Below are positions 1 to 64,000 of a stretch of 64,000 nucleotides of DNA, one piece after another. Source of the DNA: a virus. Taxonomy: Duplodnaviria > Heunggongvirae > Uroviricota > Caudoviricetes. The notes beneath the pieces are model-generated. The model was not told the origin of the DNA and made no database searches. It saw only the letters and a program-made list of their open reading frames with translations. The position numbers and the translations under genes are program-made. The stretch is from the IMG/VR virus record IMGVR_UViG_3300029705_000015; one strand, written 5' to 3'. How positions within the stretch are numbered: the stretch's first letter is position 1; every line of letters starts with the position of its first letter.

Positions 1-6
1 AGAGTA

Positions 7-882
7 ATGGGTGGCGGTACTTGGACTAGAAGTTCCTTTGCAAGTTACAGCACTACGAAGGGCATGACTGTTGACTCCTTGACTGGATCCATTACTGGTA
101 CTTATACCAGTCAGGAGATGTATAAGCAGAAGCGGCTGCATAAGGAGTTGGATCCTTACAACATTGTTCGTGAATGTGTGGACTCTGAAGAGCATCCTGA
201 GACTATTCCTGTTATCCTGGCTCTGGATGTAACTGGTAGTATGGGCCAGACGGCGGTTGAAGTTGCAAAAGAGCTGAATGTCATCATGACTGATCTTTAT
301 GATCGTGTTAAGGACATTGAGTTCTGTATCATGGGCATCGGCGATTTGATGTGTGATGATTCTCCCATTCAGATGTCTCAGTTTGAGTCTGATATTCGTA
401 TCGCTGAGCACATGGATAAAGTCTATTTTGAGTATGGTGGCGGCGGTAATGCTTATGAGTCTTATACTGCTGCCTGGTACATGGGCCTGTATCATACGAA
501 GCTTGATTGTTGGAATCGTGGTAAGAAGGGCATCATTATCACACTGGGTGATGAGCAGTTGAATCCTCACTTGCCTCACAAAGCATTAGAGGACGCAACA
601 GGCGACAGTGTTCAGGCTTCTGTTGAAACAAAGACGCTGTATCCTGCAGTGTGTGAAAAGTTTGATGTCTATCACATTGATGTTGATCATCGCCATTATC
701 GTGATTCAGGCATTGACCCCTCTTGGAAGAAGTACATGGATGAAAATCATTACAAGAGTGTTTCTCTGAATGCTGTTAAGGACACTATTGTTGAGATGAT
801 CCTTCATTCCATCGGTGATGTAACCCCTGTTGAAGAAACTTCAGGCATTCAGCAGAACGAAAACGGCGAGATTGTGTGGTGA
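7..882 (+). CDS. von Willebrand factor A (VWA) domain protein, possibly 5'-truncated at the window edge
   Basis: MIDAS-like DxSxS motif (LALDVTGSM) followed by a VWA-like fold pattern. The ORF begins at the window start. Confidence 0.55.
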   Translation: MGGGTWTRSSFASYSTTKGMTVDSLTGSITGTYTSQEMYKQKRLHKELDPYNIVRECVDSEEHPETIPVILALDVTGSMGQTAVEVAKELNVIMTDLYDRVKDIEFCIMGIGDLMCDDSPIQMSQFESDIRIAEHMDKVYFEYGGGGNAYESYTAAWYMGLYHTKLDCWNRGKKGIIITLGDEQLNPHLPHKALEDATGDSVQASVETKTLYPAVCEKFDVYHIDVDHRHYRDSGIDPSWKKYMDENHYKSVSLNAVKDTIVEMILHSIGDVTPVEETSGIQQNENGEIVW

Positions 883-889
883 GTTTTGA

Positions 890-2068
890 GTGACTGATAT
901 CAAAGTTGTTGTAGGCGCAAACTTCGGTGATGAAGGTAAGGGCTTGATGACAGATTATTTCTGTCATCAAGCTACTTCCAAGAATAAGAGCTGTATCGTT
1001 GTTATGAGTAATGGCGGCGCGCAGCGTGGTCATACTGTTAATCTTCTTGACGGTAAACGACATGTATTCAAACATTTCGGAGCGGGAACTATGGTTGGTG
1101 CCGACACATATTGCCCTGCTGAGTTTATCTTGAACCCGATGGAATTCGTTCGAGAGTATGAGGATTTACAGCAACTTGGATATCATCCTCTGGTGTATGT
1201 TGAGTCAATTTGCAGATGGACTACACCGTTTGACATGATCATAAATCAAATTGTTGAAGCTGCTCGTGACAACAAAAAGCACGGTAGTTGTGGTATGGGT
1301 ATCTGGGAAACAGTTTATAGATATCAGACCAAACCTGTATTCTGGACCATCTTCGAGTTCAATCAGTTACCTCATGATGCTAAAGTTTCCTATCTTGAAA
1401 ATATTCGAGATGTATATCTTCCCGCAAGACTGAAGGAGCACGGTGTCACTGATGTTCCTTCTGAATGGAAAGAGATTTTGGAATCTTCTATCTTGATCGA
1501 CAACTATATCAATGATGTTAAGTTGTTTGTGGCTGCAGTTACTAGAGTAACTCATCCTATTTTGAAGAACTACGATTCCGTAGTATTTGAAAATGGCCAG
1601 GGATTGCTCTTGGATGAAAACTGCACATTCTATGGTGATAATACAACTCCGAGCAACACTGGTATCTTCAACGCTTGTCGTAGAATCAATATACAGTTTG
1701 ATAAAGCAGATGTTGAATTCTGTTATGTTACTAGAACCTACATGACTCGTCATGGCGCTGGTAGATTTGTAACAGAGTGCGACAAGAGTCTTATCAATGG
1801 TTCAATGGTTGATGAAACAAATGGGTGGAATGAATTCCAAGATAATCTGAGATACGGGCAACTTGATATCGACAATCTGAAATGCAGAATTGAAAACAAT
1901 GTACTCAATGCACAAGATTTGAAATTCCACTACAAAACAAGTATTGCAGTAACACACACAAATGAACATCAGCTGGATTATTCTCAGCTTCGTACTAAGA
2001 TTATTGGTGATGTTTACACCTCTGATTCAAGAACGAGGGATTCGGTTAAGTTGTTCACTGAATTCTAA
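890..2068 (+). CDS. adenylosuccinate synthetase (PurA)-like protein; PurZ candidate
   Basis: N-terminal VVVGANFGDEGKG P-loop, a GGAQRGHTV motif and a length of 392 aa match the PurA family. Confidence 0.75.
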   Translation: MTDIKVVVGANFGDEGKGLMTDYFCHQATSKNKSCIVVMSNGGAQRGHTVNLLDGKRHVFKHFGAGTMVGADTYCPAEFILNPMEFVREYEDLQQLGYHPLVYVESICRWTTPFDMIINQIVEAARDNKKHGSCGMGIWETVYRYQTKPVFWTIFEFNQLPHDAKVSYLENIRDVYLPARLKEHGVTDVPSEWKEILESSILIDNYINDVKLFVAAVTRVTHPILKNYDSVVFENGQGLLLDENCTFYGDNTTPSNTGIFNACRRINIQFDKADVEFCYVTRTYMTRHGAGRFVTECDKSLINGSMVDETNGWNEFQDNLRYGQLDIDNLKCRIENNVLNAQDLKFHYKTSIAVTHTNEHQLDYSQLRTKIIGDVYTSDSRTRDSVKLFTEF

Positions 2069-2071
2069 GAG

Positions 2072-2275
2072 GTGTTCGGAATGCAACTGTATGGATTTCA
2101 AGCGTATGTACAACTCGATTCAGGACGATGGATTGCTGATGTATTCCGAGTATTTTCTAATTCAGAATATACAGCGATGCTTGCGCTCGAGGAAAGTTTA
2201 GATAGACGATACATTGACTATTTCATTGAAGAGTCCTGGATCATTTATCCTGAAGAGGGTTTAGTTTTACTTTAA
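2072..2275 (+). CDS. hypothetical protein
   Basis: Small ORF lying between PurA-like and the kinase gene. TAA stop. Confidence 0.35.
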   Translation: MFGMQLYGFQAYVQLDSGRWIADVFRVFSNSEYTAMLALEESLDRRYIDYFIEESWIIYPEEGLVLL

Positions 2276-2284
2276 GAGGTAAAT

Positions 2285-2836
2285 ATGAAAAATACTATTG
2301 TTGTAAATCTTTTTGCTGCTCCTGGCGCGGGTAAAAGTACAGGAGCAGCATATATCTTTGCTCGTCTTAAGATGAACGGGGTTGATGCAGAACTTGTAAC
2401 TGAGTTTGCAAAAGATAAGGTGTGGGAAGAGAACCCTGCCCCATTCAAAAATCAAGCTTACATGTTCGGTAAGCAGTCCTATAAGATTGGACGCTGTGCA
2501 GGTAAAGTAGATGTCATTGTAACTGACTCCCCTTTACCTCTGTCAATCTACTATAACAATGAAGAACGACTCACAGAGAACTTCGACAATACTGTTATGG
2601 ATGTATTCCGTTCTTATCTCAACATGAACTATCTGTTAACTCGTGTTAAGCCCTACAATCCGAACGGTAGACATCAAACAGAATCAGAATCCGATAAAGT
2701 GGCGGAAGGCTTAAAAACTTTACTTCACGAGCAGAGCATTCCTTATGCTTCCAAGGACGGAGATAAGGATGGATATGATGAAATTGTTCTGGATGTGATC
2801 GGTGAGTTGAGAAACCTCGGCGTGTTCAAAGATTAA
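2285..2836 (+). CDS. P-loop NTPase / putative nucleotide kinase
   Basis: Walker A motif AAPGAGKST near the N-terminus. GAGG RBS. Followed by a hairpin terminator. Confidence 0.55.
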   Translation: MKNTIVVNLFAAPGAGKSTGAAYIFARLKMNGVDAELVTEFAKDKVWEENPAPFKNQAYMFGKQSYKIGRCAGKVDVIVTDSPLPLSIYYNNEERLTENFDNTVMDVFRSYLNMNYLLTRVKPYNPNGRHQTESESDKVAEGLKTLLHEQSIPYASKDGDKDGYDEIVLDVIGELRNLGVFKD

Positions 2837-2851
2837 GATTACATAAATAAC

Positions 2852-2885
2852 AGCGCTAGTTGATTATTCGACTAGCGCTTTTTAT
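2852..2885 (+). terminator. rho-independent terminator
   Basis: Hairpin AGCGCTAGT/ACTAGCGCT followed by a T-run. Overlaps the next promoter's -35. Confidence 0.6.
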
Positions 2886-2888
2886 AAT
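2860..2888 (+). promoter_or_regulatory. sigma70-like promoter (TTGATT-17-TATAAT), conserved phage motif
   Basis: AGTTGATT -35, 17-nt spacer, TATAAT -10. Lies upstream of the paralog array. Confidence 0.5.
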
Positions 2889-2918
2889 ATTTATATAGTA
2901 AAAGAATAGAGGTATACT

Positions 2919-3404
2919 ATGTTTAAGATTCGAAGAAGCGTGTTTGAGACTAATAGCTCAAGCTCTCACAGTATTACAATTCCATATCCGTTACATGTTG
3001 AGGAAAGTACTCTGCCGGTTAACGAAGATGGATACATTGAAGTAGAATTACATGAGTTCTGCCATTTCCCTCAGGATGGTCAGATGGCACGGTTGGCTTG
3101 GTTGATACAGCTCATTGTAAATGACAAGATTGGATATAACTCATTCTGGTATGCACATACTAACGAGGAATGGGAACAGCTTGCGGAAAAGTTGTATGCT
3201 CTGGAAGAATTTCAAGAGCTGGAAAATGAGATAGCAAGTTATGCAAACTGTCGGGGTGTTAGACTTGCTCACGGAACAGAAGGATATATTGACCATGAAT
3301 CTTGTTACGAGAGCATGAAAGTATTTTTACTTGAGTACAATGTAGATGCAGCAGGTTTTGTATTCGGCAAGGACATTGAAATGTACTTTGAGTTTTGTGG
3401 TTGA
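2919..3404 (+). CDS. paralog family protein (FETNSSS[ST]H N-terminal motif), member 1
   Basis: N-terminus MFKIRRSVFETNSSSSHSI is shared with 4 downstream paralogs. RBS present. Confidence 0.6.
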   Translation: MFKIRRSVFETNSSSSHSITIPYPLHVEESTLPVNEDGYIEVELHEFCHFPQDGQMARLAWLIQLIVNDKIGYNSFWYAHTNEEWEQLAEKLYALEEFQELENEIASYANCRGVRLAHGTEGYIDHESCYESMKVFLLEYNVDAAGFVFGKDIEMYFEFCG

Positions 3405-3416
3405 GGAAGTGATTAT

Positions 3417-3647
3417 ATGAAACTTTATTTTGCATCAGCAATAATTCAAGGAAATTCAAAACCTCATCTGATAGCCATGAATACCGGTGAGATTAGTCAG
3501 GAAAAAGCAGAACGAATTATAACTGCTATACGACAATCTTACTGCGTCTTATCTGCATGGGTTGATTCGTTTGATGAAAATAACAAAAAAGAAACTGTTT
3601 TTCATGAATGCTATGTTGATGCTTTTGGAACAGTCACTTCAATTTGA
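3417..3647 (+). CDS. hypothetical protein
   Basis: ORF with an RBS (GAGGAAG). TGA stop. Confidence 0.4.
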   Translation: MKLYFASAIIQGNSKPHLIAMNTGEISQEKAERIITAIRQSYCVLSAWVDSFDENNKKETVFHECYVDAFGTVTSI

Positions 3648-3656
3648 GGAGGATAT

Positions 3657-4163
3657 ATGATTAAAGTTAGAAAGAACTGCTTCGAGACAAATAGTTCCAG
3701 TACACATGCAATATGCATTCCTGACGCATTAAGATACAATCTGAGGCATGTTGATTTCGGCATTGGTGAGTGGGGATGGGGTGTTGATAATCCGGAACCA
3801 GAAGATTACTTATATACTGCAATTTTGGAGCTCTATGGAGATAAGGAAGAAGAGCTTCAAGAGAAGTTAACTATTCTTAAAACAATGCTAAACAATAATG
3901 GCATTTCATACTCATTTGTAAAACCGAATTGGAGCGACTCTGGTAACTGGAGATGGCTTGAAAATGGTGGCATTGACCACGGTGGCGAGTTATCTGAACT
4001 TGTTGAAGATTTGTTGAATGATGAAAGTTTGTTAATGAAATATCTTGCAGGAGCACAGATCTGCACGGGTAACGATAATTCTGATTCAGGTTATGATCCT
4101 CCTCACAAGCTATATGACGATAAAGCAGCGGAAGGTTGGCGCTGTTACTGGAAAGGAAACTGA
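3657..4163 (+). CDS. paralog family protein (FETNSSSTH motif), member 2
   Basis: N-terminus MIKVRKNCFETNSSSTHAI. GGAGG RBS. Confidence 0.6.
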   Translation: MIKVRKNCFETNSSSTHAICIPDALRYNLRHVDFGIGEWGWGVDNPEPEDYLYTAILELYGDKEEELQEKLTILKTMLNNNGISYSFVKPNWSDSGNWRWLENGGIDHGGELSELVEDLLNDESLLMKYLAGAQICTGNDNSDSGYDPPHKLYDDKAAEGWRCYWKGN

Positions 4164-4351
4164 TTGTGCCAAATATACCGGAACTATTGAGACAGTTAGC
4201 AGACGCTATTGAGCAGAACCAACATGATGAGGAATGCCGGAGAGTTGCTGAACGTAACCGAGTTGATGATCTAATTTCTAACGTTGACGCGCTTACACAT
4301 AAGAATGAAGATAAGCTACAAAGAATTGCAAAAATTCTACTGGAGGATTGA
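4136..4351 (+). CDS. hypothetical protein (start uncertain)
   Basis: ORF overlaps the upstream gene's end. The true start may be further downstream. Confidence 0.3.
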   Translation: MALLLERKLIVPNIPELLRQLADAIEQNQHDEECRRVAERNRVDDLISNVDALTHKNEDKLQRIAKILLED

Positions 4352-4357
4352 ATACAT

Positions 4358-4921
4358 ATGTTTCAGGTAAGAAATAACTGTTTTGAAACTAATAGTAGTT
4401 CTTCTCATAGTCTTGTTATTACCAACAAGGATAATGGAAGATATACACCTGAGGAGGCTCTTAATTCCTTGTACTGGATGAGAGATGGGTGGTGGGAGCC
4501 TTACGGAAAACTGTATTTTGGAAGACATCCGTTCCAGGTCTTGTCAACCTTTAGCGACAAGTTGCGGTATGTTTATGCTCACACACCATTCCGTAGTCGT
4601 CCCTCAAAGAAACACAAGTGGAATAACTACAGTGCAATGTACTGGGTGATAAACAACAAGATTAAGAAGTTCTTGCCCGGCTTCAAGGGTATTCGAGTTC
4701 CTCGTGGTACTCATATCGGTACGGATGATCATTGTTTGTGGGGCTGGTTAAAACAAGCAAACATCACTCTGGAAGAGTTCTTGATGAATAAGAACATCAT
4801 TGTTATCTGTGATGGTGATGAATACTGCGTGTGGACTGGAATGAAAAAACTGGGCTTGATTACCAAGGACAACATCAAGTTATCCATTCCCGAAAAAGAG
4901 TGGTGGGAAGAAGATGACTAA
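4358..4921 (+). CDS. paralog family protein (FETNSSSSH motif), member 3
   Basis: N-terminus MFQVRNNCFETNSSSSHSL. Confidence 0.6.
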   Translation: MFQVRNNCFETNSSSSHSLVITNKDNGRYTPEEALNSLYWMRDGWWEPYGKLYFGRHPFQVLSTFSDKLRYVYAHTPFRSRPSKKHKWNNYSAMYWVINNKIKKFLPGFKGIRVPRGTHIGTDDHCLWGWLKQANITLEEFLMNKNIIVICDGDEYCVWTGMKKLGLITKDNIKLSIPEKEWWEEDD

Positions 4922-5213
4922 ACAAGAATTTGAAACTGTTAAAACAATAATTTATGCTTGTTCTCATCCTGTTTGGAGCAACGGTATGCGTATTCCTTAT
5001 GCAGATACGGACAGAGTTATTTCTGCGTTAGAGAAGATTTTTGCGGAAGAACTTGGAGTCCGAAAAGAAGAACCGTTGTACCGAATATGGAAAGACCAAG
5101 ACGACGCTAAGCGTGCTCTGGAAGCCGCTGAAGAAGAGAAAGTTGAAAAGGAAGAGAAGTCTTCTGATACGGCTGCTAATTTCTTGATGAGAATACTTGG
5201 AAGGAGTAAATGA
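4914..5213 (+). CDS. hypothetical protein
   Basis: ORF with ATGA start-stop overlap to the upstream gene. Confidence 0.45.
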   Translation: MTKQEFETVKTIIYACSHPVWSNGMRIPYADTDRVISALEKIFAEELGVRKEEPLYRIWKDQDDAKRALEAAEEEKVEKEEKSSDTAANFLMRILGRSK

Positions 5214-5214
5214 T

Positions 5215-5634
5215 ATGATTAAAGTACGAAGAAGTACATTTGAAACCAACAGCTCTTCTACTCATACTATTACAATTGTATCAAGAGAAGAGTATGATGG
5301 CTGGAGAAAAGGAAAGTATCTCTATGATCGTTGGTCTCAAAAACTTGTTCCGGCACGTCAGTTGACCGAGTACGAAAAACGAGATGCAAAGGAACAGTAT
5401 GAAATCAACAGAAAGTCTTACTGGAAAACTTGGGACGAGATGGATGAATATGATCGTGATCAAGTGTATGGTGAGTATACTGCAAAACTGATGGAAGGCA
5501 CTTACAATCTTATGACTGAAAAACAATACGACGAATGGTGTGGTGAACGAGGGATGGAAACCTCTTGTGTATCATACACCACAGCAAGCGGTGACGGTAT
5601 TGTTGCTTTCGGTTACGGTGGATATGATGGTTGA
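5215..5634 (+). CDS. paralog family protein (FETNSSSTH motif), member 4
   Basis: N-terminus MIKVRRSTFETNSSSTHTI. AAGGAG RBS sits 9 nt upstream of the ATG at 5215. Confidence 0.6.
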   Translation: MIKVRRSTFETNSSSTHTITIVSREEYDGWRKGKYLYDRWSQKLVPARQLTEYEKRDAKEQYEINRKSYWKTWDEMDEYDRDQVYGEYTAKLMEGTYNLMTEKQYDEWCGERGMETSCVSYTTASGDGIVAFGYGGYDG

Positions 5635-5645
5635 GGTAATTATCA

Positions 5646-6017
5646 ATGATCAAGGTAAGACAAAGTGTTTTTGAAACAAACTCAAGCTCAACTCATACAA
5701 TCACTATGTGCACTGAGGACCAGTTCACTAAATGGCAGAAGAATCAGCTTTTCTGGGATAATGACGCAGAGGAACTTGTAGATGAAACTGAAATGCTTGA
5801 AAGCATTGCAAATTCCTGTGGACAATGTAGTGTTGATGAACTGCTTGAAGCTAAAGAGAAAAGCTATCAAGAATATTTGAAAATGTTAGCCGGTTACGAC
5901 TACTACACTCGCAGTTCGTTCATTGAATTGAATACATATGAGCATTTCAGTAAAAAGTATACATCGCCTTCTGGAGACATTGTTTATGCATTCGGATGGT
6001 ATGGAAGTAACTATTAA
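5646..6017 (+). CDS. paralog family protein (FETNSSSTH motif), member 5
   Basis: N-terminus MIKVRQSVFETNSSSTHTI. Confidence 0.6.
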   Translation: MIKVRQSVFETNSSSTHTITMCTEDQFTKWQKNQLFWDNDAEELVDETEMLESIANSCGQCSVDELLEAKEKSYQEYLKMLAGYDYYTRSSFIELNTYEHFSKKYTSPSGDIVYAFGWYGSNY

Positions 6018-6026
6018 GGAGCAAAA

Positions 6027-6554
6027 ATGACAAAGTTTATCTGTATTTCAGGTAAAGCACAGAATGGAAAAGACACAAGTGCAAGACTTCTGTGCAGTTA
6101 TTTGGAACAAAAAGGAAACAGAGTGCTTATTGTGCATTATGCAGATCTGTTGAAATATATCTGTAGAAATTGGTTTGGATGGAACGGCGAAAAGGATAAC
6201 TTCGGACGAACTCTTTTACAGAAAGTTGGAACTGATGTTGTTAGAAACAAGCGTCCTGACTTCTGGGTAGATTTCATCCTTGATGTGGTAAACTTGTTTG
6301 AAAACGAGTGGGATTACATCATAATTCCTGACACAAGATTTCCGAATGAGCTGTACAAGATCAAGGAAAGTGGATATCCTATGACGCACATTCGTGTTGT
6401 TCGGAAAGACTTTGAAAGCCCTCTATCAGCTGAACAGCAAGCTCATGCTTCAGAAGTGGCACTTGACAATGAGGTTCCCGATATTCTTCTTGTAAACGAA
6501 GGAACACTTGATAAGTTAAATAGTGCAATTGTTGAGATTGTTAAACAACTGTAA
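6027..6554 (+). CDS. deoxynucleoside monophosphate kinase (T4 gp1/T5-like dNMP kinase)
   Basis: P-loop ISGKAQNGKDT and the overall pattern match phage dNMP kinases. Confidence 0.65.
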   Translation: MTKFICISGKAQNGKDTSARLLCSYLEQKGNRVLIVHYADLLKYICRNWFGWNGEKDNFGRTLLQKVGTDVVRNKRPDFWVDFILDVVNLFENEWDYIIIPDTRFPNELYKIKESGYPMTHIRVVRKDFESPLSAEQQAHASEVALDNEVPDILLVNEGTLDKLNSAIVEIVKQL

Positions 6555-6561
6555 AGAAAAT

Positions 6562-6596
6562 AAGACAGATCAAGTTGATTGATCTGTCTTTTCTTA
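6562..6596 (+). terminator. rho-independent terminator
   Basis: Perfect inverted repeat AAGACAGATC/GATCTGTCTT followed by a T-rich tail. Confidence 0.65.
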
Positions 6597-6603
6597 TTAT
6601 AAT
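6575..6603 (+). promoter_or_regulatory. sigma70-like promoter (TTGATT-17-TATAAT)
   Basis: Conserved motif sitting in the terminator loop. Confidence 0.45.
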
Positions 6604-6639
6604 AATGTTGTAAAATAAAAGAAGAGGAAGTGATTTCGC

Positions 6640-6963
6640 ATGAAGAAGTCTCATGTCGTTATCTATCAGATTAAGAACGTTGCTGAAGTTGACTATGCGT
6701 TCAGAAGCTTTGACAGGACAAAGTTCCGTTTCAGCGACTATCAGAAGGTTTATGAAATGGATGTCGAGCCTGGCTTCTATGTAGACATTCTGGAAAATCT
6801 TTTCAGTCTGTTTAATCGTCCTGACTTGCGCCCGAAGGATTTCACAGGTCATTCGATGAGTGTTTCTGACGTTGTTGTCATTGACGGTAAAGGTTACTAT
6901 TGCGATGCGTTCGCTTGGTCCAACATGGGGGATATGAATGAAGTCATTAAAAACTGTCCTTGA
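6640..6963 (+). CDS. YodL-like domain protein (tentative)
   Basis: ~107 aa with the pattern VVIYQ...VYEMD...FNRPDLRPKDFTGHSMSVSDVVVIDG, which resembles the YodL-like family recalled from polyvalent-protein and ICE contexts. Assignment is from memory. Confidence 0.4.
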   Translation: MKKSHVVIYQIKNVAEVDYAFRSFDRTKFRFSDYQKVYEMDVEPGFYVDILENLFSLFNRPDLRPKDFTGHSMSVSDVVVIDGKGYYCDAFAWSNMGDMNEVIKNCP

Positions 6964-7234
6964 CCGCATGAAGGAGCAGAATATTGCTCTTGAAGACAAT
7001 GAAAAGATTGTAATTCCTGTTGACGAGTTCTATGTCGAATTACACGGTGAAACTCGCTTTGGTAGAATCTTCCCGAAGGAAGGAATCATTGTTACGCTAC
7101 TTCCTTGTGAAGATGGCAACTCAGAAACAGGTTCCATCAATCTTCCGTATATCTGGAAGATCAAGAATGTATATGAAACATGGCTCAGTAGCGGTTCTAT
7201 TGCTTACCGCACTGAATTCTACGTTGTTGAATAA
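6938..7234 (+). CDS. hypothetical protein
   Basis: ORF overlapping the upstream gene's end. Confidence 0.4.
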   Translation: MKSLKTVLDRMKEQNIALEDNEKIVIPVDEFYVELHGETRFGRIFPKEGIIVTLLPCEDGNSETGSINLPYIWKIKNVYETWLSSGSIAYRTEFYVVE

Positions 7235-7248
7235 GGAGTTGATTCATT

Positions 7249-8160
7249 TTGAGCAAGTGGGTACATTATCGTAACGGCAACTACAACGTTCATATCAATC
7301 TAAGTGACGGAACTAAGATTCGGGAAAACGAGCTGGATTGCCTTATTCCCGAGTATCCAGAAAGTATGGACATCAAGATTACCAACAAGTGCAATATGGG
7401 CTGCAAGTTCTGTCATGAGAATTCCACTCTTGACGGTTTGCACGGTGACATCATGAATCTTGAATTCATTGATACATTGCAACCTTACACTGAGCTTGCT
7501 ATTGGCGGAGGTAATCCTCTTGAACATCCTGACTTGGAGGCATTTCTGAGAAAGTGTCAGGAATTGTTCTTAATTCCGAGTATGACTGTGCATCAGAAGC
7601 ACTTTCTGGAGAACATTGACTTTCTCCGAATGCTTCGTGACGAAAAGTTGATCTATGGTTTGGGAGTGTCCGTAAACTCTCCTACTCAGGAAGTTATTGA
7701 TGCATTGAAGGAATTTCCGAATGCAGTAGTTCATGTTATTGCCGGTATTGTAACTTACACTGACCTTGCTGCTCTTGCAGATAATAATTTGAAGATCTTG
7801 CTGTTAGGCTACAAGGATTTTAGACGTGGTGAGGCTCTTCACAAGAGTGTTGGTCAAGCAATTGACGATAAGATTCAAATGCTCTATGATCTACTTCCTA
7901 CAATGAAAGACAAGCATTGGTTCAACACCATCAGCTTTGACAACCTGGCAATCAAACAATTGACTCCTGCAAGACTTCTTTCCGAAGAAGAGTATGACCA
8001 ATTCTACATGGGGGACGATGGAAGTCATACTATGTACGTGGACTGTGTCAACAAGAAGTTTGCAATCAGTTCCACTTCTCCTGTTACATATGACATCCTG
8101 CCCAATATCAAAGATATGTTTGCTAAGGTTCGTGAGGTAAGCGGTCATGATCAGTCTTAA
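7249..8160 (+). CDS. radical SAM domain protein
   Basis: CNMGCKFC (CxxxCxxC) cluster near the N-terminus. TTG start with an AAGGAG RBS. Confidence 0.6.
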   Translation: MSKWVHYRNGNYNVHINLSDGTKIRENELDCLIPEYPESMDIKITNKCNMGCKFCHENSTLDGLHGDIMNLEFIDTLQPYTELAIGGGNPLEHPDLEAFLRKCQELFLIPSMTVHQKHFLENIDFLRMLRDEKLIYGLGVSVNSPTQEVIDALKEFPNAVVHVIAGIVTYTDLAALADNNLKILLLGYKDFRRGEALHKSVGQAIDDKIQMLYDLLPTMKDKHWFNTISFDNLAIKQLTPARLLSEEEYDQFYMGDDGSHTMYVDCVNKKFAISSTSPVTYDILPNIKDMFAKVREVSGHDQS

Positions 8161-8566
8161 ATCATTTGAGCAAATAACAGCTGCTCTTCTGAAATATCAC
8201 AGAGAGCTTCGTGATCTTGAGAACAACTTGAATGTTTCATTTGACGATAACTGGATGGTTCATATTATGGACAATGTTATCAAAGGGCTTTCTTGTTCTT
8301 TTCATGAGGATAAAGACTTTGAAGGGTTTTGCTACAACGAGCTAACCTCAGCACAAGTCTCAAAGATCAATGAGTTCTTACAATACTTTGTATATGCGTG
8401 GGAATGTGGCGAGGAGCCTCCTGCTTGGATTGTATACGAAAGATACAATGTTCTTGAGGGTCCCTTGAAGCTAGAATGCCGTTGTCAGTATGATGCATAC
8501 GAAATCATTAAAGACTTCCTTGAGCATCCTCAAGACGATATTACATGGAGGCTTGAAGACATATGA
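8147..8566 (+). CDS. hypothetical protein
   Basis: ORF with a start overlap to the upstream gene. Confidence 0.45.
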   Translation: MISLKSFEQITAALLKYHRELRDLENNLNVSFDDNWMVHIMDNVIKGLSCSFHEDKDFEGFCYNELTSAQVSKINEFLQYFVYAWECGEEPPAWIVYERYNVLEGPLKLECRCQYDAYEIIKDFLEHPQDDITWRLEDI

Positions 8567-9051
8567 ATGTAATTTTTCTTGACATTGATGGTGTCCTCAA
8601 CAGCCAAACAACAGAAGAAAGATGCAACGGAGTAATCGGCATTGATGATGACAAAGTTGCTCGTCTAGCAGCAATTGTGGATAAAAATGATGCAATCTTG
8701 ATTTTAACTTCTTCCTGGAGATATCATTGGTGGAAGAAAGAAAAAGAGGATGACGAACAACACCCTCTTGGTGAATACTTGGATAAGAAACTTGCAAGTT
8801 ACTGCATAAAGATTACAGATAAGATTTCTTACGGTGGGTTCAACAGAGGAAGAGCAATTCGGAATTGGCTCAAAGAACATCCAGAAGTTTCTGCGTTTAT
8901 TGTTCTTGATGATGAAGAATTTGATTACAGAGAGGATGATGTTTGGCTAATTCCCTATCTTGTAAAAACGTCATTCTATTCTGATCTTGGAGGTCTACAA
9001 GAAACTCATGTATTTGTAGCCAACAAGTTATTCAGAAAACAAGTTGATTGA
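8563..9051 (+). CDS. HAD superfamily hydrolase (phosphatase-like)
   Basis: Motif I FLDIDGVL at the N-terminus and LDDEEF near the C-terminus. Confidence 0.55.
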   Translation: MNVIFLDIDGVLNSQTTEERCNGVIGIDDDKVARLAAIVDKNDAILILTSSWRYHWWKKEKEDDEQHPLGEYLDKKLASYCIKITDKISYGGFNRGRAIRNWLKEHPEVSAFIVLDDEEFDYREDDVWLIPYLVKTSFYSDLGGLQETHVFVANKLFRKQVD

Positions 9052-9072
9052 TTACAGTTAACTTATTATAAT
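9044..9072 (+). promoter_or_regulatory. sigma70-like promoter (TTGATT-17-TATAAT)
   Basis: Conserved motif upstream of 9109. Confidence 0.45.
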
Positions 9073-9108
9073 ATGTTTGTAAATAAAAAATAAAGAGGTG
9101 ATTGAAAA

Positions 9109-9432
9109 ATGCGTTACAAGTTCTATGCTAGCGGCAACAAGGTCGTTTGTGTGTCTTCTTACGCAAAGCGAGCAGTTCGTGGTGTTGCAAAGTGCAATAC
9201 TGAGCAGGATACATTTGAACTGGAAGTTGGTAAGAAGCTTGCTCAGCTTCGTTGCGACAAGAATATTGCCACTAAGCGGCATAAGCGAGCCGGTGAGCAG
9301 TATGTTGCTGCAATGAGAGCATACGAAGCTGCTGAAGCAAATATGCTCAAGATGCGTAAGTACTTTGAAGACTCTCAGGATGAGCTGATGAGTGCTACTG
9401 CAAATCTGGAAGCATTTGAATCCAGCATCTAA
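9109..9432 (+). CDS. hypothetical protein
   Basis: GAGGTG RBS. Basic coiled-coil-like sequence. Confidence 0.5.
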   Translation: MRYKFYASGNKVVCVSSYAKRAVRGVAKCNTEQDTFELEVGKKLAQLRCDKNIATKRHKRAGEQYVAAMRAYEAAEANMLKMRKYFEDSQDELMSATANLEAFESSI

Positions 9433-9567
9433 TCGTTGTATAACTCATTAACCGAATGAGGTGACATAGAGCTCTGTGTGGTGCGAGCAGAGATAACTGA
9501 GACGGAAGGGGAGCGAAGGCTCATGATTCCTACAACGCACTTATTCGGTTGATATCGCACATTCTAT

Positions 9568-9650
9568 GCGGGTGTGGTGGAATTGGCAGACGCGCCGGAT
9601 TTAGGTTCCGGTGGGCGACCGTACGAGTTCAAGTCTCGTCACCCGTACCA
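9568..9650 (+). tRNA. tRNA-Leu(TAG): tRNA-Leu (anticodon TAG), type II
   Basis: Acceptor GCGGGTG/CACCCGT, anticodon arm CCGGA-TTTAGGT-TCCGG, long variable arm, TTCAAGT T-loop and encoded CCA. Confidence 0.75.
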
Positions 9651-10400
9651 AATATCCACACGACCGGAAAATCGGATGCCGGCGCTTGCCAAGGTGTGAA
9701 AGCGATGAGTGGAGTGATTCGTCACTTGTGGATATTCTATATGTCCGTTGGTGTACTTACGGCACGTTGTGTAGCTGATAATATCGGCAGCAAAGGTCCC
9801 AGAGAGTGCCTGGGAACGGATATTTTTCCAGATGTATTTATTGAATGCAGGAATGCATCTGTGACCGTTTAACTGCATTTCAAAGACCGGATAAAGGGTG
9901 CGAGGGTCATAGTTCGGTGATGCCTATTCCGAACATTGTATTTTGCATTCCTCAAAACCGAAGGAATGAAAGGTAGTAAAGGTCTACCATTGCTTGGTGA
10001 TTTCTTGCCCCTATTCCAAGTACTTAAAAAATCTATGCCATCCACTTACTGCGAAAGTGGTGAGTCCTTCGCAGAGGACAAAAGGTGAGGAGCTACCACA
10101 AGTGCTAACCCGGACAGCTCGCCCGTTGAGGAGCAAAAGCCAGCACGCAAGGGCATGCGGAAGAATCAGGTGTGATGAAAAGTTATTTAACTCCGAGGAC
10201 TGATCAACCTCCTGTTGTAATTTTTCATCATTAACAACTTACTTAGGCCACAATGAAGGTAACTTGTCGCAAATATGATTTCGTTACATATATTGTATAC
10301 TTAAAGGCCCAGAATGACAAGCTAGTGGTGTAATGGCTTCCTTCATCAAGTTGATATTCTCGTAAGTGTTTATTGTAATATGAATAAATAAATTAGATAT

Positions 10401-10475
10401 TGGGGTGTCGCCAAGCGGTAAGGCACAGGACTTTGACTCCTGCATTCAGTGGTTCGATCCCACTCACCCCAGCCA
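10401..10475 (+). tRNA. tRNA-Gln(TTG): tRNA-Gln (anticodon TTG)
   Basis: Acceptor TGGGGTG/CACCCCA, anticodon arm CAGGA-CTTTGAC-TCCTG, T-arm AGTGG-TTCGATC-CCACT and CCA. Confidence 0.75.
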
Positions 10476-10579
10476 AAGGGTTCATCAATCTCTCCTACAG
10501 ATCTAAGCGTCATGACGAGGTATTGCACAGCAAAAATTGATGATATAGTGACACAAGTGCACAATGTTGTCACATATAT

Positions 10580-10654
10580 GCTCCTGTAGTTCAAGAAGGT
10601 AGAACACCGGAAAGTTAATCCGGAGGGTTGCAGGTTCGAGGCCGGCTGGGAGCA
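10580..10654 (+). tRNA. tRNA-like, anticodon GTT (Asn?) with an atypical anticodon loop
   Basis: D-arm GTTC/GAAC and anticodon arm CCGGA-AAGTTAA-TCCGG. A33 replaces the usual U33 and the T-stem has a mismatch. Confidence 0.4.
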
Positions 10655-11041
10655 CTTGTTGCTTTTTCACTGCTTTGAAGCAATTTCAAGTCCCGAGGGA
10701 ATGGGCCAAGAAACATATCGATGAGTAGCTACTTTGATCACTGTTTCATAAAGCACTTGGGCAGGTAGGGTTAGAATGCCAGATGTATTTGTTAGTCTCG
10801 AGATGACAGATCATTCCTACTAGCTTGATAACTAGTTCTCAAAAAGTTATCCGTAGCAGTTGAGTATGGTAGTAAATTCTGTTATGTTGATAAATCTACT
10901 CAAAGAGGTAAGAGCTCAGAGACGTGAGTGTGAGAAACGAAGTAGACGATGAGCCAAGGGGAATGCCTCCAGGCAGTTGACCCCAAGACTGCAAATTCCT
11001 TTAGTGCCGCTTCAGTTGGACGCCGAACTCGTACTAAGGGT

Positions 11042-11077
11042 GGGAGATCGGATAGTTCTTCCGATCTCCTCTTGTTT
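11042..11077 (+). terminator. rho-independent terminator
   Basis: Hairpin GGAGATCGGA/TCCGATCTCC followed by TCTTGTTT. Confidence 0.55.
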
Positions 11078-11156
11078 CTAAATATTCAGTTCAATTGGTA
11101 GAGCTAAAAACTTACATTGTATATATTACTATAACAAAGGTTATAGAGGTATTGCA

Positions 11157-11926
11157 ATGGTTGTTAAAAAATTGATATGTGAGTACTGCGGTGTTGAAAT
11201 TTCAGTCTCTAACTACAGTAAACACATTCGACGACATGAGAAACATCCTGAATCTTTCGAGACTCCAAAATATCAGATCAAACATGAGGGCTTGAATTGT
11301 TCATTCTGTGGAAAATTATGTAAGAATCGAAATAGTTTAAGTAATCATGAAAGACTTTGTAGATTAAATCCTGATAGGAAAGCCAGTGCACTTGAACGTT
11401 ACAATATCTCCGATCATCAAGTTTGGAATAAGGGGTTAACAGTAGAGAGTGACGAACGTGTTAAACAACACGCATTGAGTCGAAAAGGAAGAGAAGGAAC
11501 ATTCAAAGGTAAGCATCATTCTGATTCAGCAAAACAAAAACTTCGGGAAGCAAGACTAAATTATTTATCTGATAATCCAGATAAGGTTCCATATCTGCTT
11601 AATCACTCCTCAAAACAAGTTATCCTGAATTATATTTTTCGGAGTTATTTGAAATTGAGGATATTCCACTCAAACATCATAAACAGATTTCCTACTACCA
11701 GTTAGATTTCTACAATGATGAATGTATGCTTGATATTGAAATTGATGGTGAGCAACACTATGTGGACGAACGAATTGTTGAAAGTGATAAAAGACGATCT
11801 AGATATCTAGAGGATCTTGGTTGGACAGTTTTTAGAATTCGATGGTCTGAGTATCAAAGAATGTCATTACAAGAGAAGCAAGAAGTTGTTAATCACATTA
11901 AAAAACTAATAGATATGCGGCGCTAG
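11157..11926 (+). pseudogene. homing endonuclease-like gene, frameshifted (N-terminal zinc fingers with NUMOD3 motifs; C-terminal DUF559/Vsr-like PD-(D/E)xK nuclease in the -1 frame)
   Basis: ORF 11157-11705 has C2H2-like CxxC..H..H fingers and NUMOD3-like motifs (WNKGL, GKHHSDSAKQKLREA). Its tail is nonsense, and frame -1 from ~11603 encodes YYQLDFYNDECMLDIEIDGEQH...GWTVFRIRW, a DUF559-like domain. Confidence 0.55.
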
Positions 11927-11994
11927 CTCAGCTGGACTAGAGCAATCGCCTTTTAAGCGATGGGTCAGGAGTTCAAATCTCCTGCGCCGCACCA
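11917..11994 (+). tRNA. tRNA-Lys(TTT): tRNA-Lys (anticodon TTT)
   Basis: Acceptor GCGGCGC/GCGCCGC, anticodon arm ATCGC-CTTTTAA-GCGAT, TTCAAAT T-loop and CCA. Overlaps the endonuclease stop codon. Confidence 0.75.
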
Positions 11995-12115
11995 ATGCTA
12001 CTAGTACAAAAACAGATCTCTTTCCTTGCTTTACCGAGGACAGGTTAGAAACCAGGAGACAGTATTTCTCCCTCTAAAGGAGAGGATTGTGGCTTACATC
12101 CACAGTAGCAAACCA
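11995..12115 (+). ncRNA. tRNA-like element with a CUA (amber-reading) anticodon-type hairpin; candidate non-canonical suppressor tRNA
   Basis: Hairpin TCTCC-CTCTAAA-GGAGA (12067-12083) carries CTA at anticodon positions. Downstream lie a T-arm-like TGTGG-CTTACAT-CCACA and AGTAGCA-A-ACCA. A complementary TGCTACT sits at 11995, but the 5' region is ~45 nt too long for a D-arm. Confidence 0.25.
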
Positions 12116-12197
12116 AGCGGCTCAAAAGTTTGATGGCTGACTTTCCAAGGACTTGTGCTTGCACCGGACCAGTTTTTCGCAGCCATCATTTTAATAT

Positions 12198-12274
12198 GCG
12201 GTAGTAGCTCAGTTGGCTAGAGCATCTGCCTTCCAAGCAGAGGGTCGCGAGTTCGAGTCTCGTCTACCGCTCCA
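12198..12274 (+). tRNA. tRNA-Gly(TCC): tRNA-Gly (anticodon TCC)
   Basis: Acceptor GCGGTAG/CTACCGC, anticodon arm TCTGC-CTTCCAA-GCAGA, TTCGAGT T-loop and CCA. Confidence 0.75.
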
Positions 12275-12457
12275 TGCTCTATGGAGTATGCAACTTTAAT
12301 CAAAAGAATTCAGTAATAGAGACTTCGGGCACCAATGCGTACGATGGTGCTTTATGTAAAGGTGAGACGAATTAGTAATGAGCTTAGAAGTGTGAAAAAG
12401 CTGAAAGGCGTTGATTCATTGGGGGTTGTGCATAGCTCCGCTCTATAGAGCAACCAT

Positions 12458-12535
12458 CTAGATGTAGCTCAGTTTGGTCAGAGCGCTTGCTTCGGGAGCA
12501 AGAAGTCGCAAGTTCGAATCTTGTCATCTGGACCA
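12458..12535 (+). tRNA. tRNA-Pro(CGG): tRNA-Pro (anticodon CGG)
   Basis: Acceptor CTAGATG/CATCTGG, anticodon arm CTTGC-TTCGGGA-GCAAG, TTCGAAT T-loop and CCA. Confidence 0.65.
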
Positions 12536-12542
12536 TATGATT

Positions 12543-12660
12543 GAAGCAGTTATATCAGTTACTTCAAAAGATGATCAAAACAGCCGTCGAACGACGTGAA
12601 GGTTCAAGTCCTTCTCTGCTTCTAATGGAAGCAGATGGTGGAATAGGTAGACACAGCAGT
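12543..12660 (+). ncRNA. Y-RNA-like tRNA mimic (YrlA-type permuted tRNA-like module)
   Basis: Motif TGAAGCAG-N6-CAGTTACTTC, shared with the repeats downstream of the TROVE gene. It is followed by a T-arm GAAGG-TTCAAGT-CCTTC, an acceptor-like hairpin TCTGCTTC-TAATG-GAAGCAGA and a D-arm-like TGGTGGAATAGGTAGACAC, in the order T-arm, closed acceptor hairpin, D-arm. Confidence 0.45.
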
Positions 12661-12701
12661 CCATAAATCACTGATATTGCACATTCTCAATCATTACATA
12701 T

Positions 12702-12793
12702 AGGGGTGTCGCATAGTGGCGATTGCAGCGGTCTCCAAAACCGCCGAGTACTGATCATGCTCCACCTAGGTTCGAGTCCTAGCGCCCCTGCCA
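12702..12793 (+). tRNA. type II tRNA with anticodon CCA (Trp codon reader), isotype uncertain
   Basis: Acceptor AGGGGTG/CGCCCCT, anticodon arm GCGGT-CTCCAAA-ACCGC, 20-nt variable arm hairpin, T-arm CTAGG-TTCGAGT-CCTAG and CCA. Confidence 0.5.
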
Positions 12794-12800
12794 CATATGA

Positions 12801-12830
12801 ACGGTAGCTTCGGTTACCGTTCTTTTTTTA
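12801..12830 (+). terminator. rho-independent terminator
   Basis: Hairpin ACGGTAGC-TTCG-GTTACCGT (UUCG tetraloop) followed by T7. Confidence 0.65.
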
Positions 12831-12834
12831 TTAG

Positions 12835-12863
12835 TTGATTATTTAACTGTTTAATTATATAAT
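12835..12863 (+). promoter_or_regulatory. sigma70-like promoter (TAGTTGATTATTTAACTGTT...TATAAT)
   Basis: Conserved motif with a 17-nt spacer. Confidence 0.5.
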
Positions 12864-12893
12864 ATGAGTATAAAGCACATGGAGGTAATTGTT

Positions 12894-13625
12894 ATGGATT
12901 ATGTTTCTATTCAGGATATTCGTTGCTTGGCCACTAAGTTGAATGCTGAGCCTGCTTATCAGCACGAGGATGAAGACTTCTATGTTGGAGTAACCACTCT
13001 GGCAAGTGACATTGAAGAGCTTCAGAGATTTCCTAAGAAAAAAGGCTACTGGAAAGGTGTTCGTAAGCAGAAATGGATCTATGCTCAATGTTCTGAGTGT
13101 GGTACTGTTCATGATGTTGCTACTAATTTCTGCCCGGACTGTGGTATTGAAATGGAAAGTAAAGATCTGAAAATGGAGCCAGAAAACAAGATTCAGTTCA
13201 ACGGCATGGTTAACGGAGTTCCTGCATTTACTGGAACACTTCCGTTGGAATTCAACAAAGAGCGTGCAATTGAAATACGCTTAGATAACAACGAAGGTAT
13301 CGCATTCATTCGACTTGCAAATCTTGATGGTTTTGCAACTTATGGAATCGAACAAACAAGAGAACATGATTGTGGTCATGGACCTGGATATATCTGGGCT
13401 AGTAGAGCAACTGTTATGAACAGAGTTTTTGATGTTGCTCTTATTGATGCTCTCTACAAAGTTGAAGGTAGAAACACTTACAGCTGTTGTGCAATTGATC
13501 TCAACACAATGACTCAGTTGCTTGAAGGTACTGAGTACAACGTGGATCCTGTTCCGCGTGTCACCGCAGAAGATATTCATTATGATGTAAAGAGAGTTTG
13601 GAGGAGAGTTGATCGTGAAGGGTAA
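12894..13625 (+). CDS. hypothetical zinc-ribbon protein
   Basis: GGAGG RBS lies 8 nt upstream of the ATG at 12894. CxxC...CxxC ribbon. The 12864 start would lie upstream of the predicted transcription start. Confidence 0.55.
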   Translation: MDYVSIQDIRCLATKLNAEPAYQHEDEDFYVGVTTLASDIEELQRFPKKKGYWKGVRKQKWIYAQCSECGTVHDVATNFCPDCGIEMESKDLKMEPENKIQFNGMVNGVPAFTGTLPLEFNKERAIEIRLDNNEGIAFIRLANLDGFATYGIEQTREHDCGHGPGYIWASRATVMNRVFDVALIDALYKVEGRNTYSCCAIDLNTMTQLLEGTEYNVDPVPRVTAEDIHYDVKRVWRRVDREG

Positions 13626-13914
13626 GAAATTTTCTGCTGCGGAGAAACATTTCCAAGAAAAGGAAATTAAACTCCGCAAAGATATCCAGTACTGGCAAGA
13701 ACTTGCAATTCAACGAGCCGCACATATCAAGGAACTTGAAGCAGCTCTTAAGTCTGCAAATAGTACTGTTGAACAACAAAGAGACTGGATTGAGCGTCTC
13801 TTACAATATACTGAGCTGAGTCCCGAAGATATCAAGGCTGCTTGTGAGAAAGATAAAGCAATGGCAGCATGTGCGGACTTAATCTTAGGTGCAAGTAGCT
13901 TCTGGAGGTTCTAA
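13609..13914 (+). CDS. hypothetical coiled-coil protein
   Basis: ORF overlapping the upstream gene's end. Confidence 0.4.
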   Translation: MIVKGKKFSAAEKHFQEKEIKLRKDIQYWQELAIQRAAHIKELEAALKSANSTVEQQRDWIERLLQYTELSPEDIKAACEKDKAMAACADLILGASSFWRF

Positions 13915-13915
13915 C

Positions 13916-14235
13916 ATGAGAAATACATACAAAGCTCTCGATGTTAGAGAGTGCCGTGTTCTAGAAAACGTGGAATATCGTAAACCGTATGGCGCCGGTG
14001 GCACACCGGATCTGTTTGTGTTCCTCATCAACTTCGTGTTATTGTAATCGCTCAAGAAGACAATGATAAAGCTAGAGTTCGTTTTGAGTTTGTTCAAGCG
14101 TATGAATACCAATTTCTAGGCGAAACTCGTTACACTGGTTACATAGGTGATTGGAATCTGATTGTTCCTGGTGACTACTTCACGATTCAGGAGACTGACA
14201 CTTATGATAAAGTAACTATACTGAGCACACTGTAG
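13916..14235 (+). pseudogene. hypothetical gene with an apparent -1 frameshift (43-codon ORF followed by an 84-codon start-less ORF)
   Basis: The ATG ORF 13916-14047 ends at TAA. An overlapping -1 frame continues to the TAG at 14233 without a start codon. Confidence 0.3.
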
Positions 14236-14264
14236 TTGATTATTTAACTGTTATATTATATAAT
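14236..14264 (+). promoter_or_regulatory. sigma70-like promoter (conserved motif)
   Basis: TAGTTGATTATTTAACTGTTAT, 17-nt spacer, TATAAT. Confidence 0.5.
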
Positions 14265-14302
14265 CATAGTGTAATAAATAAAGCGAAGGATGTGGTTACC
14301 AC

Positions 14303-14551
14303 ATGAAGGTTTGCAGGAAAGTTTTTTCTTATACTACACAGTCCTCTAAGGATAAAAACGATCCTATGGATATGGTGTTGAAAGAGCTGAATGAAACTAT
14401 TGAAGCAGAAAATATCATCAGCATTGAAACAAATTCTTCTCGAGGAGAGTTTCGATATGACCGCGGTAGTTTATTTGACTATGCTTCTATCGACAGAAGT
14501 AATGGTCATTGTCCCTTAACAGTTAATGTAACTGTTTTTTATAGAGCTTGA
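14303..14551 (+). CDS. hypothetical protein
   Basis: ORF downstream of the promoter. Confidence 0.4.
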   Translation: MKVCRKVFSYTTQSSKDKNDPMDMVLKELNETIEAENIISIETNSSRGEFRYDRGSLFDYASIDRSNGHCPLTVNVTVFYRA

Positions 14552-14567
14552 TCAAGGAGGATATACA

Positions 14568-15143
14568 ATGCATAACAAATTTGATGTACGTATCTGCAAA
14601 TGTGGACGAATTCATTTTATCGATAACAATCTCATCGATGAGGCTCTGGAACAAGATAAGAACCTGATGCTGGTATGCGGAGGATGTGGATCCATTCAGC
14701 TTATTGGAGCTGATCGTGAAACTGACTGGGTTGATACTGGCAAGACTGTATTCAATATGTATACCTTCAATATTCAGGAAGAACAGCAGATCTGGGATGC
14801 CTCTCTGTTTACTGGGAGCGATAAGAAAAAGCCTGTTAGCAAGATCTTGTATGACGCGGGCGTTCAGGTAATGATGCAGAGTGGGTACTTTGCCAGATCT
14901 TTTGAAAACGGTGTTGGTAGATTTCAGGATATGTGGTATCCCGATTTTTGGAAGATTCCTGCAAATGCCACTGCACAGGAATACAAAGAGTTCATTGAAC
15001 AGTGGCAGAAAGATTCTGTAACAGTTAATATGCCGTTCCTGCTTCGTACCTTAACAGAGGAACAAGCTCAAGCTCTTTCTGGTTACATTATTGAGGGGCT
15101 TGATTGGAAAGGAACAAAGTTTGAAAGGGAGTGGCACAAATGA
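14568..15143 (+). CDS. hypothetical zinc-ribbon protein
   Basis: GGAGG RBS. CKCGR...CGGCG motif. Confidence 0.5.
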   Translation: MHNKFDVRICKCGRIHFIDNNLIDEALEQDKNLMLVCGGCGSIQLIGADRETDWVDTGKTVFNMYTFNIQEEQQIWDASLFTGSDKKKPVSKILYDAGVQVMMQSGYFARSFENGVGRFQDMWYPDFWKIPANATAQEYKEFIEQWQKDSVTVNMPFLLRTLTEEQAQALSGYIIEGLDWKGTKFEREWHK

Positions 15144-15490
15144 TTGACGGCAATGTAATCAAGTTTGGATATGGAACAGTAGCAGTTGCAAACAACTATT
15201 CCGATGTAGTGTTCACAGCCATTAAACCTCCGCAGGAAGTTGGAAGACAGCTGCAATGTACAGACGAGTTAGAGTATGACTACAAAACTCGAATCAAGAT
15301 TAGCATGGCTGAACATTATCATGAGCTGAAGGAAAAGTTAAAAGCTGTTTTACAGATCAATGATTCTTGCGTTGTTACTGTTGCGGGATATACATTTGAC
15401 TTCAGTAACTTTAATCCGAAAAGTGTCGAAGTGATTCTGGATCATGCCACATATGCTTACCACAGTTATATTCGACTTTGTGCAGTTTAA
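15131..15490 (+). CDS. hypothetical protein
   Basis: ORF overlapping the upstream gene's end. Confidence 0.45.
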   Translation: MAQMIDGNVIKFGYGTVAVANNYSDVVFTAIKPPQEVGRQLQCTDELEYDYKTRIKISMAEHYHELKEKLKAVLQINDSCVVTVAGYTFDFSNFNPKSVEVILDHATYAYHSYIRLCAV

Positions 15491-15503
15491 GGAGGCAATA
15501 CAT

Positions 15504-15989
15504 ATGTTTGATAAGGTTAACAAGCTGCTGGAGCAGTACATCGGTGGGCAGATCTTTTTTACTGAGCTTGATAAAGCTGTAAAGTTCGATTCTTGCATCC
15601 TTGGTCAGCTTGTGGCTGCCGTAAGGGAAGAATTTGGTGAGAATGTGTGCACCATCGCAAGTGGGGAAATCGGTCTGGCTATGCACAACATGGGAGTTCC
15701 CGTTGACTTCCTTGTTCCAGGCGGCCTGAGACACGATCCCTCAAAGATCAATCTGGAGCCTTTCAAAAAGAGCATTGAGGGCAAGGGCTTCGTATTCATT
15801 GACGACTCTTACTTCAGTGGAAGAACTGTACTGGTTGTTCGTGAAGAAATTGCTCGTCTCGGTGGCGTCTTCCTTGGCACATATGTTGCATATGATGGCT
15901 CCAAGAATAAAGAGTGTGATGTTCATGCTCTGTACAGATACTACGATTATCATGATGTACTCGGCAGACCTCTGAAGAAGGAGGAATAA
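15504..15989 (+). CDS. phosphoribosyltransferase (type I PRTase) domain protein
   Basis: PRPP-binding-like motif FVFIDDSYFSGRTV. GGAGG RBS before the ATG at 15504. Confidence 0.55.
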   Translation: MFDKVNKLLEQYIGGQIFFTELDKAVKFDSCILGQLVAAVREEFGENVCTIASGEIGLAMHNMGVPVDFLVPGGLRHDPSKINLEPFKKSIEGKGFVFIDDSYFSGRTVLVVREEIARLGGVFLGTYVAYDGSKNKECDVHALYRYYDYHDVLGRPLKKEE

Positions 15990-15991
15990 GA

Positions 15992-16306
15992 ATGAGCAAG
16001 AGACTCGAACGATATATCATGGATCGAAACTACCATACTTCTGATGAGGAAATTCTGCGGTTGTGTCCTGATGTAATCGGTATTTTTTACGGATTTAACA
16101 ACTACATGTGTAACATTACACATATCAAAGAACTGGTGGATGCTGTACATAAAGAGTATCCTGAAATCAAAGAAGAGGATATGAATGTATGGTATGTTGA
16201 AAAACATATGTCAATTCGACACGCTGGATATACTGTACTACGTGTATCAATTCCAACCAATGATTATCTACAAATGAGAAAAAATCATGAAATTGGAATT
16301 CTGTAA
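15992..16306 (+). CDS. hypothetical protein
   Basis: ORF with AGGAGG RBS. Confidence 0.45.
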   Translation: MSKRLERYIMDRNYHTSDEEILRLCPDVIGIFYGFNNYMCNITHIKELVDAVHKEYPEIKEEDMNVWYVEKHMSIRHAGYTVLRVSIPTNDYLQMRKNHEIGIL

Positions 16307-16322
16307 CTTGAGGTAACTAATC

Positions 16323-16685
16323 ATGATTCATTTCTACAACGAACAGGAATATGGCTATTTTGCATACGTCGATGACCTTGGCAATCTAGTTATTGGAGAA
16401 CGTGTTCCCCATAGAGATGTTCTCTGGCACGGTTTCTACAAAGGGGAAGATGATACTCCCTATCTTGACAAGATCAAAGTAGCAAACCCTAAACTTTATA
16501 AAAGAATTGTGGACTACTTCGAGAACGGTCCGATGGAAGATTCAGATAGTCTTGCAAGTATTGCTCAATGTAGTAACTACACTGATCTTGAAAAATTGGA
16601 AAAGATATTCAAGAGACAAAGAGGTTCCATCTACAAAAATCACATCGAACTTTACTATGTTCTTGCGAGCATGTTTGGAGGATAG
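16323..16685 (+). CDS. hypothetical protein
   Basis: ORF ending at a TAG. Confidence 0.45.
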   Translation: MIHFYNEQEYGYFAYVDDLGNLVIGERVPHRDVLWHGFYKGEDDTPYLDKIKVANPKLYKRIVDYFENGPMEDSDSLASIAQCSNYTDLEKLEKIFKRQRGSIYKNHIELYYVLASMFGG

Positions 16686-16686
16686 A

Positions 16687-17310
16687 ATGGAATCAATCTT
16701 ACTAAGTATGAAGCCTCAAAGATGCGAAAAAGTTGCATCGGGTGACATAACTATCGATATTCGGAAAACAAGAGTGAATATTGAAACACCATTCAAAGTG
16801 TATTTATACTGTACAAAAGGTCGTAGGGCAAAGTCAGAGATTGTTAAAGTAGGTTATGTAATCGGAGAGTTCATATGTAAAAGATTACACTATTTTGCAT
16901 TCCGTGAGATGTTTGCTCCTCCCTTGTGGGAACAGAGTATAGGTAACGGTTACTATATAACTTGTGGCGAACTCGATAAAACAGGTATGTCTTATGATGA
17001 GTTGTGTGAGTATGGCAACGAAAAAGACGTTTACGGTCTAGAAATATCAGATCTTGAAATCTATGATGTTCCAAAACCTCTAAATGAGTTCTACTATGCA
17101 GGAGCGCCGGATTCGTGTGAACTTGAGGATGATCTGTGTGCTTACTGCTCTGCCACTGACTACGGTGAAACAAAATGTTATTCTACTCCGAATGGATACT
17201 ACATGTGCGAAGGTAGCTGGTGTGGTGAAGCATATGACTGCTATCTTGAAGAGAACTACACAATTGTACATCCTCCGAGAAGTTTTTGTAGAGTTGAGGT
17301 GATAAGATGA
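16687..17310 (+). CDS. ASCH domain protein with a Cys-rich C-terminus
   Basis: MKPQRCEKVASGDITIDIRKTR matches the ASCH N-terminal pattern. GGAGG RBS before the ATG at 16687. The longer 16507 ORF is an out-of-context extension. Confidence 0.5.
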   Translation: MESILLSMKPQRCEKVASGDITIDIRKTRVNIETPFKVYLYCTKGRRAKSEIVKVGYVIGEFICKRLHYFAFREMFAPPLWEQSIGNGYYITCGELDKTGMSYDELCEYGNEKDVYGLEISDLEIYDVPKPLNEFYYAGAPDSCELEDDLCAYCSATDYGETKCYSTPNGYYMCEGSWCGEAYDCYLEENYTIVHPPRSFCRVEVIR

Positions 17311-17744
17311 CTGCTGAAAATACAATTCAATGGATGATGGATTTCTATCCTGAACTTTACCCAACAAGAAAGCACTGTTTGAATCAGCTGTTCTGTGTTA
17401 TCGGAAACGGATACAAGTGGATCAATGGAGAACTTGTTGACACCGATCCGGATGAATTTACAAAGCGGTACAAGTTTAAGAAACCAGTTGATAGAGCTGT
17501 TAGTCGAAATGAAGAACATTGGTACTTAATGTCTGACTGGCACAAACAACTAAAACAACTTGATCCAGAACATAGAACTCCTATGCAGTATGAATTTGAG
17601 TGGTATCCGGTAGCTTCAGAATACTCATATGTTGTCAACTTTCCAGAGGACATAACTCCAAGTTGGAAAGCAGCTATTCTGGAATGCAGAAAGTTACTTG
17701 CCTCGGATGGAATTGTGCTCATAGTTGAGGAGGAATCAACATGA
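17307..17744 (+). CDS. hypothetical protein
   Basis: ORF with ATGA overlap. Confidence 0.45.
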   Translation: MTAENTIQWMMDFYPELYPTRKHCLNQLFCVIGNGYKWINGELVDTDPDEFTKRYKFKKPVDRAVSRNEEHWYLMSDWHKQLKQLDPEHRTPMQYEFEWYPVASEYSYVVNFPEDITPSWKAAILECRKLLASDGIVLIVEEEST

Positions 17745-18085
17745 CTGATGAACAAGCTCTTGAAATCTTACAACAAGATCATCCGAAAAACAAAGATGAG
17801 TTTTTTCGAGCTCTTGCATACGCAGCTGTTAAATTTCATGAACGATGTTGGAAAGTATACAACCCCGAAACATTTAGTGACTCATATTCGCTAAGTCAAG
17901 GAATGAAAGTACATCTTGGAATCAGATATAGCGATGGATCACGAGGTCGAGTGGATGGAAAAGTTGCATATGATGTTCGTCACAAATGGAAACTAGAAAT
18001 TGACAGTAGTTCAAAAAATATCTACACTCATGATGCAGTAATCGAAAAGTGGATGCCTTATCCTGATTATCCTAACGATAACTAA
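17741..18085 (+). CDS. hypothetical protein
   Basis: ORF with ATGA overlap. Confidence 0.45.
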   Translation: MTDEQALEILQQDHPKNKDEFFRALAYAAVKFHERCWKVYNPETFSDSYSLSQGMKVHLGIRYSDGSRGRVDGKVAYDVRHKWKLEIDSSSKNIYTHDAVIEKWMPYPDYPNDN

Positions 18086-18116
18086 GCTAACTGTAGAAAT
18101 ATAGTTAGCTTTTTTT
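18085..18116 (+). terminator. rho-independent terminator
   Basis: Hairpin AAGCTAACT/AGTTAGCTT followed by T6. Confidence 0.65.
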
Positions 18117-18118
18117 AG

Positions 18119-18147
18119 TTGATTATTTAACTGTTATCATATATAAT
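18119..18147 (+). promoter_or_regulatory. sigma70-like promoter (conserved motif)
   Basis: TAGTTGATTATTTAACTGTTATC...TATAAT. Confidence 0.5.
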
Positions 18148-18184
18148 GTTAGTATAATAAATAACAGTTAAGGAAGTGCATCTT

Positions 18185-18532
18185 ATGTTTAAGTTCCATA
18201 CTTATGTTCCCGCTTCTCAGATTTGGCCTACTGCTGAAAATCATGTTGACAAGGGAATGGCCCTTGGCTTAGTAAGAGGCTATTGTGTTGAGGTTAAGCT
18301 CAGTGACGGTAGCACTGATTGGTGGTCTTGTGAGTGGATTCAAAGCGAGCCCGAAACTGAATTCAATGATGATTTTCATATTTGGTTGTGGAAGGAAAAC
18401 TGTGTTGAACTCACCGGTAGAATCTGCTTCAGAGGTTATGGTTTTGAAGAATATGACTTTGAAGAGCGTGAACATGTAGTTCGGCCCATCGATGACGCCG
18501 AAGCACTTAAAATCATTCAGAGTGTTGCTTGA
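18185..18532 (+). CDS. hypothetical protein
   Basis: AAGGAAG RBS lies 10 nt upstream of the ATG at 18185. Confidence 0.5.
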   Translation: MFKFHTYVPASQIWPTAENHVDKGMALGLVRGYCVEVKLSDGSTDWWSCEWIQSEPETEFNDDFHIWLWKENCVELTGRICFRGYGFEEYDFEEREHVVRPIDDAEALKIIQSVA

Positions 18533-18545
18533 GGAGGTAACTGTT

Positions 18546-18749
18546 ATGTATGAAATGAATTTTGTTTGTAAGTGTATCAAGTCCTGTTGGGACTTCGATG
18601 TGGACGCTGGAGAGGTTTACAACGGAACTGCTGTTTTCGACAAAAACGGATTTGTTACGTTTGTTATCCACATCTTTGATGACCCTCCTATCCGTTGTGT
18701 TCAAGAGTGGTTCGAAGAGTATTTTGAACTTGTACATACAAACAACTAG
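18546..18749 (+). CDS. hypothetical protein
   Basis: GAGGAGG RBS before the ATG at 18546. Confidence 0.45.
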   Translation: MYEMNFVCKCIKSCWDFDVDAGEVYNGTAVFDKNGFVTFVIHIFDDPPIRCVQEWFEEYFELVHTNN

Positions 18750-18766
18750 TTCAGGAGGTTACTAGA

Positions 18767-19177
18767 ATGAGGTTTAATATATTTGAAAGCACCGTTGGTG
18801 CATGTGTGGCGGTAGAAGATGCACTCACTGAAAGAGAGGCGTTGATTCAGTATCTTCTAAGACATGAAGAACTGGATGATATTATGTTGTGGAAGTTTAC
18901 CGATCGTTCCAGCTCGTGGAAACTTGCTAAGTATGATCAGGAAGATGAATACTTGTATGCAAAGTTAGCTCCTCACGAGGATAACTTGTGGGAATTTTTC
19001 AATCAACTACCTCAAGGATACGATATGCAGATTTTTGATGCCGAAGGTAAACTTTTGGTAGAAAGTTACAATAGCATCTCAAGTTCAATGGATGATTATA
19101 GAATTCAATCCGTAAAAAGATCAGAAACTGATCACACTGTTTTCATTGTAAAAGTTGAGAAGGGAGGGGATGTGTAA
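18767..19177 (+). CDS. hypothetical protein
   Basis: AGGAGG RBS. Confidence 0.5.
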   Translation: MRFNIFESTVGACVAVEDALTEREALIQYLLRHEELDDIMLWKFTDRSSSWKLAKYDQEDEYLYAKLAPHEDNLWEFFNQLPQGYDMQIFDAEGKLLVESYNSISSSMDDYRIQSVKRSETDHTVFIVKVEKGGDV

Positions 19178-19180
19178 ACT

Positions 19181-19579
19181 ATGAAAGAATACACGCTTGA
19201 AAACATCTCTGAATGGGTGAAGGATCTTGAATCTAAGTCAAAGTTTAGTCAATTCAGAGTATATTGCATTGTTTCGAGGCATGATGAAAATTGTGTAAAA
19301 CAAAATCATATCATTGAAGCTGCAGGATTGAACAACAGATTTGGTGGCAAACAGGTTCACTGCGTTGGCGAGGATATGGCTGTCATTGAATATCAAGATT
19401 CAAGAAGAGAAGAAACTTATTTCATACCTTATGTTAAAGATCATCCTCATTCTTCGGAATGGTTTTCATCTTTTGATTGTGCTCTTCTGGCTGCAATAAG
19501 TTTGAAATATACACATAGCGTTGATGGTGGTAAATTTGCTGCAAAAATGTTGGAAGTGAGAGACAAATGCGAGGATTAA
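19181..19579 (+). CDS. hypothetical protein
   Basis: ORF in a tightly packed operon. Confidence 0.5.
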   Translation: MKEYTLENISEWVKDLESKSKFSQFRVYCIVSRHDENCVKQNHIIEAAGLNNRFGGKQVHCVGEDMAVIEYQDSRREETYFIPYVKDHPHSSEWFSSFDCALLAAISLKYTHSVDGGKFAAKMLEVRDKCED

Positions 19580-19584
19580 CTTTG

Positions 19585-19728
19585 ATGCTCGGAGCTATAT
19601 ATCTGTGGTATGTAGCTGCTAACATAAGTAACAAATATGAAAAAGCTAACTTTCTTAGAGGAATATTTGTATTCCTATCTTGGATGTCTTTCATAGCATC
19701 CATTATACTAACATGTATCGGGGTATAA
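19585..19728 (+). CDS. small membrane protein (two predicted TM segments)
   Basis: 47-aa hydrophobic ORF below the track cutoff. Confidence 0.3.
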   Translation: MLGAIYLWYVAANISNKYEKANFLRGIFVFLSWMSFIASIILTCIGV

Positions 19729-19731
19729 CTA

Positions 19732-19944
19732 ATGAGTTATGTTCGTGAAAACACAATTCTAACTGATCTGTTGAAGGTTCCTGTTAATGTGCCATTTGGT
19801 TGTGGTGGCAGTATATATAGAGTTACAAACTACAACAATCTTCAAGTTAAGTACACACACGGTTGGTGTGAAGTTCATCCCGCAGAAGCTGTAGAGGTAT
19901 ACATCAACAGAAACAAAATAAAGATTTTGGAGGATTATGTATGA
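19732..19944 (+). CDS. hypothetical protein
   Basis: ORF. Confidence 0.4.
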   Translation: MSYVRENTILTDLLKVPVNVPFGCGGSIYRVTNYNNLQVKYTHGWCEVHPAEAVEVYINRNKIKILEDYV

Positions 19945-20100
19945 TTATCCGTAAGGGTTGGAGACGTAAAATATATCGCAGAGATAGCGATATCAGTAAG
20001 TACGTTTATGAAGGTTGGTTTTTGCTTGGAATCTTCCCTTTGTATATCCATCGAGTCACTGTATATAACAAGTGACATATACCAGAGAGGATAACTAACA

Positions 20101-20295
20101 ATGGCAACTAAACCTATTACAAATGACACTGAACAACGCTCTGCAACTATTCTACTAAATCATCATAGTTTAGCAATGTGCAACGACAAGACCATGGACA
20201 AACTTGTTGAAAATTTTGCACAAGCAAAAGATCTTCTGATTGAAATTTACAAGTACAACGCAAAACGTATTGTTGAGTCACAAGAAAAGAAATAA
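20101..20295 (+). CDS. hypothetical protein
   Basis: ORF with a GAGG RBS. Confidence 0.4.
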   Translation: MATKPITNDTEQRSATILLNHHSLAMCNDKTMDKLVENFAQAKDLLIEIYKYNAKRIVESQEKK

Positions 20296-20340
20296 CGCGC
20301 ACAACTGATTGTGCAAGGATGTGCATAGGAGATAACTACT

Positions 20341-20970
20341 TTGGGATTATTTACACCGGAACAAAATAAGAAGCTGATTGAAATCTATCCATATTTACAA
20401 CCTCGCAATGTTTGGACAGATAAGATCCCAGAGGACTACGACTACAGTTACATTCGTGGTGACAGAGAGGTTCCTGATGGTTGGATGCGATTGTTCTTGC
20501 TATATTGTAAAGCAATTCGTCCTGCTCTTGTTAACGATAACTATCTCGAGCAATTTCGTTTTTCTCAGGTAAAGGAAAAGTACGGATCAATGCGCTTATA
20601 TGACTTTGGTGCACCGAAAGAAGTTCGAGATCAGGAATGGCTTTACAGTGGATATAGTGAGTTTGTTTGCCAGCGCTGCGGCAACTTCGCTAAGTATAGA
20701 ACTTCATACTGGGTGGAACAGCTATGTGAACAATGCTATGATCCGAAGGAGTGTAGCGAGTCTGTTGAAAAAGTTGTTAAACACAGATCTATAACCATTC
20801 GTTCCTATGGACGAGATGGAGATACGTCAAGGACTCTATCATACAAAGATGTAAACACTGAGTACCGTAAGTGTATGAAGATGACAGATCAGCAATTCTT
20901 CGATTACATTACAAAGGAGGAGAACTATGCTCCAGAAAAACATCGACAAACAGGAACGCAAGAAGCGTGA
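20341..20970 (+). CDS. hypothetical zinc-ribbon protein (TTG start)
   Basis: CQRCG...CEQC motif. GGAG RBS. Confidence 0.45.
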   Translation: MGLFTPEQNKKLIEIYPYLQPRNVWTDKIPEDYDYSYIRGDREVPDGWMRLFLLYCKAIRPALVNDNYLEQFRFSQVKEKYGSMRLYDFGAPKEVRDQEWLYSGYSEFVCQRCGNFAKYRTSYWVEQLCEQCYDPKECSESVEKVVKHRSITIRSYGRDGDTSRTLSYKDVNTEYRKCMKMTDQQFFDYITKEENYAPEKHRQTGTQEA

Positions 20971-21206
20971 TACTTGGGTTGGATACTACCCTCGTAGAAC
21001 TCCTACCAAGAAGACGCTGATGGATCGTCAAGATAAAAAGCACAGGAATAAACAAGCCCTGCTATCTACTAAGTGGCGGGGTGATTTTTTGCCAGTTTTT
21101 TGGTAGTTTTTCTTAGTAGATCTTGTTACAACTAATCAAGTAGTATACATTATACTCTACAAGTTGATCGCGTTAAAACTTGTTGCACAAAGTGTAATAA
21201 ATCAAG

Positions 21207-21235
21207 TTGAATTACAATAATATAATAAATATAAT
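21207..21235 (+). promoter_or_regulatory. sigma70-like promoter (TTGAAT-17-TATAAT)
   Basis: Conserved motif. Additional AAGTTGAT copies occur at 21164 and 21275. Confidence 0.4.
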
Positions 21236-21313
21236 ATGACCTGTGGTCATTAACTTGGTTAAAGTTATACAAAGTTGATTGTACGATTTAAGTAAAAGTA
21301 TGAGGTCTACAAC

Positions 21314-21529
21314 ATGAAGATGATTACAGCAAAAGGCTACAAAGCATTCCACGGCAAGATGCTTATTCAGCTTGCTCCAAGTGTAAAAGATGTTGCTCCA
21401 TTTATCGAGGGCCCATATGATTGGATCTATGATCCTGAAACAAATATGTGGTATTCAGATCATCATTCCTATTCCGGCAACGTAACTACTCCGTTGTTTG
21501 ATGATTGGAAAGACGAAAAAACAAGTTGA
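21314..21529 (+). CDS. hypothetical protein
   Basis: ORF. Confidence 0.45.
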   Translation: MKMITAKGYKAFHGKMLIQLAPSVKDVAPFIEGPYDWIYDPETNMWYSDHHSYSGNVTTPLFDDWKDEKTS

Positions 21530-21554
21530 TTGTTTTAACAGTTTACAATATAAT
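21526..21554 (+). promoter_or_regulatory. sigma70-like promoter (TTGATT-17-TATAAT)
   Basis: Conserved motif. Confidence 0.45.
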
Positions 21555-21630
21555 GTAAGTGTAGATAATAAATTTACAAATGAATTCTCAATCAAGTTAT
21601 TACATATCTTTTATGAGGAGGAGTTTGTAA

Positions 21631-21873
21631 ATGAGTGAACTACGATATGCTACTGTACGAAAGTATGCTTCTCGTGAGTTAGCAAACAACAACTGTCAAC
21701 ATGCAATAATTGGAGCAAAGATTGTTCAAGAGGATGGTCAGGCTGTTCTAGTTCTTGCAAGTAATCCTGATAGGATTGTTTACATTGTTGATGATGTGTC
21801 CTTTGAGAATTACATTCAGATGTTGTTTGATAAGTATCCACAGATTAATTCAATTTGTGCAGTTCATAGATAG
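21631..21873 (+). CDS. hypothetical protein
   Basis: GAGGAGG RBS. Ends at TAG 4 nt before a tRNA. Confidence 0.5.
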   Translation: MSELRYATVRKYASRELANNNCQHAIIGAKIVQEDGQAVLVLASNPDRIVYIVDDVSFENYIQMLFDKYPQINSICAVHR

Positions 21874-21877
21874 AAAC

Positions 21878-21953
21878 GGGCCATTAGCTCAACTGGCAGA
21901 GCATCTGGCTCATAACCGGACGGTTCAGGGTTCAATCCCCTGGTGGCCCACCA
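21878..21953 (+). tRNA. tRNA-Met(CAT): tRNA-Met (anticodon CAT)
   Basis: Acceptor GGGCCAT/GTGGCCC, anticodon arm TCTGG-CTCATAA-CCGGA, TTCAATC T-loop and CCA. Confidence 0.7.
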
Positions 21954-22058
21954 CTATGTATCCATAACATAGTACCTCCTTTCAAATTAAAAGCCTCAAT
22001 GTGGCACAAGGCTCCAGCTGCAACTGGTTCAGGAGTGCCACACTTCTACGAAATATAT

Positions 22059-22136
22059 CCTTCAATGGTGCAGTTGGTAGACACCGCCTTGCTATGGAAA
22101 GGCGTTGCGTTGGTTCGAGTCCAACTTGATGGACCA
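22059..22136 (+). tRNA. tRNA-like with an 8-nt anticodon loop (aberrant or pseudo tRNA)
   Basis: Acceptor CCTTCAA/TTGATGG has one mismatch. The anticodon stem CGCCTT/AAGGCG carries an 8-nt loop GCTATGGA. T-arm GTTGG-TTCGAGT-CCAAC and CCA are present. Confidence 0.3.
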
Positions 22137-22669
22137 GAATGTCGTAGATCTGAATCTAGGCGGGGTGGCGAAGTGCCCAAAATCCTCGTGAGGGCAATTG
22201 CAGGGGAGCTGCTTCTAGGGCTGAAGGCTCCTTACGACATCTAAATATGATGAGAGCTGGTTACTCTGCTGAGCGGTGAAACGATATATCTGCAGGCGGT
22301 GCGTGCACCTACACGACATCATATTTAGCGTTAACCGAACTCTTTACGTGAAGTTGAGTGACTCATACACAGGTAGCATTTACATTAAATCTGCTTCTAT
22401 AAAGTTATGTTCAAGAGTTGTTAAGAGGATCTGTATGAGAGATCCGTCGGGTTGCAGCGTTTATTTAACAACAAATGAGCAGCATCATAGGCCACTGGCT
22501 TGTTACACGACCTCAAGGCGAACAGATAAGATGGATGACGGTGTGGCAACGCAGACCAACTTACGGCTCTGTAACAAACTTGTATAATTGTTACATCTAT
22601 AGATAGTGTCTAGGCGTTGAGTAGAGGAAATGTAACAAGTTAGTGGTACTAGTTGTTTTCTTAAGATCT

Positions 22670-22756
22670 GCGGGATTGCATGGAATGGTAGACAGGGCAG
22701 ACTCAAAATCTGTTGCTCATAAGAGCGTGAGGGTTCGAGTCCCTCATCCCGCACCA
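22670..22756 (+). tRNA. tRNA-Leu(CAA): tRNA-Leu (anticodon CAA), type II
   Basis: Acceptor GCGGGAT/ATCCCGC, anticodon arm GCAGA-CTCAAAA-TCTGT, variable arm hairpin GCTC-ATAA-GAGC, T-arm TGAGGG-TTCGAGT-CCCTCA and CCA. Confidence 0.7.
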
Positions 22757-22768
22757 TACAAAAGATAG

Positions 22769-22797
22769 TTGATTTAACTGTTATCATAAATTATAAT
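22769..22797 (+). promoter_or_regulatory. sigma70-like promoter (conserved motif)
   Basis: TAGTTGATTTAACTGTTATC...TATAAT. Confidence 0.5.
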
Positions 22798-22829
22798 AAG
22801 AATGTAAATAATTCATGGAGGTTGATGTT

Positions 22830-23027
22830 ATGCCAAAGCCTGATGGAACTCTTTACAGATGGGAGCTTGCCGAATTGCGCCAAGCGGAAGCAAGTTATGA
22901 AAGAGCTGTTCACAGAACAAAGATGACACAAGGATCCTCCTCTCAGCCCTACAATGAGGCGGCAGAGAAAGTTGCGTTTGCTCGTTTGCTATCCGCAAAT
23001 ACAAAGTATGGCGGATACAGACGTTAA
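22830..23027 (+). CDS. hypothetical protein
   Basis: GGAGG RBS before the ATG at 22830. Confidence 0.45.
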   Translation: MPKPDGTLYRWELAELRQAEASYERAVHRTKMTQGSSSQPYNEAAEKVAFARLLSANTKYGGYRR

Positions 23028-23213
23028 CAGTTTTCTGTTAGCTGTATAAAACAGTTTGATTAGACGCTAAGTTGCAAGTCGCTTAGCAGCGAGTGAAGGC
23101 TTGCCGAAGAGTACAACTTGCATGAATGATTTGAAGAGGTAATTGCACTTCTTGTTGTTCTATGTAAGCCAGTTAGTTGACTCCACACCATTGATGGACT
23201 AGATGGTATCAAG

Positions 23214-23242
23214 TTGATCATTTCGTAGTATAACTATATAAT
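23214..23242 (+). promoter_or_regulatory. sigma70-like promoter (TTGATC-17-TATAAT)
   Basis: Conserved motif upstream of the tRNA fragment and tRNA. Confidence 0.4.
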
Positions 23243-23256
23243 CACTTTATAGATAA

Positions 23257-23282
23257 GCCCGTGTGGTGGAATAGGTAGACAC
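23257..23282 (+). other. tRNA 5' fragment (acceptor plus D-arm only)
   Basis: GCCCGTG-TG-GTGGAATAGGTAGACAC with no downstream anticodon or T arms. The D-arm is identical to the fragment at 12635-12654. Confidence 0.4.
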
Positions 23283-23321
23283 TTTAATCTTTCGTTGTAT
23301 ATATTACTATAAAATAAATTT

Positions 23322-23458
23322 GGCCCAATGGTGGAATTGGTAGACACAAGGGACTTGTTGGATGCCAGTGCTAATCGAGTAGGGGCAGCACCTACATCCG
23401 ACACCAAAAATCCCTCGCTGGAGACAGCGTACCGGTTCGAGTCCGGTTTGGGCCACCA
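23322..23458 (+). tRNA. type II tRNA (Ser-TGA or Leu-TAA like) with a ~50-nt structured insertion in the anticodon loop
   Basis: Acceptor GGCCCAA/TTGGGCC-A-CCA, D-arm and anticodon stem AGGGA/TCCCT. The loop region 23354-23410 is 57 nt and has an internal helix TTGGATG...CATCCGA. Variable arm CGCTG-GAGA-CAGCG and T-arm ACCGG-TTCGAGT-CCGGT follow. Confidence 0.5.
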
Positions 23459-23472
23459 GAAAGATCAATAGT

Positions 23473-24393
23473 ATGAGTACAAAAGAAGATTATAACTTAT
23501 CTAGACCAAGAATTGCGTGTCCTCATTGTGGTCGAGGAATAACAAAAGCTTGTTATGATCGGCATGTTTCAGTTTGTTTGAAAAATCAGTCACAGATCCA
23601 AAGAGAGTCTTACAAGTTAGATCATGATGGTTTGAATTGTAAGTTCTGTGGAAAGTTGTGCAAGAGCACAAACAGTTTGATACAACACGAAATCCGATGT
23701 AAAGATAATCCCCATAGGAATTGTCATACCGCTTTGCAAGATCATGTTGCTAACAATGTTAGAGGTCAAACAAAGCATACATCTTTGCAGATACGGAAAC
23801 AAAGTGAGCGCTTACAAGATCTGTATGCAAGTGGTGAGCTTATTCCTGCAAGTAAAGGAAAGCCTGGAAGCTTTTCCGGATGTAAACACAGCATAGAAAC
23901 AAAACGCAAGATTGGAGAACATGTTTCTGCGTCACGAAAAGCAGGATATGCTTCAGGTAGAATAACACCAGCAAAGGGTGTTGGTTGTGGTAAGTATTCT
24001 TACATACAGTACAAAGACAGAACGTACATGTTGCGAAGCACATACGAGTTCATCTATGCGCTGTATCTTTTGAAGAACGGTATTGAATTTGAACTGGAAG
24101 CTATTCGAGTTCCAGCAACAAATTCTTCTACTGTTTCAAACTCAACATTCATTTCAGATTTTAGTTACGATAACAAGGTTGTAGAAATCAAGGGAATTCC
24201 AAGCGAAAAAGACTCATGTATAAAAGATGCATTTGAGTCCGCTGGATATACATTTGTAGAACTATTTGAATCTGATATCGCTATCTATAAAGAGTGGCTG
24301 AAATCAAACAATATTCCTATCGATGAATTACTAGTTAAAATCAAAGATCATCATGACAAGAAAGACTATTTTGTCTTCACATTTGATAACTAG
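23473..24393 (+). CDS. homing endonuclease-like protein (zinc finger, NUMOD3 motifs, PD-(D/E)xK-like C-terminal domain)
   Basis: CPHCG/CKFCG fingers, the NUMOD3-like CKHSIETKRKIGEH, and a C-terminal STYEFIYALYL...VVEIKG. Paralogous to 25060 and 31871. Ends at TAG. Confidence 0.6.
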   Translation: MSTKEDYNLSRPRIACPHCGRGITKACYDRHVSVCLKNQSQIQRESYKLDHDGLNCKFCGKLCKSTNSLIQHEIRCKDNPHRNCHTALQDHVANNVRGQTKHTSLQIRKQSERLQDLYASGELIPASKGKPGSFSGCKHSIETKRKIGEHVSASRKAGYASGRITPAKGVGCGKYSYIQYKDRTYMLRSTYEFIYALYLLKNGIEFELEAIRVPATNSSTVSNSTFISDFSYDNKVVEIKGIPSEKDSCIKDAFESAGYTFVELFESDIAIYKEWLKSNNIPIDELLVKIKDHHDKKDYFVFTFDN

Positions 24394-24661
24394 TTGTTTA
24401 TACCAATCGCTTGATTCCTGTAGCGTTTGAAACCGCCAATAATGCGACCCAGCGACTAATGTCGCTGCTAAGTGAGGCGTACGAGGAAAGAAGGGTTGAG
24501 CGATACAAAGCGTCTTGCTTTTGTTACTTTTTCTTCTGGCGCAGAATACTAAAAGTATCCGTAACGATGCAATACTTCCTAAGACGTGACAGGGTTAGGG
24601 ATAAGTAAAATCCGACGACAAATCATGGTTGACTGCTGGAATAGACAGCTATTTTTAACAT

Positions 24662-24752
24662 GGAGCGGTACCCAAGTGGTGAAGGGGGCAGTTTGCTAAA
24701 CTGCTAGGCGGTTAACAGCCGTGCAAGGGTTCGAACCCCTCCCGCTCCGCCA
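24662..24752 (+). tRNA. tRNA-Ser(GCT): tRNA-Ser (anticodon GCT), type II
   Basis: Acceptor GGAGCGG/CCGCTCC, anticodon arm GCAGT-TTGCTAA-ACTGC, long variable arm, TTCGAAC T-loop and CCA. Confidence 0.7.
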
Positions 24753-24941
24753 ATTCATTCAAAGGCGGTAAGATGGAAAAGTTAACTCCCGAGATTGAAA
24801 ACTTACTAGCTGGAACATTCAAGCTCCGACAAACACTATCTTCTGTACTTCCTCCCGAAGCAGTTGATTACATTATTGAATTGATTGCAAAGGATGGCGC
24901 ACATAGAAAATTCTTGGAGATTACAAATATGCAAGATTAAG

Positions 24942-24970
24942 TTGATTGTTTACATAGTACATTATATAAT
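24942..24970 (+). promoter_or_regulatory. sigma70-like promoter (TTGATT-17-TATAAT)
   Basis: Conserved motif upstream of the endonuclease gene at 25060. Confidence 0.45.
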
Positions 24971-25059
24971 GTTGACGTGGTTACTAGATAGTTTATGCGG
25001 TTAGTCTTGTTTTATTCATTGTATAATATGTTATATAATTCTTCCGGAGTTTGTAACAT

Positions 25060-25731
25060 ATGTACATTTGCCCATTTTGTAACAAAGAATGCAAAAATCA
25101 AAACAGTTTAACAAATCATAAACGATTTTGTAAACTCAATCCAGACCATATTATTATGCCACCTCATAGGAAAGGCATTCCTTCATGGAATAGTGGCTTG
25201 ACAAGCAAAGATGATTCTAGAATTCTTTGTGGTTCAGAATTATCAGATGCAGTTAAACAGGGAATGATGAATTCTAATTATATCCCAACAGGACGAGCTT
25301 CAACCGATGAGAAAGAACAACTAAGAAGACAAAAGTTGTCCGTGGTAGCAAAAGAAAGAAACTTGGGTGGATATGTTCCAGGCTCTGGAAGAGGCAAGAA
25401 GGGTTGGTATAAAGGATTTTTCTGCGATTCTACATATGAGTTAGTTTATGTAATCTTCAATCTTGATAACGGTATACCATTCAAGAAATGTCAGAAAGTT
25501 TATCAATATCTGATTGATGGTGAAACTCATAACTATCATCCTGATTTTGAATTAGCAGATGGGACGCTTGTTGAGATAAAAGGTTATCATAACAGTCTTG
25601 TTGATATAAAAGCTGCATCTGTTGTAGATACAAAAATTGACATTCTTTATGAGTCAGACTTGAAGTATGCATTTGACTGGGTTGAAAGTCATTATGAATA
25701 CAAAGAATTATCTGACTTATATGAAAAATAA
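25060..25731 (+). CDS. homing endonuclease-like protein (zinc finger, NUMOD3, PD-(D/E)xK)
   Basis: CPFCNKECKN finger, the NUMOD3-like SWNSGLTSKDDSR, and a C-terminal YHPDFELADGTLVEIKG (PD...EIK) motif. Confidence 0.6.
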   Translation: MYICPFCNKECKNQNSLTNHKRFCKLNPDHIIMPPHRKGIPSWNSGLTSKDDSRILCGSELSDAVKQGMMNSNYIPTGRASTDEKEQLRRQKLSVVAKERNLGGYVPGSGRGKKGWYKGFFCDSTYELVYVIFNLDNGIPFKKCQKVYQYLIDGETHNYHPDFELADGTLVEIKGYHNSLVDIKAASVVDTKIDILYESDLKYAFDWVESHYEYKELSDLYEK

Positions 25732-25736
25732 TATTT

Positions 25737-25831
25737 GGCGGGATACCGAAGCGGTCATAACGGCACGGTCTTGAAAACCGTTGTGTCGGCTCTGATCCGA
25801 CCCGGGGGTTCGAGTCCCTCTCCCGCCGCCA
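25737..25831 (+). tRNA. tRNA-Ser(TGA): tRNA-Ser (anticodon TGA), type II
   Basis: Acceptor GGCGGGA/TCCCGCC, anticodon arm ACGGT-CTTGAAA-ACCGT, long variable arm, TTCGAGT T-loop and CCA. Confidence 0.7.
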
Positions 25832-25860
25832 TAAACAATTTACTACTTGATTGAAAGTAG

Positions 25861-25889
25861 TTGAAGTTATTTACATTCTATCATATAAT
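25861..25889 (+). promoter_or_regulatory. sigma70-like promoter (TTGAAG-17-TATAAT)
   Basis: Conserved motif upstream of the TROVE gene. Confidence 0.45.
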
Positions 25890-25941
25890 ATGGATGTAAA
25901 CGATAGATAAATTCTTAGATGATTACAAGGAGATGACCTGT

Positions 25942-27603
25942 ATGAGCAAATTGTCTAATGCAGCAATGGAAATGCGTGAAGAGGCAACTCTGCGCAGAGA
26001 CGAAACCGTCGTCAATTTTATGGGTGGTGACTCTTATGTTATCAACCCTCTGGACACCTTGAAGATGATTACCGCGTCTTCTATTTATGGTGAGCCTTCC
26101 TATTATCGGGATAGTGCTAGCGCAAAGAAGACTTGCGGTAAATACACTCTGGATAGTCGGTATGTTACTGACTCTGTTATTCCTTCCGAGTATGAAGGTA
26201 AGCAGACCAATGTGGTTATGGAGGAGGCAATTGATGCCGCTCTGAACTACGATTTTGCAGGAACTTTGCAGTGGGCAATTGAATTGCGTAATGAGTTCAA
26301 TATGCGCTTGAATCCTCAGGTAATCATGGTTCGGGCTGCCCTGCATCCGAAGCGTGCTGAGTTTACTGCAGCAAATCCTGGTGAGTTTGATAAGATCAAT
26401 CAGCAGGTGATGTCTCGTGCCGATGAGCCGATGACTCAGATGGCTTACTACTTGTACAAGAACAAGGGCAAGAAGAACAACATTCCTTCTGTTATTAAGC
26501 GCTCTTGGGCAACTAAGCTGAGTAAGCTCGGCAGATATCCTGTTGCTAAGTACAAGAATCATGAAATCGGCATGATCAATGCGGTTCGTTTGTGTCATGC
26601 AAACTCAGCTGTCATTGATGAACTGATGACTTCTGGCACTGTTGAGGTGTCTGAAGATAAGAAGACTTGGGAGAATCTTCGCTCCGAAGGCAAGTCTTGG
26701 AAGGAAATTTTCCAGACTGTTGATATGGGTCACATGGCTCTACTTCGTAACCTGCGCGGTGTATTCAGCGAGGTAGACGATGTAGCATTCTGTAAGGAAT
26801 ATCTGGATAAGCTGAAGGCTGGTGTTCTTACCGGCAAACAGTTCCCGTTCCGTTACTATGCAGCAATGAATGCTGTTAACAGCAGTAGCAAGTGCAATCA
26901 TCGTTCTATGATCATTGATGCTCTGGAGGAGTGCTTTGACATTGCTCTTGAGAACTATCCTAAGTTAAAGGGCAAGACGATGTGTCTGTCTGATAACTCC
27001 GGGTCTGCTTGGGGCACAATGAACTCTGAGTATGGCACTGTTACAATTGCAGAAATTGACAACTTGTCTTCCGTTATTACTGCAGCTTGCTCCGAAGATG
27101 GTTATGTTGGTGAATTTGGTGACAGACTCATTGTTCATCCTGTTAGCAAGCGTCAGGGCGTCCTGAATCAAGCCAAGCAGATCTCTATGGATCGCGGTCG
27201 TAAGGTTGGTGGTTCCACCGAGGGTGGTATCTGGGAGTTCTTCTACAATGCTATCCAGAACAAGGAACATTGGGATAACATCTTCATCTACTCTGACCAG
27301 CAAGCAGGCCATGGTGGTTTGTATGGTACTTCCACTCAGTCTGCTAAGTACTCCAAGGCAGGATTCGGCTGCGGTAGTGCATGGGGTGGCAACTACATCA
27401 ACGTGTATAAGTTGATCCTGGAGTACCGTAAGAAGGTTAATCCTCATGTTAACGTCTTCTCTATTCAGACTGCAGGTTATGATAACATTGTAATTCCTGA
27501 AATGGCTTATCGTACTGCTATTCAGTATGGTTGGACCGGCAAGGAAGCGGTGTTTGCCTCTGAATACATTCGTCAGTGGAATGACATTGAAAACCGTAAC
27601 TAA
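25942..27603 (+). CDS. Ro60/Rsr-like TROVE domain protein with a C-terminal vWA domain
   Basis: The N-terminal VNFMGGDSYVINPLDTLKMITASSIYGEPSYY matches the Ro60/Rsr N-terminal pattern. The C-terminal MIDAS motif CLSDNSGSAWG indicates a vWA domain. AAGGAG RBS lies 9 nt before the ATG at 25942. Confidence 0.7.
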   Translation: MSKLSNAAMEMREEATLRRDETVVNFMGGDSYVINPLDTLKMITASSIYGEPSYYRDSASAKKTCGKYTLDSRYVTDSVIPSEYEGKQTNVVMEEAIDAALNYDFAGTLQWAIELRNEFNMRLNPQVIMVRAALHPKRAEFTAANPGEFDKINQQVMSRADEPMTQMAYYLYKNKGKKNNIPSVIKRSWATKLSKLGRYPVAKYKNHEIGMINAVRLCHANSAVIDELMTSGTVEVSEDKKTWENLRSEGKSWKEIFQTVDMGHMALLRNLRGVFSEVDDVAFCKEYLDKLKAGVLTGKQFPFRYYAAMNAVNSSSKCNHRSMIIDALEECFDIALENYPKLKGKTMCLSDNSGSAWGTMNSEYGTVTIAEIDNLSSVITAACSEDGYVGEFGDRLIVHPVSKRQGVLNQAKQISMDRGRKVGGSTEGGIWEFFYNAIQNKEHWDNIFIYSDQQAGHGGLYGTSTQSAKYSKAGFGCGSAWGGNYINVYKLILEYRKKVNPHVNVFSIQTAGYDNIVIPEMAYRTAIQYGWTGKEAVFASEYIRQWNDIENRN

Positions 27604-27739
27604 CTAAAGTAGATGGCTGAAGCGGCCGTAACAGTTCCTTCAAAAATAACATCTTACATACTCTACAAATGTTTTCTTTTGAACTCTTTTATAACTTCAC
27701 CTCCTGTTATAAATCCATTTTTTCAAACTGTTACATTTC

Positions 27740-28227
27740 ATTCTCAGCCTTTACATAGATAAACTAGATACTACGATTGTTGATGCAGTTGGTCCAGTTA
27801 CTTCGGATAATAAATTTTACTGTCAAACAAAATTTTAGTTGGTTCAAATCCAACAACGTCTATTGCGGGCGTAAGTGCTTATGCTGGAACAGTATTTCTC
27901 AACAATCTTTGAAAACATAGTTTGCTGATGCAGCTGAAAGAGTTACTTCAAATTTGACTGTTAATCAAAAACTTGAGACCACATATCTCTTTCCTTTATT
28001 CTCAGCTTCTATATAACAATAAAATATCATTTGTGATGCAGTCGAATCAGTTACTTCTTGCTTAGGGAGCACGGGGTCGTGGGTTCGAGTCCCACCTGTT
28101 CGTTTAAGCAGCGACAGTAGCTCAGTCGGGAGAGCACGTACAATAGTATTCACTGGTTCATTTATTCTCACAAATTGTTATTGTATAATATATCATATGT
28201 TTCGATGCGGTAGTTCGAGATACTTCA
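27740..28227 (+). repeat. array of four direct repeats (TGATGCAG-N6-9-(C)AGTTACTTC) with tRNA-like arms; candidate Y-RNA (YrlA-like) genes
   Basis: Repeats lie at 27781-27805, 27926-27949, 28034-28057 and 28203-28227. Each is preceded by TTATTCTCA. T-arm-like GTTGG-TTCAAAT-CCAAC sits at 27838-27854 and GTGGG-TTCGAGT-CCCAC at 28079-28095. A hairpin and a D-arm-like GCGACAGTAGCTCAGTCGGGAGAGCAC follow at 28111-28137. Confidence 0.45.
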
Positions 28228-28284
28228 ACATTGTTTTTCTGGATGTACTTAAGACCTTGAACAATTGTTCTCGAAACATCTTAT

Positions 28285-28362
28285 GGGCCCGTAGCTCAGT
28301 TTTGGGAGAGCATCTGATTTGCACTCAGAAGGTCAGGAGTTCGAGCCTCCTCGGGTCCACCA
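28285..28362 (+). tRNA. tRNA-Ala(TGC): tRNA-Ala (anticodon TGC)
   Basis: Acceptor GGGCCCG/CGGGTCC with the G3:U70 Ala identity pair, anticodon arm TCTGA-TTTGCAC-TCAGA and CCA. Confidence 0.75.
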
Positions 28363-28746
28363 GCTTACTCGAGTAAGACGCTTGTCAGTCAAGTGGTGGA
28401 ACATCTGATGGTTGACGCTGTAAAAGTTAAATGCGTTCGAGTGCGGAGCGAAGGTTGGTCGCCGCATAAACATAAATTGTATATAAAGATATAAGATATT
28501 ATGAAAGGGTTATGCGCCATGTTTGAACTTAGATTTGAACTCAATATGGATAATGGTGGATACCCTCATTATGATATTTTTAACAATCGTTGTGAAAGAA
28601 TAACATCACATGTATTGCGAATAACTTGAATGTACAGTATATATAACTGATCAGCATTGAGTGTTCGCAAGAATATTCAATGCTTTTATTTTTAGTTGAT
28701 AATTCCTTGTGCATATTATAACATATGTATATAGAATAATAGATAT

Positions 28747-28822
28747 TCCCCTATAGCTCAGTTGGTAGAGCGGCGGACTGTTAATCCGTGTGTCGCAGGT
28801 TCGAGCCCTGCTGGGGGAGCCA
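28747..28822 (+). tRNA. tRNA-Asn(GTT): tRNA-Asn (anticodon GTT)
   Basis: Acceptor TCCCCTA/TGGGGGA, anticodon arm CGGA-CTGTTAA-TCCG, TTCGAGC T-loop and CCA. Confidence 0.7.
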
Positions 28823-28931
28823 TAAATCACGGTTTAGTTTAAGTGTAAAACATCCGAATCCCAGGAACAAGACCACATTTAATTATGTGAAGATATGTAA
28901 GGTCAAGACTTACAGCCGTGTCCAAAAATAA

Positions 28932-29018
28932 GGGTCGGTAGAGCGTAGTTGGTACCGCACCGGACTGTAAATCCGGTCCTTATTGGCAGCGCTGGTTCGA
29001 GTCCAGCCCGGCCCACCA
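28932..29018 (+). tRNA. tRNA-Tyr(GTA): tRNA-Tyr (anticodon GTA), type II
   Basis: Acceptor GGGTCGG/CCGGCCC, anticodon arm CCGGA-CTGTAAA-TCCGG, long variable arm, TTCGAGT T-loop and CCA. Confidence 0.7.
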
Positions 29019-29160
29019 ATGCTTACTTTGATGAAGATGAATGTAGTCAAGTAGAAAACTTATGCCTAAGTGTACAGTTGATCATCCGGCTGTGCAGGGA
29101 CAGGATAAAACGTCGGGGAAGTTTAGATTAGTGTCACCTGTCATCCTACTTAATATATTT

Positions 29161-29238
29161 CCGGGTGTAGCTCAGTTTGGCTAGAGCGCGTGATTTGGGA
29201 TCACGAGGCCGCGAGTTCGAGTCTCGCCACTCGGACCA
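29161..29238 (+). tRNA. tRNA-Pro(TGG): tRNA-Pro (anticodon TGG)
   Basis: Acceptor CCGGGTG/CACTCGG, anticodon arm CGTGA-TTTGGGA-TCACG, T-arm GCGAG-TTCGAGT-CTCGC and CCA. Confidence 0.7.
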
Positions 29239-29241
29239 CAT

Positions 29242-29316
29242 GTCGTCATCATACAGCGGTTAGTATGCCAGACTGTCTCTCTGGTCACAGGGGTTCGAGT
29301 CCCCTTGACGGCGCCA
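29242..29316 (+). tRNA. tRNA-Asp(GTC): tRNA-Asp (anticodon GTC)
   Basis: Acceptor GTCGTCA/TGACGGC, anticodon arm CCAGA-CTGTCTC-TCTGG, TTCGAGT T-loop and CCA. Confidence 0.7.
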
Positions 29317-29694
29317 TTCTTTCATTATTGAGGAAACATTATGGCACTTGGTTTTAGTGATTTACTTGAGTCTATTGAAGATGCATCTGAAAGTTATGAT
29401 TCTGGCTGTTCTCTTTTAGCAACTTCAGATGATCTTGAATATACAAATTCGACAAGTGACAAACATGATTCTTCTTGCTCTTTATTAAATCCAACAGATT
29501 GAGGTAACTAAGAGATGACTCAGTTTCAATTTGATATGATCTGTAAGATTATTCAGAATGGTGCTCCTGTTCTTGCAAATGAACTTTGTGGTGCATTGAA
29601 TGATCTTGTTGTTGATTATAACAAACTAGTTGAGCGAATACAGAGTATTCAGGAAACAGATGTTGAATCTAAGGATGAAAATCCTTCCTGATAT

Positions 29695-29789
29695 GCTCCC
29701 GTAGCTCAATTGGTAGAGCGGCGGATTTATACTCCGTTTAGCACCAGATTAGTGCAAGGTTCTCGGTTCGAGTCCGAGTGGGAGTACCA
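29695..29789 (+). tRNA. tRNA with anticodon TAT (AUA reader) and a 23-nt hairpin inserted in the variable loop; Asn-tRNA-like backbone
   Basis: Acceptor GCTCCCG/TGGGAGT, D-arm GCTC/GAGC and anticodon arm GGCGGA-TTTATAC-TCCGTT. The variable region TTAGCACCAGATTAGTGCAAGGT contains a GCAC/GTGC hairpin. T-arm CTCGG-TTCGAGT-CCGAG and CCA follow. The backbone is nearly identical to tRNA-Asn at 28747. Confidence 0.45.
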
Positions 29790-30214
29790 CTCAATCTGAT
29801 AACTAGGAGTTGATTTACTTGAGTTCTGAAAAGAAGTGCTCTGGAGTACAGCGCATAACATATGAGGAGTTTGATAAACTACATACAAAGCAGCTGATAG
29901 CTATGCGACATACGGTAACTGATCCTTATTTCTGTGATTATATTTGTCCTGGCTGTTGTGCAAGGTATGAATGTGAAGCAGCTCGAGAACATAATTATAA
30001 AACTCTTAGAGAGGTTCTTGCTACAAGACCTCATGTGCTTAACAAACAAGAAAGTAAAGCACTTCGTAAACAGCGCAAGAAACAAGGTAAATAAGTTGAT
30101 ACGGGCAGTTAAGTATGTTTACGATATAGCTTGTTTAGCTCATGACTGTACTAGCGTATGTGTAAAAACTTAGTCGGTGCGCAACGATGTTCTTCGGACG
30201 CTGTCCTTTGATTT

Positions 30215-30289
30215 GCCTCAGTCGCCAAGCGGTAAGGCACGGTCTTCATACGGCCGCTATCGTAAGTTCAAATCTTACCTGAGGCACCA
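30215..30289 (+). tRNA. tRNA-Met(CAT): tRNA-Met/Ile2 (anticodon CAT)
   Basis: Acceptor GCCTCAG/CTGAGGC, anticodon arm CGGTC-TTCATAC-GGCCG, T-arm GTAAG-TTCAAAT-CTTAC and CCA. Confidence 0.65.
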
Positions 30290-30303
30290 AGAGGAGATAA
30301 CTA

Positions 30304-30564
30304 ATGGTTGGTCAGAATTATACTTTTACAATGACTCCTGAAGAATACCATCTATATGAACAATGGTGCAAAGAAAATCATCTGGATGAATATTCAGGGG
30401 CAGCTGGTGGTAATGTGGGGTTTGAAATTATTCCTACATCACTTGGAGAAATTGTAACAGTTTTTGCTCATATTGTTGTTCGTGATGAACTTGGTGAAGT
30501 CAGTCATGATAAGAATGGCGTTCCTAAGAGAAAGCGGATTGAATATGTGCTTCGTGATATCTAA
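30304..30564 (+). CDS. hypothetical protein (between tRNA genes)
   Basis: GAGGAG RBS. 86 aa. Confidence 0.45.
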   Translation: MVGQNYTFTMTPEEYHLYEQWCKENHLDEYSGAAGGNVGFEIIPTSLGEIVTVFAHIVVRDELGEVSHDKNGVPKRKRIEYVLRDI

Positions 30565-30567
30565 TAT

Positions 30568-30644
30568 GCTTCCGTAGCTCAGTTGGCTAGAGCACCTGAC
30601 TCTTAATCAGGGTGTCCTCGGTTCGAACCCGAGCGGGAGTACCA
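30568..30644 (+). tRNA. tRNA-Lys(CTT): tRNA-Lys (anticodon CTT)
   Basis: Acceptor GCTTCCG/CGGGAGT, anticodon arm CCTGA-CTCTTAA-TCAGG, TTCGAAC T-loop and CCA. Confidence 0.65.
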
Positions 30645-30650
30645 ATACAT

Positions 30651-30729
30651 ACATCCGTAGCTCAGTAGGAATTAGAGCGCTTGACTACGAATCAAGAGGT
30701 CGTGGGTTCGAGTCCAGCCGAGGACACCA
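30651..30729 (+). tRNA. tRNA-Arg (anticodon ACG)-like with a non-complementary acceptor stem (possible pseudo or chimeric tRNA)
   Basis: 5' ACATCCG-TA-GCTC...GAGC, anticodon arm CTTGA-CTACGAA-TCAAG. The 3' side CCAGC-CGAGGAC-A-CCA does not pair with the 5' acceptor. Confidence 0.35.
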
Positions 30730-30772
30730 AAACTTGTATATGATTTCATATAGAATTATATAGAGGTTGAAT

Positions 30773-31144
30773 ATGAAATTCAAACGTGTAAATGATATTG
30801 ATGAGCGATTTACTAACGAGTATAGTAAAAAGGATCATCACTCTCGACATGTTGTTAAGAATCGAGAATATCCACCCATAACAGAAACAGAGTATGAAGC
30901 AATTGCGGACAAGCTTGCTCTCACACCTGTAGATCACAGAACTATCTTCGGTTATCAAACAACTGCTCCTGAAGGTGACTCAAGAGTTCGGTATGCAAAG
31001 TATAACAAGGAAACCGGTGATTTTGTTGTATACGGATACAAAGGCTCGGAGCCAATGATTATATCTTTACACAAGAAAACATGGCGCCAATTCAATACTG
31101 ATATGACTGTTAAATATCAGGATGAAATTCCTGCAGGAAAATAA
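30773..31144 (+). CDS. hypothetical protein
   Basis: AGAGG RBS lies 7 nt before the ATG at 30773. Confidence 0.5.
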   Translation: MKFKRVNDIDERFTNEYSKKDHHSRHVVKNREYPPITETEYEAIADKLALTPVDHRTIFGYQTTAPEGDSRVRYAKYNKETGDFVVYGYKGSEPMIISLHKKTWRQFNTDMTVKYQDEIPAGK

Positions 31145-31145
31145 G

Positions 31146-31174
31146 TTGAATTATTTCCATACATATATTATAAT
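31146..31174 (+). promoter_or_regulatory. sigma70-like promoter (TTGAAT-17-TATAAT)
   Basis: Conserved motif. Confidence 0.45.
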
Positions 31175-31204
31175 TGTAGTATAATAATTGTGGAGGGAAT
31201 AGTT

Positions 31205-31420
31205 ATGAAGAGAATCAACGAAGTTCTTGCTCAGGATATCATAGATGAACAGATTGCCTCAGGATATCAGTTGACAGTGTGTCCTGTTTGTGGTAATGAG
31301 ACTTTTGATGATTATTCCATCTGCCCGCACTGTGGTTGGGAACAGGACGGAACAGTTGATCTAGATCAGTATTCTTCTGCAAATGGTTCCTCCATTCATG
31401 AATATAGAAAATCCTTGTAA
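31205..31420 (+). CDS. zinc-ribbon protein
   Basis: GGAGGG RBS. CPVCG...CPHCG motif. Confidence 0.5.
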   Translation: MKRINEVLAQDIIDEQIASGYQLTVCPVCGNETFDDYSICPHCGWEQDGTVDLDQYSSANGSSIHEYRKSL

Positions 31421-31468
31421 ATTTACACGATTTCAATGATTTTCCTTGTATACATTATATGTAAATAT

Positions 31469-31546
31469 TGCAGAGTAGAGAAGTGGCCTATCTCGCAAGC
31501 CTCATAAGCTTGAGACCGTTGGTTCGAATCCAACCTCTTGCAACCA
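31469..31546 (+). tRNA. tRNA-Met (anticodon CAT)-like with a bulged acceptor stem
   Basis: D-arm GAGA/TCTC, anticodon arm CAAGC-CTCATAA-GCTTG and T-arm GTTGG-TTCGAAT-CCAAC. The acceptor TGCAGAG/CTCT-T-GCA has one bulged U, followed by A-CCA. Confidence 0.4.
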
Positions 31547-31805
31547 TAAATCAGATGCTATTTGGTAGTAAAAGTACGATGCCGAAAGGTAAGAAAATAG
31601 CTATGTCCATTTCTTGCGACCTTTTAATGGTGAAGATATAGTGGTCTTCACGAATGGATGTCCTGCTTGGAGAATCGGGAGTGCAGGAGTAGCATCATAA
31701 GACCACATCGGGAAGTATCCTCACGCTATATCACAAGACGGTATGGGATGACTTAATAGAAAGTAGAGGCTAGTGGTGTCTTTGTGTTTCGCTTCCCGCT
31801 CATTT

Positions 31806-31843
31806 GCCGGTATAGCTCAGTTGGTAGAGCAGCTGATTTGATT
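31806..31843 (+). other. tRNA 5' half (acceptor, D-arm and 5' anticodon stem) truncated at the homing-endonuclease gene
   Basis: GCCGGTA-TA-GCTC-AGTTGGTA-GAGC-A-GCTGA-TTTGATT runs directly into the endonuclease ORF. No matching 3' half lies downstream. Confidence 0.45.
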
Positions 31844-31870
31844 ATTGTATATAAATATGCATAAGTAATA

Positions 31871-32569
31871 ATGGAGCATATTTATATGAGCGAAGAAACT
31901 AAGTTTCAGTGTGAATACTGTAATAAAATATGCAAAAATGCTAATAGTTTAGCACAGCATCAGATAAGATGTTCTTCAAATCCAAATAGAATTCACTCTT
32001 CCTTTGTTGCTGGTTTTAATACAAAAGGAAGACAAGCTTGGAATACTGGGCGTACAAAAGAAACAGATGAGCGTGTGGCAAAACAAGCGGAACAACAACG
32101 CAAGTTTTATGAAACACATCCTGGAACATTTACAGGAAAGACTCATACTGAAACATATAAGTTAATGATGAGTGAACTTGCTCATGAACGAGGCCTTGGT
32201 GGGTTCAATATGAGAAGCAAGGGCATTCATTATCATGGATCAAAATTAGATTCAACTTATGAGCTAGCTGTTGCTCAGTCTCTTGATGAAAACAGTATTG
32301 TTTGGGAGAGACCAAAATCATTTACATATGTTGGATTTGATAACAAACAACATAGATATGTCCCTGATTTCTATCTTCCAGATTATGACATTTATCTTGA
32401 TCCGAAAAATGATTTTCTAATCAACAATGTTAATCCTGGTCTTGGTTACAATGACTGTGACAAGATTAAACTTGTTGAACATCAGTTGGGAATTAGAGTC
32501 TTAATTCTTGATTCAGAGCATCTTACATGGGACAAGATAAAATCTAAGATTGATGCCGAAGTCCCATAG
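31871..32569 (+). CDS. homing endonuclease-like protein (zinc finger, NUMOD3, PD-(D/E)xK)
   Basis: CEYCNKICKN finger, NUMOD3-like AWNTGRTKETDERV and GKTHTETYKLMMSE motifs, and a C-terminal YVPDFYLPDYDIYLDPK. Ends at TAG. An alternative start is the ATG at 31886. Confidence 0.6.
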   Translation: MEHIYMSEETKFQCEYCNKICKNANSLAQHQIRCSSNPNRIHSSFVAGFNTKGRQAWNTGRTKETDERVAKQAEQQRKFYETHPGTFTGKTHTETYKLMMSELAHERGLGGFNMRSKGIHYHGSKLDSTYELAVAQSLDENSIVWERPKSFTYVGFDNKQHRYVPDFYLPDYDIYLDPKNDFLINNVNPGLGYNDCDKIKLVEHQLGIRVLILDSEHLTWDKIKSKIDAEVP

Positions 32570-32640
32570 CGGCCGATTGGACCGGATTTGTAACCCGGTG
32601 GCTCCTGCCCGCGTCGGTTCGAATCCGACCTTCGGCTCCA
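32570..32640 (+). other. tRNA 3' remnant lacking a D-arm (anticodon TGT-like loop, T-arm, acceptor 3' strand, CCA)
   Basis: ACCGG-ATTTGTAAC-CCGGT, variable region, T-arm GTCGG-TTCGAAT-CCGAC, then CTTCGGC-T-CCA. The 5' GCCGATT pairs only 5 of 7 and there is no D-arm. Confidence 0.4.
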
Positions 32641-33379
32641 TAAAAATTGAATCTTGACAAGTGCATAGTAAAATATATAATCATTGACAACTCAGTGCAG
32701 AACGAATACCATCGTGCTGAGAACTCGATCCTGCCTGCGGGCGCCTGGAATGCGAAAAACATTCACGAACGATAGCTTGTGATAGCTAGAGGGTTTATGG
32801 AGTGATTCATAGATTCCGCCTCTGAACTGAGGTCCAGGATGGAAGGGTGTGCTGACATAGTTGTAATCAAAGATACCGTCTTATCGCTCCCACAATAGAC
32901 AGCTTGGTTAACAGCCGAGCCGAATCCAAGTTAGGTATTAGCTGGTGACTGTTACAAACCTTGGAAAGACCAACAAGGAAGTTTGCGTTGATCCCTCAGC
33001 AATGAGGAGTATAAGATAAGGTCGGAGGTGCGAGTAGCTCAAACGCAATTGACGTAAGATGATGCTGTAAAGAACTTGGATAGTAATAGAAAAAGTTACT
33101 AATATTATCAAAATTTCTGAATGGCGAGTGAAAGTTGCAAGTACCCAATCTTGCATGGGATTTGGAATTACTAGTTGAGAATTTACCGAGTAATCGGTAT
33201 CAGGTCCTATGTTAATTCTGGGGCAAGAAGTTTATGGTGGACGCATCATAGGCTCAGACTTGTCTCCCCATTGATCGAATATGGTTGAGGACTAAACAGT
33301 TGGTAAGGCGAAGGCCTGTTGATGAACTTATATATTTTACTATGTGCTTGTCTGAGTGTTTTTCATTCCTCCTTTCGTG

Positions 33380-33421
33380 ATAACGAGCTTGTCGATAAGT
33401 TGACAAGCTCGTTATTTGTTT
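33380..33421 (+). terminator. rho-independent terminator
   Basis: 14-bp hairpin ATAACGAGCTTGTC/GACAAGCTCGTTAT followed by TTTGTTTG. Confidence 0.6.
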
Positions 33422-33452
33422 GTTCATTTCTACAATAACTGTTATTTTATAG

Positions 33453-33481
33453 TTGATTACACTACATAACTATTATATAAT
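33453..33481 (+). promoter_or_regulatory. sigma70-like promoter (TTGATT-17-TATAAT)
   Basis: Conserved motif. Confidence 0.5.
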
Positions 33482-33513
33482 ACTAGTGTAAAATATAACA
33501 TGGAGGTAATGTT

Positions 33514-33783
33514 ATGAAGTATGGCAAATGTAACTTTGATTCAGTTAGATGGATAGTCAGAGATGATGATGGTTCCCTTGAATGGAAAGAAGGAACCTTG
33601 GAAGAAGCCAAAGCTGATATTGAGCAGGATTCCGGAACATGTGCACTTTTCTTTCCAAAAGATGTTGAAGGATTAGGTCATCCTATCAATCCTGATGTAA
33701 GCAGAACTCAGTTTGAAAAGGAACCTGGAATCTTTGGTGTCTGTTACTACAAGGGGTGGAGTGGTTATGTGTTTGAGGGATGA
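33514..33783 (+). CDS. hypothetical protein
   Basis: GGAGG RBS. Confidence 0.5.
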   Translation: MKYGKCNFDSVRWIVRDDDGSLEWKEGTLEEAKADIEQDSGTCALFFPKDVEGLGHPINPDVSRTQFEKEPGIFGVCYYKGWSGYVFEG

Positions 33784-34009
33784 AAATGTTAATCTTCGTC
33801 ACGTCTTCAAAATTGAAATTTACAACAGCATTGGTCCTCTTGAACAAGACGAAGTAATTCTTTACAATGCTGATAAAATTGACGAAGAAACCGCCCTTCA
33901 AGTTGTAAGGGCAGGAGCATACAGTGAGTATGTGTTGCATATGAGTATGCGACATTTTGAGGCACTATTTTTGAACAAGGAGCGTGATCCGTTTTGTCCT
34001 TTGGTGTAA
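33767..34009 (+). CDS. hypothetical protein
   Basis: GGAG RBS before the ATG at 33767. Overlaps the upstream gene's end. Confidence 0.4.
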   Translation: MCLRDENVNLRHVFKIEIYNSIGPLEQDEVILYNADKIDEETALQVVRAGAYSEYVLHMSMRHFEALFLNKERDPFCPLV

Positions 34010-34284
34010 TACAGTATAAGAGTCCTTTCCGTTGTGTTCCTCGAAATCCAAATCACATCTGTGGATTTTGCGGTACAAACGTAGATGTTAAGTATGCGTA
34101 TGATGTGGAATCATCTGAAAATTATCCTGAAGCTTCCAGGGCAGATGCAACCTCGGTTTATAGTTGCAGTTCTTGTACTCTTAGGAAAATGTATCATGTT
34201 CCTTCAAACCCTCTACAGTATGAATTTGATCTTGGAGATCTCCACTGCAAATGCAAACCTTGCTCGTCAAGAGAAGGAAATTGA
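33994..34284 (+). CDS. hypothetical Cys-rich protein (TTG start; possibly the frameshifted N-terminal part of the downstream gene)
   Basis: Cys-rich ORF overlapping the 34220 ORF in another frame. Confidence 0.3.
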   Translation: MSFGVIQYKSPFRCVPRNPNHICGFCGTNVDVKYAYDVESSENYPEASRADATSVYSCSSCTLRKMYHVPSNPLQYEFDLGDLHCKCKPCSSREGN

Positions 34285-34927
34285 GCTGAAAGCTCGTGAG
34301 GTTGAGATTACCGAGCGTAGATTGGAAGCTGAAGTCAAGAAGACAGCTGACGCACAGAAATATGCTACTCAGCAAGCGGCAGACGCAGAGTTGTATCAAG
34401 CTCAGAAGAAAGCAGATGCGGATCTGTTCAAGCGTAAGCGCGAAGCAGAAGCCGAGAAGTTTGAAGCAGAGCAGAAAGCTGAGGCAACCAAGGCAGAATC
34501 TATTGCAAAGAAAGTTGCAATGGAGAACGAGGCTGCTGGTATTGAGGCTCGTGGTAAAGCCGAAGCTGAGGCAATTCGTGCTAAAGCAGAGGCTGAGGCA
34601 GCAGGTATCCTGAAGAAGGCTGAAGCTATGGAACGCTATGGTGAAGCAGCAAAGATGGATATGCAGTTGGAAGCTGTTAAGGTGCTGTTTGAGAAGTTCC
34701 CTGCAATGGCTGCTGCCATCGGCGAAGGCTACAAGGGTGTTGATAAGATTGTCATGATGGGGTCTGACTCCAATCAGCTGGCAAACAACATCATTGGCAC
34801 TACTACTCAACTGAGTGAGGGGCTGTCTGCAAGCCTCGGGTTTGATCTGAAGTCACTCTTAGCGGGTGTTCTCGGTGGCAAACTTGCCGCTGGTAACTGT
34901 GAATGTGGCGGAAATTGTGACAAGTAA
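34220..34927 (+). CDS. flotillin-like EA-repeat coiled-coil protein (band 7 C-terminal-like)
   Basis: Long AEAEA/KAEAEA repeat coiled coil typical of flotillin C-terminal domains. C-terminal CECGGNCDK. The start is uncertain and there is no obvious RBS. Confidence 0.45.
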   Translation: MNLILEISTANANLARQEKEIELKAREVEITERRLEAEVKKTADAQKYATQQAADAELYQAQKKADADLFKRKREAEAEKFEAEQKAEATKAESIAKKVAMENEAAGIEARGKAEAEAIRAKAEAEAAGILKKAEAMERYGEAAKMDMQLEAVKVLFEKFPAMAAAIGEGYKGVDKIVMMGSDSNQLANNIIGTTTQLSEGLSASLGFDLKSLLAGVLGGKLAAGNCECGGNCDK

Positions 34928-34944
34928 TTTTTGAAGATACATAA

Positions 34945-34978
34945 AAAGAGCTAGAGAATCATCTCTAGCTCTTTTTAT
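34945..34978 (+). terminator. rho-independent terminator
   Basis: Hairpin AGAGCTAGAGA-ATCA-TCTCTAGCTCT followed by T5. Confidence 0.65.
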
Positions 34979-34983
34979 TGTAG

Positions 34984-35012
34984 TTGATTATTATACTGTT
35001 AAATATTATAAT
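34984..35012 (+). promoter_or_regulatory. sigma70-like promoter (conserved motif)
   Basis: TAGTTGATTATTATACTGTTAAA...TATAAT. Confidence 0.5.
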
Positions 35013-35044
35013 AGAAATATAAAAAATAGGTGGAGGGACAACTT

Positions 35045-35320
35045 ATGCCAACATTTTCTATCGACATTTCCAATATCTCTTACAAAAACTTAACATTTAT
35101 CGAGGTGCTCAATGCCCTTTCTGAATACATTGCAGTAACTGGAGACAATGAAATTCCTCCTATCATATTCGAGGAAACTGGGGAAATCATAAATGGCTAT
35201 AAAATTTTCGTTGACAACACTCCTTACAACATTGAGAACATCTTTGACCTGCTACCTTACATTAGCAGGTTCAAAGAAATGAAAACTTGTTTTACAACTC
35301 TTTGGACAAACGATATCTGA
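35045..35320 (+). CDS. hypothetical protein
   Basis: GGAGGG RBS before the ATG at 35045. Confidence 0.5.
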   Translation: MPTFSIDISNISYKNLTFIEVLNALSEYIAVTGDNEIPPIIFEETGEIINGYKIFVDNTPYNIENIFDLLPYISRFKEMKTCFTTLWTNDI

Positions 35321-35332
35321 TAGGAGCATACT

Positions 35333-35926
35333 ATGACACCTAAAGATTTTATCATTGGAGCTGATATGGACGATACTTTAACAAAGTTAATCGTTCCGTG
35401 GTATCAGTGGTTGAATAATAAATATAACAAACATGTTGATCCTTATGCAGATATGCACTAGAATCCTCAAGTTCAATATCCCGATCTAACAACTCATCAG
35501 ATATTTGAACCATTGTTTATTGAGGAGTTCTGGGATAATGTTACTCCCATTGAGGGCTCCGTCGGATATGTTAAGAAACTGATTGAGGAAGGATTTCAAT
35601 TCTATGTTGTAACCTCCTCTCATCATGATACAGTTTCTGCAAAATTCAACAGAGTTCTATTCAAGTATTATCCATTTATCGATAGACACAACATTATAAC
35701 AACATCCAACAAACAATTGATAAAGATGCATATACTCATAGATGATGGTCCACACAATATTGTTGGCGACTATTATGGTTTACTTATGGAGGCAGCTCAT
35801 AATAGGAACTGGGATGAAAGCAAACACGAAAAAGTAACGCGAGTTCGTAGTTGGAAAGAGATCTATGAGAAAGTTCATGAGATTTACAATGAACTTTCTA
35901 GAAATTATGCGGAGGTATCTGTATGA
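35333..35926 (+). CDS. 5'(3')-deoxyribonucleotidase (NT5C/HAD-like) interrupted by an in-frame TAG at 35459-35461
   Basis: The N-terminal part has HAD motif I IIGADMDDTL and an AGGAG RBS. The same frame continues after the TAG with ...YPDL...EPLFIEEFWDNVTPIEG...VVTSS...LIDDGPHNI, matching NT5C-family conservation. No RBS or ATG precedes the second part. Confidence 0.55.
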
Positions 35927-37896
35927 CACTAAGTGACATCATTGCTCTTTGGATGAAACACACTGAGTATGATCCCGACAGAAAATCGTTCCGCCTCGGT
36001 TCAATGATTTCTCAAGCGCATACTTGTACTAAGTTAATGTCAGAGTTAACAAATGAATACGACAACTCAGGTATGCTTGCAGTACTGTACGCCAGAAGTT
36101 GCTATGATGAGATGCTTGATGACTACAGAATCAATCTTGCAGAGTTTGTAAAGGACAAGAATGCCATTCAAGAATACTGGGATATGTGGGATGCGTTCAA
36201 CTCTCCTGTAATCAAAGAAGCTGAAGATCGACTTGTTAACATGTTTAATAATCTTGTAACAAAAGTTTCTGGTGTTGCATTACTTGGTGAGGGTGATAGA
36301 GAATCCGATCTCAAGATGTTGTATGCTAGTGTTCAAAAAGTTACCGAGTCCTTGTGCAAGGTTAAGGTAGAATCCTTTCTGAAGGGAGCCCCTTGCCTCG
36401 GAACTTTCGAGCACATTAGTTCTGTTATAGAAGTTTTTCCAACTCTGGCGCAGTATTTGAGAGTTGTTGAAAATAGAGTGGATGGAGTTTACATTGCATA
36501 TATATCTCAGTACGGTAAAGCAGGTGGCTACTTTACATTCATTCTGAAAAGTAACGGCAACATCATTTCTCTGAATGATCGCATCGATGAAGCTTATGTA
36601 GGGCAACACGGAAATTGTCGTAATGGTCGTTGGCAAGAAGCTGCCCTATTTGATCTTTTCCCTTATGATGAAATTCTTGACTTTAGTAGCCATGATTACA
36701 AAGGATATGCAACAAAGTGGACCGTCAAAGAAACTGAAGACAATGGCATTCCGTTGAAGACACTCAAGCAAGAATCTTACATGGCTATTCTACTTGCACT
36801 TATTCTGATTACAGGTAAGTACAATAACAAGGATGTGAGCGATGTTAAACAAAGATTGCTGGATACATTGTTAACTCCTAACTTAACTTTGTTGGAAGAA
36901 CATTGTGATACTACAGCTCTTGTTCCTATCAACAGTAGTGCAATTGTTGCTTATGCAAATGATTGGAAGCCTTCCGTAGATACAAGTATTATTCTTGATA
37001 AGAGTTACGGAGACAGATTTGATCATTCAAAAAATAAAGATAAGCACTATACAGAGACAGGGACCTTCAAAGGATTCAATCAAGAATTTGTTGATTGGTA
37101 TGCTGATGATTTTGTTCTGGACGCCTCAAAAATCATGTATACTCCTGATCGGTTGGCAATTACTGACGGAACTACAACGATGAAACATGCAGAGTTTGTA
37201 GGTACTCGTGAAAAGTTTGAAATGGAAGTATATCGTCAAGGCAGAAAACAGCTTGCAGAGCATATTCAGCGTAGAATGATTCGAGAGTTCGAAGAATTCG
37301 GCGGACATGAAGCAGTGATGAAATGGTTTTACAATCTTGTTTTAAGCAACAAGGATAAGATTCTAAACCTTGCCCTTGATAAGTGGCAAGCAATCAAAAT
37401 TGATGAGACGGAAAGAAGCTACGAAAGATCTTTCTGTTGGATCCCTTGTTCACAAGAACTACACACCACGATTGAAGAAACATACGAACATTTCCAGATG
37501 TTGGACCATAGTGTCAACGCCCCTCAAGAGTTGAAGGGAAGACACGGTGACTACTATGCAGAGAAGTGGAAGTGCCCCATTACTGGTACAACTGCAAATG
37601 TATGGTTCCATTTCTTACCTTGTAGCTACAAGGAGATTGAACGAATCTTTGGAGTAGAAGTTCCTCGAGTTATGAAGGGCTATACTATCACAAGCCCTGT
37701 TGATGGATTTGCAAAAGGTAACAGTATTCTTTCTTCTACTGATGCTGTTGCAGATATTGATCATATCTACACTTCTCAAAGTAGTACAGCAAGACTGCTG
37801 AGAGGAAGAACTCCTTCCAGCAGATTTGAGTTCAGTATCGGCTTGAGTAAGCGTGGATTAAATAAGCTGTTGAAAGAAAGACAAAACAACGGTTGA
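35923..37896 (+). CDS. large hypothetical protein (657 aa)
   Basis: Long ORF with ATGA overlap. No recognisable motifs. Confidence 0.55.
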   Translation: MTLSDIIALWMKHTEYDPDRKSFRLGSMISQAHTCTKLMSELTNEYDNSGMLAVLYARSCYDEMLDDYRINLAEFVKDKNAIQEYWDMWDAFNSPVIKEAEDRLVNMFNNLVTKVSGVALLGEGDRESDLKMLYASVQKVTESLCKVKVESFLKGAPCLGTFEHISSVIEVFPTLAQYLRVVENRVDGVYIAYISQYGKAGGYFTFILKSNGNIISLNDRIDEAYVGQHGNCRNGRWQEAALFDLFPYDEILDFSSHDYKGYATKWTVKETEDNGIPLKTLKQESYMAILLALILITGKYNNKDVSDVKQRLLDTLLTPNLTLLEEHCDTTALVPINSSAIVAYANDWKPSVDTSIILDKSYGDRFDHSKNKDKHYTETGTFKGFNQEFVDWYADDFVLDASKIMYTPDRLAITDGTTTMKHAEFVGTREKFEMEVYRQGRKQLAEHIQRRMIREFEEFGGHEAVMKWFYNLVLSNKDKILNLALDKWQAIKIDETERSYERSFCWIPCSQELHTTIEETYEHFQMLDHSVNAPQELKGRHGDYYAEKWKCPITGTTANVWFHFLPCSYKEIERIFGVEVPRVMKGYTITSPVDGFAKGNSILSSTDAVADIDHIYTSQSSTARLLRGRTPSSRFEFSIGLSKRGLNKLLKERQNNG

Positions 37897-37921
37897 ATGT
37901 TACATGTAGTTCAATTATAAT
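37893..37921 (+). promoter_or_regulatory. sigma70-like promoter (TTGAAT-17-TATAAT)
   Basis: Conserved motif overlapping the upstream gene's stop codon. Confidence 0.45.
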
Positions 37922-37953
37922 ATTGTTATAAATAAAAAAAGAGGTGAGTTATC

Positions 37954-38289
37954 TTGCAGAATCAGAATGAAAAGATTGTGGTGAAGATCTGGATCGATGA
38001 TGTTCGTCCAGCTCCTGAAGGGTACAAGTGGATCAAATCTGTCAATGAAGCCATTGATTTTCTTAGAGTGGGAAAGTGGTACGATGACTACATTGTTGAT
38101 GTAGAATTCATCATTGATATCGATCACGATGCAGGTGACTATGCCACTGACGGTGGTGACTATATCAGAGTTCTGGATTGGATGGAACAGGAGAATATGC
38201 GTGCAACCTTCCACATTCATTCAATGAATCCTGTTGGAGTACAGAATATGAGAAACATTATTCAGCGTAACGGTTGGAAGGAGATATAG
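37954..38289 (+). CDS. hypothetical protein (receiver-like domain?), TTG start
   Basis: IWIDDVRPAP...IIDIDHDAGD pattern. AGAGGTGAG RBS. Ends at TAG. Confidence 0.4.
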   Translation: MQNQNEKIVVKIWIDDVRPAPEGYKWIKSVNEAIDFLRVGKWYDDYIVDVEFIIDIDHDAGDYATDGGDYIRVLDWMEQENMRATFHIHSMNPVGVQNMRNIIQRNGWKEI

Positions 38290-38293
38290 TTTC

Positions 38294-38605
38294 ATGGCAA
38301 AACAGACTGATTCTTATGTTATTGGTTTGTCTCCTAACAATCTGCTATTCATTGAATTCAGCTTTGACTACAGTACAGGTAAAGAGCCAGTTAGTAGAGT
38401 AACTTATGGAATAATGCATGTTTCAGAGGCAACAATCATTCCTGGAGAAAAGAATGCATTTGAAATATTGCAAGAAATAAAAGATCGTAGAGACAAAATT
38501 TCAATTGTTGCTCCAACGATACTTGAAAGCTGTTTGAATCCTGACGGAATAAATGTTGATAACCTTCATATCTATGAAGTTCGTGTTGGTTGGGAGGTTC
38601 ACTAA
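38294..38605 (+). CDS. hypothetical protein
   Basis: ORF. Confidence 0.45.
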   Translation: MAKQTDSYVIGLSPNNLLFIEFSFDYSTGKEPVSRVTYGIMHVSEATIIPGEKNAFEILQEIKDRRDKISIVAPTILESCLNPDGINVDNLHIYEVRVGWEVH

Positions 38606-38606
38606 G

Positions 38607-38822
38607 ATGGATAGATACATTTATAGAATTGAGGTTGATACCTTCAAGGAATTCAGCCCACACAATCCTCCTGATGCATACTATGAGTCAAAACTACTTT
38701 GCAGAAAAGCTGATGATGCAGAGGCTCCGTGGGAAATTTGTAACATTGTTCATAGTAACAGCCCTGAGTCAGCGTTTATCGGGAATAATCATTTCAGATT
38801 AAAATTAGAAGGGAAATGGTAA
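38607..38822 (+). CDS. hypothetical protein
   Basis: ATG at 38607 immediately after the upstream stop codon. Confidence 0.45.
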   Translation: MDRYIYRIEVDTFKEFSPHNPPDAYYESKLLCRKADDAEAPWEICNIVHSNSPESAFIGNNHFRLKLEGKW

Positions 38823-39007
38823 TCATGTTTAGGAAGTATTTTGAAAATACACGACATTACACTTGTCGTGATTGTGGTAAAGATTTTACGCATAATTTTT
38901 TACAGTGGTTCTGGACTATTCTGCATAATGACATCTCTCGTCATCGATATGTTAAATGTCCGCACTGTAAACATAGACACTGGTTACAAGCCAAGAGGAT
39001 TATGTAA
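38816..39007 (+). CDS. zinc-ribbon protein
   Basis: CRDCG...CPHCKHRH motif. Confidence 0.45.
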   Translation: MVIMFRKYFENTRHYTCRDCGKDFTHNFLQWFWTILHNDISRHRYVKCPHCKHRHWLQAKRIM

Positions 39008-39009
39008 AA

Positions 39010-39480
39010 TTGAAATTATTCATTCTGTTCACAGTACTAACAACACTCAATGTTATCTTAAGTACTGTTAAATCACTTGTTACAATAAAGTGCGGCAAAT
39101 TCATCGCCGCACTTGTTAATGCTCTTGCCTATGGACTCAATACAGTAGCTATTATTTACACAGTTTGTGATCTTCCGTTGTGGCTGAAAGTGCTGGTTGT
39201 TGCTATAACGAACTTCATTGGTGTATTTATTGTAAAGTGGATTGAAGAAAAATCCCGAAAAGAAAAACTTTGGAAGATTGAATGTACAATCCCTTACAGC
39301 AGATATGAAACACTCCACTACAATCTCGATAATCATTTCTTACCACATAATTATATATTACTTGGCGAGAAGTATGCAGTGTTCAATATCTACTGTTCAA
39401 CAAAATTTGACACAGCGATCGCGTACAAGCTACTCAAAGATGCGGACGCTAGATACTTTGTTAGCGAAACAAGAGAATAG
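39010..39480 (+). CDS. membrane protein (TTG start)
   Basis: Several hydrophobic segments. Ends at TAG. Confidence 0.4.
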   Translation: MKLFILFTVLTTLNVILSTVKSLVTIKCGKFIAALVNALAYGLNTVAIIYTVCDLPLWLKVLVVAITNFIGVFIVKWIEEKSRKEKLWKIECTIPYSRYETLHYNLDNHFLPHNYILLGEKYAVFNIYCSTKFDTAIAYKLLKDADARYFVSETRE

Positions 39481-39501
39481 TTAAAACAACAGTATTTTTA
39501 G

Positions 39502-39530
39502 TTGAATACTTTTAACTGTTACTATATAAT
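39502..39530 (+). promoter_or_regulatory. sigma70-like promoter (TTGAAT-17-TATAAT)
   Basis: Conserved motif. Confidence 0.5.
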
Positions 39531-39567
39531 GATAGTATAATAAATGACCTGATGGAGGGTATCATAT

Positions 39568-40530
39568 ATGGCACATGAAGTTGAGACAATGTTTTACAAC
39601 TATGGTAAGACAGAAGAGGAACATAGACGATTGGTTCCTTGGCATGGTCTTGGAACTCCTGTTGAAGAAGCTCCTACAAGTGCGGACGCATTAAAACTGG
39701 CTGGATTAGACTGGAAGGTTGAAGGTAAGCCGATCTTTACCGATAACGGTATCAGAATTCCTGGATACGTTGCCAACACACGAGACAATGATGGTTCTGT
39801 TCTTGGTGTTGTGACTGAAAAGTACAAGATTGTGCAGAACGAAGATGCGTTTGCGTTTACTGACTCTCTGATTGGTGGTGAGGTTCGGTACGAAACTGCA
39901 GGTAGTCTTCGTAACGGCAAGAGCACATTCCTGTTGGCTAAGCTGCCTGACACAAAGATTCTGGATGATGATTTTGGTCAGTATCTTTGCTTCACCAATA
40001 CTCATGATGGTAGCGGTGCTGTTAAGGTCATGATGACTCCTGTTCGTGTTGTATGTAACAACACACTGAACCTTGCGCTTAATACTACAAAGCGCATGTG
40101 GACCTGTAAGCACATGGGCAGCATGAAGGACAAGCTTCATGAAGCTGAAGAAACTCTCGGCTTTGCTCATAAGTATATGGACAATCTGGCGGTGGTTGCG
40201 GAGCGTCTTGCAAATGTTTCTCTTCGGGATGAAGAAATTCAAGCAATTGTTGCGGAGATGTTTCCGATGGATGAAAACAGCTCCGAGCGCACAAAAGCAA
40301 ACATGCAGAAAGCAAAGCAAGAATTCATGGTTGCGTACTATATGCCAGACATTGAAAAGTTCCGTAATACAGCTTGGGGCTTGCTCAATGCTACAAGCGA
40401 CTGGATGAGTCACACATCCCCTCAGCGCAACACTCCAACTTATCAGGAGCGTAACTTCGAGCGCATCATCTGTGGGCATCCTATTCTGGACGCCATTATG
40501 AAGAAAGTTGGTGCAGGAGTCAATACCTGA
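39568..40530 (+). CDS. DUF932 (phage/plasmid-like) domain protein
   Basis: Signature FTNTHDGSGAVKVMMTPVRVVCNNTL (C.N.HDGS...R..C.N.). GGAGGG RBS. Confidence 0.6.
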   Translation: MAHEVETMFYNYGKTEEEHRRLVPWHGLGTPVEEAPTSADALKLAGLDWKVEGKPIFTDNGIRIPGYVANTRDNDGSVLGVVTEKYKIVQNEDAFAFTDSLIGGEVRYETAGSLRNGKSTFLLAKLPDTKILDDDFGQYLCFTNTHDGSGAVKVMMTPVRVVCNNTLNLALNTTKRMWTCKHMGSMKDKLHEAEETLGFAHKYMDNLAVVAERLANVSLRDEEIQAIVAEMFPMDENSSERTKANMQKAKQEFMVAYYMPDIEKFRNTAWGLLNATSDWMSHTSPQRNTPTYQERNFERIICGHPILDAIMKKVGAGVNT

Positions 40531-40543
40531 TATCTGAAAATAG

Positions 40544-40572
40544 TTGATTATCTGTCAGCAGAAAACTATAAT
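40544..40572 (+). promoter_or_regulatory. sigma70-like promoter flanked by inverted repeat ATCTGTCAGCAG/CTGTTGACAGAT (putative operator)
   Basis: TAGTTGATTATC...TATAAT. An 11 of 12 inverted repeat at 40550-40561 and 40575-40586 brackets the -10. Confidence 0.45.
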
Positions 40573-40603
40573 AACTGTTGACAGATATTCTTTGTAAAGG
40601 AGA

Positions 40604-42478
40604 ATGATTGTGAGTAAGGAATATACTTCCGAATCAATTCAAGTGCTCGACGACATTGCACATATGCAATTGCGTAGAGGCATGTATATTGGTGAGGCTA
40701 ATGATCCTCGTCAGTTGTTGTCAGAAGTATTTGATAATGCAATTGATGAAGTTCAGGCAGGCTTCAGCGATGAGCTGATTGTCACAATTGACACAGCTAC
40801 AAACAAGTACAGTGTAAGAGACTTTGGTCGTGGTATTCCTCATGGCAAGAAGACTCTTGAAAACGGAACCCAGAAAGAGATTCTGGAAATTTTGATCACG
40901 AAAGCAAACAGTGGTGGTAAGTTTGATAATTCCTCATACAACTACTCCTCCGGCTTGAATGGTCTTGGTCTTACAATTACCAATGCGCTTTCCAATGAAA
41001 TTCATCTGGCATCTTATCGTGATGGTGCTGTTGTTGAAGCAAGAGCTTACGGCAGTACTGTTGTGGATCTTGCATATGAACTTGGCAGTACTGAACGCAA
41101 CGGTACTCTGGTTGAGTTTATCCCGAATCCGAAGATGTTCCACAGTAAGAAGATTCCTGTTGACTTCATTCGTGACCGCTGTCGTGTAGCAAGTGCGCTT
41201 GGTTTTAGAGCAAGACTGATTGTTGATGGAGTTGAGCAGAAAACAGATGCAAGTATGTTTGACCTCATCAAAGAAGAAAATGACAAGGTTAGTATCTATG
41301 TGAATGTACAGCCTATCGAAGTTGTTGCAACCACAGCTGAAAAGATGAAGGTTGCTCTGCGATACACTTCCGAAACAAATGACCGATATTTCGGTTATAC
41401 CAATCTGTTAAGCAACTACCTTGGCGGAACTCATGTTCAGGAGCTTTCAAAGACAATCATTACAGCTTGGAAGGAATTCATTGAGAGCCACAAAAACATC
41501 AAGCCTTCTGTGGAACTTCACAACAACGACTTCTTGATTGGTCTCCGTGGTGTGTGTGCGGTATTCATTGCACATCCTGAATTCTCTTCCCAGACAAAGG
41601 AAAAGCTCGTTGTTAACAGAAAGTACTTTGAGGAACTAATGGGCTTGTTTAAGTCTCAGTTCTCTCGTTATCTTGAAGAGAATGTTCTCATTGCACAGCA
41701 GCTTATTAAGCGCTTTGAAGAATATCGTGTTGCTCAGAACAATCTGCTTTCCAGAAAAGAAATTAGCTCGTTGATTAAAGTAAACAACGATGGTGAAGAC
41801 AACATTCGTAGAAGGTCCGTTGTATCTAAGCTCGTTGAGTGTACTTCCCGCAAGCGTAAAGACACTGAGCTGTTTATTGTGGAGGGTGACTCTGCGAAGG
41901 GTCCGTATATGTTTACACGTAACAAAGAGCTGCAAGCAGTGCTACCTCTTAGAGGTAAGATCTTAAATGTTACCTACAAGTCCATCAAGGATGCAGTTAA
42001 GAACGCAGAAATTTGTGATATTGCAAATAGTATGGGTTGTGGCATCGGTGGCGCTTGTGATGCAAATAAATCACGATATGAGCGTGTAATCATTTCAGCT
42101 GATGCTGACCCTGATGGATTGCAGATTAACTGTTTGGTACTCTCAGTATTTATCAATCTGTTTCCTGATATGGTTAAACAAGGTAGGGTATTTGTGTCAA
42201 TGCCTCCGTTGTACTGCTGGGGTGACAATCCAAAAAACTACGGCTGGTGTAACAAAGTTGAGGACATTCCTGCTGGTGTAAAGAATGTGCATCGTTTCAA
42301 GGGCTTGGGTGAAATGAATGATGATCAGCTTGAGTACTTCTTAGTTAATCCTGAAACTCGAAACCTTATGCAGATTCAGTATCCTTCTGATGTAGAAGAG
42401 TTCAACAGAATTCTTGGTACTTCAGCAGGTAAGAATGATCTGCTGAAAGAACTCGGAATTGTTGAGAAGGGAGAGTAA
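40604..42478 (+). CDS. type II DNA topoisomerase ATPase/TOPRIM subunit (GyrB / T4 gp39-like)
   Basis: GHKL ATPase motifs (RRGMYIGEANDPRQLLSEVFDNAIDE) and TOPRIM FIVEGDSAKGP. GTG start with an AAGGAG RBS. Confidence 0.8.
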   Translation: MIVSKEYTSESIQVLDDIAHMQLRRGMYIGEANDPRQLLSEVFDNAIDEVQAGFSDELIVTIDTATNKYSVRDFGRGIPHGKKTLENGTQKEILEILITKANSGGKFDNSSYNYSSGLNGLGLTITNALSNEIHLASYRDGAVVEARAYGSTVVDLAYELGSTERNGTLVEFIPNPKMFHSKKIPVDFIRDRCRVASALGFRARLIVDGVEQKTDASMFDLIKEENDKVSIYVNVQPIEVVATTAEKMKVALRYTSETNDRYFGYTNLLSNYLGGTHVQELSKTIITAWKEFIESHKNIKPSVELHNNDFLIGLRGVCAVFIAHPEFSSQTKEKLVVNRKYFEELMGLFKSQFSRYLEENVLIAQQLIKRFEEYRVAQNNLLSRKEISSLIKVNNDGEDNIRRRSVVSKLVECTSRKRKDTELFIVEGDSAKGPYMFTRNKELQAVLPLRGKILNVTYKSIKDAVKNAEICDIANSMGCGIGGACDANKSRYERVIISADADPDGLQINCLVLSVFINLFPDMVKQGRVFVSMPPLYCWGDNPKNYGWCNKVEDIPAGVKNVHRFKGLGEMNDDQLEYFLVNPETRNLMQIQYPSDVEEFNRILGTSAGKNDLLKELGIVEKGE

Positions 42479-42479
42479 C

Positions 42480-43868
42480 ATGAAAGATTTCATTACTACT
42501 GATGCTTGTGAGCTTGCCAAGACTAACTATACTGAATACTCTCAGTATGTTGCTCAAGGTCGTAGTTATCCTTCCATCTATGATGGTGCTAAGAGCAGCT
42601 ACAAGAGAGCAATCTATGGTATGTACACCAACAAGACAAGCAAGACTGTTAAGGTTGCGGAGCTTGCTGCTCATGCTCTTCCTTATCATCCGCACCCTAC
42701 TTCAGTTGCAGGTGTTATCATTCAGTTGGGAGATGGCGGTAACAAGTTAAAGCTGATGGACACTCAAGGCAACTGGGGCAACAGTGCTAGACACATTGAA
42801 GCGTCTGCAGAAAGATACATTGGCGGCAAGCTTTCTGCTTTGGCTGAGCATCTGTTGTGTGACTCCATTGAGTACTGCAAATTTGTTCCTGGAGAGATTG
42901 ATAAGGACGAACCGCTTGCTCTTCCTGCATTGATTCCTCTGTGCTTCATTAACGGTAATAGTGGTATTCCCTCAGGACTTCCTACGTTGAATATTCCCAC
43001 AATTGACATCATTGGAATGATTGATTACTACCTTGATATCCTTGCTCACAAAGATGTTGAATACAAGCCTAAGAAGCATCCGAAGCCTAACTTAGAAATC
43101 AATGTGCTGTCTAGTATCGAGGATTGGAATGCTGTTCTCGAAACCGGTAAGGGCAGCATTCGAACTGCTCCTATCATGGAGATTGATTCTTCCAATGTTA
43201 TCACAATTACGGGTTTACCTAAGACAAAGACTGTTGATCATGTTCGCAAGATTGTTGAAAAAGAAATCCTTCTTGACAAGATTGATGTTCGAGATGAGAC
43301 AGCTGAAACTATTCGGATTGTTATTGAGAAGGTTCCTCATAAACAGTGTGACATGAAGGAACTGTTCAAGAGACTCTACACAAAGCTGCAGTCCTCCGAA
43401 ACCTATAACTTGGCATTCTTCGATGAAGAAAAGATCTATGTACCTTGTAGCTTCCACAAAGTTATCAGAACCAACTTACAATATGTTATTGATACACATC
43501 GTAATCGGTTGGTAAAGGAAATGGTTCAGCTGAATATCCGACTCCGTGTCCTGCAAATCATCGAGGACATGAAGAAAAAGAACAGCTTGAAGAGTTTGTT
43601 TGACCTGGATAACAAGGCTGCGTTAAGTCACATTTGTACCACATATAAATGTGATGAAGATATTGCAAGCAAAGTGCTGCAGAAACCCATTTCTTATTTA
43701 ACAAAGGAACACGGTCAGGAACTTGTTGACTTGATGGCAGCAATTGATGAGAATGTCACTAATCAAAGTGACATTTATGAGTTCATGACTAAGAAATACA
43801 AGGCGCTAAAGAAAGAGCTGACTCCTATTCTCAAGAATAAGTTTGCTCCGACAACCTTCATTAAATGA
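42480..43868 (+). CDS. type II DNA topoisomerase cleavage-religation subunit (GyrA/ParC N-terminal-like, T4 gp52-like)
   Basis: YSQYVAQGRSYPSIYDGAKSSYKRAIYGMY resembles the GyrA N-terminal region. AAGGGAGAG RBS before the ATG at 42480. Confidence 0.7.
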   Translation: MKDFITTDACELAKTNYTEYSQYVAQGRSYPSIYDGAKSSYKRAIYGMYTNKTSKTVKVAELAAHALPYHPHPTSVAGVIIQLGDGGNKLKLMDTQGNWGNSARHIEASAERYIGGKLSALAEHLLCDSIEYCKFVPGEIDKDEPLALPALIPLCFINGNSGIPSGLPTLNIPTIDIIGMIDYYLDILAHKDVEYKPKKHPKPNLEINVLSSIEDWNAVLETGKGSIRTAPIMEIDSSNVITITGLPKTKTVDHVRKIVEKEILLDKIDVRDETAETIRIVIEKVPHKQCDMKELFKRLYTKLQSSETYNLAFFDEEKIYVPCSFHKVIRTNLQYVIDTHRNRLVKEMVQLNIRLRVLQIIEDMKKKNSLKSLFDLDNKAALSHICTTYKCDEDIASKVLQKPISYLTKEHGQELVDLMAAIDENVTNQSDIYEFMTKKYKALKKELTPILKNKFAPTTFIK

Positions 43869-43873
43869 TTTCA

Positions 43874-43903
43874 TAGCGCAGCTACATGAAGTGGCTGCGC
43901 TAT
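43874..43903 (+). repeat. conserved hairpin ATAGCGCAGC-loop-GCTGCGCTAT (family of 3)
   Basis: The same 10-bp stem recurs at 45877-45910 and 50555-50586, each after a gene end and before a promoter. Confidence 0.5.
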
Positions 43904-43907
43904 CAAG

Positions 43908-43936
43908 TTGAATATCAAACAGTTATCTATTATAAT
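43908..43936 (+). promoter_or_regulatory. sigma70-like promoter (TTGAAT-17-TATAAT)
   Basis: Conserved motif. Confidence 0.45.
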
Positions 43937-43965
43937 AAGATCATAATAGATAAGGAAGTGATTCT

Positions 43966-44139
43966 GTGAAACAGCTCAAAGTTCAAATCGTGTGTGATGA
44001 AACAAAGCATACAGTTGCTATTTCAGTTGATGATGGTGAGTTCATGACTTATAAAAACGACAATCCTGTTATAGATCGTCTTCTGAAATATTTGGACTGG
44101 CCCGAGCGATACAATGTTGTAGTTGACTCTGTTAAATAA
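43966..44139 (+). CDS. small hypothetical protein (GTG start)
   Basis: AAGGAAGTG RBS. 57 aa. Confidence 0.35.
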   Translation: MKQLKVQIVCDETKHTVAISVDDGEFMTYKNDNPVIDRLLKYLDWPERYNVVVDSVK

Positions 44140-44167
44140 CAACTCAAAGAAAGATGAGGATTGAAAT

Positions 44168-44638
44168 ATGAAAATGAATCAGCTGATTGAAAAGATCAAG
44201 TCTATTCCTGGTGGTCGTTTCTTTCGTGTGCGGTACATGACTAAGGTAAAGATGACTGCAGAATCTCTGCAGAAGGGGTTGACAATCATTAAGATTGTTG
44301 AAACCACAACTCGAACCGGCGTCAAGTACAAGAACATTGCAGGGGTTGTTCCGAACGAGTACCCTGACAGCTATGTTCCGAAGCAGACTAACTGGGAGTG
44401 GGTTATCCCTCAGCGAGTAAAGCACAATAGCAAGACTGGTAAGGATTACCTCGTCATTGCTCCGATCGAGAAGGGACATAACACTCATGTGTCGTATGTT
44501 CTCACTGATGCAGATGGCAACAGCCGCATCATTACTAAGGAAGAGGCTAAAGAGTACTCTGTGGCTTCTTACTGGAAAGATGGCGACAAGCCAGCTGTTA
44601 TGAATGTCACTTTGGAGAATGTTTTGCTGGTAAAATAA
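44168..44638 (+). CDS. hypothetical protein
   Basis: GAGGA RBS. Confidence 0.5.
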   Translation: MKMNQLIEKIKSIPGGRFFRVRYMTKVKMTAESLQKGLTIIKIVETTTRTGVKYKNIAGVVPNEYPDSYVPKQTNWEWVIPQRVKHNSKTGKDYLVIAPIEKGHNTHVSYVLTDADGNSRIITKEEAKEYSVASYWKDGDKPAVMNVTLENVLLVK

Positions 44639-44667
44639 CTTCCAGAGTTCTGGCAGATTCGACTATA

Positions 44668-44727
44668 GCTAACAGGAGTAATTGATTAACATGACAACAG
44701 TTACTGGTTAACTTTGCTCCTGTTAGC
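44668..44727 (+). repeat. long-range inverted repeat GCTAACAGGAG ... CTCCTGTTAGC (stem with a 38-nt loop)
   Basis: Perfect 11-bp arms in the intergenic region after 44638. Confidence 0.4.
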
Positions 44728-44796
44728 GCCTAAAGCACAAGGAGGGATGTTGCAGGTGAAATTCCGATATGAGGACCACCGCTACAAACTAAAACT

Positions 44797-45147
44797 ATGC
44801 CTACAAAGATCTACATTAGCGCATCAGAAATACAGAATACATGTACAGATAGAGACTCTCAAGAAACCAACATCAACTGGTTAAGAGATGATGATATACT
44901 TGCAGTAGAAACAAGCGACAATACATTTCTTACAAAGATGAAGCACATAATGGAACGAGATCCAGAAAGCTACAAGTGCTATTACCACGCAGGAAATGTC
45001 GATAAGAAAACTGGCAAAGTTTACAGCTATGTATTTGAAGTAAGTAAGAAGCTCTTGAACTTCAGAGTTCAAAGTACACGTAAAGAGCTGACTGAAGAAG
45101 AAAAGATTGCACTGCGTAAAAGACTCAAAAATATTTCAGATTCATAA
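44797..45147 (+). CDS. hypothetical protein
   Basis: ORF. Confidence 0.45.
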   Translation: MPTKIYISASEIQNTCTDRDSQETNINWLRDDDILAVETSDNTFLTKMKHIMERDPESYKCYYHAGNVDKKTGKVYSYVFEVSKKLLNFRVQSTRKELTEEEKIALRKRLKNISDS

Positions 45148-45328
45148 ATCAACTAAGTTAACAAGAAAAAGTAGTGCTAAATTACATTGTAAACAAAGTA
45201 AATGTTGCTCGGGAGTATTAACCGTTTTTTAATCTATTGAAAAACTAGTAAAAATATTTCAGATTGTAAAAACTGTTAAATAAAAGTGCAAAATTAGCGC
45301 TAAATTGATCGTTCAAAGATAAAAAACA

Positions 45329-45365
45329 AAGCACTACAGCACATAACGCGTTGTAGTGCTTTTTA
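45329..45365 (+). terminator. rho-independent terminator
   Basis: Hairpin AGCACTACA-13 nt-TGTAGTGCT followed by T4. Confidence 0.6.
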
Positions 45366-45432
45366 GTATGTGCGCAAGTAAGGTCTTGTATATAGTAGTG
45401 TAAGTTAACTTATAACAAAGAGGTAAATATAC

Positions 45433-45858
45433 ATGTACGATTTATTTGAAGCTCTAAATAGAGCACATGAACTTGATGAAGCTGCTTTCAGCGGCGGCAT
45501 GGCTGGTGACAATAGTGCTAGTGGTGGCACTATTCGTGGTAGAGGTGCTTCTACACAGCCTGGAAAGAACAACTACTTAAACAGAATGAAGAGCAAGAAT
45601 CCCGATCTTGTTGACACTATGGTAATCAAAGTTAGTGACATTAAGCCTGGAATGATTACTCAAGCTGGACAAGTTAAGGAAGCTGAGCCTCGTAGTCATG
45701 TTAGCGGTGGCAAGAAGATGTACATTATGCACACCAATGGCTATGATGGATTCTGGGGTCTTGATGAAACAATGGATGTTATGGTTGATCCTGAGAACAA
45801 GTCAAAGCCCTTCAGTGGTGATTACAGATCTCTGTTGAAGATGGGCCTACAAGAATAA
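45433..45858 (+). CDS. hypothetical protein
   Basis: AGAGG RBS. Confidence 0.5.
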   Translation: MYDLFEALNRAHELDEAAFSGGMAGDNSASGGTIRGRGASTQPGKNNYLNRMKSKNPDLVDTMVIKVSDIKPGMITQAGQVKEAEPRSHVSGGKKMYIMHTNGYDGFWGLDETMDVMVDPENKSKPFSGDYRSLLKMGLQE

Positions 45859-45876
45859 TCTGTTACAATTGATATC

Positions 45877-45910
45877 ATAGCGCAGTTGCACTTAGTTGTA
45901 GCTGCGCTAT
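45877..45910 (+). repeat. conserved hairpin ATAGCGCAG-loop-CTGCGCTAT (family member)
   Basis: Shares its stem sequence with the hairpins at 43874 and 50555. Confidence 0.5.
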
Positions 45911-45914
45911 TTAG

Positions 45915-45943
45915 TTGTATATTTTAACAGTTTATTATATAAT
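45915..45943 (+). promoter_or_regulatory. sigma70-like promoter (TTGTAT-17-TATAAT)
   Basis: TTTAGTTGTATATTTTAACAGTTTATTATATAAT conserved motif. Confidence 0.45.
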
Positions 45944-45975
45944 GTATATAAGAAGATAACTGGAGGTTGAGCTTT

Positions 45976-46287
45976 ATGGAAATGTACACGATCAAGGATA
46001 TGGTAGCAAACAAGATGGTGGCTGTTATCGATGGTACTGAGATGTCAATGGAGGAGGCTCTTGAATTCTTACGAAAAGAAAACAAAGAGCTTACTGAGCA
46101 AAGAGACTTAGCTGTTGAATGTGTTGAGATGTTTATCAAGTCCTGTGGCTCTTGTGCTTTATGTGCAAAGATGGATTGCAAGTTGAGATACAAGCATAGA
46201 ACTTGGGAAAGTCCTTGTAGTCCTATCTGGAGTGGTCACATGGATGCTGCAGCTGGTGGATCTTGTATATACTGTTATGATAAGTAA
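45976..46287 (+). CDS. hypothetical Cys-rich protein
   Basis: GGAGG RBS before the ATG at 45976. Confidence 0.5.
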   Translation: MEMYTIKDMVANKMVAVIDGTEMSMEEALEFLRKENKELTEQRDLAVECVEMFIKSCGSCALCAKMDCKLRYKHRTWESPCSPIWSGHMDAAAGGSCIYCYDK

Positions 46288-46309
46288 ATAACTGTGAGGT
46301 TAACTATAT

Positions 46310-47827
46310 ATGAATGAACAAGAATTGATGCTTCCTGCTCCGTACGATAAGTACTATGAGATTGTTTCAACTGATGTTGCTGGAGAGATTCCTGAAGCAT
46401 TTAACAACTATTCAGAACTAGATGTTCTTGCAAAAGTGTACGCAAAGGAACACTATGAGGATGCACTTGCGGATAACTGTTTAGATTGTGTCTGGCTTGT
46501 CAGTGATGAAGTTGGTAAGCAGTTGCTCGTTACTGCCGTTAATGATCGTGTTTATCCTCTGACGCTTGAAGAAGTTATGGACTGTGTTGGTTTGAAGGAA
46601 GCCAGCACAAGTGAGCCTTCCTCTGTTGAATATGGCAACTTCCTTACAAATCACTATAAAGAGATTGATGCTGTGCTACAGAAGTATGGTATCACAAAAC
46701 TATCCTATCGTCGTAGCACTGAGTATGCTGGAACTGTTAACGGTCACAAGTTCTTCTTTGTTGAGGGCAATACTGGAACAGGACATTATGCTAAAGAGCT
46801 GTACATTGATGGTAGAGAAGTAGATTTGTACCAGTCAAAAGAGTCGACAAGATCTTTATCCAACCTCAATGATATGAATTATTTTGGTATTCTTTCACTT
46901 GTTAAGATGCTGGAGACAGATAATCTTGGTGGAATTGTTTATCGTGATGTTGACACACTTGATGACTATGAAGAGTCTCTTGTGGAAGATACAGAAATGT
47001 CTGATGCTCAGAGACTTGCTCTTCAAGAGCTTGATACAGCGCTAGACTGTGGAGAACTTGATTCCGATAAACATGCTTTTGCTTATCAGATTCAGTGGGA
47101 TATCAACTTTGAAGATGTATTACTGTTTATCAATGGCATCAATATTGATTTGAAAGATATCAAACATGTTGAATATGGTGACTGTGATGAAACAGAGTTT
47201 GATGGTTGCTATTCCGTCACTTTACACAATGGTGAAGTTAAGAGATATGGTTGGCACGATTTTGATATGACTGGTTCCTTAACTTGTATTGATTCTAACG
47301 TGAATGAAGATTATGAATTGATCACAGATAAAACATTCATTCAACATCCAATGAACTATGATGTTACGGATAGCTTGAGTTTTGAAGTTCAAGATAATGT
47401 AAAAGTATTTATTCACAGAGGTCCTGGTAAGCAAAAAGAATACTACATTATTATCGGTGATGCTTATGTTGCTCATTCTTTCAATAAACTTGAAACCGTA
47501 GAGAGATATCTAAGAAAGAATAAACTTGTTAAAGAGACAATGAACGAATCTTTCAAGGCGGGGGATCCTGTATACGTTAGCGTCGCAAATCGACAAGGTC
47601 GTGTTCTTAAAATGATTTCCGATGATGTTGTAGAAGTTGAACTAGAGAGCACATTCTTGTATCCGGCTCGAATTGATAGATACTATACTAGTGAAGTTGA
47701 ACTTGTTAACTACGATCCTGATAAAGATGACGATGGACTTGATCCGGTAGTAATCGAACATCCTGAAGATATTGACACTTATCTTGCTGATCCCGATAAC
47801 AAATTTATTCCTGATGATGAATTCTGA
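46310..47827 (+). CDS. hypothetical acidic protein (505 aa)
   Basis: Long ORF with GAGG RBS. Confidence 0.55.
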   Translation: MNEQELMLPAPYDKYYEIVSTDVAGEIPEAFNNYSELDVLAKVYAKEHYEDALADNCLDCVWLVSDEVGKQLLVTAVNDRVYPLTLEEVMDCVGLKEASTSEPSSVEYGNFLTNHYKEIDAVLQKYGITKLSYRRSTEYAGTVNGHKFFFVEGNTGTGHYAKELYIDGREVDLYQSKESTRSLSNLNDMNYFGILSLVKMLETDNLGGIVYRDVDTLDDYEESLVEDTEMSDAQRLALQELDTALDCGELDSDKHAFAYQIQWDINFEDVLLFINGINIDLKDIKHVEYGDCDETEFDGCYSVTLHNGEVKRYGWHDFDMTGSLTCIDSNVNEDYELITDKTFIQHPMNYDVTDSLSFEVQDNVKVFIHRGPGKQKEYYIIIGDAYVAHSFNKLETVERYLRKNKLVKETMNESFKAGDPVYVSVANRQGRVLKMISDDVVEVELESTFLYPARIDRYYTSEVELVNYDPDKDDDGLDPVVIEHPEDIDTYLADPDNKFIPDDEF

Positions 47828-47843
47828 TAAGAGGTGAATAAAC

Positions 47844-47996
47844 ATGATTCAAATTCTTGAAAATGGTAAGTACAGAATTATTACTTGTGCTTGTGGTTGT
47901 AAGTATACTTTTGGCACTACTGATATTGAGGAAGGAATTGTTCCTTGTCCTGAATGCGGTGCTAAGAATACAGCTCCTGAAGTTCCTGCTAATTGA
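47844..47996 (+). CDS. small zinc-ribbon protein
   Basis: GAGGTG RBS. CACGC...CPECG motif. 50 aa. Confidence 0.4.
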   Translation: MIQILENGKYRIITCACGCKYTFGTTDIEEGIVPCPECGAKNTAPEVPAN

Positions 47997-48003
47997 ATAA
48001 CAA

Positions 48004-48037
48004 AGAGCTACTGACTTCGGTTGGTAGCTCATTTTTA
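48004..48037 (+). terminator. rho-independent terminator
   Basis: Hairpin GAGCTAC-12 nt-GTAGCTC followed by ATTTTTA. Confidence 0.6.
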
Positions 48038-48081
48038 TGTTGATTTGTAGAATAGCTTTTGAATAATAGGATTCAGCTTAG

Positions 48082-48110
48082 TTGATTAAATTACTGTTAC
48101 TTTATATAAT
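48082..48110 (+). promoter_or_regulatory. sigma70-like promoter (TTGATT-17-TATAAT)
   Basis: Conserved motif. Confidence 0.5.
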
Positions 48111-48147
48111 ATGTATGTAGTTAGATAAGGATTGGAGGTGTATTCCT

Positions 48148-48396
48148 GTGAACTACGGTAAGATCTACATTGCCACAAACAACTGGCAAACTGGTACTCC
48201 CATTGAGGACTACAACGAGGGTGTTGCATACTTTACATTGTTTGGTGAGCAGTGCAAGTGCTCTTTGATTGATCCTGTTGTCTACCACAAGATTGAAACA
48301 GGCGAGTGGATTCCTTTTGAGCGTGCTCGTGATATCATCGAAGTGAGAACTCCAGAAATCAACATTGAGCTGTTGCGGAAGACAGCAACACGATAA
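48148..48396 (+). CDS. hypothetical protein (GTG start)
   Basis: GGAGGTG RBS. Confidence 0.45.
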   Translation: MNYGKIYIATNNWQTGTPIEDYNEGVAYFTLFGEQCKCSLIDPVVYHKIETGEWIPFERARDIIEVRTPEINIELLRKTATR

Positions 48397-48419
48397 ATAT
48401 AGAAAGTGATGGTGTTTAT

Positions 48420-49322
48420 ATGAAACATATTTTTAGAGTGTTTCTTGCACTACTGTTGATTGTAGTTATGATTGCTACAGCAGCATGTACAAGCAAGAAC
48501 GATGAGTTGACTCCTCCTGTTGAAGGTGATGAAACTCAGGCTACTGAGCTGCAGGAAGTTCCTGTTACTCTTGCAGAACAAGTTGTTTATGATGCAAATG
48601 ACATCAAGATTACAGTTACTGGTTTGAATCATGGTGGTTTTACTACTGACGTAACTCTACTTATTGAAAATAACAGTAACAAGAATATCTTAATCACTGC
48701 TCGTGATTTGTCTGTAAATACTTACATGATGGATGGCACTTTGTATGCCGAAGTTGCAGCTGGTAAGAAAGCAAATGAAGATATTTCAATCATGAATCTT
48801 GATCTTGATGCTGCGGGAATTGAAACAATTACTGACATTGTATTCTACTTCAATATCAGCGATCCTGAAACTTGGAATGATATTGCAAATTCGGATCTGA
48901 TTACATTAAAGACTTCTGCAACTGATTATGTACAGGACTTCTATGATGAAGGTCAATTACTGTATGATGAAAATGGAATTCGTGTTATCTGCCGAGGATT
49001 GAAGCAGGACATGATCTGGGATGGGGCTTGTGTATTCTATATCGAGAATAATTCTGATCAAGCTGTGACTGTGTATTCGGAAAATGTTTCTGTTAATGGT
49101 TTTATGCAAGAATCAAGCCTCTGGGCGGATTTGAGACCAGGCACAAGAATTGTTGATAGTATGTCCTTGATGGATCTGGAAGATATCTCTGTTAACAGTA
49201 TTCATGGAATTGAGGAAATTGAATTCAATCTAAAGATTATTGACAAGGATACTTGGGACAAGATTGCAGTAACTGATCCGTTTACTCTGACTTTCAATGA
49301 GCCTGAAACTCCAACAGAGTAA
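48420..49322 (+). CDS. lipoprotein with repeated beta-rich domains
   Basis: Signal peptide MKHIFRVFLALLLIVVMIATAAC with a lipobox-like TAAC. Internal duplication. Confidence 0.5.
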   Translation: MKHIFRVFLALLLIVVMIATAACTSKNDELTPPVEGDETQATELQEVPVTLAEQVVYDANDIKITVTGLNHGGFTTDVTLLIENNSNKNILITARDLSVNTYMMDGTLYAEVAAGKKANEDISIMNLDLDAAGIETITDIVFYFNISDPETWNDIANSDLITLKTSATDYVQDFYDEGQLLYDENGIRVICRGLKQDMIWDGACVFYIENNSDQAVTVYSENVSVNGFMQESSLWADLRPGTRIVDSMSLMDLEDISVNSIHGIEEIEFNLKIIDKDTWDKIAVTDPFTLTFNEPETPTE

Positions 49323-49342
49323 CAGATAAGGAGAGTAGAAAA

Positions 49343-49624
49343 GTGAAGTCACTTATTCGTAGTATTGTTATCAAGGTGGCAGTTGCAGTTATTCTTATTA
49401 CTGTGCTGTCTCTGGTACTTAGCGCAATTATGCCGACATTTGGCAATGACATTGCGTTGGGGCAGTTGGAGAACGACGATGTGAGTTTCATGCAGATGGA
49501 AATGTGGAATCGAGTTCAAAACGGAGTTACAACTGTTCAGTACATTATTACAGGCATTTGTGGTGTCTTGATTGGCACCGATGTATACAAATTTATCAAA
49601 TCAAAAGAAACGGAAGGTAAGTAA
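49343..49624 (+). CDS. small membrane protein (possible NfeD-like partner of the SPFH protein), GTG start
   Basis: AAGGAG RBS. Two TM segments. Immediately upstream of the SPFH gene. Confidence 0.4.
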   Translation: MKSLIRSIVIKVAVAVILITVLSLVLSAIMPTFGNDIALGQLENDDVSFMQMEMWNRVQNGVTTVQYIITGICGVLIGTDVYKFIKSKETEGK

Positions 49625-49625
49625 A

Positions 49626-50540
49626 ATGAAGCATATCAAGAAGCTGCTGTTGATTGCCTTGTTGGTGATTACAGTTTGTTCTCTGGCTGGCTGCCGTAAG
49701 CCTTATGACAAGCCGGAATTTGTAACTATTGAAGCATCTCAGACTGCATTCCTGATTCCTCTGGTTGGCGATACATCGGATCAGGGAGCATTTGAGTCAG
49801 AGGAGCTTCTTCTGGAAGCAAAAGTGGCTACGAAGGAGATTCAGATTCCGCACCGTTGGGTCCAGACTGGTCGAAAAGAATATCAAGGTGAATGGCGTCC
49901 TTCTGCAACAGTAATTGTTGTTGAGCGCAAGCCAGTATCCCGTTCTTGGGAGTCTGGCGATTCTGCTGCCGATTCTTCTAACAAAGCAATCTTTGGTGAG
50001 ACAGCTGATAACATCGGCATCTATGTTGGTATGAACTGTACTGCAATGATTGAAGAGAAGGATGCAGCAAAGTTCTTGTATCGTTACAACAATACTCCTC
50101 TGGAAACAATCATTGATACTGATATCAAGAAGATGGTTGAGGATCGGTTCAACATTGAAACAGCAAAGTATCTTTCTACCGACCTTGGTACCAAGAAGGG
50201 TGAAATTATCGAAGCTGTTAAGTCTTATGTTGTTGATTACTTCCAGGATTATGGCATCACGATTACTGTTCTTGGCTTGAAGGAAGGCATCAGTTTTGAG
50301 AATCCTGCCATTCAGGAAGCACTTGATGCAAAGTTTGCTTCTGAGCAGGAGCTGGAAATTCAGCAGAATAAGAATGCAGCGTTGATTGCAAAAGCTGAGG
50401 CTGAAGCAGAAGCAAACAAGTTACTGTCTGATTCTATCACAAAAGAGATTCTTGCACAGATGTACTACGAAAAGTGGGATGGTAAGTTGCCTACATACTA
50501 TGGCAGCGGAGATGAAAATCCCCTTATTCAGGTTCCTTGA
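49626..50540 (+). CDS. SPFH/band 7 domain lipoprotein
   Basis: Lipoprotein signal MKHIKKLLLIALLVITVCSLAGC, an SPFH-like body and an AKAEAEAEA tail. Confidence 0.55.
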   Translation: MKHIKKLLLIALLVITVCSLAGCRKPYDKPEFVTIEASQTAFLIPLVGDTSDQGAFESEELLLEAKVATKEIQIPHRWVQTGRKEYQGEWRPSATVIVVERKPVSRSWESGDSAADSSNKAIFGETADNIGIYVGMNCTAMIEEKDAAKFLYRYNNTPLETIIDTDIKKMVEDRFNIETAKYLSTDLGTKKGEIIEAVKSYVVDYFQDYGITITVLGLKEGISFENPAIQEALDAKFASEQELEIQQNKNAALIAKAEAEAEANKLLSDSITKEILAQMYYEKWDGKLPTYYGSGDENPLIQVP

Positions 50541-50554
50541 TACATAACTAAACA

Positions 50555-50592
50555 ATAGCGCAGCTTCTTGATGTGGCTGCGCTATTTTTATG
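50555..50592 (+). terminator. rho-independent terminator (conserved ATAGCGCAGC/GCTGCGCTAT hairpin)
   Basis: 10-bp stem followed by TTTTTA. Confidence 0.6.
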
Positions 50593-50599
50593 TTTACAG

Positions 50600-50628
50600 T
50601 TGATTAATCTTATTTACTACATTATAAT
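50600..50628 (+). promoter_or_regulatory. sigma70-like promoter (TTGATT-17-TATAAT)
   Basis: Conserved motif. Confidence 0.5.
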
Positions 50629-50663
50629 ATATGTATAATAAAGAACTAGTTGGAGGTACTAGT

Positions 50664-51023
50664 ATGAAGAAGTTTATCAAAATCAGTGATTTCTGTACAG
50701 CGCTAAACGTTGCAACTGCACAGCACAGTCACATGCGTATCCTGTCTATTGGAACTACCAGTAATGGATTCTATACGCTCCGATGTGTTGATGATGACGG
50801 TAAAGAGTATGTATTCAAGGTATCCTGTTGGGATAACTCTACGACCAGTATGATTGATCGTGTTGATGTTTTGGAGCATGCAATAAAGTACGGTAACAGA
50901 GCTGCCGCTGAATTTTTGAAATCTTTTGGTCCTGATAACTATGTTCAGACAAAAGAAAACTATGCAGACCTTCTATACCTTCTTACTAACGGAGCAGAAG
51001 GAATTCCAATGGAGAACTTCTGA
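50664..51023 (+). CDS. hypothetical protein
   Basis: GGAGG RBS before the ATG at 50664. Confidence 0.5.
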   Translation: MKKFIKISDFCTALNVATAQHSHMRILSIGTTSNGFYTLRCVDDDGKEYVFKVSCWDNSTTSMIDRVDVLEHAIKYGNRAAAEFLKSFGPDNYVQTKENYADLLYLLTNGAEGIPMENF

Positions 51024-51232
51024 TGTTAACAATTCTTAAACCTTGCCCTTTCTGTCACGGAAGAGCAAAGCGAAAGCACGGAAAGTATAATCTTCTTGGA
51101 GCGTATGGTACTCCAGAGCAAGATAGAACTTGGTATGCTGTTTATTGCACAAAGTGCTATGTGAGTCAGTGGCCCAAGACGTATTTTTCTCGTGAAGATT
51201 CAGATAATGCGTGGAATAACAGAGGAGGCTAA
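51023..51232 (+). CDS. Lar family restriction alleviation protein
   Basis: ~69 aa with LKPCPFCHGRAKRK...YAVYCTKC, matching the Lar-family CPFCG pattern. Confidence 0.55.
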   Translation: MLTILKPCPFCHGRAKRKHGKYNLLGAYGTPEQDRTWYAVYCTKCYVSQWPKTYFSREDSDNAWNNRGG

Positions 51233-51235
51233 AAG

Positions 51236-51406
51236 ATGAACTTTGATGGACATTCTTGCCCCAAATGTGGATGTGGTGTAACTCGAACCAAACGCACTTA
51301 CAAGTGCAGATGTGGCTGGAGCTACAAAGAGCCTGAAGAGACGTACAAGAATCGCTGGAAGCGTTATTTTGAAGAGAGGGATCGAAAATATGCCCAGTGT
51401 AGATAA
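51236..51406 (+). CDS. small zinc-ribbon protein
   Basis: GGAGG RBS. CPKCGCG...CRCG motif. Confidence 0.4.
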   Translation: MNFDGHSCPKCGCGVTRTKRTYKCRCGWSYKEPEETYKNRWKRYFEERDRKYAQCR

Positions 51407-52094
51407 GATGTATACATATTTAAGAGGATATCTTGTTGGAGCAAATATGACTGAGTCTATCAAGGCTCTTGGTTTTGCTCGTCAACAGCACTCTCTGCAA
51501 ACACGTAAGGATGGCACTCCTTATATTGTCCACCCTTTGTCAATGGCTTGCTACGCTGTTGCTTTAGGGCTAAAAGACGATAATATCATTGCTACTATTC
51601 TGTTACATGATGTCTCGGAAGACTGCGGAATTCGTGTTGAACACATTGCTGTTAACAGAACAATTCAAGATGCAGTTAAGCACATGACGATAACAAAGTT
51701 TGATACTGATGTGGACAAGATTGAAACAAAGTGTCGTTACTTCAATGAGCTGTTAGAGAGCAGAGAAGCTCTTATTTGTAAAGCTCTTGATCGGTATAAC
51801 AATCTTTCCGATGCTCCGTTGTCTCTTTCTTCTGATGCGGTTGCAAAGAATATTGCAGAAACAGAAATATTACTGTTGCCCATCTTGAAATCAGCAAAAC
51901 AACTTTATCCAGATCTTGCTGACGCTTTGTTCATTCTCAGAACTAACTTAGAGGTACTTGTTAACATCTTGAAGAAACAGTACTATGATCAGTATACTAA
52001 GTGGAGATGTATCTATCAGCGTCAAACAACAAAGAATTCAATCAAGGATGAATTGAAAGGAGTTACCGATGCCGACTTACAAGGGTTGTCTTGA
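51390..52094 (+). CDS. RelA/SpoT-family HD domain hydrolase ((p)ppGpp hydrolase-like)
   Basis: RKDGTPYIVHPLSMACYAVALGLKDDNIIATILLHDVSED matches the SpoT/Rel HD motif. GAGGG RBS before the ATG at 51390. Confidence 0.6.
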   Translation: MPSVDKMYTYLRGYLVGANMTESIKALGFARQQHSLQTRKDGTPYIVHPLSMACYAVALGLKDDNIIATILLHDVSEDCGIRVEHIAVNRTIQDAVKHMTITKFDTDVDKIETKCRYFNELLESREALICKALDRYNNLSDAPLSLSSDAVAKNIAETEILLLPILKSAKQLYPDLADALFILRTNLEVLVNILKKQYYDQYTKWRCIYQRQTTKNSIKDELKGVTDADLQGLS

Positions 52095-52302
52095 AATTCC
52101 TATCAATGATATTCATTCAAAGTTTGCGCTGTTTCCGACTCTTGATATGAATGGTAAATCTCTGTGGTTGAAATCCTACTGGGTTTATGGTAACTACTGT
52201 GAGATAGGATTCTTTGCTTTCCGAGGATCAAAGAAAGATTATCCAACAGTTGAATCATTCTGGAATAGTATAAGATTTAGAATTCCTAACATGTGGAGGT
52301 AA
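52069..52302 (+). CDS. hypothetical protein
   Basis: ORF. Confidence 0.4.
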   Translation: MPTYKGCLEIPINDIHSKFALFPTLDMNGKSLWLKSYWVYGNYCEIGFFAFRGSKKDYPTVESFWNSIRFRIPNMWR

Positions 52303-52304
52303 GT

Positions 52305-52919
52305 ATGAGTTGGATTACAAATAAAGTATACTACAGATTTATCTATGTAATGATCTGTATTGTGTCTGCATTGATTGCTGTTTGCCCTGGAGTCATTTCA
52401 GTGTTTATTCCTGAGGGTATGACTTGGCTTATCTTTCTAATGATCCTGCCCTGTGTTGGTCAGATCTTCTTTGTGGCAACACCGATTACAAATGCACTTG
52501 AAGAGTATCGTAATGCATGTAGTAAACGTGGATTGATTCATGAGCAGGATATTTATAAACTGTTTGAAAAGAATGGTACTGCAAAGCTACATGTTGCAGA
52601 CATCGATAAACTTCCTCGTTACAATGTTGATATTTCTGACACAAAGTATCAGTTGTTTACTGAGACCATTCCTGTAATTGAGGACAGTAGTGGCACTGAA
52701 AGGAACATTGAAAGAAGTTATGTTCGTTGTTTACATTGTGACTATACTTTCCCGTCTACTGTAATTGATGATGAAGATTTCAAGCACTGTCCGTGCTGTG
52801 GTCGTCGGATTACAAGATATCGAGTTCCAAAGGATTGGTACAAGAAACGAGCCGGGCTTGTTTGTGAAAACACAACATGGAAACCTGAAAGCGTAGCAAA
52901 CAAGATGAGGGAGAAGTAA
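52305..52919 (+). CDS. membrane protein with a C-terminal zinc ribbon
   Basis: GGAGG RBS before the ATG at 52305. N-terminal TM helices. CLHCDY...CPCCG motif. Confidence 0.5.
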   Translation: MSWITNKVYYRFIYVMICIVSALIAVCPGVISVFIPEGMTWLIFLMILPCVGQIFFVATPITNALEEYRNACSKRGLIHEQDIYKLFEKNGTAKLHVADIDKLPRYNVDISDTKYQLFTETIPVIEDSSGTERNIERSYVRCLHCDYTFPSTVIDDEDFKHCPCCGRRITRYRVPKDWYKKRAGLVCENTTWKPESVANKMREK

Positions 52920-53407
52920 TGCCAACAATAAATGATTGTGAAAAATGCACACAATATTGCCCTCAAAGACAACTGGCCAGAGAACAAGCTGAAAAGCGCA
53001 TGTATGCTACTAACGAGTTTGTTGCTTTGCAGAAAGAAATTGAAGCAGGTAAGCTTGTTCGTGTTGTACAGGCTTACTGGCTGTGGAACCGCTTGTCGGA
53101 CACTGTTAGATGCTCTCATTGTAACAGCTTAAGTGGAGTTGTTTCATCAAAGGAAGCATTTGATGATTTCTGTAGTGAGCAACATTACTGTTACAATTGT
53201 GGCTCCAAGATGGTTAACCCACATGAATCCAGTGTAACTTTGAAGCATATCAAAAATGATGACAAACATGCACGTTGGATCAGAGCTGAATGTTCAGAAA
53301 AGGACGGTAATGCAAACTGCTCCAACTGTGGTCACTGGGACTGGGATGATGCGAAGTATTGTAAGGGCTGTGGTTCTAGGATGACGAGGAGTACTGCTAA
53401 TGACTAA
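52919..53407 (+). CDS. zinc-finger-rich hypothetical protein
   Basis: Several CxxC pairs. Confidence 0.5.
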   Translation: MPTINDCEKCTQYCPQRQLAREQAEKRMYATNEFVALQKEIEAGKLVRVVQAYWLWNRLSDTVRCSHCNSLSGVVSSKEAFDDFCSEQHYCYNCGSKMVNPHESSVTLKHIKNDDKHARWIRAECSEKDGNANCSNCGHWDWDDAKYCKGCGSRMTRSTAND

Positions 53408-53741
53408 CTCGCAAGAAATGCAAGATTTGATGCAGTTGCAACAAATGTCGGAAGTTGAGAACTTCCATAAGCGTTCTATTGTAGAGGAATTTGAGCTGAG
53501 TAACATGATTGAGTTACTTAATAATGCTCCAGGAATCGGCTGGTCCGCCTCAGCAAGAAGAATGATTGCAGAACATCTTGTTGCTAACGGTGTGAAAATT
53601 CCTGTTTACTGTAAGGACTGTAAACATCGGAAAAGGCCTTTGTTTGCTGGATGCGGTGATGCATACTGTGACAAACACCATAGGCACGTAGAATTTGAGG
53701 ATTTCTGTTCTGATGGAGCGAGGAGGGATAACAATGCTTGA
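53400..53741 (+). CDS. hypothetical protein
   Basis: ORF with an overlapping start. Confidence 0.45.
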   Translation: MTNSQEMQDLMQLQQMSEVENFHKRSIVEEFELSNMIELLNNAPGIGWSASARRMIAEHLVANGVKIPVYCKDCKHRKRPLFAGCGDAYCDKHHRHVEFEDFCSDGARRDNNA

Positions 53742-54132
53742 TTGTGTTGGTAAAGAATTACAGATTGGTGACAAAGTTGTCTGTGCTGATAGACAGTATG
53801 CTGATTTACTGATTGGTGAGATTATCGGCTTTACACCAAAGAAAGCTCGTGTTCGTTATCATAGAAGTGAGTACGGTGATGCTTATGGTGTACACGGACA
53901 GAATGAGCAGTTAAAAGAATCCTATCAGATTTTCAAGTATGAGGAAGTAAAAGAAGCTTACTGGCAGCACCGAGGAGCTCACAATGATTACATCTGGGCG
54001 GAATGTTCTAACTGCGGATTTCGTGAAGAGAACTGGAAAGTAGTCAAGCTCGGAAAAAGCGATACTGACTATGTGGATGTTAAGTGGCAACACTGCCCTA
54101 ACTGTGGATCTCGTATGAAGGTGAGGAAATAA
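53734..54132 (+). CDS. hypothetical zinc-ribbon protein
   Basis: GGAGGG RBS before the ATG at 53734. CSNCG...CPNCG motif. Confidence 0.5.
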   Translation: MLDCVGKELQIGDKVVCADRQYADLLIGEIIGFTPKKARVRYHRSEYGDAYGVHGQNEQLKESYQIFKYEEVKEAYWQHRGAHNDYIWAECSNCGFREENWKVVKLGKSDTDYVDVKWQHCPNCGSRMKVRK

Positions 54133-54135
54133 GCA

Positions 54136-54444
54136 ATGAAAAGATTAACATATAAACAAGGAATTGATGGTTACGAGGATGTTGGTTTACGTACTGGTGT
54201 AACTGTTGGAGACGCAATTTGTAAACTTGCAGATCTTGAAGAGCGGAATGTTGAAAGTAGAGTCCTTGATCTTCCTGCAGTATCAGAGCATGAGTATCAG
54301 CTCTTTGTGGAAGGTCTTGAAGATTATTTCAAAGAAGCAGATCAGGAAGATACAAGTGTTGGTATCTTTGGTATGACTTATGGTGAAAAGATGCTCGCGA
54401 ATGCTCTTATGAAGTTCTTGAAGGACGGCATTAAGAATGAGTAA
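54136..54444 (+). CDS. hypothetical protein
   Basis: ORF. Confidence 0.45.
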   Translation: MKRLTYKQGIDGYEDVGLRTGVTVGDAICKLADLEERNVESRVLDLPAVSEHEYQLFVEGLEDYFKEADQEDTSVGIFGMTYGEKMLANALMKFLKDGIKNE

Positions 54445-54712
54445 GAGTCTTAGAGCCGATGTTGAAAAAGCTGTTGCGGATTCAAGACGCCTTGATGAGG
54501 ACTACTTTATGCAGCAGTGCCGAGGATTAACTTCACCAGAGATACTCAACTTCTATCGCAACTATTATTATCAAGAACCATCATGTACTGAACACGGACT
54601 TGTTGCAGTTGCACTAAATGAAATATTGCCTAACTATACACGATATGTACAAGCACATCAATTGGCACTCGAGGGGAGGTTCGATGAAGCAATCAAAAGA
54701 ATACTTAAGTAA
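54437..54712 (+). CDS. hypothetical protein
   Basis: ORF. Confidence 0.45.
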   Translation: MSKSLRADVEKAVADSRRLDEDYFMQQCRGLTSPEILNFYRNYYYQEPSCTEHGLVAVALNEILPNYTRYVQAHQLALEGRFDEAIKRILK

Positions 54713-54875
54713 AGAAACATTACTTAAAGGAATTGAACTATCTCAGCAAGTTTACAATGAACATGAATCTGAACTGACTCCTTTGCTTGTTAAGATGGCT
54801 GTTACTGCATTGGAAACAATCAAAGAATTTGTTAACATGACTCCAGCAGAATATGTTCAGGAGGTAGATGCTTGA
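54684..54875 (+). CDS. hypothetical protein
   Basis: GGGGAGG RBS before the ATG at 54684. Confidence 0.4.
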   Translation: MKQSKEYLSKETLLKGIELSQQVYNEHESELTPLLVKMAVTALETIKEFVNMTPAEYVQEVDA

Positions 54876-55078
54876 TGACTGTTGTATTTATTCTTGCACT
54901 TCTAGTTGTAATATTTGCATTATTCAACTATAATAAAATTAGCTATTCAAAGTGGTATGAAAGATGTGTAATCAATTCAAAGCATCCTGACTGGTCTCCG
55001 AAGTGCGGAATTGATTTCATCAAGAAAGATCCACAGTGGTTTATTGATAACGGATACGAGGAGTATGTTAACATATGA
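54872..55078 (+). CDS. small membrane protein
   Basis: N-terminal TM helix. Confidence 0.4.
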   Translation: MMTVVFILALLVVIFALFNYNKISYSKWYERCVINSKHPDWSPKCGIDFIKKDPQWFIDNGYEEYVNI

Positions 55079-55248
55079 AACTTGTATTTATTGGAACCGA
55101 TGGGTCAATGGGGCTAACTACTGGTAAGACTTATACTGCTCGTGTTACCAGCGATGAACGCTATATATGGGTAAGTTGGAATAAAGGTTCTTGTTGCTAC
55201 TCAAGTCCTCAAACATTTGCAAAAAATTGGGCTATCGTGAGAGATTAA
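55075..55248 (+). CDS. small hypothetical protein
   Basis: 57-aa ORF with ATGA overlap. Confidence 0.3.
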   Translation: MKLVFIGTDGSMGLTTGKTYTARVTSDERYIWVSWNKGSCCYSSPQTFAKNWAIVRD

Positions 55249-55250
55249 GT

Positions 55251-55382
55251 ATGTTTAACTGGATAAGAAGACAATTTTGTAAACATGAATTCATTCATGT
55301 TCAAAAGACTATTTATGCCGATTGTGTATGCCATTCATATCTTTGTAAAAAGTGTGGATGGATAAGAAAGATTGTCACATGA
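55251..55382 (+). CDS. small zinc-binding protein (paralog pair member)
   Basis: CKHEF...CVCHSYLCKKCG motif. Confidence 0.3.
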   Translation: MFNWIRRQFCKHEFIHVQKTIYADCVCHSYLCKKCGWIRKIVT

Positions 55383-55522
55383 AATTATTTAACTGTTTGA
55401 AAAGATTGTGGTGTCAACACGAACATCAGCACATCAAGAAAACTGTTTACAAGAACGCAATTGTAACTACATTTACATGCCTCAACTGTGGTCATGTAGA
55501 TACAATAATGAAATGTAGGTGA
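55379..55522 (+). CDS. small zinc-binding protein (paralog pair member)
   Basis: CQHEH...CLNCGH motif, similar to the gene at 55251. Confidence 0.3.
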   Translation: MKLFNCLKRLWCQHEHQHIKKTVYKNAIVTTFTCLNCGHVDTIMKCR

Positions 55523-55851
55523 TTTCTATGGGAGAACATTTTACTGAGTACGCATACAAGAATGGTTATGCGGCAGGATATGAAGCAGCCAAACAAACTT
55601 ATTCTGAGGGTAACGACTTCTTTGTTAAGTTTCCTTGCAAGCCGGGCGACATTGTTTACATAATTGAAGGCAATGTTCTTACAACTCACAAGTGTACTGG
55701 CTTCTGGGTTGCCGAGAACTGGATCCAGCTTCAACTGCTTGATGGTAGAACATTTACTTGTTGGGACGGTGTTGACAAATATTTCAACAAGACTATATTC
55801 ACTGATATGGAACTTGCACTTGCAGAATGGGAAAAGGTCAAAAATGATTAA
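55519..55851 (+). CDS. hypothetical protein
   Basis: ORF. Confidence 0.45.
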   Translation: MISMGEHFTEYAYKNGYAAGYEAAKQTYSEGNDFFVKFPCKPGDIVYIIEGNVLTTHKCTGFWVAENWIQLQLLDGRTFTCWDGVDKYFNKTIFTDMELALAEWEKVKND

Positions 55852-56359
55852 GAAATTCTTCAAGTGGCTAAACTATAGATTTTCAAGGGAGTGGTGCTAT
55901 GAGCAACAAATGGTTAAAGGTAATGCTTGCGATAGTCGGTGTAACGGCGTCTTTGGCGGTGGTCCTGAAACTAACTGGCTGTCGTATTCCTGTATGGACT
56001 GCAGGTTTTGGTCACCAGAAAGGAAAGTAAAAAGAGTGAGAGATATCGGTAGAGTATTTACACCTGGAGACAAAGTTTTTGTTCTCGAAAGAGATGAGTG
56101 TGGAGCTGCATCGGATATTAGTGGCTTCATGTTTCTTGCTCAAAATGAGCATGTAGTAATTGTTACACCGTTTATCAATGAGATGAGAAAGTTAAAAGAA
56201 ACTCTTGATTATCTTGTTGAACAAACAGCTGAAAACTACAATTGTGAACTGTGTGTATTTCCTATCAATGATTGCTTCTTAAGTGTTGAAGCCGCAAAGA
56301 TCCAGAGAACACTGGAAGAAGATGCATATGAATATGCAGATGAGGATGAAGACGAATGA
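55844..56359 (+). CDS. hypothetical Cys-rich protein
   Basis: ATG at 55844 with ATGA overlap. Confidence 0.45.
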   Translation: MIKKFFKWLNYRFSREWCYEQQMVKGNACDSRCNGVFGGGPETNWLSYSCMDCRFWSPERKVKRVRDIGRVFTPGDKVFVLERDECGAASDISGFMFLAQNEHVVIVTPFINEMRKLKETLDYLVEQTAENYNCELCVFPINDCFLSVEAAKIQRTLEEDAYEYADEDEDE

Positions 56360-56625
56360 GTGATGAATTGATTCGTAAATCAGATGCAAGAAGAGCTGTA
56401 TTACAAGCAGCTCCCAATGTTGCTTACTGTATTGAAAACTTGAAGCCTGTAAGTGCTGTCATTCCAAAAGAAGCAGTAATTGTTGAAAGAATTGTTGATC
56501 ATACGTTCCCATCCCACACTGTATTTGAATGTAGTCTGTGTGATGCTTCTGTTGAGCCGTTTCATAACTGGTGCGGTATCTGTGGTGCAAGATTCAAAGA
56601 GGTGCAATATGTCAGAAATGTTTAA
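56356..56625 (+). CDS. hypothetical zinc-ribbon protein
   Basis: CSLCD...CGICG motif. Confidence 0.45.
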   Translation: MSDELIRKSDARRAVLQAAPNVAYCIENLKPVSAVIPKEAVIVERIVDHTFPSHTVFECSLCDASVEPFHNWCGICGARFKEVQYVRNV

Positions 56626-56708
56626 CAGTGAATATAAAGATATCCCTGTTCCCAATGTTACACGAATTATGAGGAACAGAGCTAAGTTCATGGTGGAGGC
56701 TTTGAAAA

Positions 56709-56900
56709 ATGCAAAAAGATTGCCCAATGCAAGTAAACGGAAAATGTCGTCTATCTCAAATGGATTGTTCGGACTATCCATTTAATCTCTGTAGTATCTT
56801 TCAACAAGCATATCAACTCGGAAAAGAAGCTGGCTACAAAGAAGCAGATGCTATGAACTACTACGAAGGATCTGGTATTGGAGGGTTCCATGAGTACTGA
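56709..56900 (+). CDS. hypothetical protein
   Basis: ORF. A competing overlapping ORF lies at 56609-56785. Confidence 0.3.
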   Translation: MQKDCPMQVNGKCRLSQMDCSDYPFNLCSIFQQAYQLGKEAGYKEADAMNYYEGSGIGGFHEY

Positions 56901-57354
56901 TAAACTACGCAAGGGGCAAGATTTACTCAAAGCATATCGTGAGATGCAGACTGCAAGGGAAATGTACACTGCCTCACCAGATACAACAACTTACTTGCTC
57001 TACCGAGACACAAAGAAAACTTATGATAATCTTTGTAAGGAGATTGCAAAAGATCTTGAGCAAGGTCATTCTCCTGAAATGATCAAGGATGCAAAAACAG
57101 ATAACAATGCTGTAAAGCCTCCTGTTGAAATCGGTGACACCGTTTATTTTATCATGAACGGAGAAGTATATAAAACAACTGTTGTTTTATTGTCCTGGAC
57201 ACAGTACTCTGATAAAAGTATTAGATCAGAAATTCGTGGTGAGGTTTGTCCTTTCCACACTTTCGGTGCCACTTGGGATGAGTGGGGCAAGGTTGTGTTC
57301 GGAACTGAGGAGGAGGCAAAGGTAATGTTAACAAAGAAAGATGAATGTGTATGA
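56890..57354 (+). CDS. hypothetical protein
   Basis: GGAGGG RBS before the ATG at 56890. Confidence 0.5.
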   Translation: MSTDKLRKGQDLLKAYREMQTAREMYTASPDTTTYLLYRDTKKTYDNLCKEIAKDLEQGHSPEMIKDAKTDNNAVKPPVEIGDTVYFIMNGEVYKTTVVLLSWTQYSDKSIRSEIRGEVCPFHTFGATWDEWGKVVFGTEEEAKVMLTKKDECV

Positions 57355-57605
57355 GTATAGAATCAGTTCTTGGAATCTATACACTGGTTGTTGTTTTCTG
57401 TAATGTTATTTGGTGGATCTGTTGTTGTCCAGTATCTTGTTTTGGATTGGGGCTCTGTTTTCTAAATCCTCAGTACATTCACAAGAATACAAAACTTAAC
57501 TGGTTTGGAACAATGCTTGTTTGTATTGTTGCTAATCTTGCCTTCGGGCCTATGTCACTACTTTACTGGCTATACAAATTATGTACAGTTGGGAGGAGAT
57601 ACTAA
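57345..57605 (+). CDS. small membrane protein
   Basis: Hydrophobic ORF. Confidence 0.4.
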   Translation: MCMSIESVLGIYTLVVVFCNVIWWICCCPVSCFGLGLCFLNPQYIHKNTKLNWFGTMLVCIVANLAFGPMSLLYWLYKLCTVGRRY

Positions 57606-57607
57606 CT

Positions 57608-57790
57608 GTGACAAGAAAAAGATTTATCAAGCTGTTAATGGCTGCTGGCTACTCTCGTAATCAAAGTAATGTTATTGCGAAGTATTCAGCGCGTCCATAT
57701 ACAGTTTATAACGTTTTATCAGTGCATAAACAACTAACATCTGCTACATGTTATCGTAGAAAAAATTATAGGTATAAAAATGACTCGTAA
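57608..57790 (+). CDS. TRKRFIKLLMA paralog family protein 1 (GTG start)
   Basis: VTRKRFIKLLMAAGYSRNQSNV N-terminus, shared with the genes at 57780 and 59255. Confidence 0.45.
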   Translation: MTRKRFIKLLMAAGYSRNQSNVIAKYSARPYTVYNVLSVHKQLTSATCYRRKNYRYKNDS

Positions 57791-57974
57791 AAGATTTGTT
57801 AAATTACTAATGGCTAGTGGGCAATCTCGTAACTTAGCTAATGTTACAGCACAAGCATTTTGTATGCTACAGAAACCCTACATGTTTCCAGCGTACTTTG
57901 AACAAGCAACTTCAGCTTCGTGTTATCCAGTAAAGAACTACAAGATATCTTTCGACAAATGGAGGTATAAATGA
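57780..57974 (+). CDS. TRKRFIKLLMA paralog family protein 2
   Basis: MTRKRFVKLLMASGQSRNLANV. Confidence 0.45.
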   Translation: MTRKRFVKLLMASGQSRNLANVTAQAFCMLQKPYMFPAYFEQATSASCYPVKNYKISFDKWRYK

Positions 57975-58159
57975 AACGCGTTGATATGATTGATAACTGT
58001 TTCAAACAATACCAACTGTTAGTTGATAAACTTGCAATAACAGCCGACGACAAAAATGAAGCAAGAAGACTTCGTATGAATTCAGCACAACTTATGATTG
58101 TTTTAAGACAGTTCGGATGCCAGAGAGACAACAACTATGACGCTAAAAGAATATCTTGA
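57971..58159 (+). CDS. hypothetical protein
   Basis: ORF. Confidence 0.4.
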   Translation: MKRVDMIDNCFKQYQLLVDKLAITADDKNEARRLRMNSAQLMIVLRQFGCQRDNNYDAKRIS

Positions 58160-58316
58160 AAAACAGATTAAATATTTTTCTGAATCAAAGAAAGAATCCA
58201 GAGTAGATGACCCTATGTATCATCTATTTGAAGGACGTGTGAGAGCATATACTGATATTCTTCTAACTTGCCCTACTAGCGTGCTTGAAAAGAAAATTTT
58301 AGATGAGGTGTGGTAA
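58137..58316 (+). CDS. small hypothetical protein
   Basis: 59-aa ORF. Confidence 0.3.
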   Translation: MTLKEYLEKQIKYFSESKKESRVDDPMYHLFEGRVRAYTDILLTCPTSVLEKKILDEVW

Positions 58317-58317
58317 G

Positions 58318-58506
58318 ATGTTAAATTTGATTGCGTGTATCATCTGTTCATTAGCTGTTATTGCACAATGGAATGATAACTGGGCATTAGTTACTGTTTG
58401 TGCATTGTTTGCTCTGGCTAATGGTTACTTTTCAATTCCGTGGTTGCGTAAAAAGTTTACTGAATTGAATTATTCTTGGAAGCACAGACACGATGATGAC
58501 TTTTGA
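58318..58506 (+). CDS. small membrane protein
   Basis: GAGGTG RBS. Two TM segments. Confidence 0.4.
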   Translation: MLNLIACIICSLAVIAQWNDNWALVTVCALFALANGYFSIPWLRKKFTELNYSWKHRHDDDF

Positions 58507-58512
58507 TTACAG

Positions 58513-58541
58513 TTGAATAAACTCCTATACTACATTATAAT
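58513..58541 (+). promoter_or_regulatory. sigma70-like promoter (TTGAAT-17-TATAAT)
   Basis: Conserved motif. Confidence 0.45.
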
Positions 58542-58574
58542 AATATTGTAGAAATCAGTTGAGGAGGAGTCACC

Positions 58575-59258
58575 ATGAAACGCTATATGATTGAAGTTGT
58601 CCCTAAGTTTGAACAGAATCCTACACAAGATGATTTTGATGTCATTTGTGCAGAACTTGTTACAGCTGTTGATAATCTGTGCAATAACAACAAAAGATCT
58701 TTTCATGTTATGTATCCTCTTCAGGAAGATATAGATAAAGGTAACTATCATTATCGGATTCATATCCTTGTCAATAGTGAGAGTGAGTTACGCTCCTCTA
58801 CTCTCTTTGATCTTTTGAATCCCATCCATCCTCTTGTTCTGATTAACTTGCAGGAAAGTAGATTCTGTATGAGAGCAGGGGATGGTGTGCATTGGTATCA
58901 CGAAGGTGAGACAACTTACTATGATGGTGGTACCTATACTAGTCCTAACTATGATCTGTATATCAACGGCAAGACACACTATACTGTACAATATGTTCCT
59001 CTTGCAATTCGGAGTATGTATGATCGAGATAAGAAACGCTACGAAGGCGTAACCTATATGTGGCGGTGCACTGGCTGTTGGGATAACTTTATGCAAGCGA
59101 CAACACTAGATGAGGCGCTTGTTGAATTTGAAGATTACTACTACAAGTTGCTATGGAAGGCTGTTGAGGGTACTAGAGAGCATCTTAGGGAAGCCGAAGA
59201 TAACTTCAAACAGTTTGTTGAATATCAGATGTTTACAAGACGTGGAGGCCAGAAATGA
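58575..59258 (+). CDS. hypothetical protein
   Basis: GAGGAGGAG RBS. Confidence 0.55.
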   Translation: MKRYMIEVVPKFEQNPTQDDFDVICAELVTAVDNLCNNNKRSFHVMYPLQEDIDKGNYHYRIHILVNSESELRSSTLFDLLNPIHPLVLINLQESRFCMRAGDGVHWYHEGETTYYDGGTYTSPNYDLYINGKTHYTVQYVPLAIRSMYDRDKKRYEGVTYMWRCTGCWDNFMQATTLDEALVEFEDYYYKLLWKAVEGTREHLREAEDNFKQFVEYQMFTRRGGQK

Positions 59259-59503
59259 CTCGTAACAGATTTATCAAACTTCTGATGTCAAGAGGCTGCC
59301 CTCGAAATGCAGCAAATACTATTGCTGATGAAGCAAGCGAAACATCTTACATCAGTTACTACAAAAGAATGTTATTCAGTACAAGTCCTTTTCATCCTTA
59401 TGTTGATTACACAATATATTCAGATGGTAAGGTTGAATGTATTGTAGGAGACTATTATGATTCAATCAGAGATTACATTACGAGAAGCAATCAAAGCTGT
59501 TAG
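59255..59503 (+). CDS. TRKRFIKLLMA paralog family protein 3
   Basis: MTRNRFIKLLMSRGCPRNAANT. Confidence 0.45.
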   Translation: MTRNRFIKLLMSRGCPRNAANTIADEASETSYISYYKRMLFSTSPFHPYVDYTIYSDGKVECIVGDYYDSIRDYITRSNQSC

Positions 59504-59795
59504 TGCTTTTCTACCTATCAAGATAATTGTTAATAACTGTGTGCTTTACAATGATTATGATAGTGAGATCGTTGTTGATCAGTTAGAAGATGGTTCTTTC
59601 ATTTTTGGAGAGAAGAATCCTCCTGAAGATGTTGTACCCAATCGTCTTTGGCAATTTGACAATTATCTTGTAACTGATGTTACTGTTGGCATTGTACAAC
59701 ATCATCACAGTATAGTAAGTATTACTGCACATTATTCAAAAGAACTGGAAGTGAAAAACAATGAGGGAAGTTGTAAGAGTCAAGAAAATTCCTGA
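59457..59795 (+). CDS. hypothetical protein
   Basis: ORF. Confidence 0.4.
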   Translation: MIQSEITLREAIKAVSAFLPIKIIVNNCVLYNDYDSEIVVDQLEDGSFIFGEKNPPEDVVPNRLWQFDNYLVTDVTVGIVQHHHSIVSITAHYSKELEVKNNEGSCKSQENS

Positions 59796-60210
59796 GCATG
59801 AAGTTACTCAGCGATGGTATATTGCGGAAGACGGAACTGAATTTGCAAGAGAACAAGACTGTGTAAGATATGAGAAGAATTGTGTAATTCAAGCTCATCC
59901 TGTTTTCAAAACTTGTATAACTGGATGTCACACGTTTGATGAATGTTACGGTATGGTTCTATATCATCTAAGAAACGATGAAGATCATGAGTTTTTGTTG
60001 AGTACTTTCACTGATCGCCAGAAGATTCATTTTGCTGATGAGTATGAAAAGTACGGACCTGGTTGGTACATGTACTATTCGGAATCCGGAGACTATATCT
60101 ATGACATCTCCAATCTACGAAACTTCGAACATTACTTGGAAGAAACACGAGATGATTTCAACAGATGGGAAGATGAAATCATTGAGAAGATGCGAAAAGC
60201 ACTTAGATAA
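59761..60210 (+). CDS. hypothetical protein
   Basis: ORF. Confidence 0.45.
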   Translation: MREVVRVKKIPEHEVTQRWYIAEDGTEFAREQDCVRYEKNCVIQAHPVFKTCITGCHTFDECYGMVLYHLRNDEDHEFLLSTFTDRQKIHFADEYEKYGPGWYMYYSESGDYIYDISNLRNFEHYLEETRDDFNRWEDEIIEKMRKALR

Positions 60211-60230
60211 CTAACATGAAAATATAAATA

Positions 60231-60264
60231 AATGACGCTACATTTTCTGTAGCGTCATTTTTTG
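60231..60264 (+). terminator. rho-independent terminator
   Basis: Hairpin AATGACGCTACA-TTTTC-TGTAGCGTCATT followed by T5. Confidence 0.65.
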
Positions 60265-60347
60265 CTTGTCCCGATACTATCCAGAGGAAATTTCTGTATA
60301 TCAGAAAAGTCGTTGTATATATGATTATAGGACGAAAGGAGATATTC

Positions 60348-60674
60348 ATGTATCTAGCATTCAATTCTAGGGTATATTTTCATGAGTCAATATCTCCTGA
60401 AGATACAGATGTGCTGTGGATACAAGCATCACCGATTGATAGAATTGTTCCCACATCAAGTTTGTTAGTCGATTCCGATACTGATTTTGTTGAAGAATCA
60501 AAACAATTGTTATCTATTTATGATTTTGAGATAATTCCTCAAGTAAAAATCTTTTCAGCTGAATCACAGGATTGGGAAGTATGCGTTGGAGCATACACAC
60601 TTGTATCAAGTGATGGTTATATTTTGAAAGCTTCTGAGGGAGCGTACTTGATAACAAAGAAAGGAGATTACTAA
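60348..60674 (+). CDS. hypothetical protein
   Basis: AAGGAG RBS before the ATG at 60348. Confidence 0.45.
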   Translation: MYLAFNSRVYFHESISPEDTDVLWIQASPIDRIVPTSSLLVDSDTDFVEESKQLLSIYDFEIIPQVKIFSAESQDWEVCVGAYTLVSSDGYILKASEGAYLITKKGDY

Positions 60675-62320
60675 TGAGCACAAGGGAAGAATATCAGTTA
60701 TCTCTTACTGCACAAGAGATTGACGATAAACTAAGAACATCAGTCCTTTACACCGAACAGGTTTTGACCGATGAACAGAAAGCACAGGCAAGGGCGAATA
60801 TTGGGGCTGCTGACGAAGAAGCAATTTGCGATAAACTGACCGTCCACAAATTTGTAAACCTGTATGACAAAGATTCAACAGAAAATGAGGACGGCGGATA
60901 CTATGCGGCAACCCCTGCCGTATTTGAGTGGAAAGTAAGCGCCAACCACAGGGAAACCCATTTTATTCCCTGTAAACCACAAACTGCATACAGTTTTTCC
61001 GCATGGGTAACATCAGCCTTTAGTGGTTGGCATGTTGGTTATTTTGATAAGGATAAGAACTACATAACAGGTACTTCTTCAGGTCACGGTAATACCTATA
61101 TAACAACGCCAAAAAATGCTTGTTATTTCCGGGTGGGTATTAGTAAAACCTACTTTGATAAATTGTCTATCGTTGAGGGCAAGGTCGCACCGCCCCACTA
61201 TTTGCCCTACAATCAAGAGGCGGTAGGTACTACAGTAAATCCCTATTTTAACGATTTGTTCGTAAATGGCGAGAGTGTAAAAACAAAGTTTGCCGATATG
61301 GGCGGTGCTTTGGGAGATTTGCAGACGGAAACCGAAACTCTAAAGGGTCAAGTTGAGGAACTGCAAACCGGCACAGAGGACACTGATTCCCCAAGCGGCG
61401 TAACCTTGCCCTTGAATATTTCCGGCATCTATACCAGTGCCGCAAGTACGGACTTCTTCCCCAACCTTGCCGCAATCTATACAGCATATGACCAATTTTT
61501 GACACAGAAGAATGTGACCAAAAAGGTTATAGGCTACGGCTCAAAAGCGGATGGCACAGAAGATACCACACTTCCCATTTATGCCTATACTATCGGCAAT
61601 CCCATTTCCGGGGATGTAAAGGACTGCCCCAAGGTGTTGTTAACATCGGGCATACACGCCGACGAAAAAACCGCAATCATGGGATTATATAACTTTGTGG
61701 CAAGCCTGTTTGACAGCACCAACGAAAACGGCACAGCACTACGGAACGCATTGACCTTTGAAGTTGTACCTTGCATCAATCCGTGGGGGTATGACAATAC
61801 AACCACAAACAACGAGGGCAGACTTAACGCAAGGGGCGTAAATATCAATCGCAACTTTGGCAACAACTGGGAAATCAAAACCGATAACGACAAAGGGTCT
61901 GCCCCCTATTCCGAATTGGAAACCCAAGCATTAAAGGCGTGGATTGAGGATAATGCAGATGCACTCTTGCATATCGACTGTCATAACCACAACTATCCTA
62001 GAGAAACGCATATTTTCTATATGGCTTCTGATTCAGACAAGCAGAAGAAGATTTTTTCCGGCACACTTAGAAAGATTATGCCCCATGTAAATACCGCTTT
62101 TGGGGTAGACCTTTCTACAAGAAGTCATTTTGTGGAGCGAAACACAATCCCCGGTGTATGTGCAGAAAGTTATGTATTCCATAATATCGACGGCGGTATT
62201 ATCGAAACACCCTACCAAACCGCATACGGTGGAACTTGTGCGGATGGTGGCTTTATTACACCTACCGCCGATGTGATTGGCAACTATCTTATTGAAGCCA
62301 TCAAAAATGTAAGACACTAA
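60674..62320 (+). CDS. M14 zinc carboxypeptidase-like domain protein (possible virion-associated peptidoglycan peptidase)
   Basis: SGIHADEKT matches the M14 GIHAREW-type HxxE zinc-binding motif. The region is noticeably more GC-rich than its flanks. Confidence 0.5.
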   Translation: MSTREEYQLSLTAQEIDDKLRTSVLYTEQVLTDEQKAQARANIGAADEEAICDKLTVHKFVNLYDKDSTENEDGGYYAATPAVFEWKVSANHRETHFIPCKPQTAYSFSAWVTSAFSGWHVGYFDKDKNYITGTSSGHGNTYITTPKNACYFRVGISKTYFDKLSIVEGKVAPPHYLPYNQEAVGTTVNPYFNDLFVNGESVKTKFADMGGALGDLQTETETLKGQVEELQTGTEDTDSPSGVTLPLNISGIYTSAASTDFFPNLAAIYTAYDQFLTQKNVTKKVIGYGSKADGTEDTTLPIYAYTIGNPISGDVKDCPKVLLTSGIHADEKTAIMGLYNFVASLFDSTNENGTALRNALTFEVVPCINPWGYDNTTTNNEGRLNARGVNINRNFGNNWEIKTDNDKGSAPYSELETQALKAWIEDNADALLHIDCHNHNYPRETHIFYMASDSDKQKKIFSGTLRKIMPHVNTAFGVDLSTRSHFVERNTIPGVCAESYVFHNIDGGIIETPYQTAYGGTCADGGFITPTADVIGNYLIEAIKNVRH

Positions 62321-62509
62321 CGAACCACAAAAGCACCATCCTCCGGGGTGGTGACAATAACACGGAGGTAATGTAATGTACCACAGTTAAAAGAAAGGCG
62401 GCGTGTATTGATACTCACAACTCAACATAAAAAACGATTTGTCTTCACGCACACTATACGAAAATAACAAGATAACCTCCAAAAACCTTTTACATATACT
62501 TGAGAACAT

Positions 62510-62545
62510 AAAAATGACGCTGTCAACTTACAGCGTCATTTTTAT
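62510..62545 (+). terminator. rho-independent terminator
   Basis: Hairpin AAATGACGCTGT-CAACTT-ACAGCGTCATTT followed by T-rich sequence. Its stem is related to the terminator at 60231. Confidence 0.6.
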
Positions 62546-62653
62546 ATGCGGTACTTTTCTGTAAATTTATGTATTTCTACTTGGTTGATCCAAACTTTGA
62601 ATTACTGTATATATTACTGTTCTGAAGTCTATGTAGAAAGGAAACAGACGAAT

Positions 62654-63025
62654 ATGGTGTATATTGCATTGCCACAAAAAACACATATACATACAACAAC
62701 AGAACCTGTTGATAAAGAGTGTTTGTGGGTATTGAGTGAGCCAAGTGAAACTATCAAGATTGATACTGAAGTCAGTCATGTTTCAGATGGTCTCGATGCT
62801 GCAGACTATCCATTTGTGGTAACTAATCCTGAAGTACATACTGTTTATGGATTCAATGTTGTTCCAACTGTTAAGTATTATAGTGCTTCAACATCTTGTT
62901 GGGAACAAGTATCTAATGAAACAGTTAGTTCTTGGATTCTTCCCTATGTTAATTCAATGGGAGCTGTTGTAGTTCGGCAAGCATATCAAACAAGTAAAAC
63001 AAATAGAATTCTGGAGGTTAGATAA
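62654..63025 (+). CDS. hypothetical protein
   Basis: ATG at 62654 after AAAGGA. Confidence 0.45.
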   Translation: MVYIALPQKTHIHTTTEPVDKECLWVLSEPSETIKIDTEVSHVSDGLDAADYPFVVTNPEVHTVYGFNVVPTVKYYSASTSCWEQVSNETVSSWILPYVNSMGAVVVRQAYQTSKTNRILEVR

Positions 63026-63963
63026 TGGCTGACGTTGTATTAAAGAACGAAGCTGGTGAAGACGTAACCTATTCTGGTGTTGCAGGAATCAACTTGCTCA
63101 ACGCCGATGGTACTACTTCAACATTTACTCAAGATAACTGTATCTGCAACAAGGGTGCTGTTCCTTATGGTAAGGAGTTGCCTTATACTTGGGCAGAACT
63201 TTCTGAAATTGTTAAGACTGGTGACTTCACTGGTATCAACATCGGAGATTACAAAACAATTACATTAGATGGTGGCGAAACAGTTGTATGTGAAGTTGCG
63301 GGTATTGATACTTACTACAATCGTGGATATGAAAATGCTCCAGGTTCTGGTTATTATCCCTGCGACCAACATCATATTGATTTCATTAGTAGAGATTGTT
63401 TAACCACAACTGATTATGTAATTTACAATGATGTACATGAGGATCCAGAAACAGGCGACTGGATTGTGTCTAATAACGGCACTTCAGCGCAGAAGAATCC
63501 ATTTATGGCTTCTCAGTTGTATCAAACATTGAACAATACAACCGATGGTTTGATTACAAAGTTGCCTGCTGATCTAAGAAACATAATTATCAATAAACAA
63601 GCTTACATGGAAGCAAGATATTCTTCTTCTGCATTGCTTGATAAAAATTCAGGAATGACTTGGTGCAATATGGGACCGTTGTGGCTTCCTACAGAGTTTG
63701 AAGTTTGGGGAAGACACACATACAGCGAAGCTGGTCCTAACGGAGTTAACAGTGGTTGTAACATTCAGTATCCAATCTTTAAGAATGGATTACAGCATAT
63801 CCTGAAGGGATATGGAAACGCTGGCGGGGTCGGCATCTGGTGGCTGGCGTCTGCGGCTGTTGGTGTCTCCGACGGTTTCTGCTGTGTCGGCAGCGACGGT
63901 TATGCCGGCTACGACACCGCGGACTTCTACTGTCTTGTGCCGCTGTGCTTCCGAATCGGTTAA
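63025..63963 (+). CDS. hypothetical protein (possibly structural, tail-fibre-like)
   Basis: Gly/Asn/Thr-rich ORF with ATGA overlap. Confidence 0.45.
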   Translation: MADVVLKNEAGEDVTYSGVAGINLLNADGTTSTFTQDNCICNKGAVPYGKELPYTWAELSEIVKTGDFTGINIGDYKTITLDGGETVVCEVAGIDTYYNRGYENAPGSGYYPCDQHHIDFISRDCLTTTDYVIYNDVHEDPETGDWIVSNNGTSAQKNPFMASQLYQTLNNTTDGLITKLPADLRNIIINKQAYMEARYSSSALLDKNSGMTWCNMGPLWLPTEFEVWGRHTYSEAGPNGVNSGCNIQYPIFKNGLQHILKGYGNAGGVGIWWLASAAVGVSDGFCCVGSDGYAGYDTADFYCLVPLCFRIG

Positions 63964-64000
63964 TCTGAATAATCCCGACTCCCTAAGTGGAGTCGGGCCT

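What the first reader, a model, noticed from the sequence alone, without database searches (positions are those of the whole stretch)
25942..28284. Phage-encoded Ro60 (TROVE-vWA) protein followed by an array of tRNA-mimic repeats: candidate Ro-Y RNA system
The 556-aa protein at 25942-27603 carries the Ro60/Rsr N-terminal signature and a C-terminal vWA MIDAS motif (see feature). The 680 bp immediately downstream are ORF-free and hold four direct repeats (TGATGCAG-N6-9-(C)AGTTACTTC), each preceded by TTATTCTCA. Two tRNA-like modules are arranged T-arm, hairpin, D-arm (for example 28079-28137). Bacterial Y RNAs of the YrlA type sit next to rsr and contain exactly such a permuted tRNA-like domain. 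R1 also contains AGTTGGTCCAG, resembling the GGUCCGA Ro-binding helix of metazoan Y RNAs. This looks like a Ro60 orthologue with multiple Y-RNA-like genes.
Basis: partly seen in the sequence, partly recalled or inferred. Interest (0 to 1): 0.85.

Follow-up and report, generated by a model that had tools for sequence, protein, structure and literature searches.

The report
Phage Ro60 gene with Y-RNA array
A large uncultured gut phage encodes a Ro60-type RNA-binding ring protein, followed directly by five small structured RNAs (a sixth lies among its tRNA genes) that share one conserved stem and carry different tRNA-like tips; this kind of system is already known in phages, but this is a distinct, highly modular version.

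Summary
ORF 25942-27603 (553 aa) is a divergent Ro60/Rsr orthologue. Its predicted structure matches only Ro60 structures at significant level (Thermus phage phiLo, D. radiodurans, human, Xenopus), and it has an invariant DxSxS MIDAS motif.

The 680 nt downstream hold five tandem RNA units, not four. A sixth sits at 12537-12694 between two tRNAs. Every unit has the same stem:
- helix P1;
- internal loop 5' GA(U/A)GC(A/G)G / 3' AUUCUC;
- helix P2;
- 5' AGUUACUUC.

Both helices covary strongly across about 130 non-redundant units from about 150 related phage loci. These include Bacillus phage G and a Bacillus toyonensis contig.

The tips differ. U3 and U0 carry a YrlA-type permuted tRNA-like domain, U1 a T-arm, U2 an anticodon-arm mimic, and Ua and U4 plain hairpins.

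Complete units occur essentially only in contigs that encode this Ro60 lineage.

Two details of the finding are wrong. The "GGUCCGA-like" stretch is a variable helix strand. "TTATTCTCA" is the 3' end of the preceding unit.

Phage Ro60 with Y RNA-like RNAs has been known since 2014 and was studied biochemically in 2025. This is therefore a new variant of a known kind. Ro60 binding and function remain inferred.

The parts
25861..25889 (+). Sigma-70-like promoter candidate (TTGAAG-17-TATAAT) upstream of the Ro60 gene. No terminator-like hairpin follows until 28653-28684. The gene, the five RNA units and tRNA-Ala may therefore form one transcript (inference).
   Evidence: Consensus match only; the number of such sites in the region does not exceed shuffles.
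25942..27603 (+). Ro60/Rsr orthologue, 553 aa. It has a HEAT-repeat (TROVE) ring of about residues 30-340 and a vWA domain of about 340-553. The MIDAS residues are D351-x-S353-x-S355, T426 and D452.
27615..27749 (+). Unit Ua. P1 is GGCU/AGCC, the 5' loop is GAAGCGG, and P2 is CCGUAACAG/CUGUUAC. The second motif is AGUUCCUUC (degenerate) and the 3' motif is AUUCUC. The tip shows no tRNA-like feature.
27775..27907 (+). Unit U1. P1 is 7 bp (GAUUGUU/AACAAUC) and the 5' loop is GAUGCAG. The tip has a tRNA T-arm (27838-27854), followed by a hairpin and preceded by a degenerate anticodon-arm-like hairpin. That hairpin is intact in relative L070, with loop CUGUCAA.
27924..28006 (+). Unit U2. P1 is short (GCU/AGC). 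The tip is an anticodon-arm-like hairpin at 27953-27969 (UUUGA-CUGUUAA-UCAAA). Its stem changes are compensatory in L070 and L001.
   Evidence: (25.4 bits, E 5e-5)
28029..28175 (+). Unit U3. It is YrlA-like, with T-arm 28079-28095, acceptor-like hairpin 28096-28117 and D-arm 28120-28135. P1 is AUUUGU/ACAAAU and P2 is GAAUCAG/CUGGUUC.
28197..28279 (+). Unit U4. P1 is 7 bp (AUGUUUC/GAAACAU). The motifs are GAUGCGG ... AGAUACUUC ... GUUCUC. The tip is a plain hairpin. The unit ends 5 nt before tRNA-Ala (28285-28362).
   Evidence: 25.2 bits, E 5e-5
12537..12694 (+). Unit U0, the distal copy. It lies between tRNA-Pro (ends 12535) and tRNA-Trp (starts 12702). The motifs are GAAGCAG ... AGUUACUUC ... 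AUUCUC. The tip has a T-arm, a hairpin and a class-II-like D-arm; the D-arm was assigned by eye.

Best explanation
The window comes from a large phage of an animal-gut lineage. It encodes a Ro60/Rsr orthologue (TROVE ring plus vWA/MIDAS) and six candidate Y RNAs.

Five of the RNAs lie head to tail directly 3' of the gene and run straight into tRNA-Ala. The sixth sits between two tRNAs 13 kb upstream. They are most likely made as part of tRNA-containing precursors and trimmed by the tRNA-processing nucleases. Spacers to the neighbouring tRNAs are 1-7 nt.

Each RNA pairs its 5' and 3' ends into a conserved bipartite stem:
- P1, about 6 bp;
- an asymmetric internal loop, 5' YGA(U/A)GC(A/G)G / 3' N2-3 AUUCUC;
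- P2, 7-9 bp;
- 5' AGUUACUUC.

This stem has the same topology as the Ro60-binding stem of YrlA: a 6-bp helix, a 5-nt/8-nt loop and a 7-bp helix. Its 5' loop resembles YrlA's CGAAUGC. I take it to be the docking site for the phage Ro60.

The tip is an interchangeable effector module. It can be a permuted tRNA-like domain, a T-arm, an anticodon-arm mimic or a plain hairpin.

By analogy with D. radiodurans, S. Typhimurium and Thermus phage phiLo, the RNAs would tether or gate Ro60 towards partner proteins such as PNPase or tRNA-binding enzymes. This would redirect RNA decay, repair or quality control during infection.

Shown here: the protein fold, the RNA family, its helices and the genomic linkage. 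Inferred: transcription and processing, Ro60 binding, and function.
For: Protein.
- PHROG 850 'RNA-binding protein', E 8e-44, full length.
- Most homologues carry PF05731.
- The AF2 model has pLDDT 82.7 and pTM 0.83.
- The Foldseek top 13 hits are all Ro60: 9kop/9l5y phiLo with target-normalised TM-score (TMt) 0.77/0.72, then 2nvo, 9nen, 1yvp. vWA proteins follow.
- D351/S353/S355/T426/D452 are invariant in 40 homologues.

RNA.
- The 5' motif occurs 5 times in the window vs 0.09 expected.
- It occurs 322 times on the + strand vs 2 on the - strand across the loci.
- MFE folds recover P1 and P2 in all six window units.
- On 130 non-redundant units, 85% of cells are paired vs 51% in shuffles and 33-41% in slid controls. 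There are 807 double-change cells vs 288.
- In a test unbiased by pairing, the partner was located only by the string ATTCTC. P1 gave 5.30/6 pairs vs 2.95+-0.11. P2 gave 7.43/9 vs 5.33+-0.09.
- Compensatory changes appear even among relatives whose Ro60 is 94-98% identical.

Linkage.
- 17/17 loci with Ro60 >=66% identical have units within 1.5 kb downstream.
- An IMG/VR-wide scan for the exact 5' motif returned 94 loci. 19 hold complete units, and 14 of those show the Ro60 gene in the excerpt. None of the 75 incomplete (chance-level) matches does.
- The same units flank gp540 of Bacillus phage G and a Bacillus toyonensis TROVE gene.

YrlA likeness.
- RF02553 gives 30.5 bits, E 2.5e-4, for U3.
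- It gives 29-42 bits for 12 units in 8 loci.
- That is the same range as the published YrlAs of CcrColossus.

Literature.
- YrlA-like RNAs lie next to Ro60 in 22 phages (PMC4201824).
- The phiLo Ro60 binds two adjacent Y-like RNAs and host PNPase (PMC12135203).
- Y RNAs are modular: a Ro60-binding stem plus an effector module (bioRxiv 10.1101/312249).
Against: - No expression, processing or binding data exist for any member of this family.
- The window protein misses Pfam's TROVE gathering score (19.7 vs 23 bits).
- It has no sequence-level hit to Xenopus or Deinococcus Ro60.
- The YrlA match is far below Rfam's gathering score (30.5 vs 69). In most related units it covers only the tRNA-like core, model positions 23-86.
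- The published Ro60-binding motif GNCGAAN0-1G is not present as such. CGAAG occurs at the P1/loop junction in only 15 of 130 units, and YGAWG in 123 of 130.
- Units also occur kilobases away from the Ro60 gene among tRNAs (U0). Proximity is therefore not absolute.
- No PNPase or RtcB gene was found among the 20 larger ORFs of the window that were scanned against Pfam or PHROGs.
Confidence: 0.78

Rival explanations
1. The units are autonomous tRNA-mimic decoys or regulators. Examples would be sponges for host anticodon nucleases, tRNA-modifying enzymes or RNase P. In this reading the conserved stem serves stability or processing, or binds another factor. The Ro60 gene is then merely a frequent neighbour within the phage's tRNA region.
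For: - Units occur inside tRNA clusters away from the Ro60 gene (U0 at 12537-12694; upstream copies in L117, L120, L049).
- Tips include anticodon-arm mimics. 60 of 186 hairpins have the YU-NNN-RN loop vs 15+-3.7 expected. This hairpin precedes the T-arm in 31 of 32 units that have both, and in 22 of those 31 the spacer is the tRNA-like 4-5 nt.
- Some tips are whole native-order tRNA-like inserts.
Against: - Complete units were found only in contigs of this Ro60 lineage.
- The stem has the topology of the known Ro60-binding stem of YrlA (consensus).
- Units without any tRNA-like tip (Ua, U4, most phage G units) keep the stem fully conserved. This points to the stem as the functional constant.
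Confidence: 0.12
2. The repeats are cis-acting processing or insulator elements of the polycistronic tRNA/Ro60 transcript, such as RNase III or RNase E entry sites. They would have no trans-acting function of their own.
For: - Packing is tight: spacers between units and to the neighbouring tRNAs are 1-29 nt (parts list).
- No terminator separates the gene, the units and tRNA-Ala.
- P1 plus P2 forms a long interrupted duplex.
Against: - Sequence conservation sits in the single-stranded internal loops and on the 5' strand rather than in duplex shape.
- The elaborate tRNA-like tips, with conserved T- and D-loops, are unnecessary for a cleavage site.
- Several units stand side by side with nothing to separate.
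Confidence: 0.06
3. The region consists of decayed tRNA pseudogenes or chance repeats.
For: - The region lies in a tRNA-rich part of the genome with 22-24 tRNAs.
- Fragments of tRNA arms are present.
Against: - The non-tRNA stem is conserved, with covarying helices, across phages whose Ro60 is only 35-60% identical.
- Strand specificity is 322:2.
- The motif is enriched 5 vs 0.09.
Confidence: 0.02

Closest known systems
YrlA (Rfam RF02553) with Rsr/Ro60 of bacteria and phages (Chen et al. [quoted passage not shown]
   Same: - The RNAs lie on the same strand within a few hundred nt of a Ro60 gene.
- The 5' and 3' ends form a two-helix stem with an asymmetric internal loop.
- The tip of U3 (and of U0) is a permuted tRNA-like domain in the order T-arm, acceptor-like hairpin, D-arm.
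- Several Y-like RNAs per locus occur here too. CcrColossus shows three YrlA hits upstream of its Ro60.
   Different: - Scores are only 29-42 bits against a gathering score of 69.
- The stem sequence is different: YGAWGCRG / AUUCUC / AGUUACUUC instead of GNCGAAN0-1G.
- Most units of this family have no D-arm or no tRNA-like part at all.
- Some carry an extra anticodon arm or a native-order tRNA-like insert.
- There are up to 7 units per locus.
Thermus phage phiLo Ro60 with Yrl1/Yrl2 (PMC12135203; PDB 9KOP, 9L5Y)
   Same: - It is the best structural match of the predicted protein (TM-score normalised to target length 0.77).
- It is the only sequence-level PDB hit (E 2e-6).
- It is phage-encoded, with adjacent Y-like RNAs whose end-paired stem flanks a large internal bulge (the tips were not compared here).
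- It gives an experimentally supported model: binding of the Y-like RNAs and of host PNPase.
   Different: - Identity is 16-17% over the structural alignment.
- phiLo has two RNAs upstream of the gene, identified by a CGAA motif.
- Here five units lie downstream and carry a different conserved motif.
- The host and phage type are different.
Bacillus phage G gp540 and its Y RNA-like RNA (cited in PMC12135203 from Chen et al. 2014)
   Same: - It is the closest cultured relative, at 54% amino-acid identity over 99% of the protein.
- The same stem family is present in 7 copies around gp540, again in a tRNA region.
- One copy is YrlA-like (36 bits).
   Different: - The units lie mostly upstream of the gene.
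- The motifs are GA(A/U)GCGG and A(A/U)AUCUC.
- As far as I could read, only a Y RNA-like RNA of phage G has been mentioned. The supplement of Chen et al. 2014 is not held, so I could not check which RNA.
Metazoan Y RNAs (Rfam Y_RNA) with Ro60
   Same: - The modular logic is shared: a Ro60-binding stem formed by the RNA ends plus a variable effector loop.
- Several paralogous Y RNAs exist per genome.
   Different: - There is no sequence or covariance-model match.
- The GGUCCGA-like string in U1 lies in a variable helix strand.

Membership tests
Ro60 / Rsr (TROVE + vWA) proteins | TROVE (HEAT-repeat ring) domain | tested here: met
   - The window protein itself scores 19.7 bits on PF05731, below the cut-off of 23.
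- Most close homologues carry PF05731.
- PHROG 850 matches at E 8e-44.
- The AF2 model (pLDDT 82.7) aligns over about 510-600 columns to all solved Ro60 structures, E 3e-14 to 5e-10, target-normalised TM-score (TMt) 0.51-0.77.
Ro60 / Rsr (TROVE + vWA) proteins | C-terminal von Willebrand factor A domain with MIDAS (DxSxS...T...D) | tested here: met
   - D351-N-S353-G-S355, T426 and D452 are invariant in 40 homologues.
- The model has an alternating strand/helix C-terminal domain.
- After the Ro60 hits, the next Foldseek hits are vWA-domain proteins.
Ro60 / Rsr (TROVE + vWA) proteins | Binds Y RNAs on the outer surface and misfolded RNA ends in the central hole | not testable with these tools
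   This needs EMSA, RIP or a structure.
YrlA (Rfam RF02553) | Score at or above the curated gathering threshold (69 bits) | tested here: not met
   - U3 scores 30.5 bits, E 2.5e-4.
- U0 gets no YrlA hit.
- The published phage YrlAs of CcrColossus also score only 30-42 bits here. The threshold is therefore conservative for phage members.
YrlA (Rfam RF02553) | tRNA-like domain in the order T-arm, acceptor-like hairpin, D-arm, closed by a stem that replaces the anticodon stem | tested here: met
   - In U3 the model aligns over its full length with T-arm 28079-28095, hairpin, D-arm 28120-28135 and a closing ACG/CGU stem.
- The T-arm and hairpin stems covary in L001.
- U0 shows the arrangement by eye only.
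- Ua, U1, U2 and U4 do not have it.
YrlA (Rfam RF02553) | Encoded within about 4 kb of, and on the same strand as, a Ro60 gene | tested here: met
   - Units start 12-594 nt after the stop codon on the + strand.
- 17/17 close loci show the same arrangement.
YrlA (Rfam RF02553) | Ro60-binding stem with the GNCGAAN0-1G motif on the 5' strand (PMC4201824) | tested here: not met
   - The 5' strand reads YGA(U/A)GC(A/G)G.
- CGAAG occurs in 15 of 130 units and in none of the window's units.
- The helix/loop/helix topology is the same, and GAWGC resembles the model's GAAUGC. That similarity is an inference, not a test.
YrlA (Rfam RF02553) | Carries tRNA modifications; substrate of RNase P / CCA-adding enzyme | not testable with these tools
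   Biochemical property.
Metazoan-type Y RNA (Rfam Y_RNA) | Conserved bulged helix GGUCCGA / ...CUUGACC | tested here: not met
   - No Y_RNA match appears at E<=10 over 27550-28750.
- UUGGUCC of U1 is the variable P2 strand. It is UUGGGCC in L001 and unrelated in other units.

The most novel reading that the evidence does not exclude
The conserved stem is a general Ro60-docking handle. This phage lineage uses it to display a library of tRNA look-alikes: whole tRNA-like folds in native or permuted order, anticodon-arm + variable-loop + T-arm halves, and bare anticodon arms with many different 'anticodons' (GUU, UUU, GCA, GAU, GUC ...).

The resulting RNPs would act as decoys or sensors for host tRNA-targeting defences, such as anticodon nucleases, or for tRNA-modifying enzymes. 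They might deliver those enzymes, or cleaved tRNAs, to Ro60-associated nucleases or repair enzymes. This would be an anti-defence function that complements the phage's own large tRNA set.
Probability: 0.15. Interest if true: 0.8.

Novelty: new variant of a known kind. Interest (0 to 1): 0.5.

Why it matters

This lineage offers a large natural experiment. It has hundreds of RNAs with one invariant stem and swapped tips, in arrays next to the protein gene. Members occur in a cultured phage (Bacillus phage G) and in Bacillus cereus-group genomes.

The sharply defined stem motif gives direct mutational targets for mapping Ro60 recognition. The diversity of tips gives baits for finding effectors. 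It also gives a simple signature for annotating non-tRNA-like Y RNAs, which covariance models built on the tRNA-like domain miss.

Tried and rejected
- **Covariance model of the stem.** Model R1 finds the two short units cleanly (25 bits). It mis-pairs the long ones because of the insert penalty. It still ranks all six window units among its top seven hits and finds no further convincing copy. I did not use it for collection-wide statistics.
- **In-silico re-permutation of tips, then ARAGORN.** 11 of 25 constructs were called tRNA, but 9 of 32 native-order units were called too. The test does not discriminate. It did show that some tips are native-order tRNA-like inserts.
- **Motif at 39439** (GATGCGGACGCTAGATAC). 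It has no 3' partner and lies inside ORF 39010-39480. I judge it chance.
- **Megablast of the region against GenBank phages.** No match.
- **Listeria phage P100/CKA15.** Abundant putative Y RNAs near an Rsr-like gene were reported there (PMC12282133). The first 100 kb of P100 show no stem motif and no annotated Ro60. The last 31 kb were not fetched. No expression evidence could be transferred.
- **Papers not held.** Two Wolin-lab reviews (PMC10870794, PMC6047535) and the supplement of Chen et al. 2014 are not held. I could not check which phage G RNA was reported or whether the stem motif was described.
- **Known loop motifs.** Reading the internal loop as a k-turn or loop-E was rejected by inspection. 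There is no tandem G·A signature on the 3' strand.
Full report
**1. Observation**

The ORF exists. The mechanical ORF runs 25933-27603 and gives 556 aa. An AAGGAG box at 25927-25932 sits directly against the first ATG and 9 nt before the ATG at 25942. All close homologues are 552-553 aa and begin MSKLSN. The gene is therefore 25942-27603 and encodes 553 aa.

Downstream, GATGCAG-N7-AGTTACTTC occurs at 27782, 27927 and 28035. It occurs with 2 mismatches at 28204 and with 1 mismatch at 12543. That is five matches against 0.09 expected.

A further degenerate copy (GAAGCGG-N7-AGTTCCTTC) starts at 27619, 16 nt after the stop codon. In relative L001 it has the canonical AGTTACTTC.

The window has 22-24 tRNA genes on the same strand. 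tRNA-Ala follows the array at 28285.

**2. The protein**

Sequence evidence on the window protein alone is weak:
- Pfam TROVE scores 19.7 bits, below the cut-off of 23.
- The only PDB sequence hit is a 'TROVE domain-containing protein', 9KOP/9L5Y, at E 2e-6. A profile improves this to E 4.5e-8.

Other evidence is strong:
- PHROG 850 ('RNA-binding protein') matches the full length at E 8e-44.
- Thousands of metagenomic homologues exist, and most carry PF05731.
- An AlphaFold2 model built on 40 homologues has pLDDT 82.7 and pTM 0.83. It shows an all-helical N-terminal two-thirds and an alternating strand/helix C-terminal third.
- Against the PDB, the 13 significant Foldseek matches are all Ro60: Thermus phage phiLo (TM-score normalised to target length, TMt, 0.77/0.72), D. 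radiodurans Rsr, human and Xenopus Ro60. vWA-domain proteins come next.
- D351-x-S353-x-S355, T426 and D452 are invariant, as expected for a MIDAS site.

The protein is a divergent Ro60 orthologue. The closest cultured relative is gp540 of Bacillus phage G (54% identity), which is annotated as a putative TROVE ribonucleoprotein and lies in a tRNA region.

**3. Anatomy of the repeats**

I fetched 149 loci that encode relatives of the protein. They came from IMG/VR and from metagenomes, including human gut and giraffe samples, with contigs up to 395 kb.

The 5' motif recurs in these loci almost only on the strand of the Ro60 gene: 322 on + against 2 on -. It occurs in arrays.

Laying the copies side by side shows that each repeat is the 5' part of a 60-160-nt unit. 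The layout is:
- helix P1, about 6 bp, immediately flanking the unit;
- 5' loop GA(U/A)GC(A/G)G;
- helix P2, made of a variable 6-8 nt plus AG;
- the conserved AGUUACUUC;
- a variable tip;
- the 3' strand of P2;
- 2-3 nt;
- AUUCUC;
- the 3' strand of P1.

In the window the units are:

| Unit | Coordinates |
|---|---|
| Ua | 27615-27749 |
| U1 | 27775-27907 |
| U2 | 27924-28006 |
| U3 | 28029-28175 |
| U4 | 28197-28279 |
| U0 | 12537-12694 |

Unconstrained MFE folding recovers P1 and P2 in all six.

**4. Are the helices real?**

First test. With 3' partners chosen by a pairing score, 200 units pass a threshold that only 3 pass after shuffling the variable strand and the flank.

Second test. I used 130 non-redundant units with the tip replaced by a fixed linker. 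On these:
- 85% of cells pair, against 51% in column shuffles and 33-41% when partners are slid.
- 807 cells carry changes on both sides, against 288.
- 16 of 17 pairs show double changes.

That alignment is biased, because partners were chosen by pairing. So I repeated the test with the partner located only by the first exact ATTCTC, using 112 units. P1 then forms 5.30 of 6 pairs, against 2.95+-0.11 for permuted partners. P2 forms 7.43 of 9, against 5.33+-0.09.

Independent of any selection, the three bases before CUC are A/U/U in 114/119/111 of 130 units.

Among the window and its 98%- and 94%-identity relatives, the following all change by compensatory substitutions. Indels do not respect reading frames.
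- P2 of U3 and U4
- the T-arm and the hairpin of U3
- the hairpin of U2

**5. Linkage to Ro60**

- All 17 loci whose Ro60 is >=66% identical, and that have enough flank, carry units within 1.5 kb downstream. The mean is 4.2 units and the maximum is 7.
- The strict motif fades with divergence: 32/53 loci at 55-66% identity and 3/26 at 30-45%.
- A scan of all IMG/VR for the exact 5' motif gave 94 loci (the header says 95 stretches; one was the already-held L006). Only 19 hold complete units.
- Fourteen of those 19 show the Ro60 gene inside the excerpt. Two more come from contigs already known to carry it.
- None of the 75 incomplete matches has the gene. That number is about what chance would give for 16 fixed bases.
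- Phage G has seven units around gp540.
- A Bacillus toyonensis contig has four units upstream of its TROVE gene, which is followed by a PARG-like gene.

**6. The tips**

U3 matches Rfam YrlA over the whole model at 30.5 bits, E 2.5e-4. It shows the T-arm, the acceptor-like hairpin and the D-arm.

Twelve units in eight related loci score 29-42 bits. In most of them only the tRNA-like core, model positions 23-86, matches.

These scores are below the gathering score of 69. So are the three YrlA hits of Caulobacter phage CcrColossus (30-42 bits), a phage in which Y RNA-like RNAs have been reported (PMC12135203 citing PMC4201824).

The other window units look like this:
- U0 has a T-arm, a hairpin and a class-II-like D-arm by eye, but no YrlA hit.
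- U1 has a T-arm and a hairpin.
- U2 has a 5-bp/7-nt hairpin with loop CUGUUAA.
- Ua and U4 have plain hairpins.

Across the family:
- 60 of 186 non-T-arm 5-bp/7-nt hairpins have the anticodon-loop signature YU-NNN-RN, against 15+-3.7 expected.
- Where such a hairpin coexists with a T-arm, it precedes it in 31 of 32 units. In 22 of those 31 the spacer is 4-5 nt. This is the layout of a tRNA's anticodon arm, variable loop and T-arm.
- ARAGORN even calls nine units tRNAs in native order.

The stem therefore carries very different tRNA-derived or unrelated tips.

**7. Mechanism**

Established knowledge:
- Y RNAs are modular. A stem made by the RNA ends binds Ro60, mainly through its 5' strand, and a second module binds an effector (bioRxiv 10.1101/312249).
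- Bacterial YrlA RNAs lie next to rsr on the same strand and mimic tRNA (PMC4201824).
- A phage Ro60 binds adjacent Y-like RNAs and host PNPase in vitro (PMC12135203).

The stem found here has the same topology as the YrlA consensus: a 6-bp helix, a 5-nt/8-nt loop and a 7-bp helix. Its conservation is concentrated on the 5' strand. Its YGAWGC resembles YrlA's CGAAUGC. The published GNCGAAN0-1G motif, however, is not met.

I infer that the stem is this lineage's Ro60-binding site and that the tips are effector modules.

A promoter-like site precedes the gene. No terminator-like hairpin occurs before 28653. Spacers to the flanking tRNAs are 1-7 nt. This suggests co-transcription with the gene and the tRNAs, and release by tRNA-processing enzymes. 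All of this is inference.

**8. Comparison and novelty**

Ro60 with YrlA-like RNAs in phages has been known since 2014. Chen et al. listed 22 phages, and phage G is cited among phages with such RNAs. A phage Ro60-Y-like RNP was characterised structurally in 2025.

What I did not find described:
- the distinct stem signature;
- its presence on many non-tRNA-like RNAs that tRNA-domain-based models cannot find;
- the array size;
- the range of tips, including anticodon arms and native-order tRNA-like inserts.

I could not read the 2014 supplement or two reviews, so prior description cannot be excluded.

**Verdict**

It is a new variant of a known kind and of moderate interest.

Noticed in passing
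window 32667-33336 (+): A full-length ROOL RNA (Rfam RF03087, 283 bits, E 7e-64) lies 4.4 kb downstream of the array, directly after tRNA-Thr.
   Followed up: no
window 23322-23455 (+): An Rfam tRNA match (42.8 bits) spans 134 nt and is not called by ARAGORN. It may be a tRNA with a long insertion or intron. tRNA-Trp (92 nt) and tRNA-Ile-tat (95 nt) are also unusually long.
   Followed up: no
window 23473-24393, 25060-25731, 31871-32569 (+): Paralogous ORFs with an N-terminal C2H2-type zinc finger and an endonuclease-I/resolvase-like C-terminus are scattered between the tRNA genes. One lies immediately upstream of the Ro60 gene. They are probably homing-type endonucleases.
   Followed up: partly
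window 28363-28650 (+): About 290 nt lie between tRNA-Ala and a strong terminator-like hairpin (28653-28684). They have no convincing ORF and no Rfam match at E<=10. The content is unexplained.
   Followed up: no
L136 3484, L143 413, L147 605, L009 5648, L130 1738 and others: Some units of the family carry a nearly complete tRNA-like fold in native (unpermuted) order inside the conserved stem. The conserved UUACUUC contributes to the acceptor-like 5' strand. ARAGORN of 32 such units tRNAs.
   Followed up: partly
L246 (Bacillus toyonensis GCA_036216085.1, contig of 745 kb) 5178-5900 and 6001-8560: Four stem units lie upstream of a TROVE gene, which is followed by a PARG-like (PF10021) gene. The family is therefore not confined to free phage genomes. 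A prophage origin was not checked.
   Followed up: partly
L005 6650-6773; L030 1-145; L029 3168-3450: Other structured RNAs occur in related phage loci: DUF3800-I RNA (55.6 bits, above its gathering score), a 5'-truncated GOLLD fragment (36.6 bits), and a weak group I intron match (27 bits).
   Followed up: no
window 12603-12623 within U0: The acceptor-like hairpin of U0 (UCUGCUUC-UAAU-GGAAGCAGA) contains a second copy of the 5' loop motif GAAGCAG and its complement. This allows an alternative pairing with the real 5' motif. Its significance is unknown.
   Followed up: no
window 890-2068, 7249-8160, 40604-43868: The window also encodes adenylosuccinate synthetase, a radical-SAM protein and both subunits of a type II topoisomerase. 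This fits a large (jumbo-type) phage genome. The nearest contig, IMGVR_UViG_3300022753_000036, is 204 kb.
   Followed up: no
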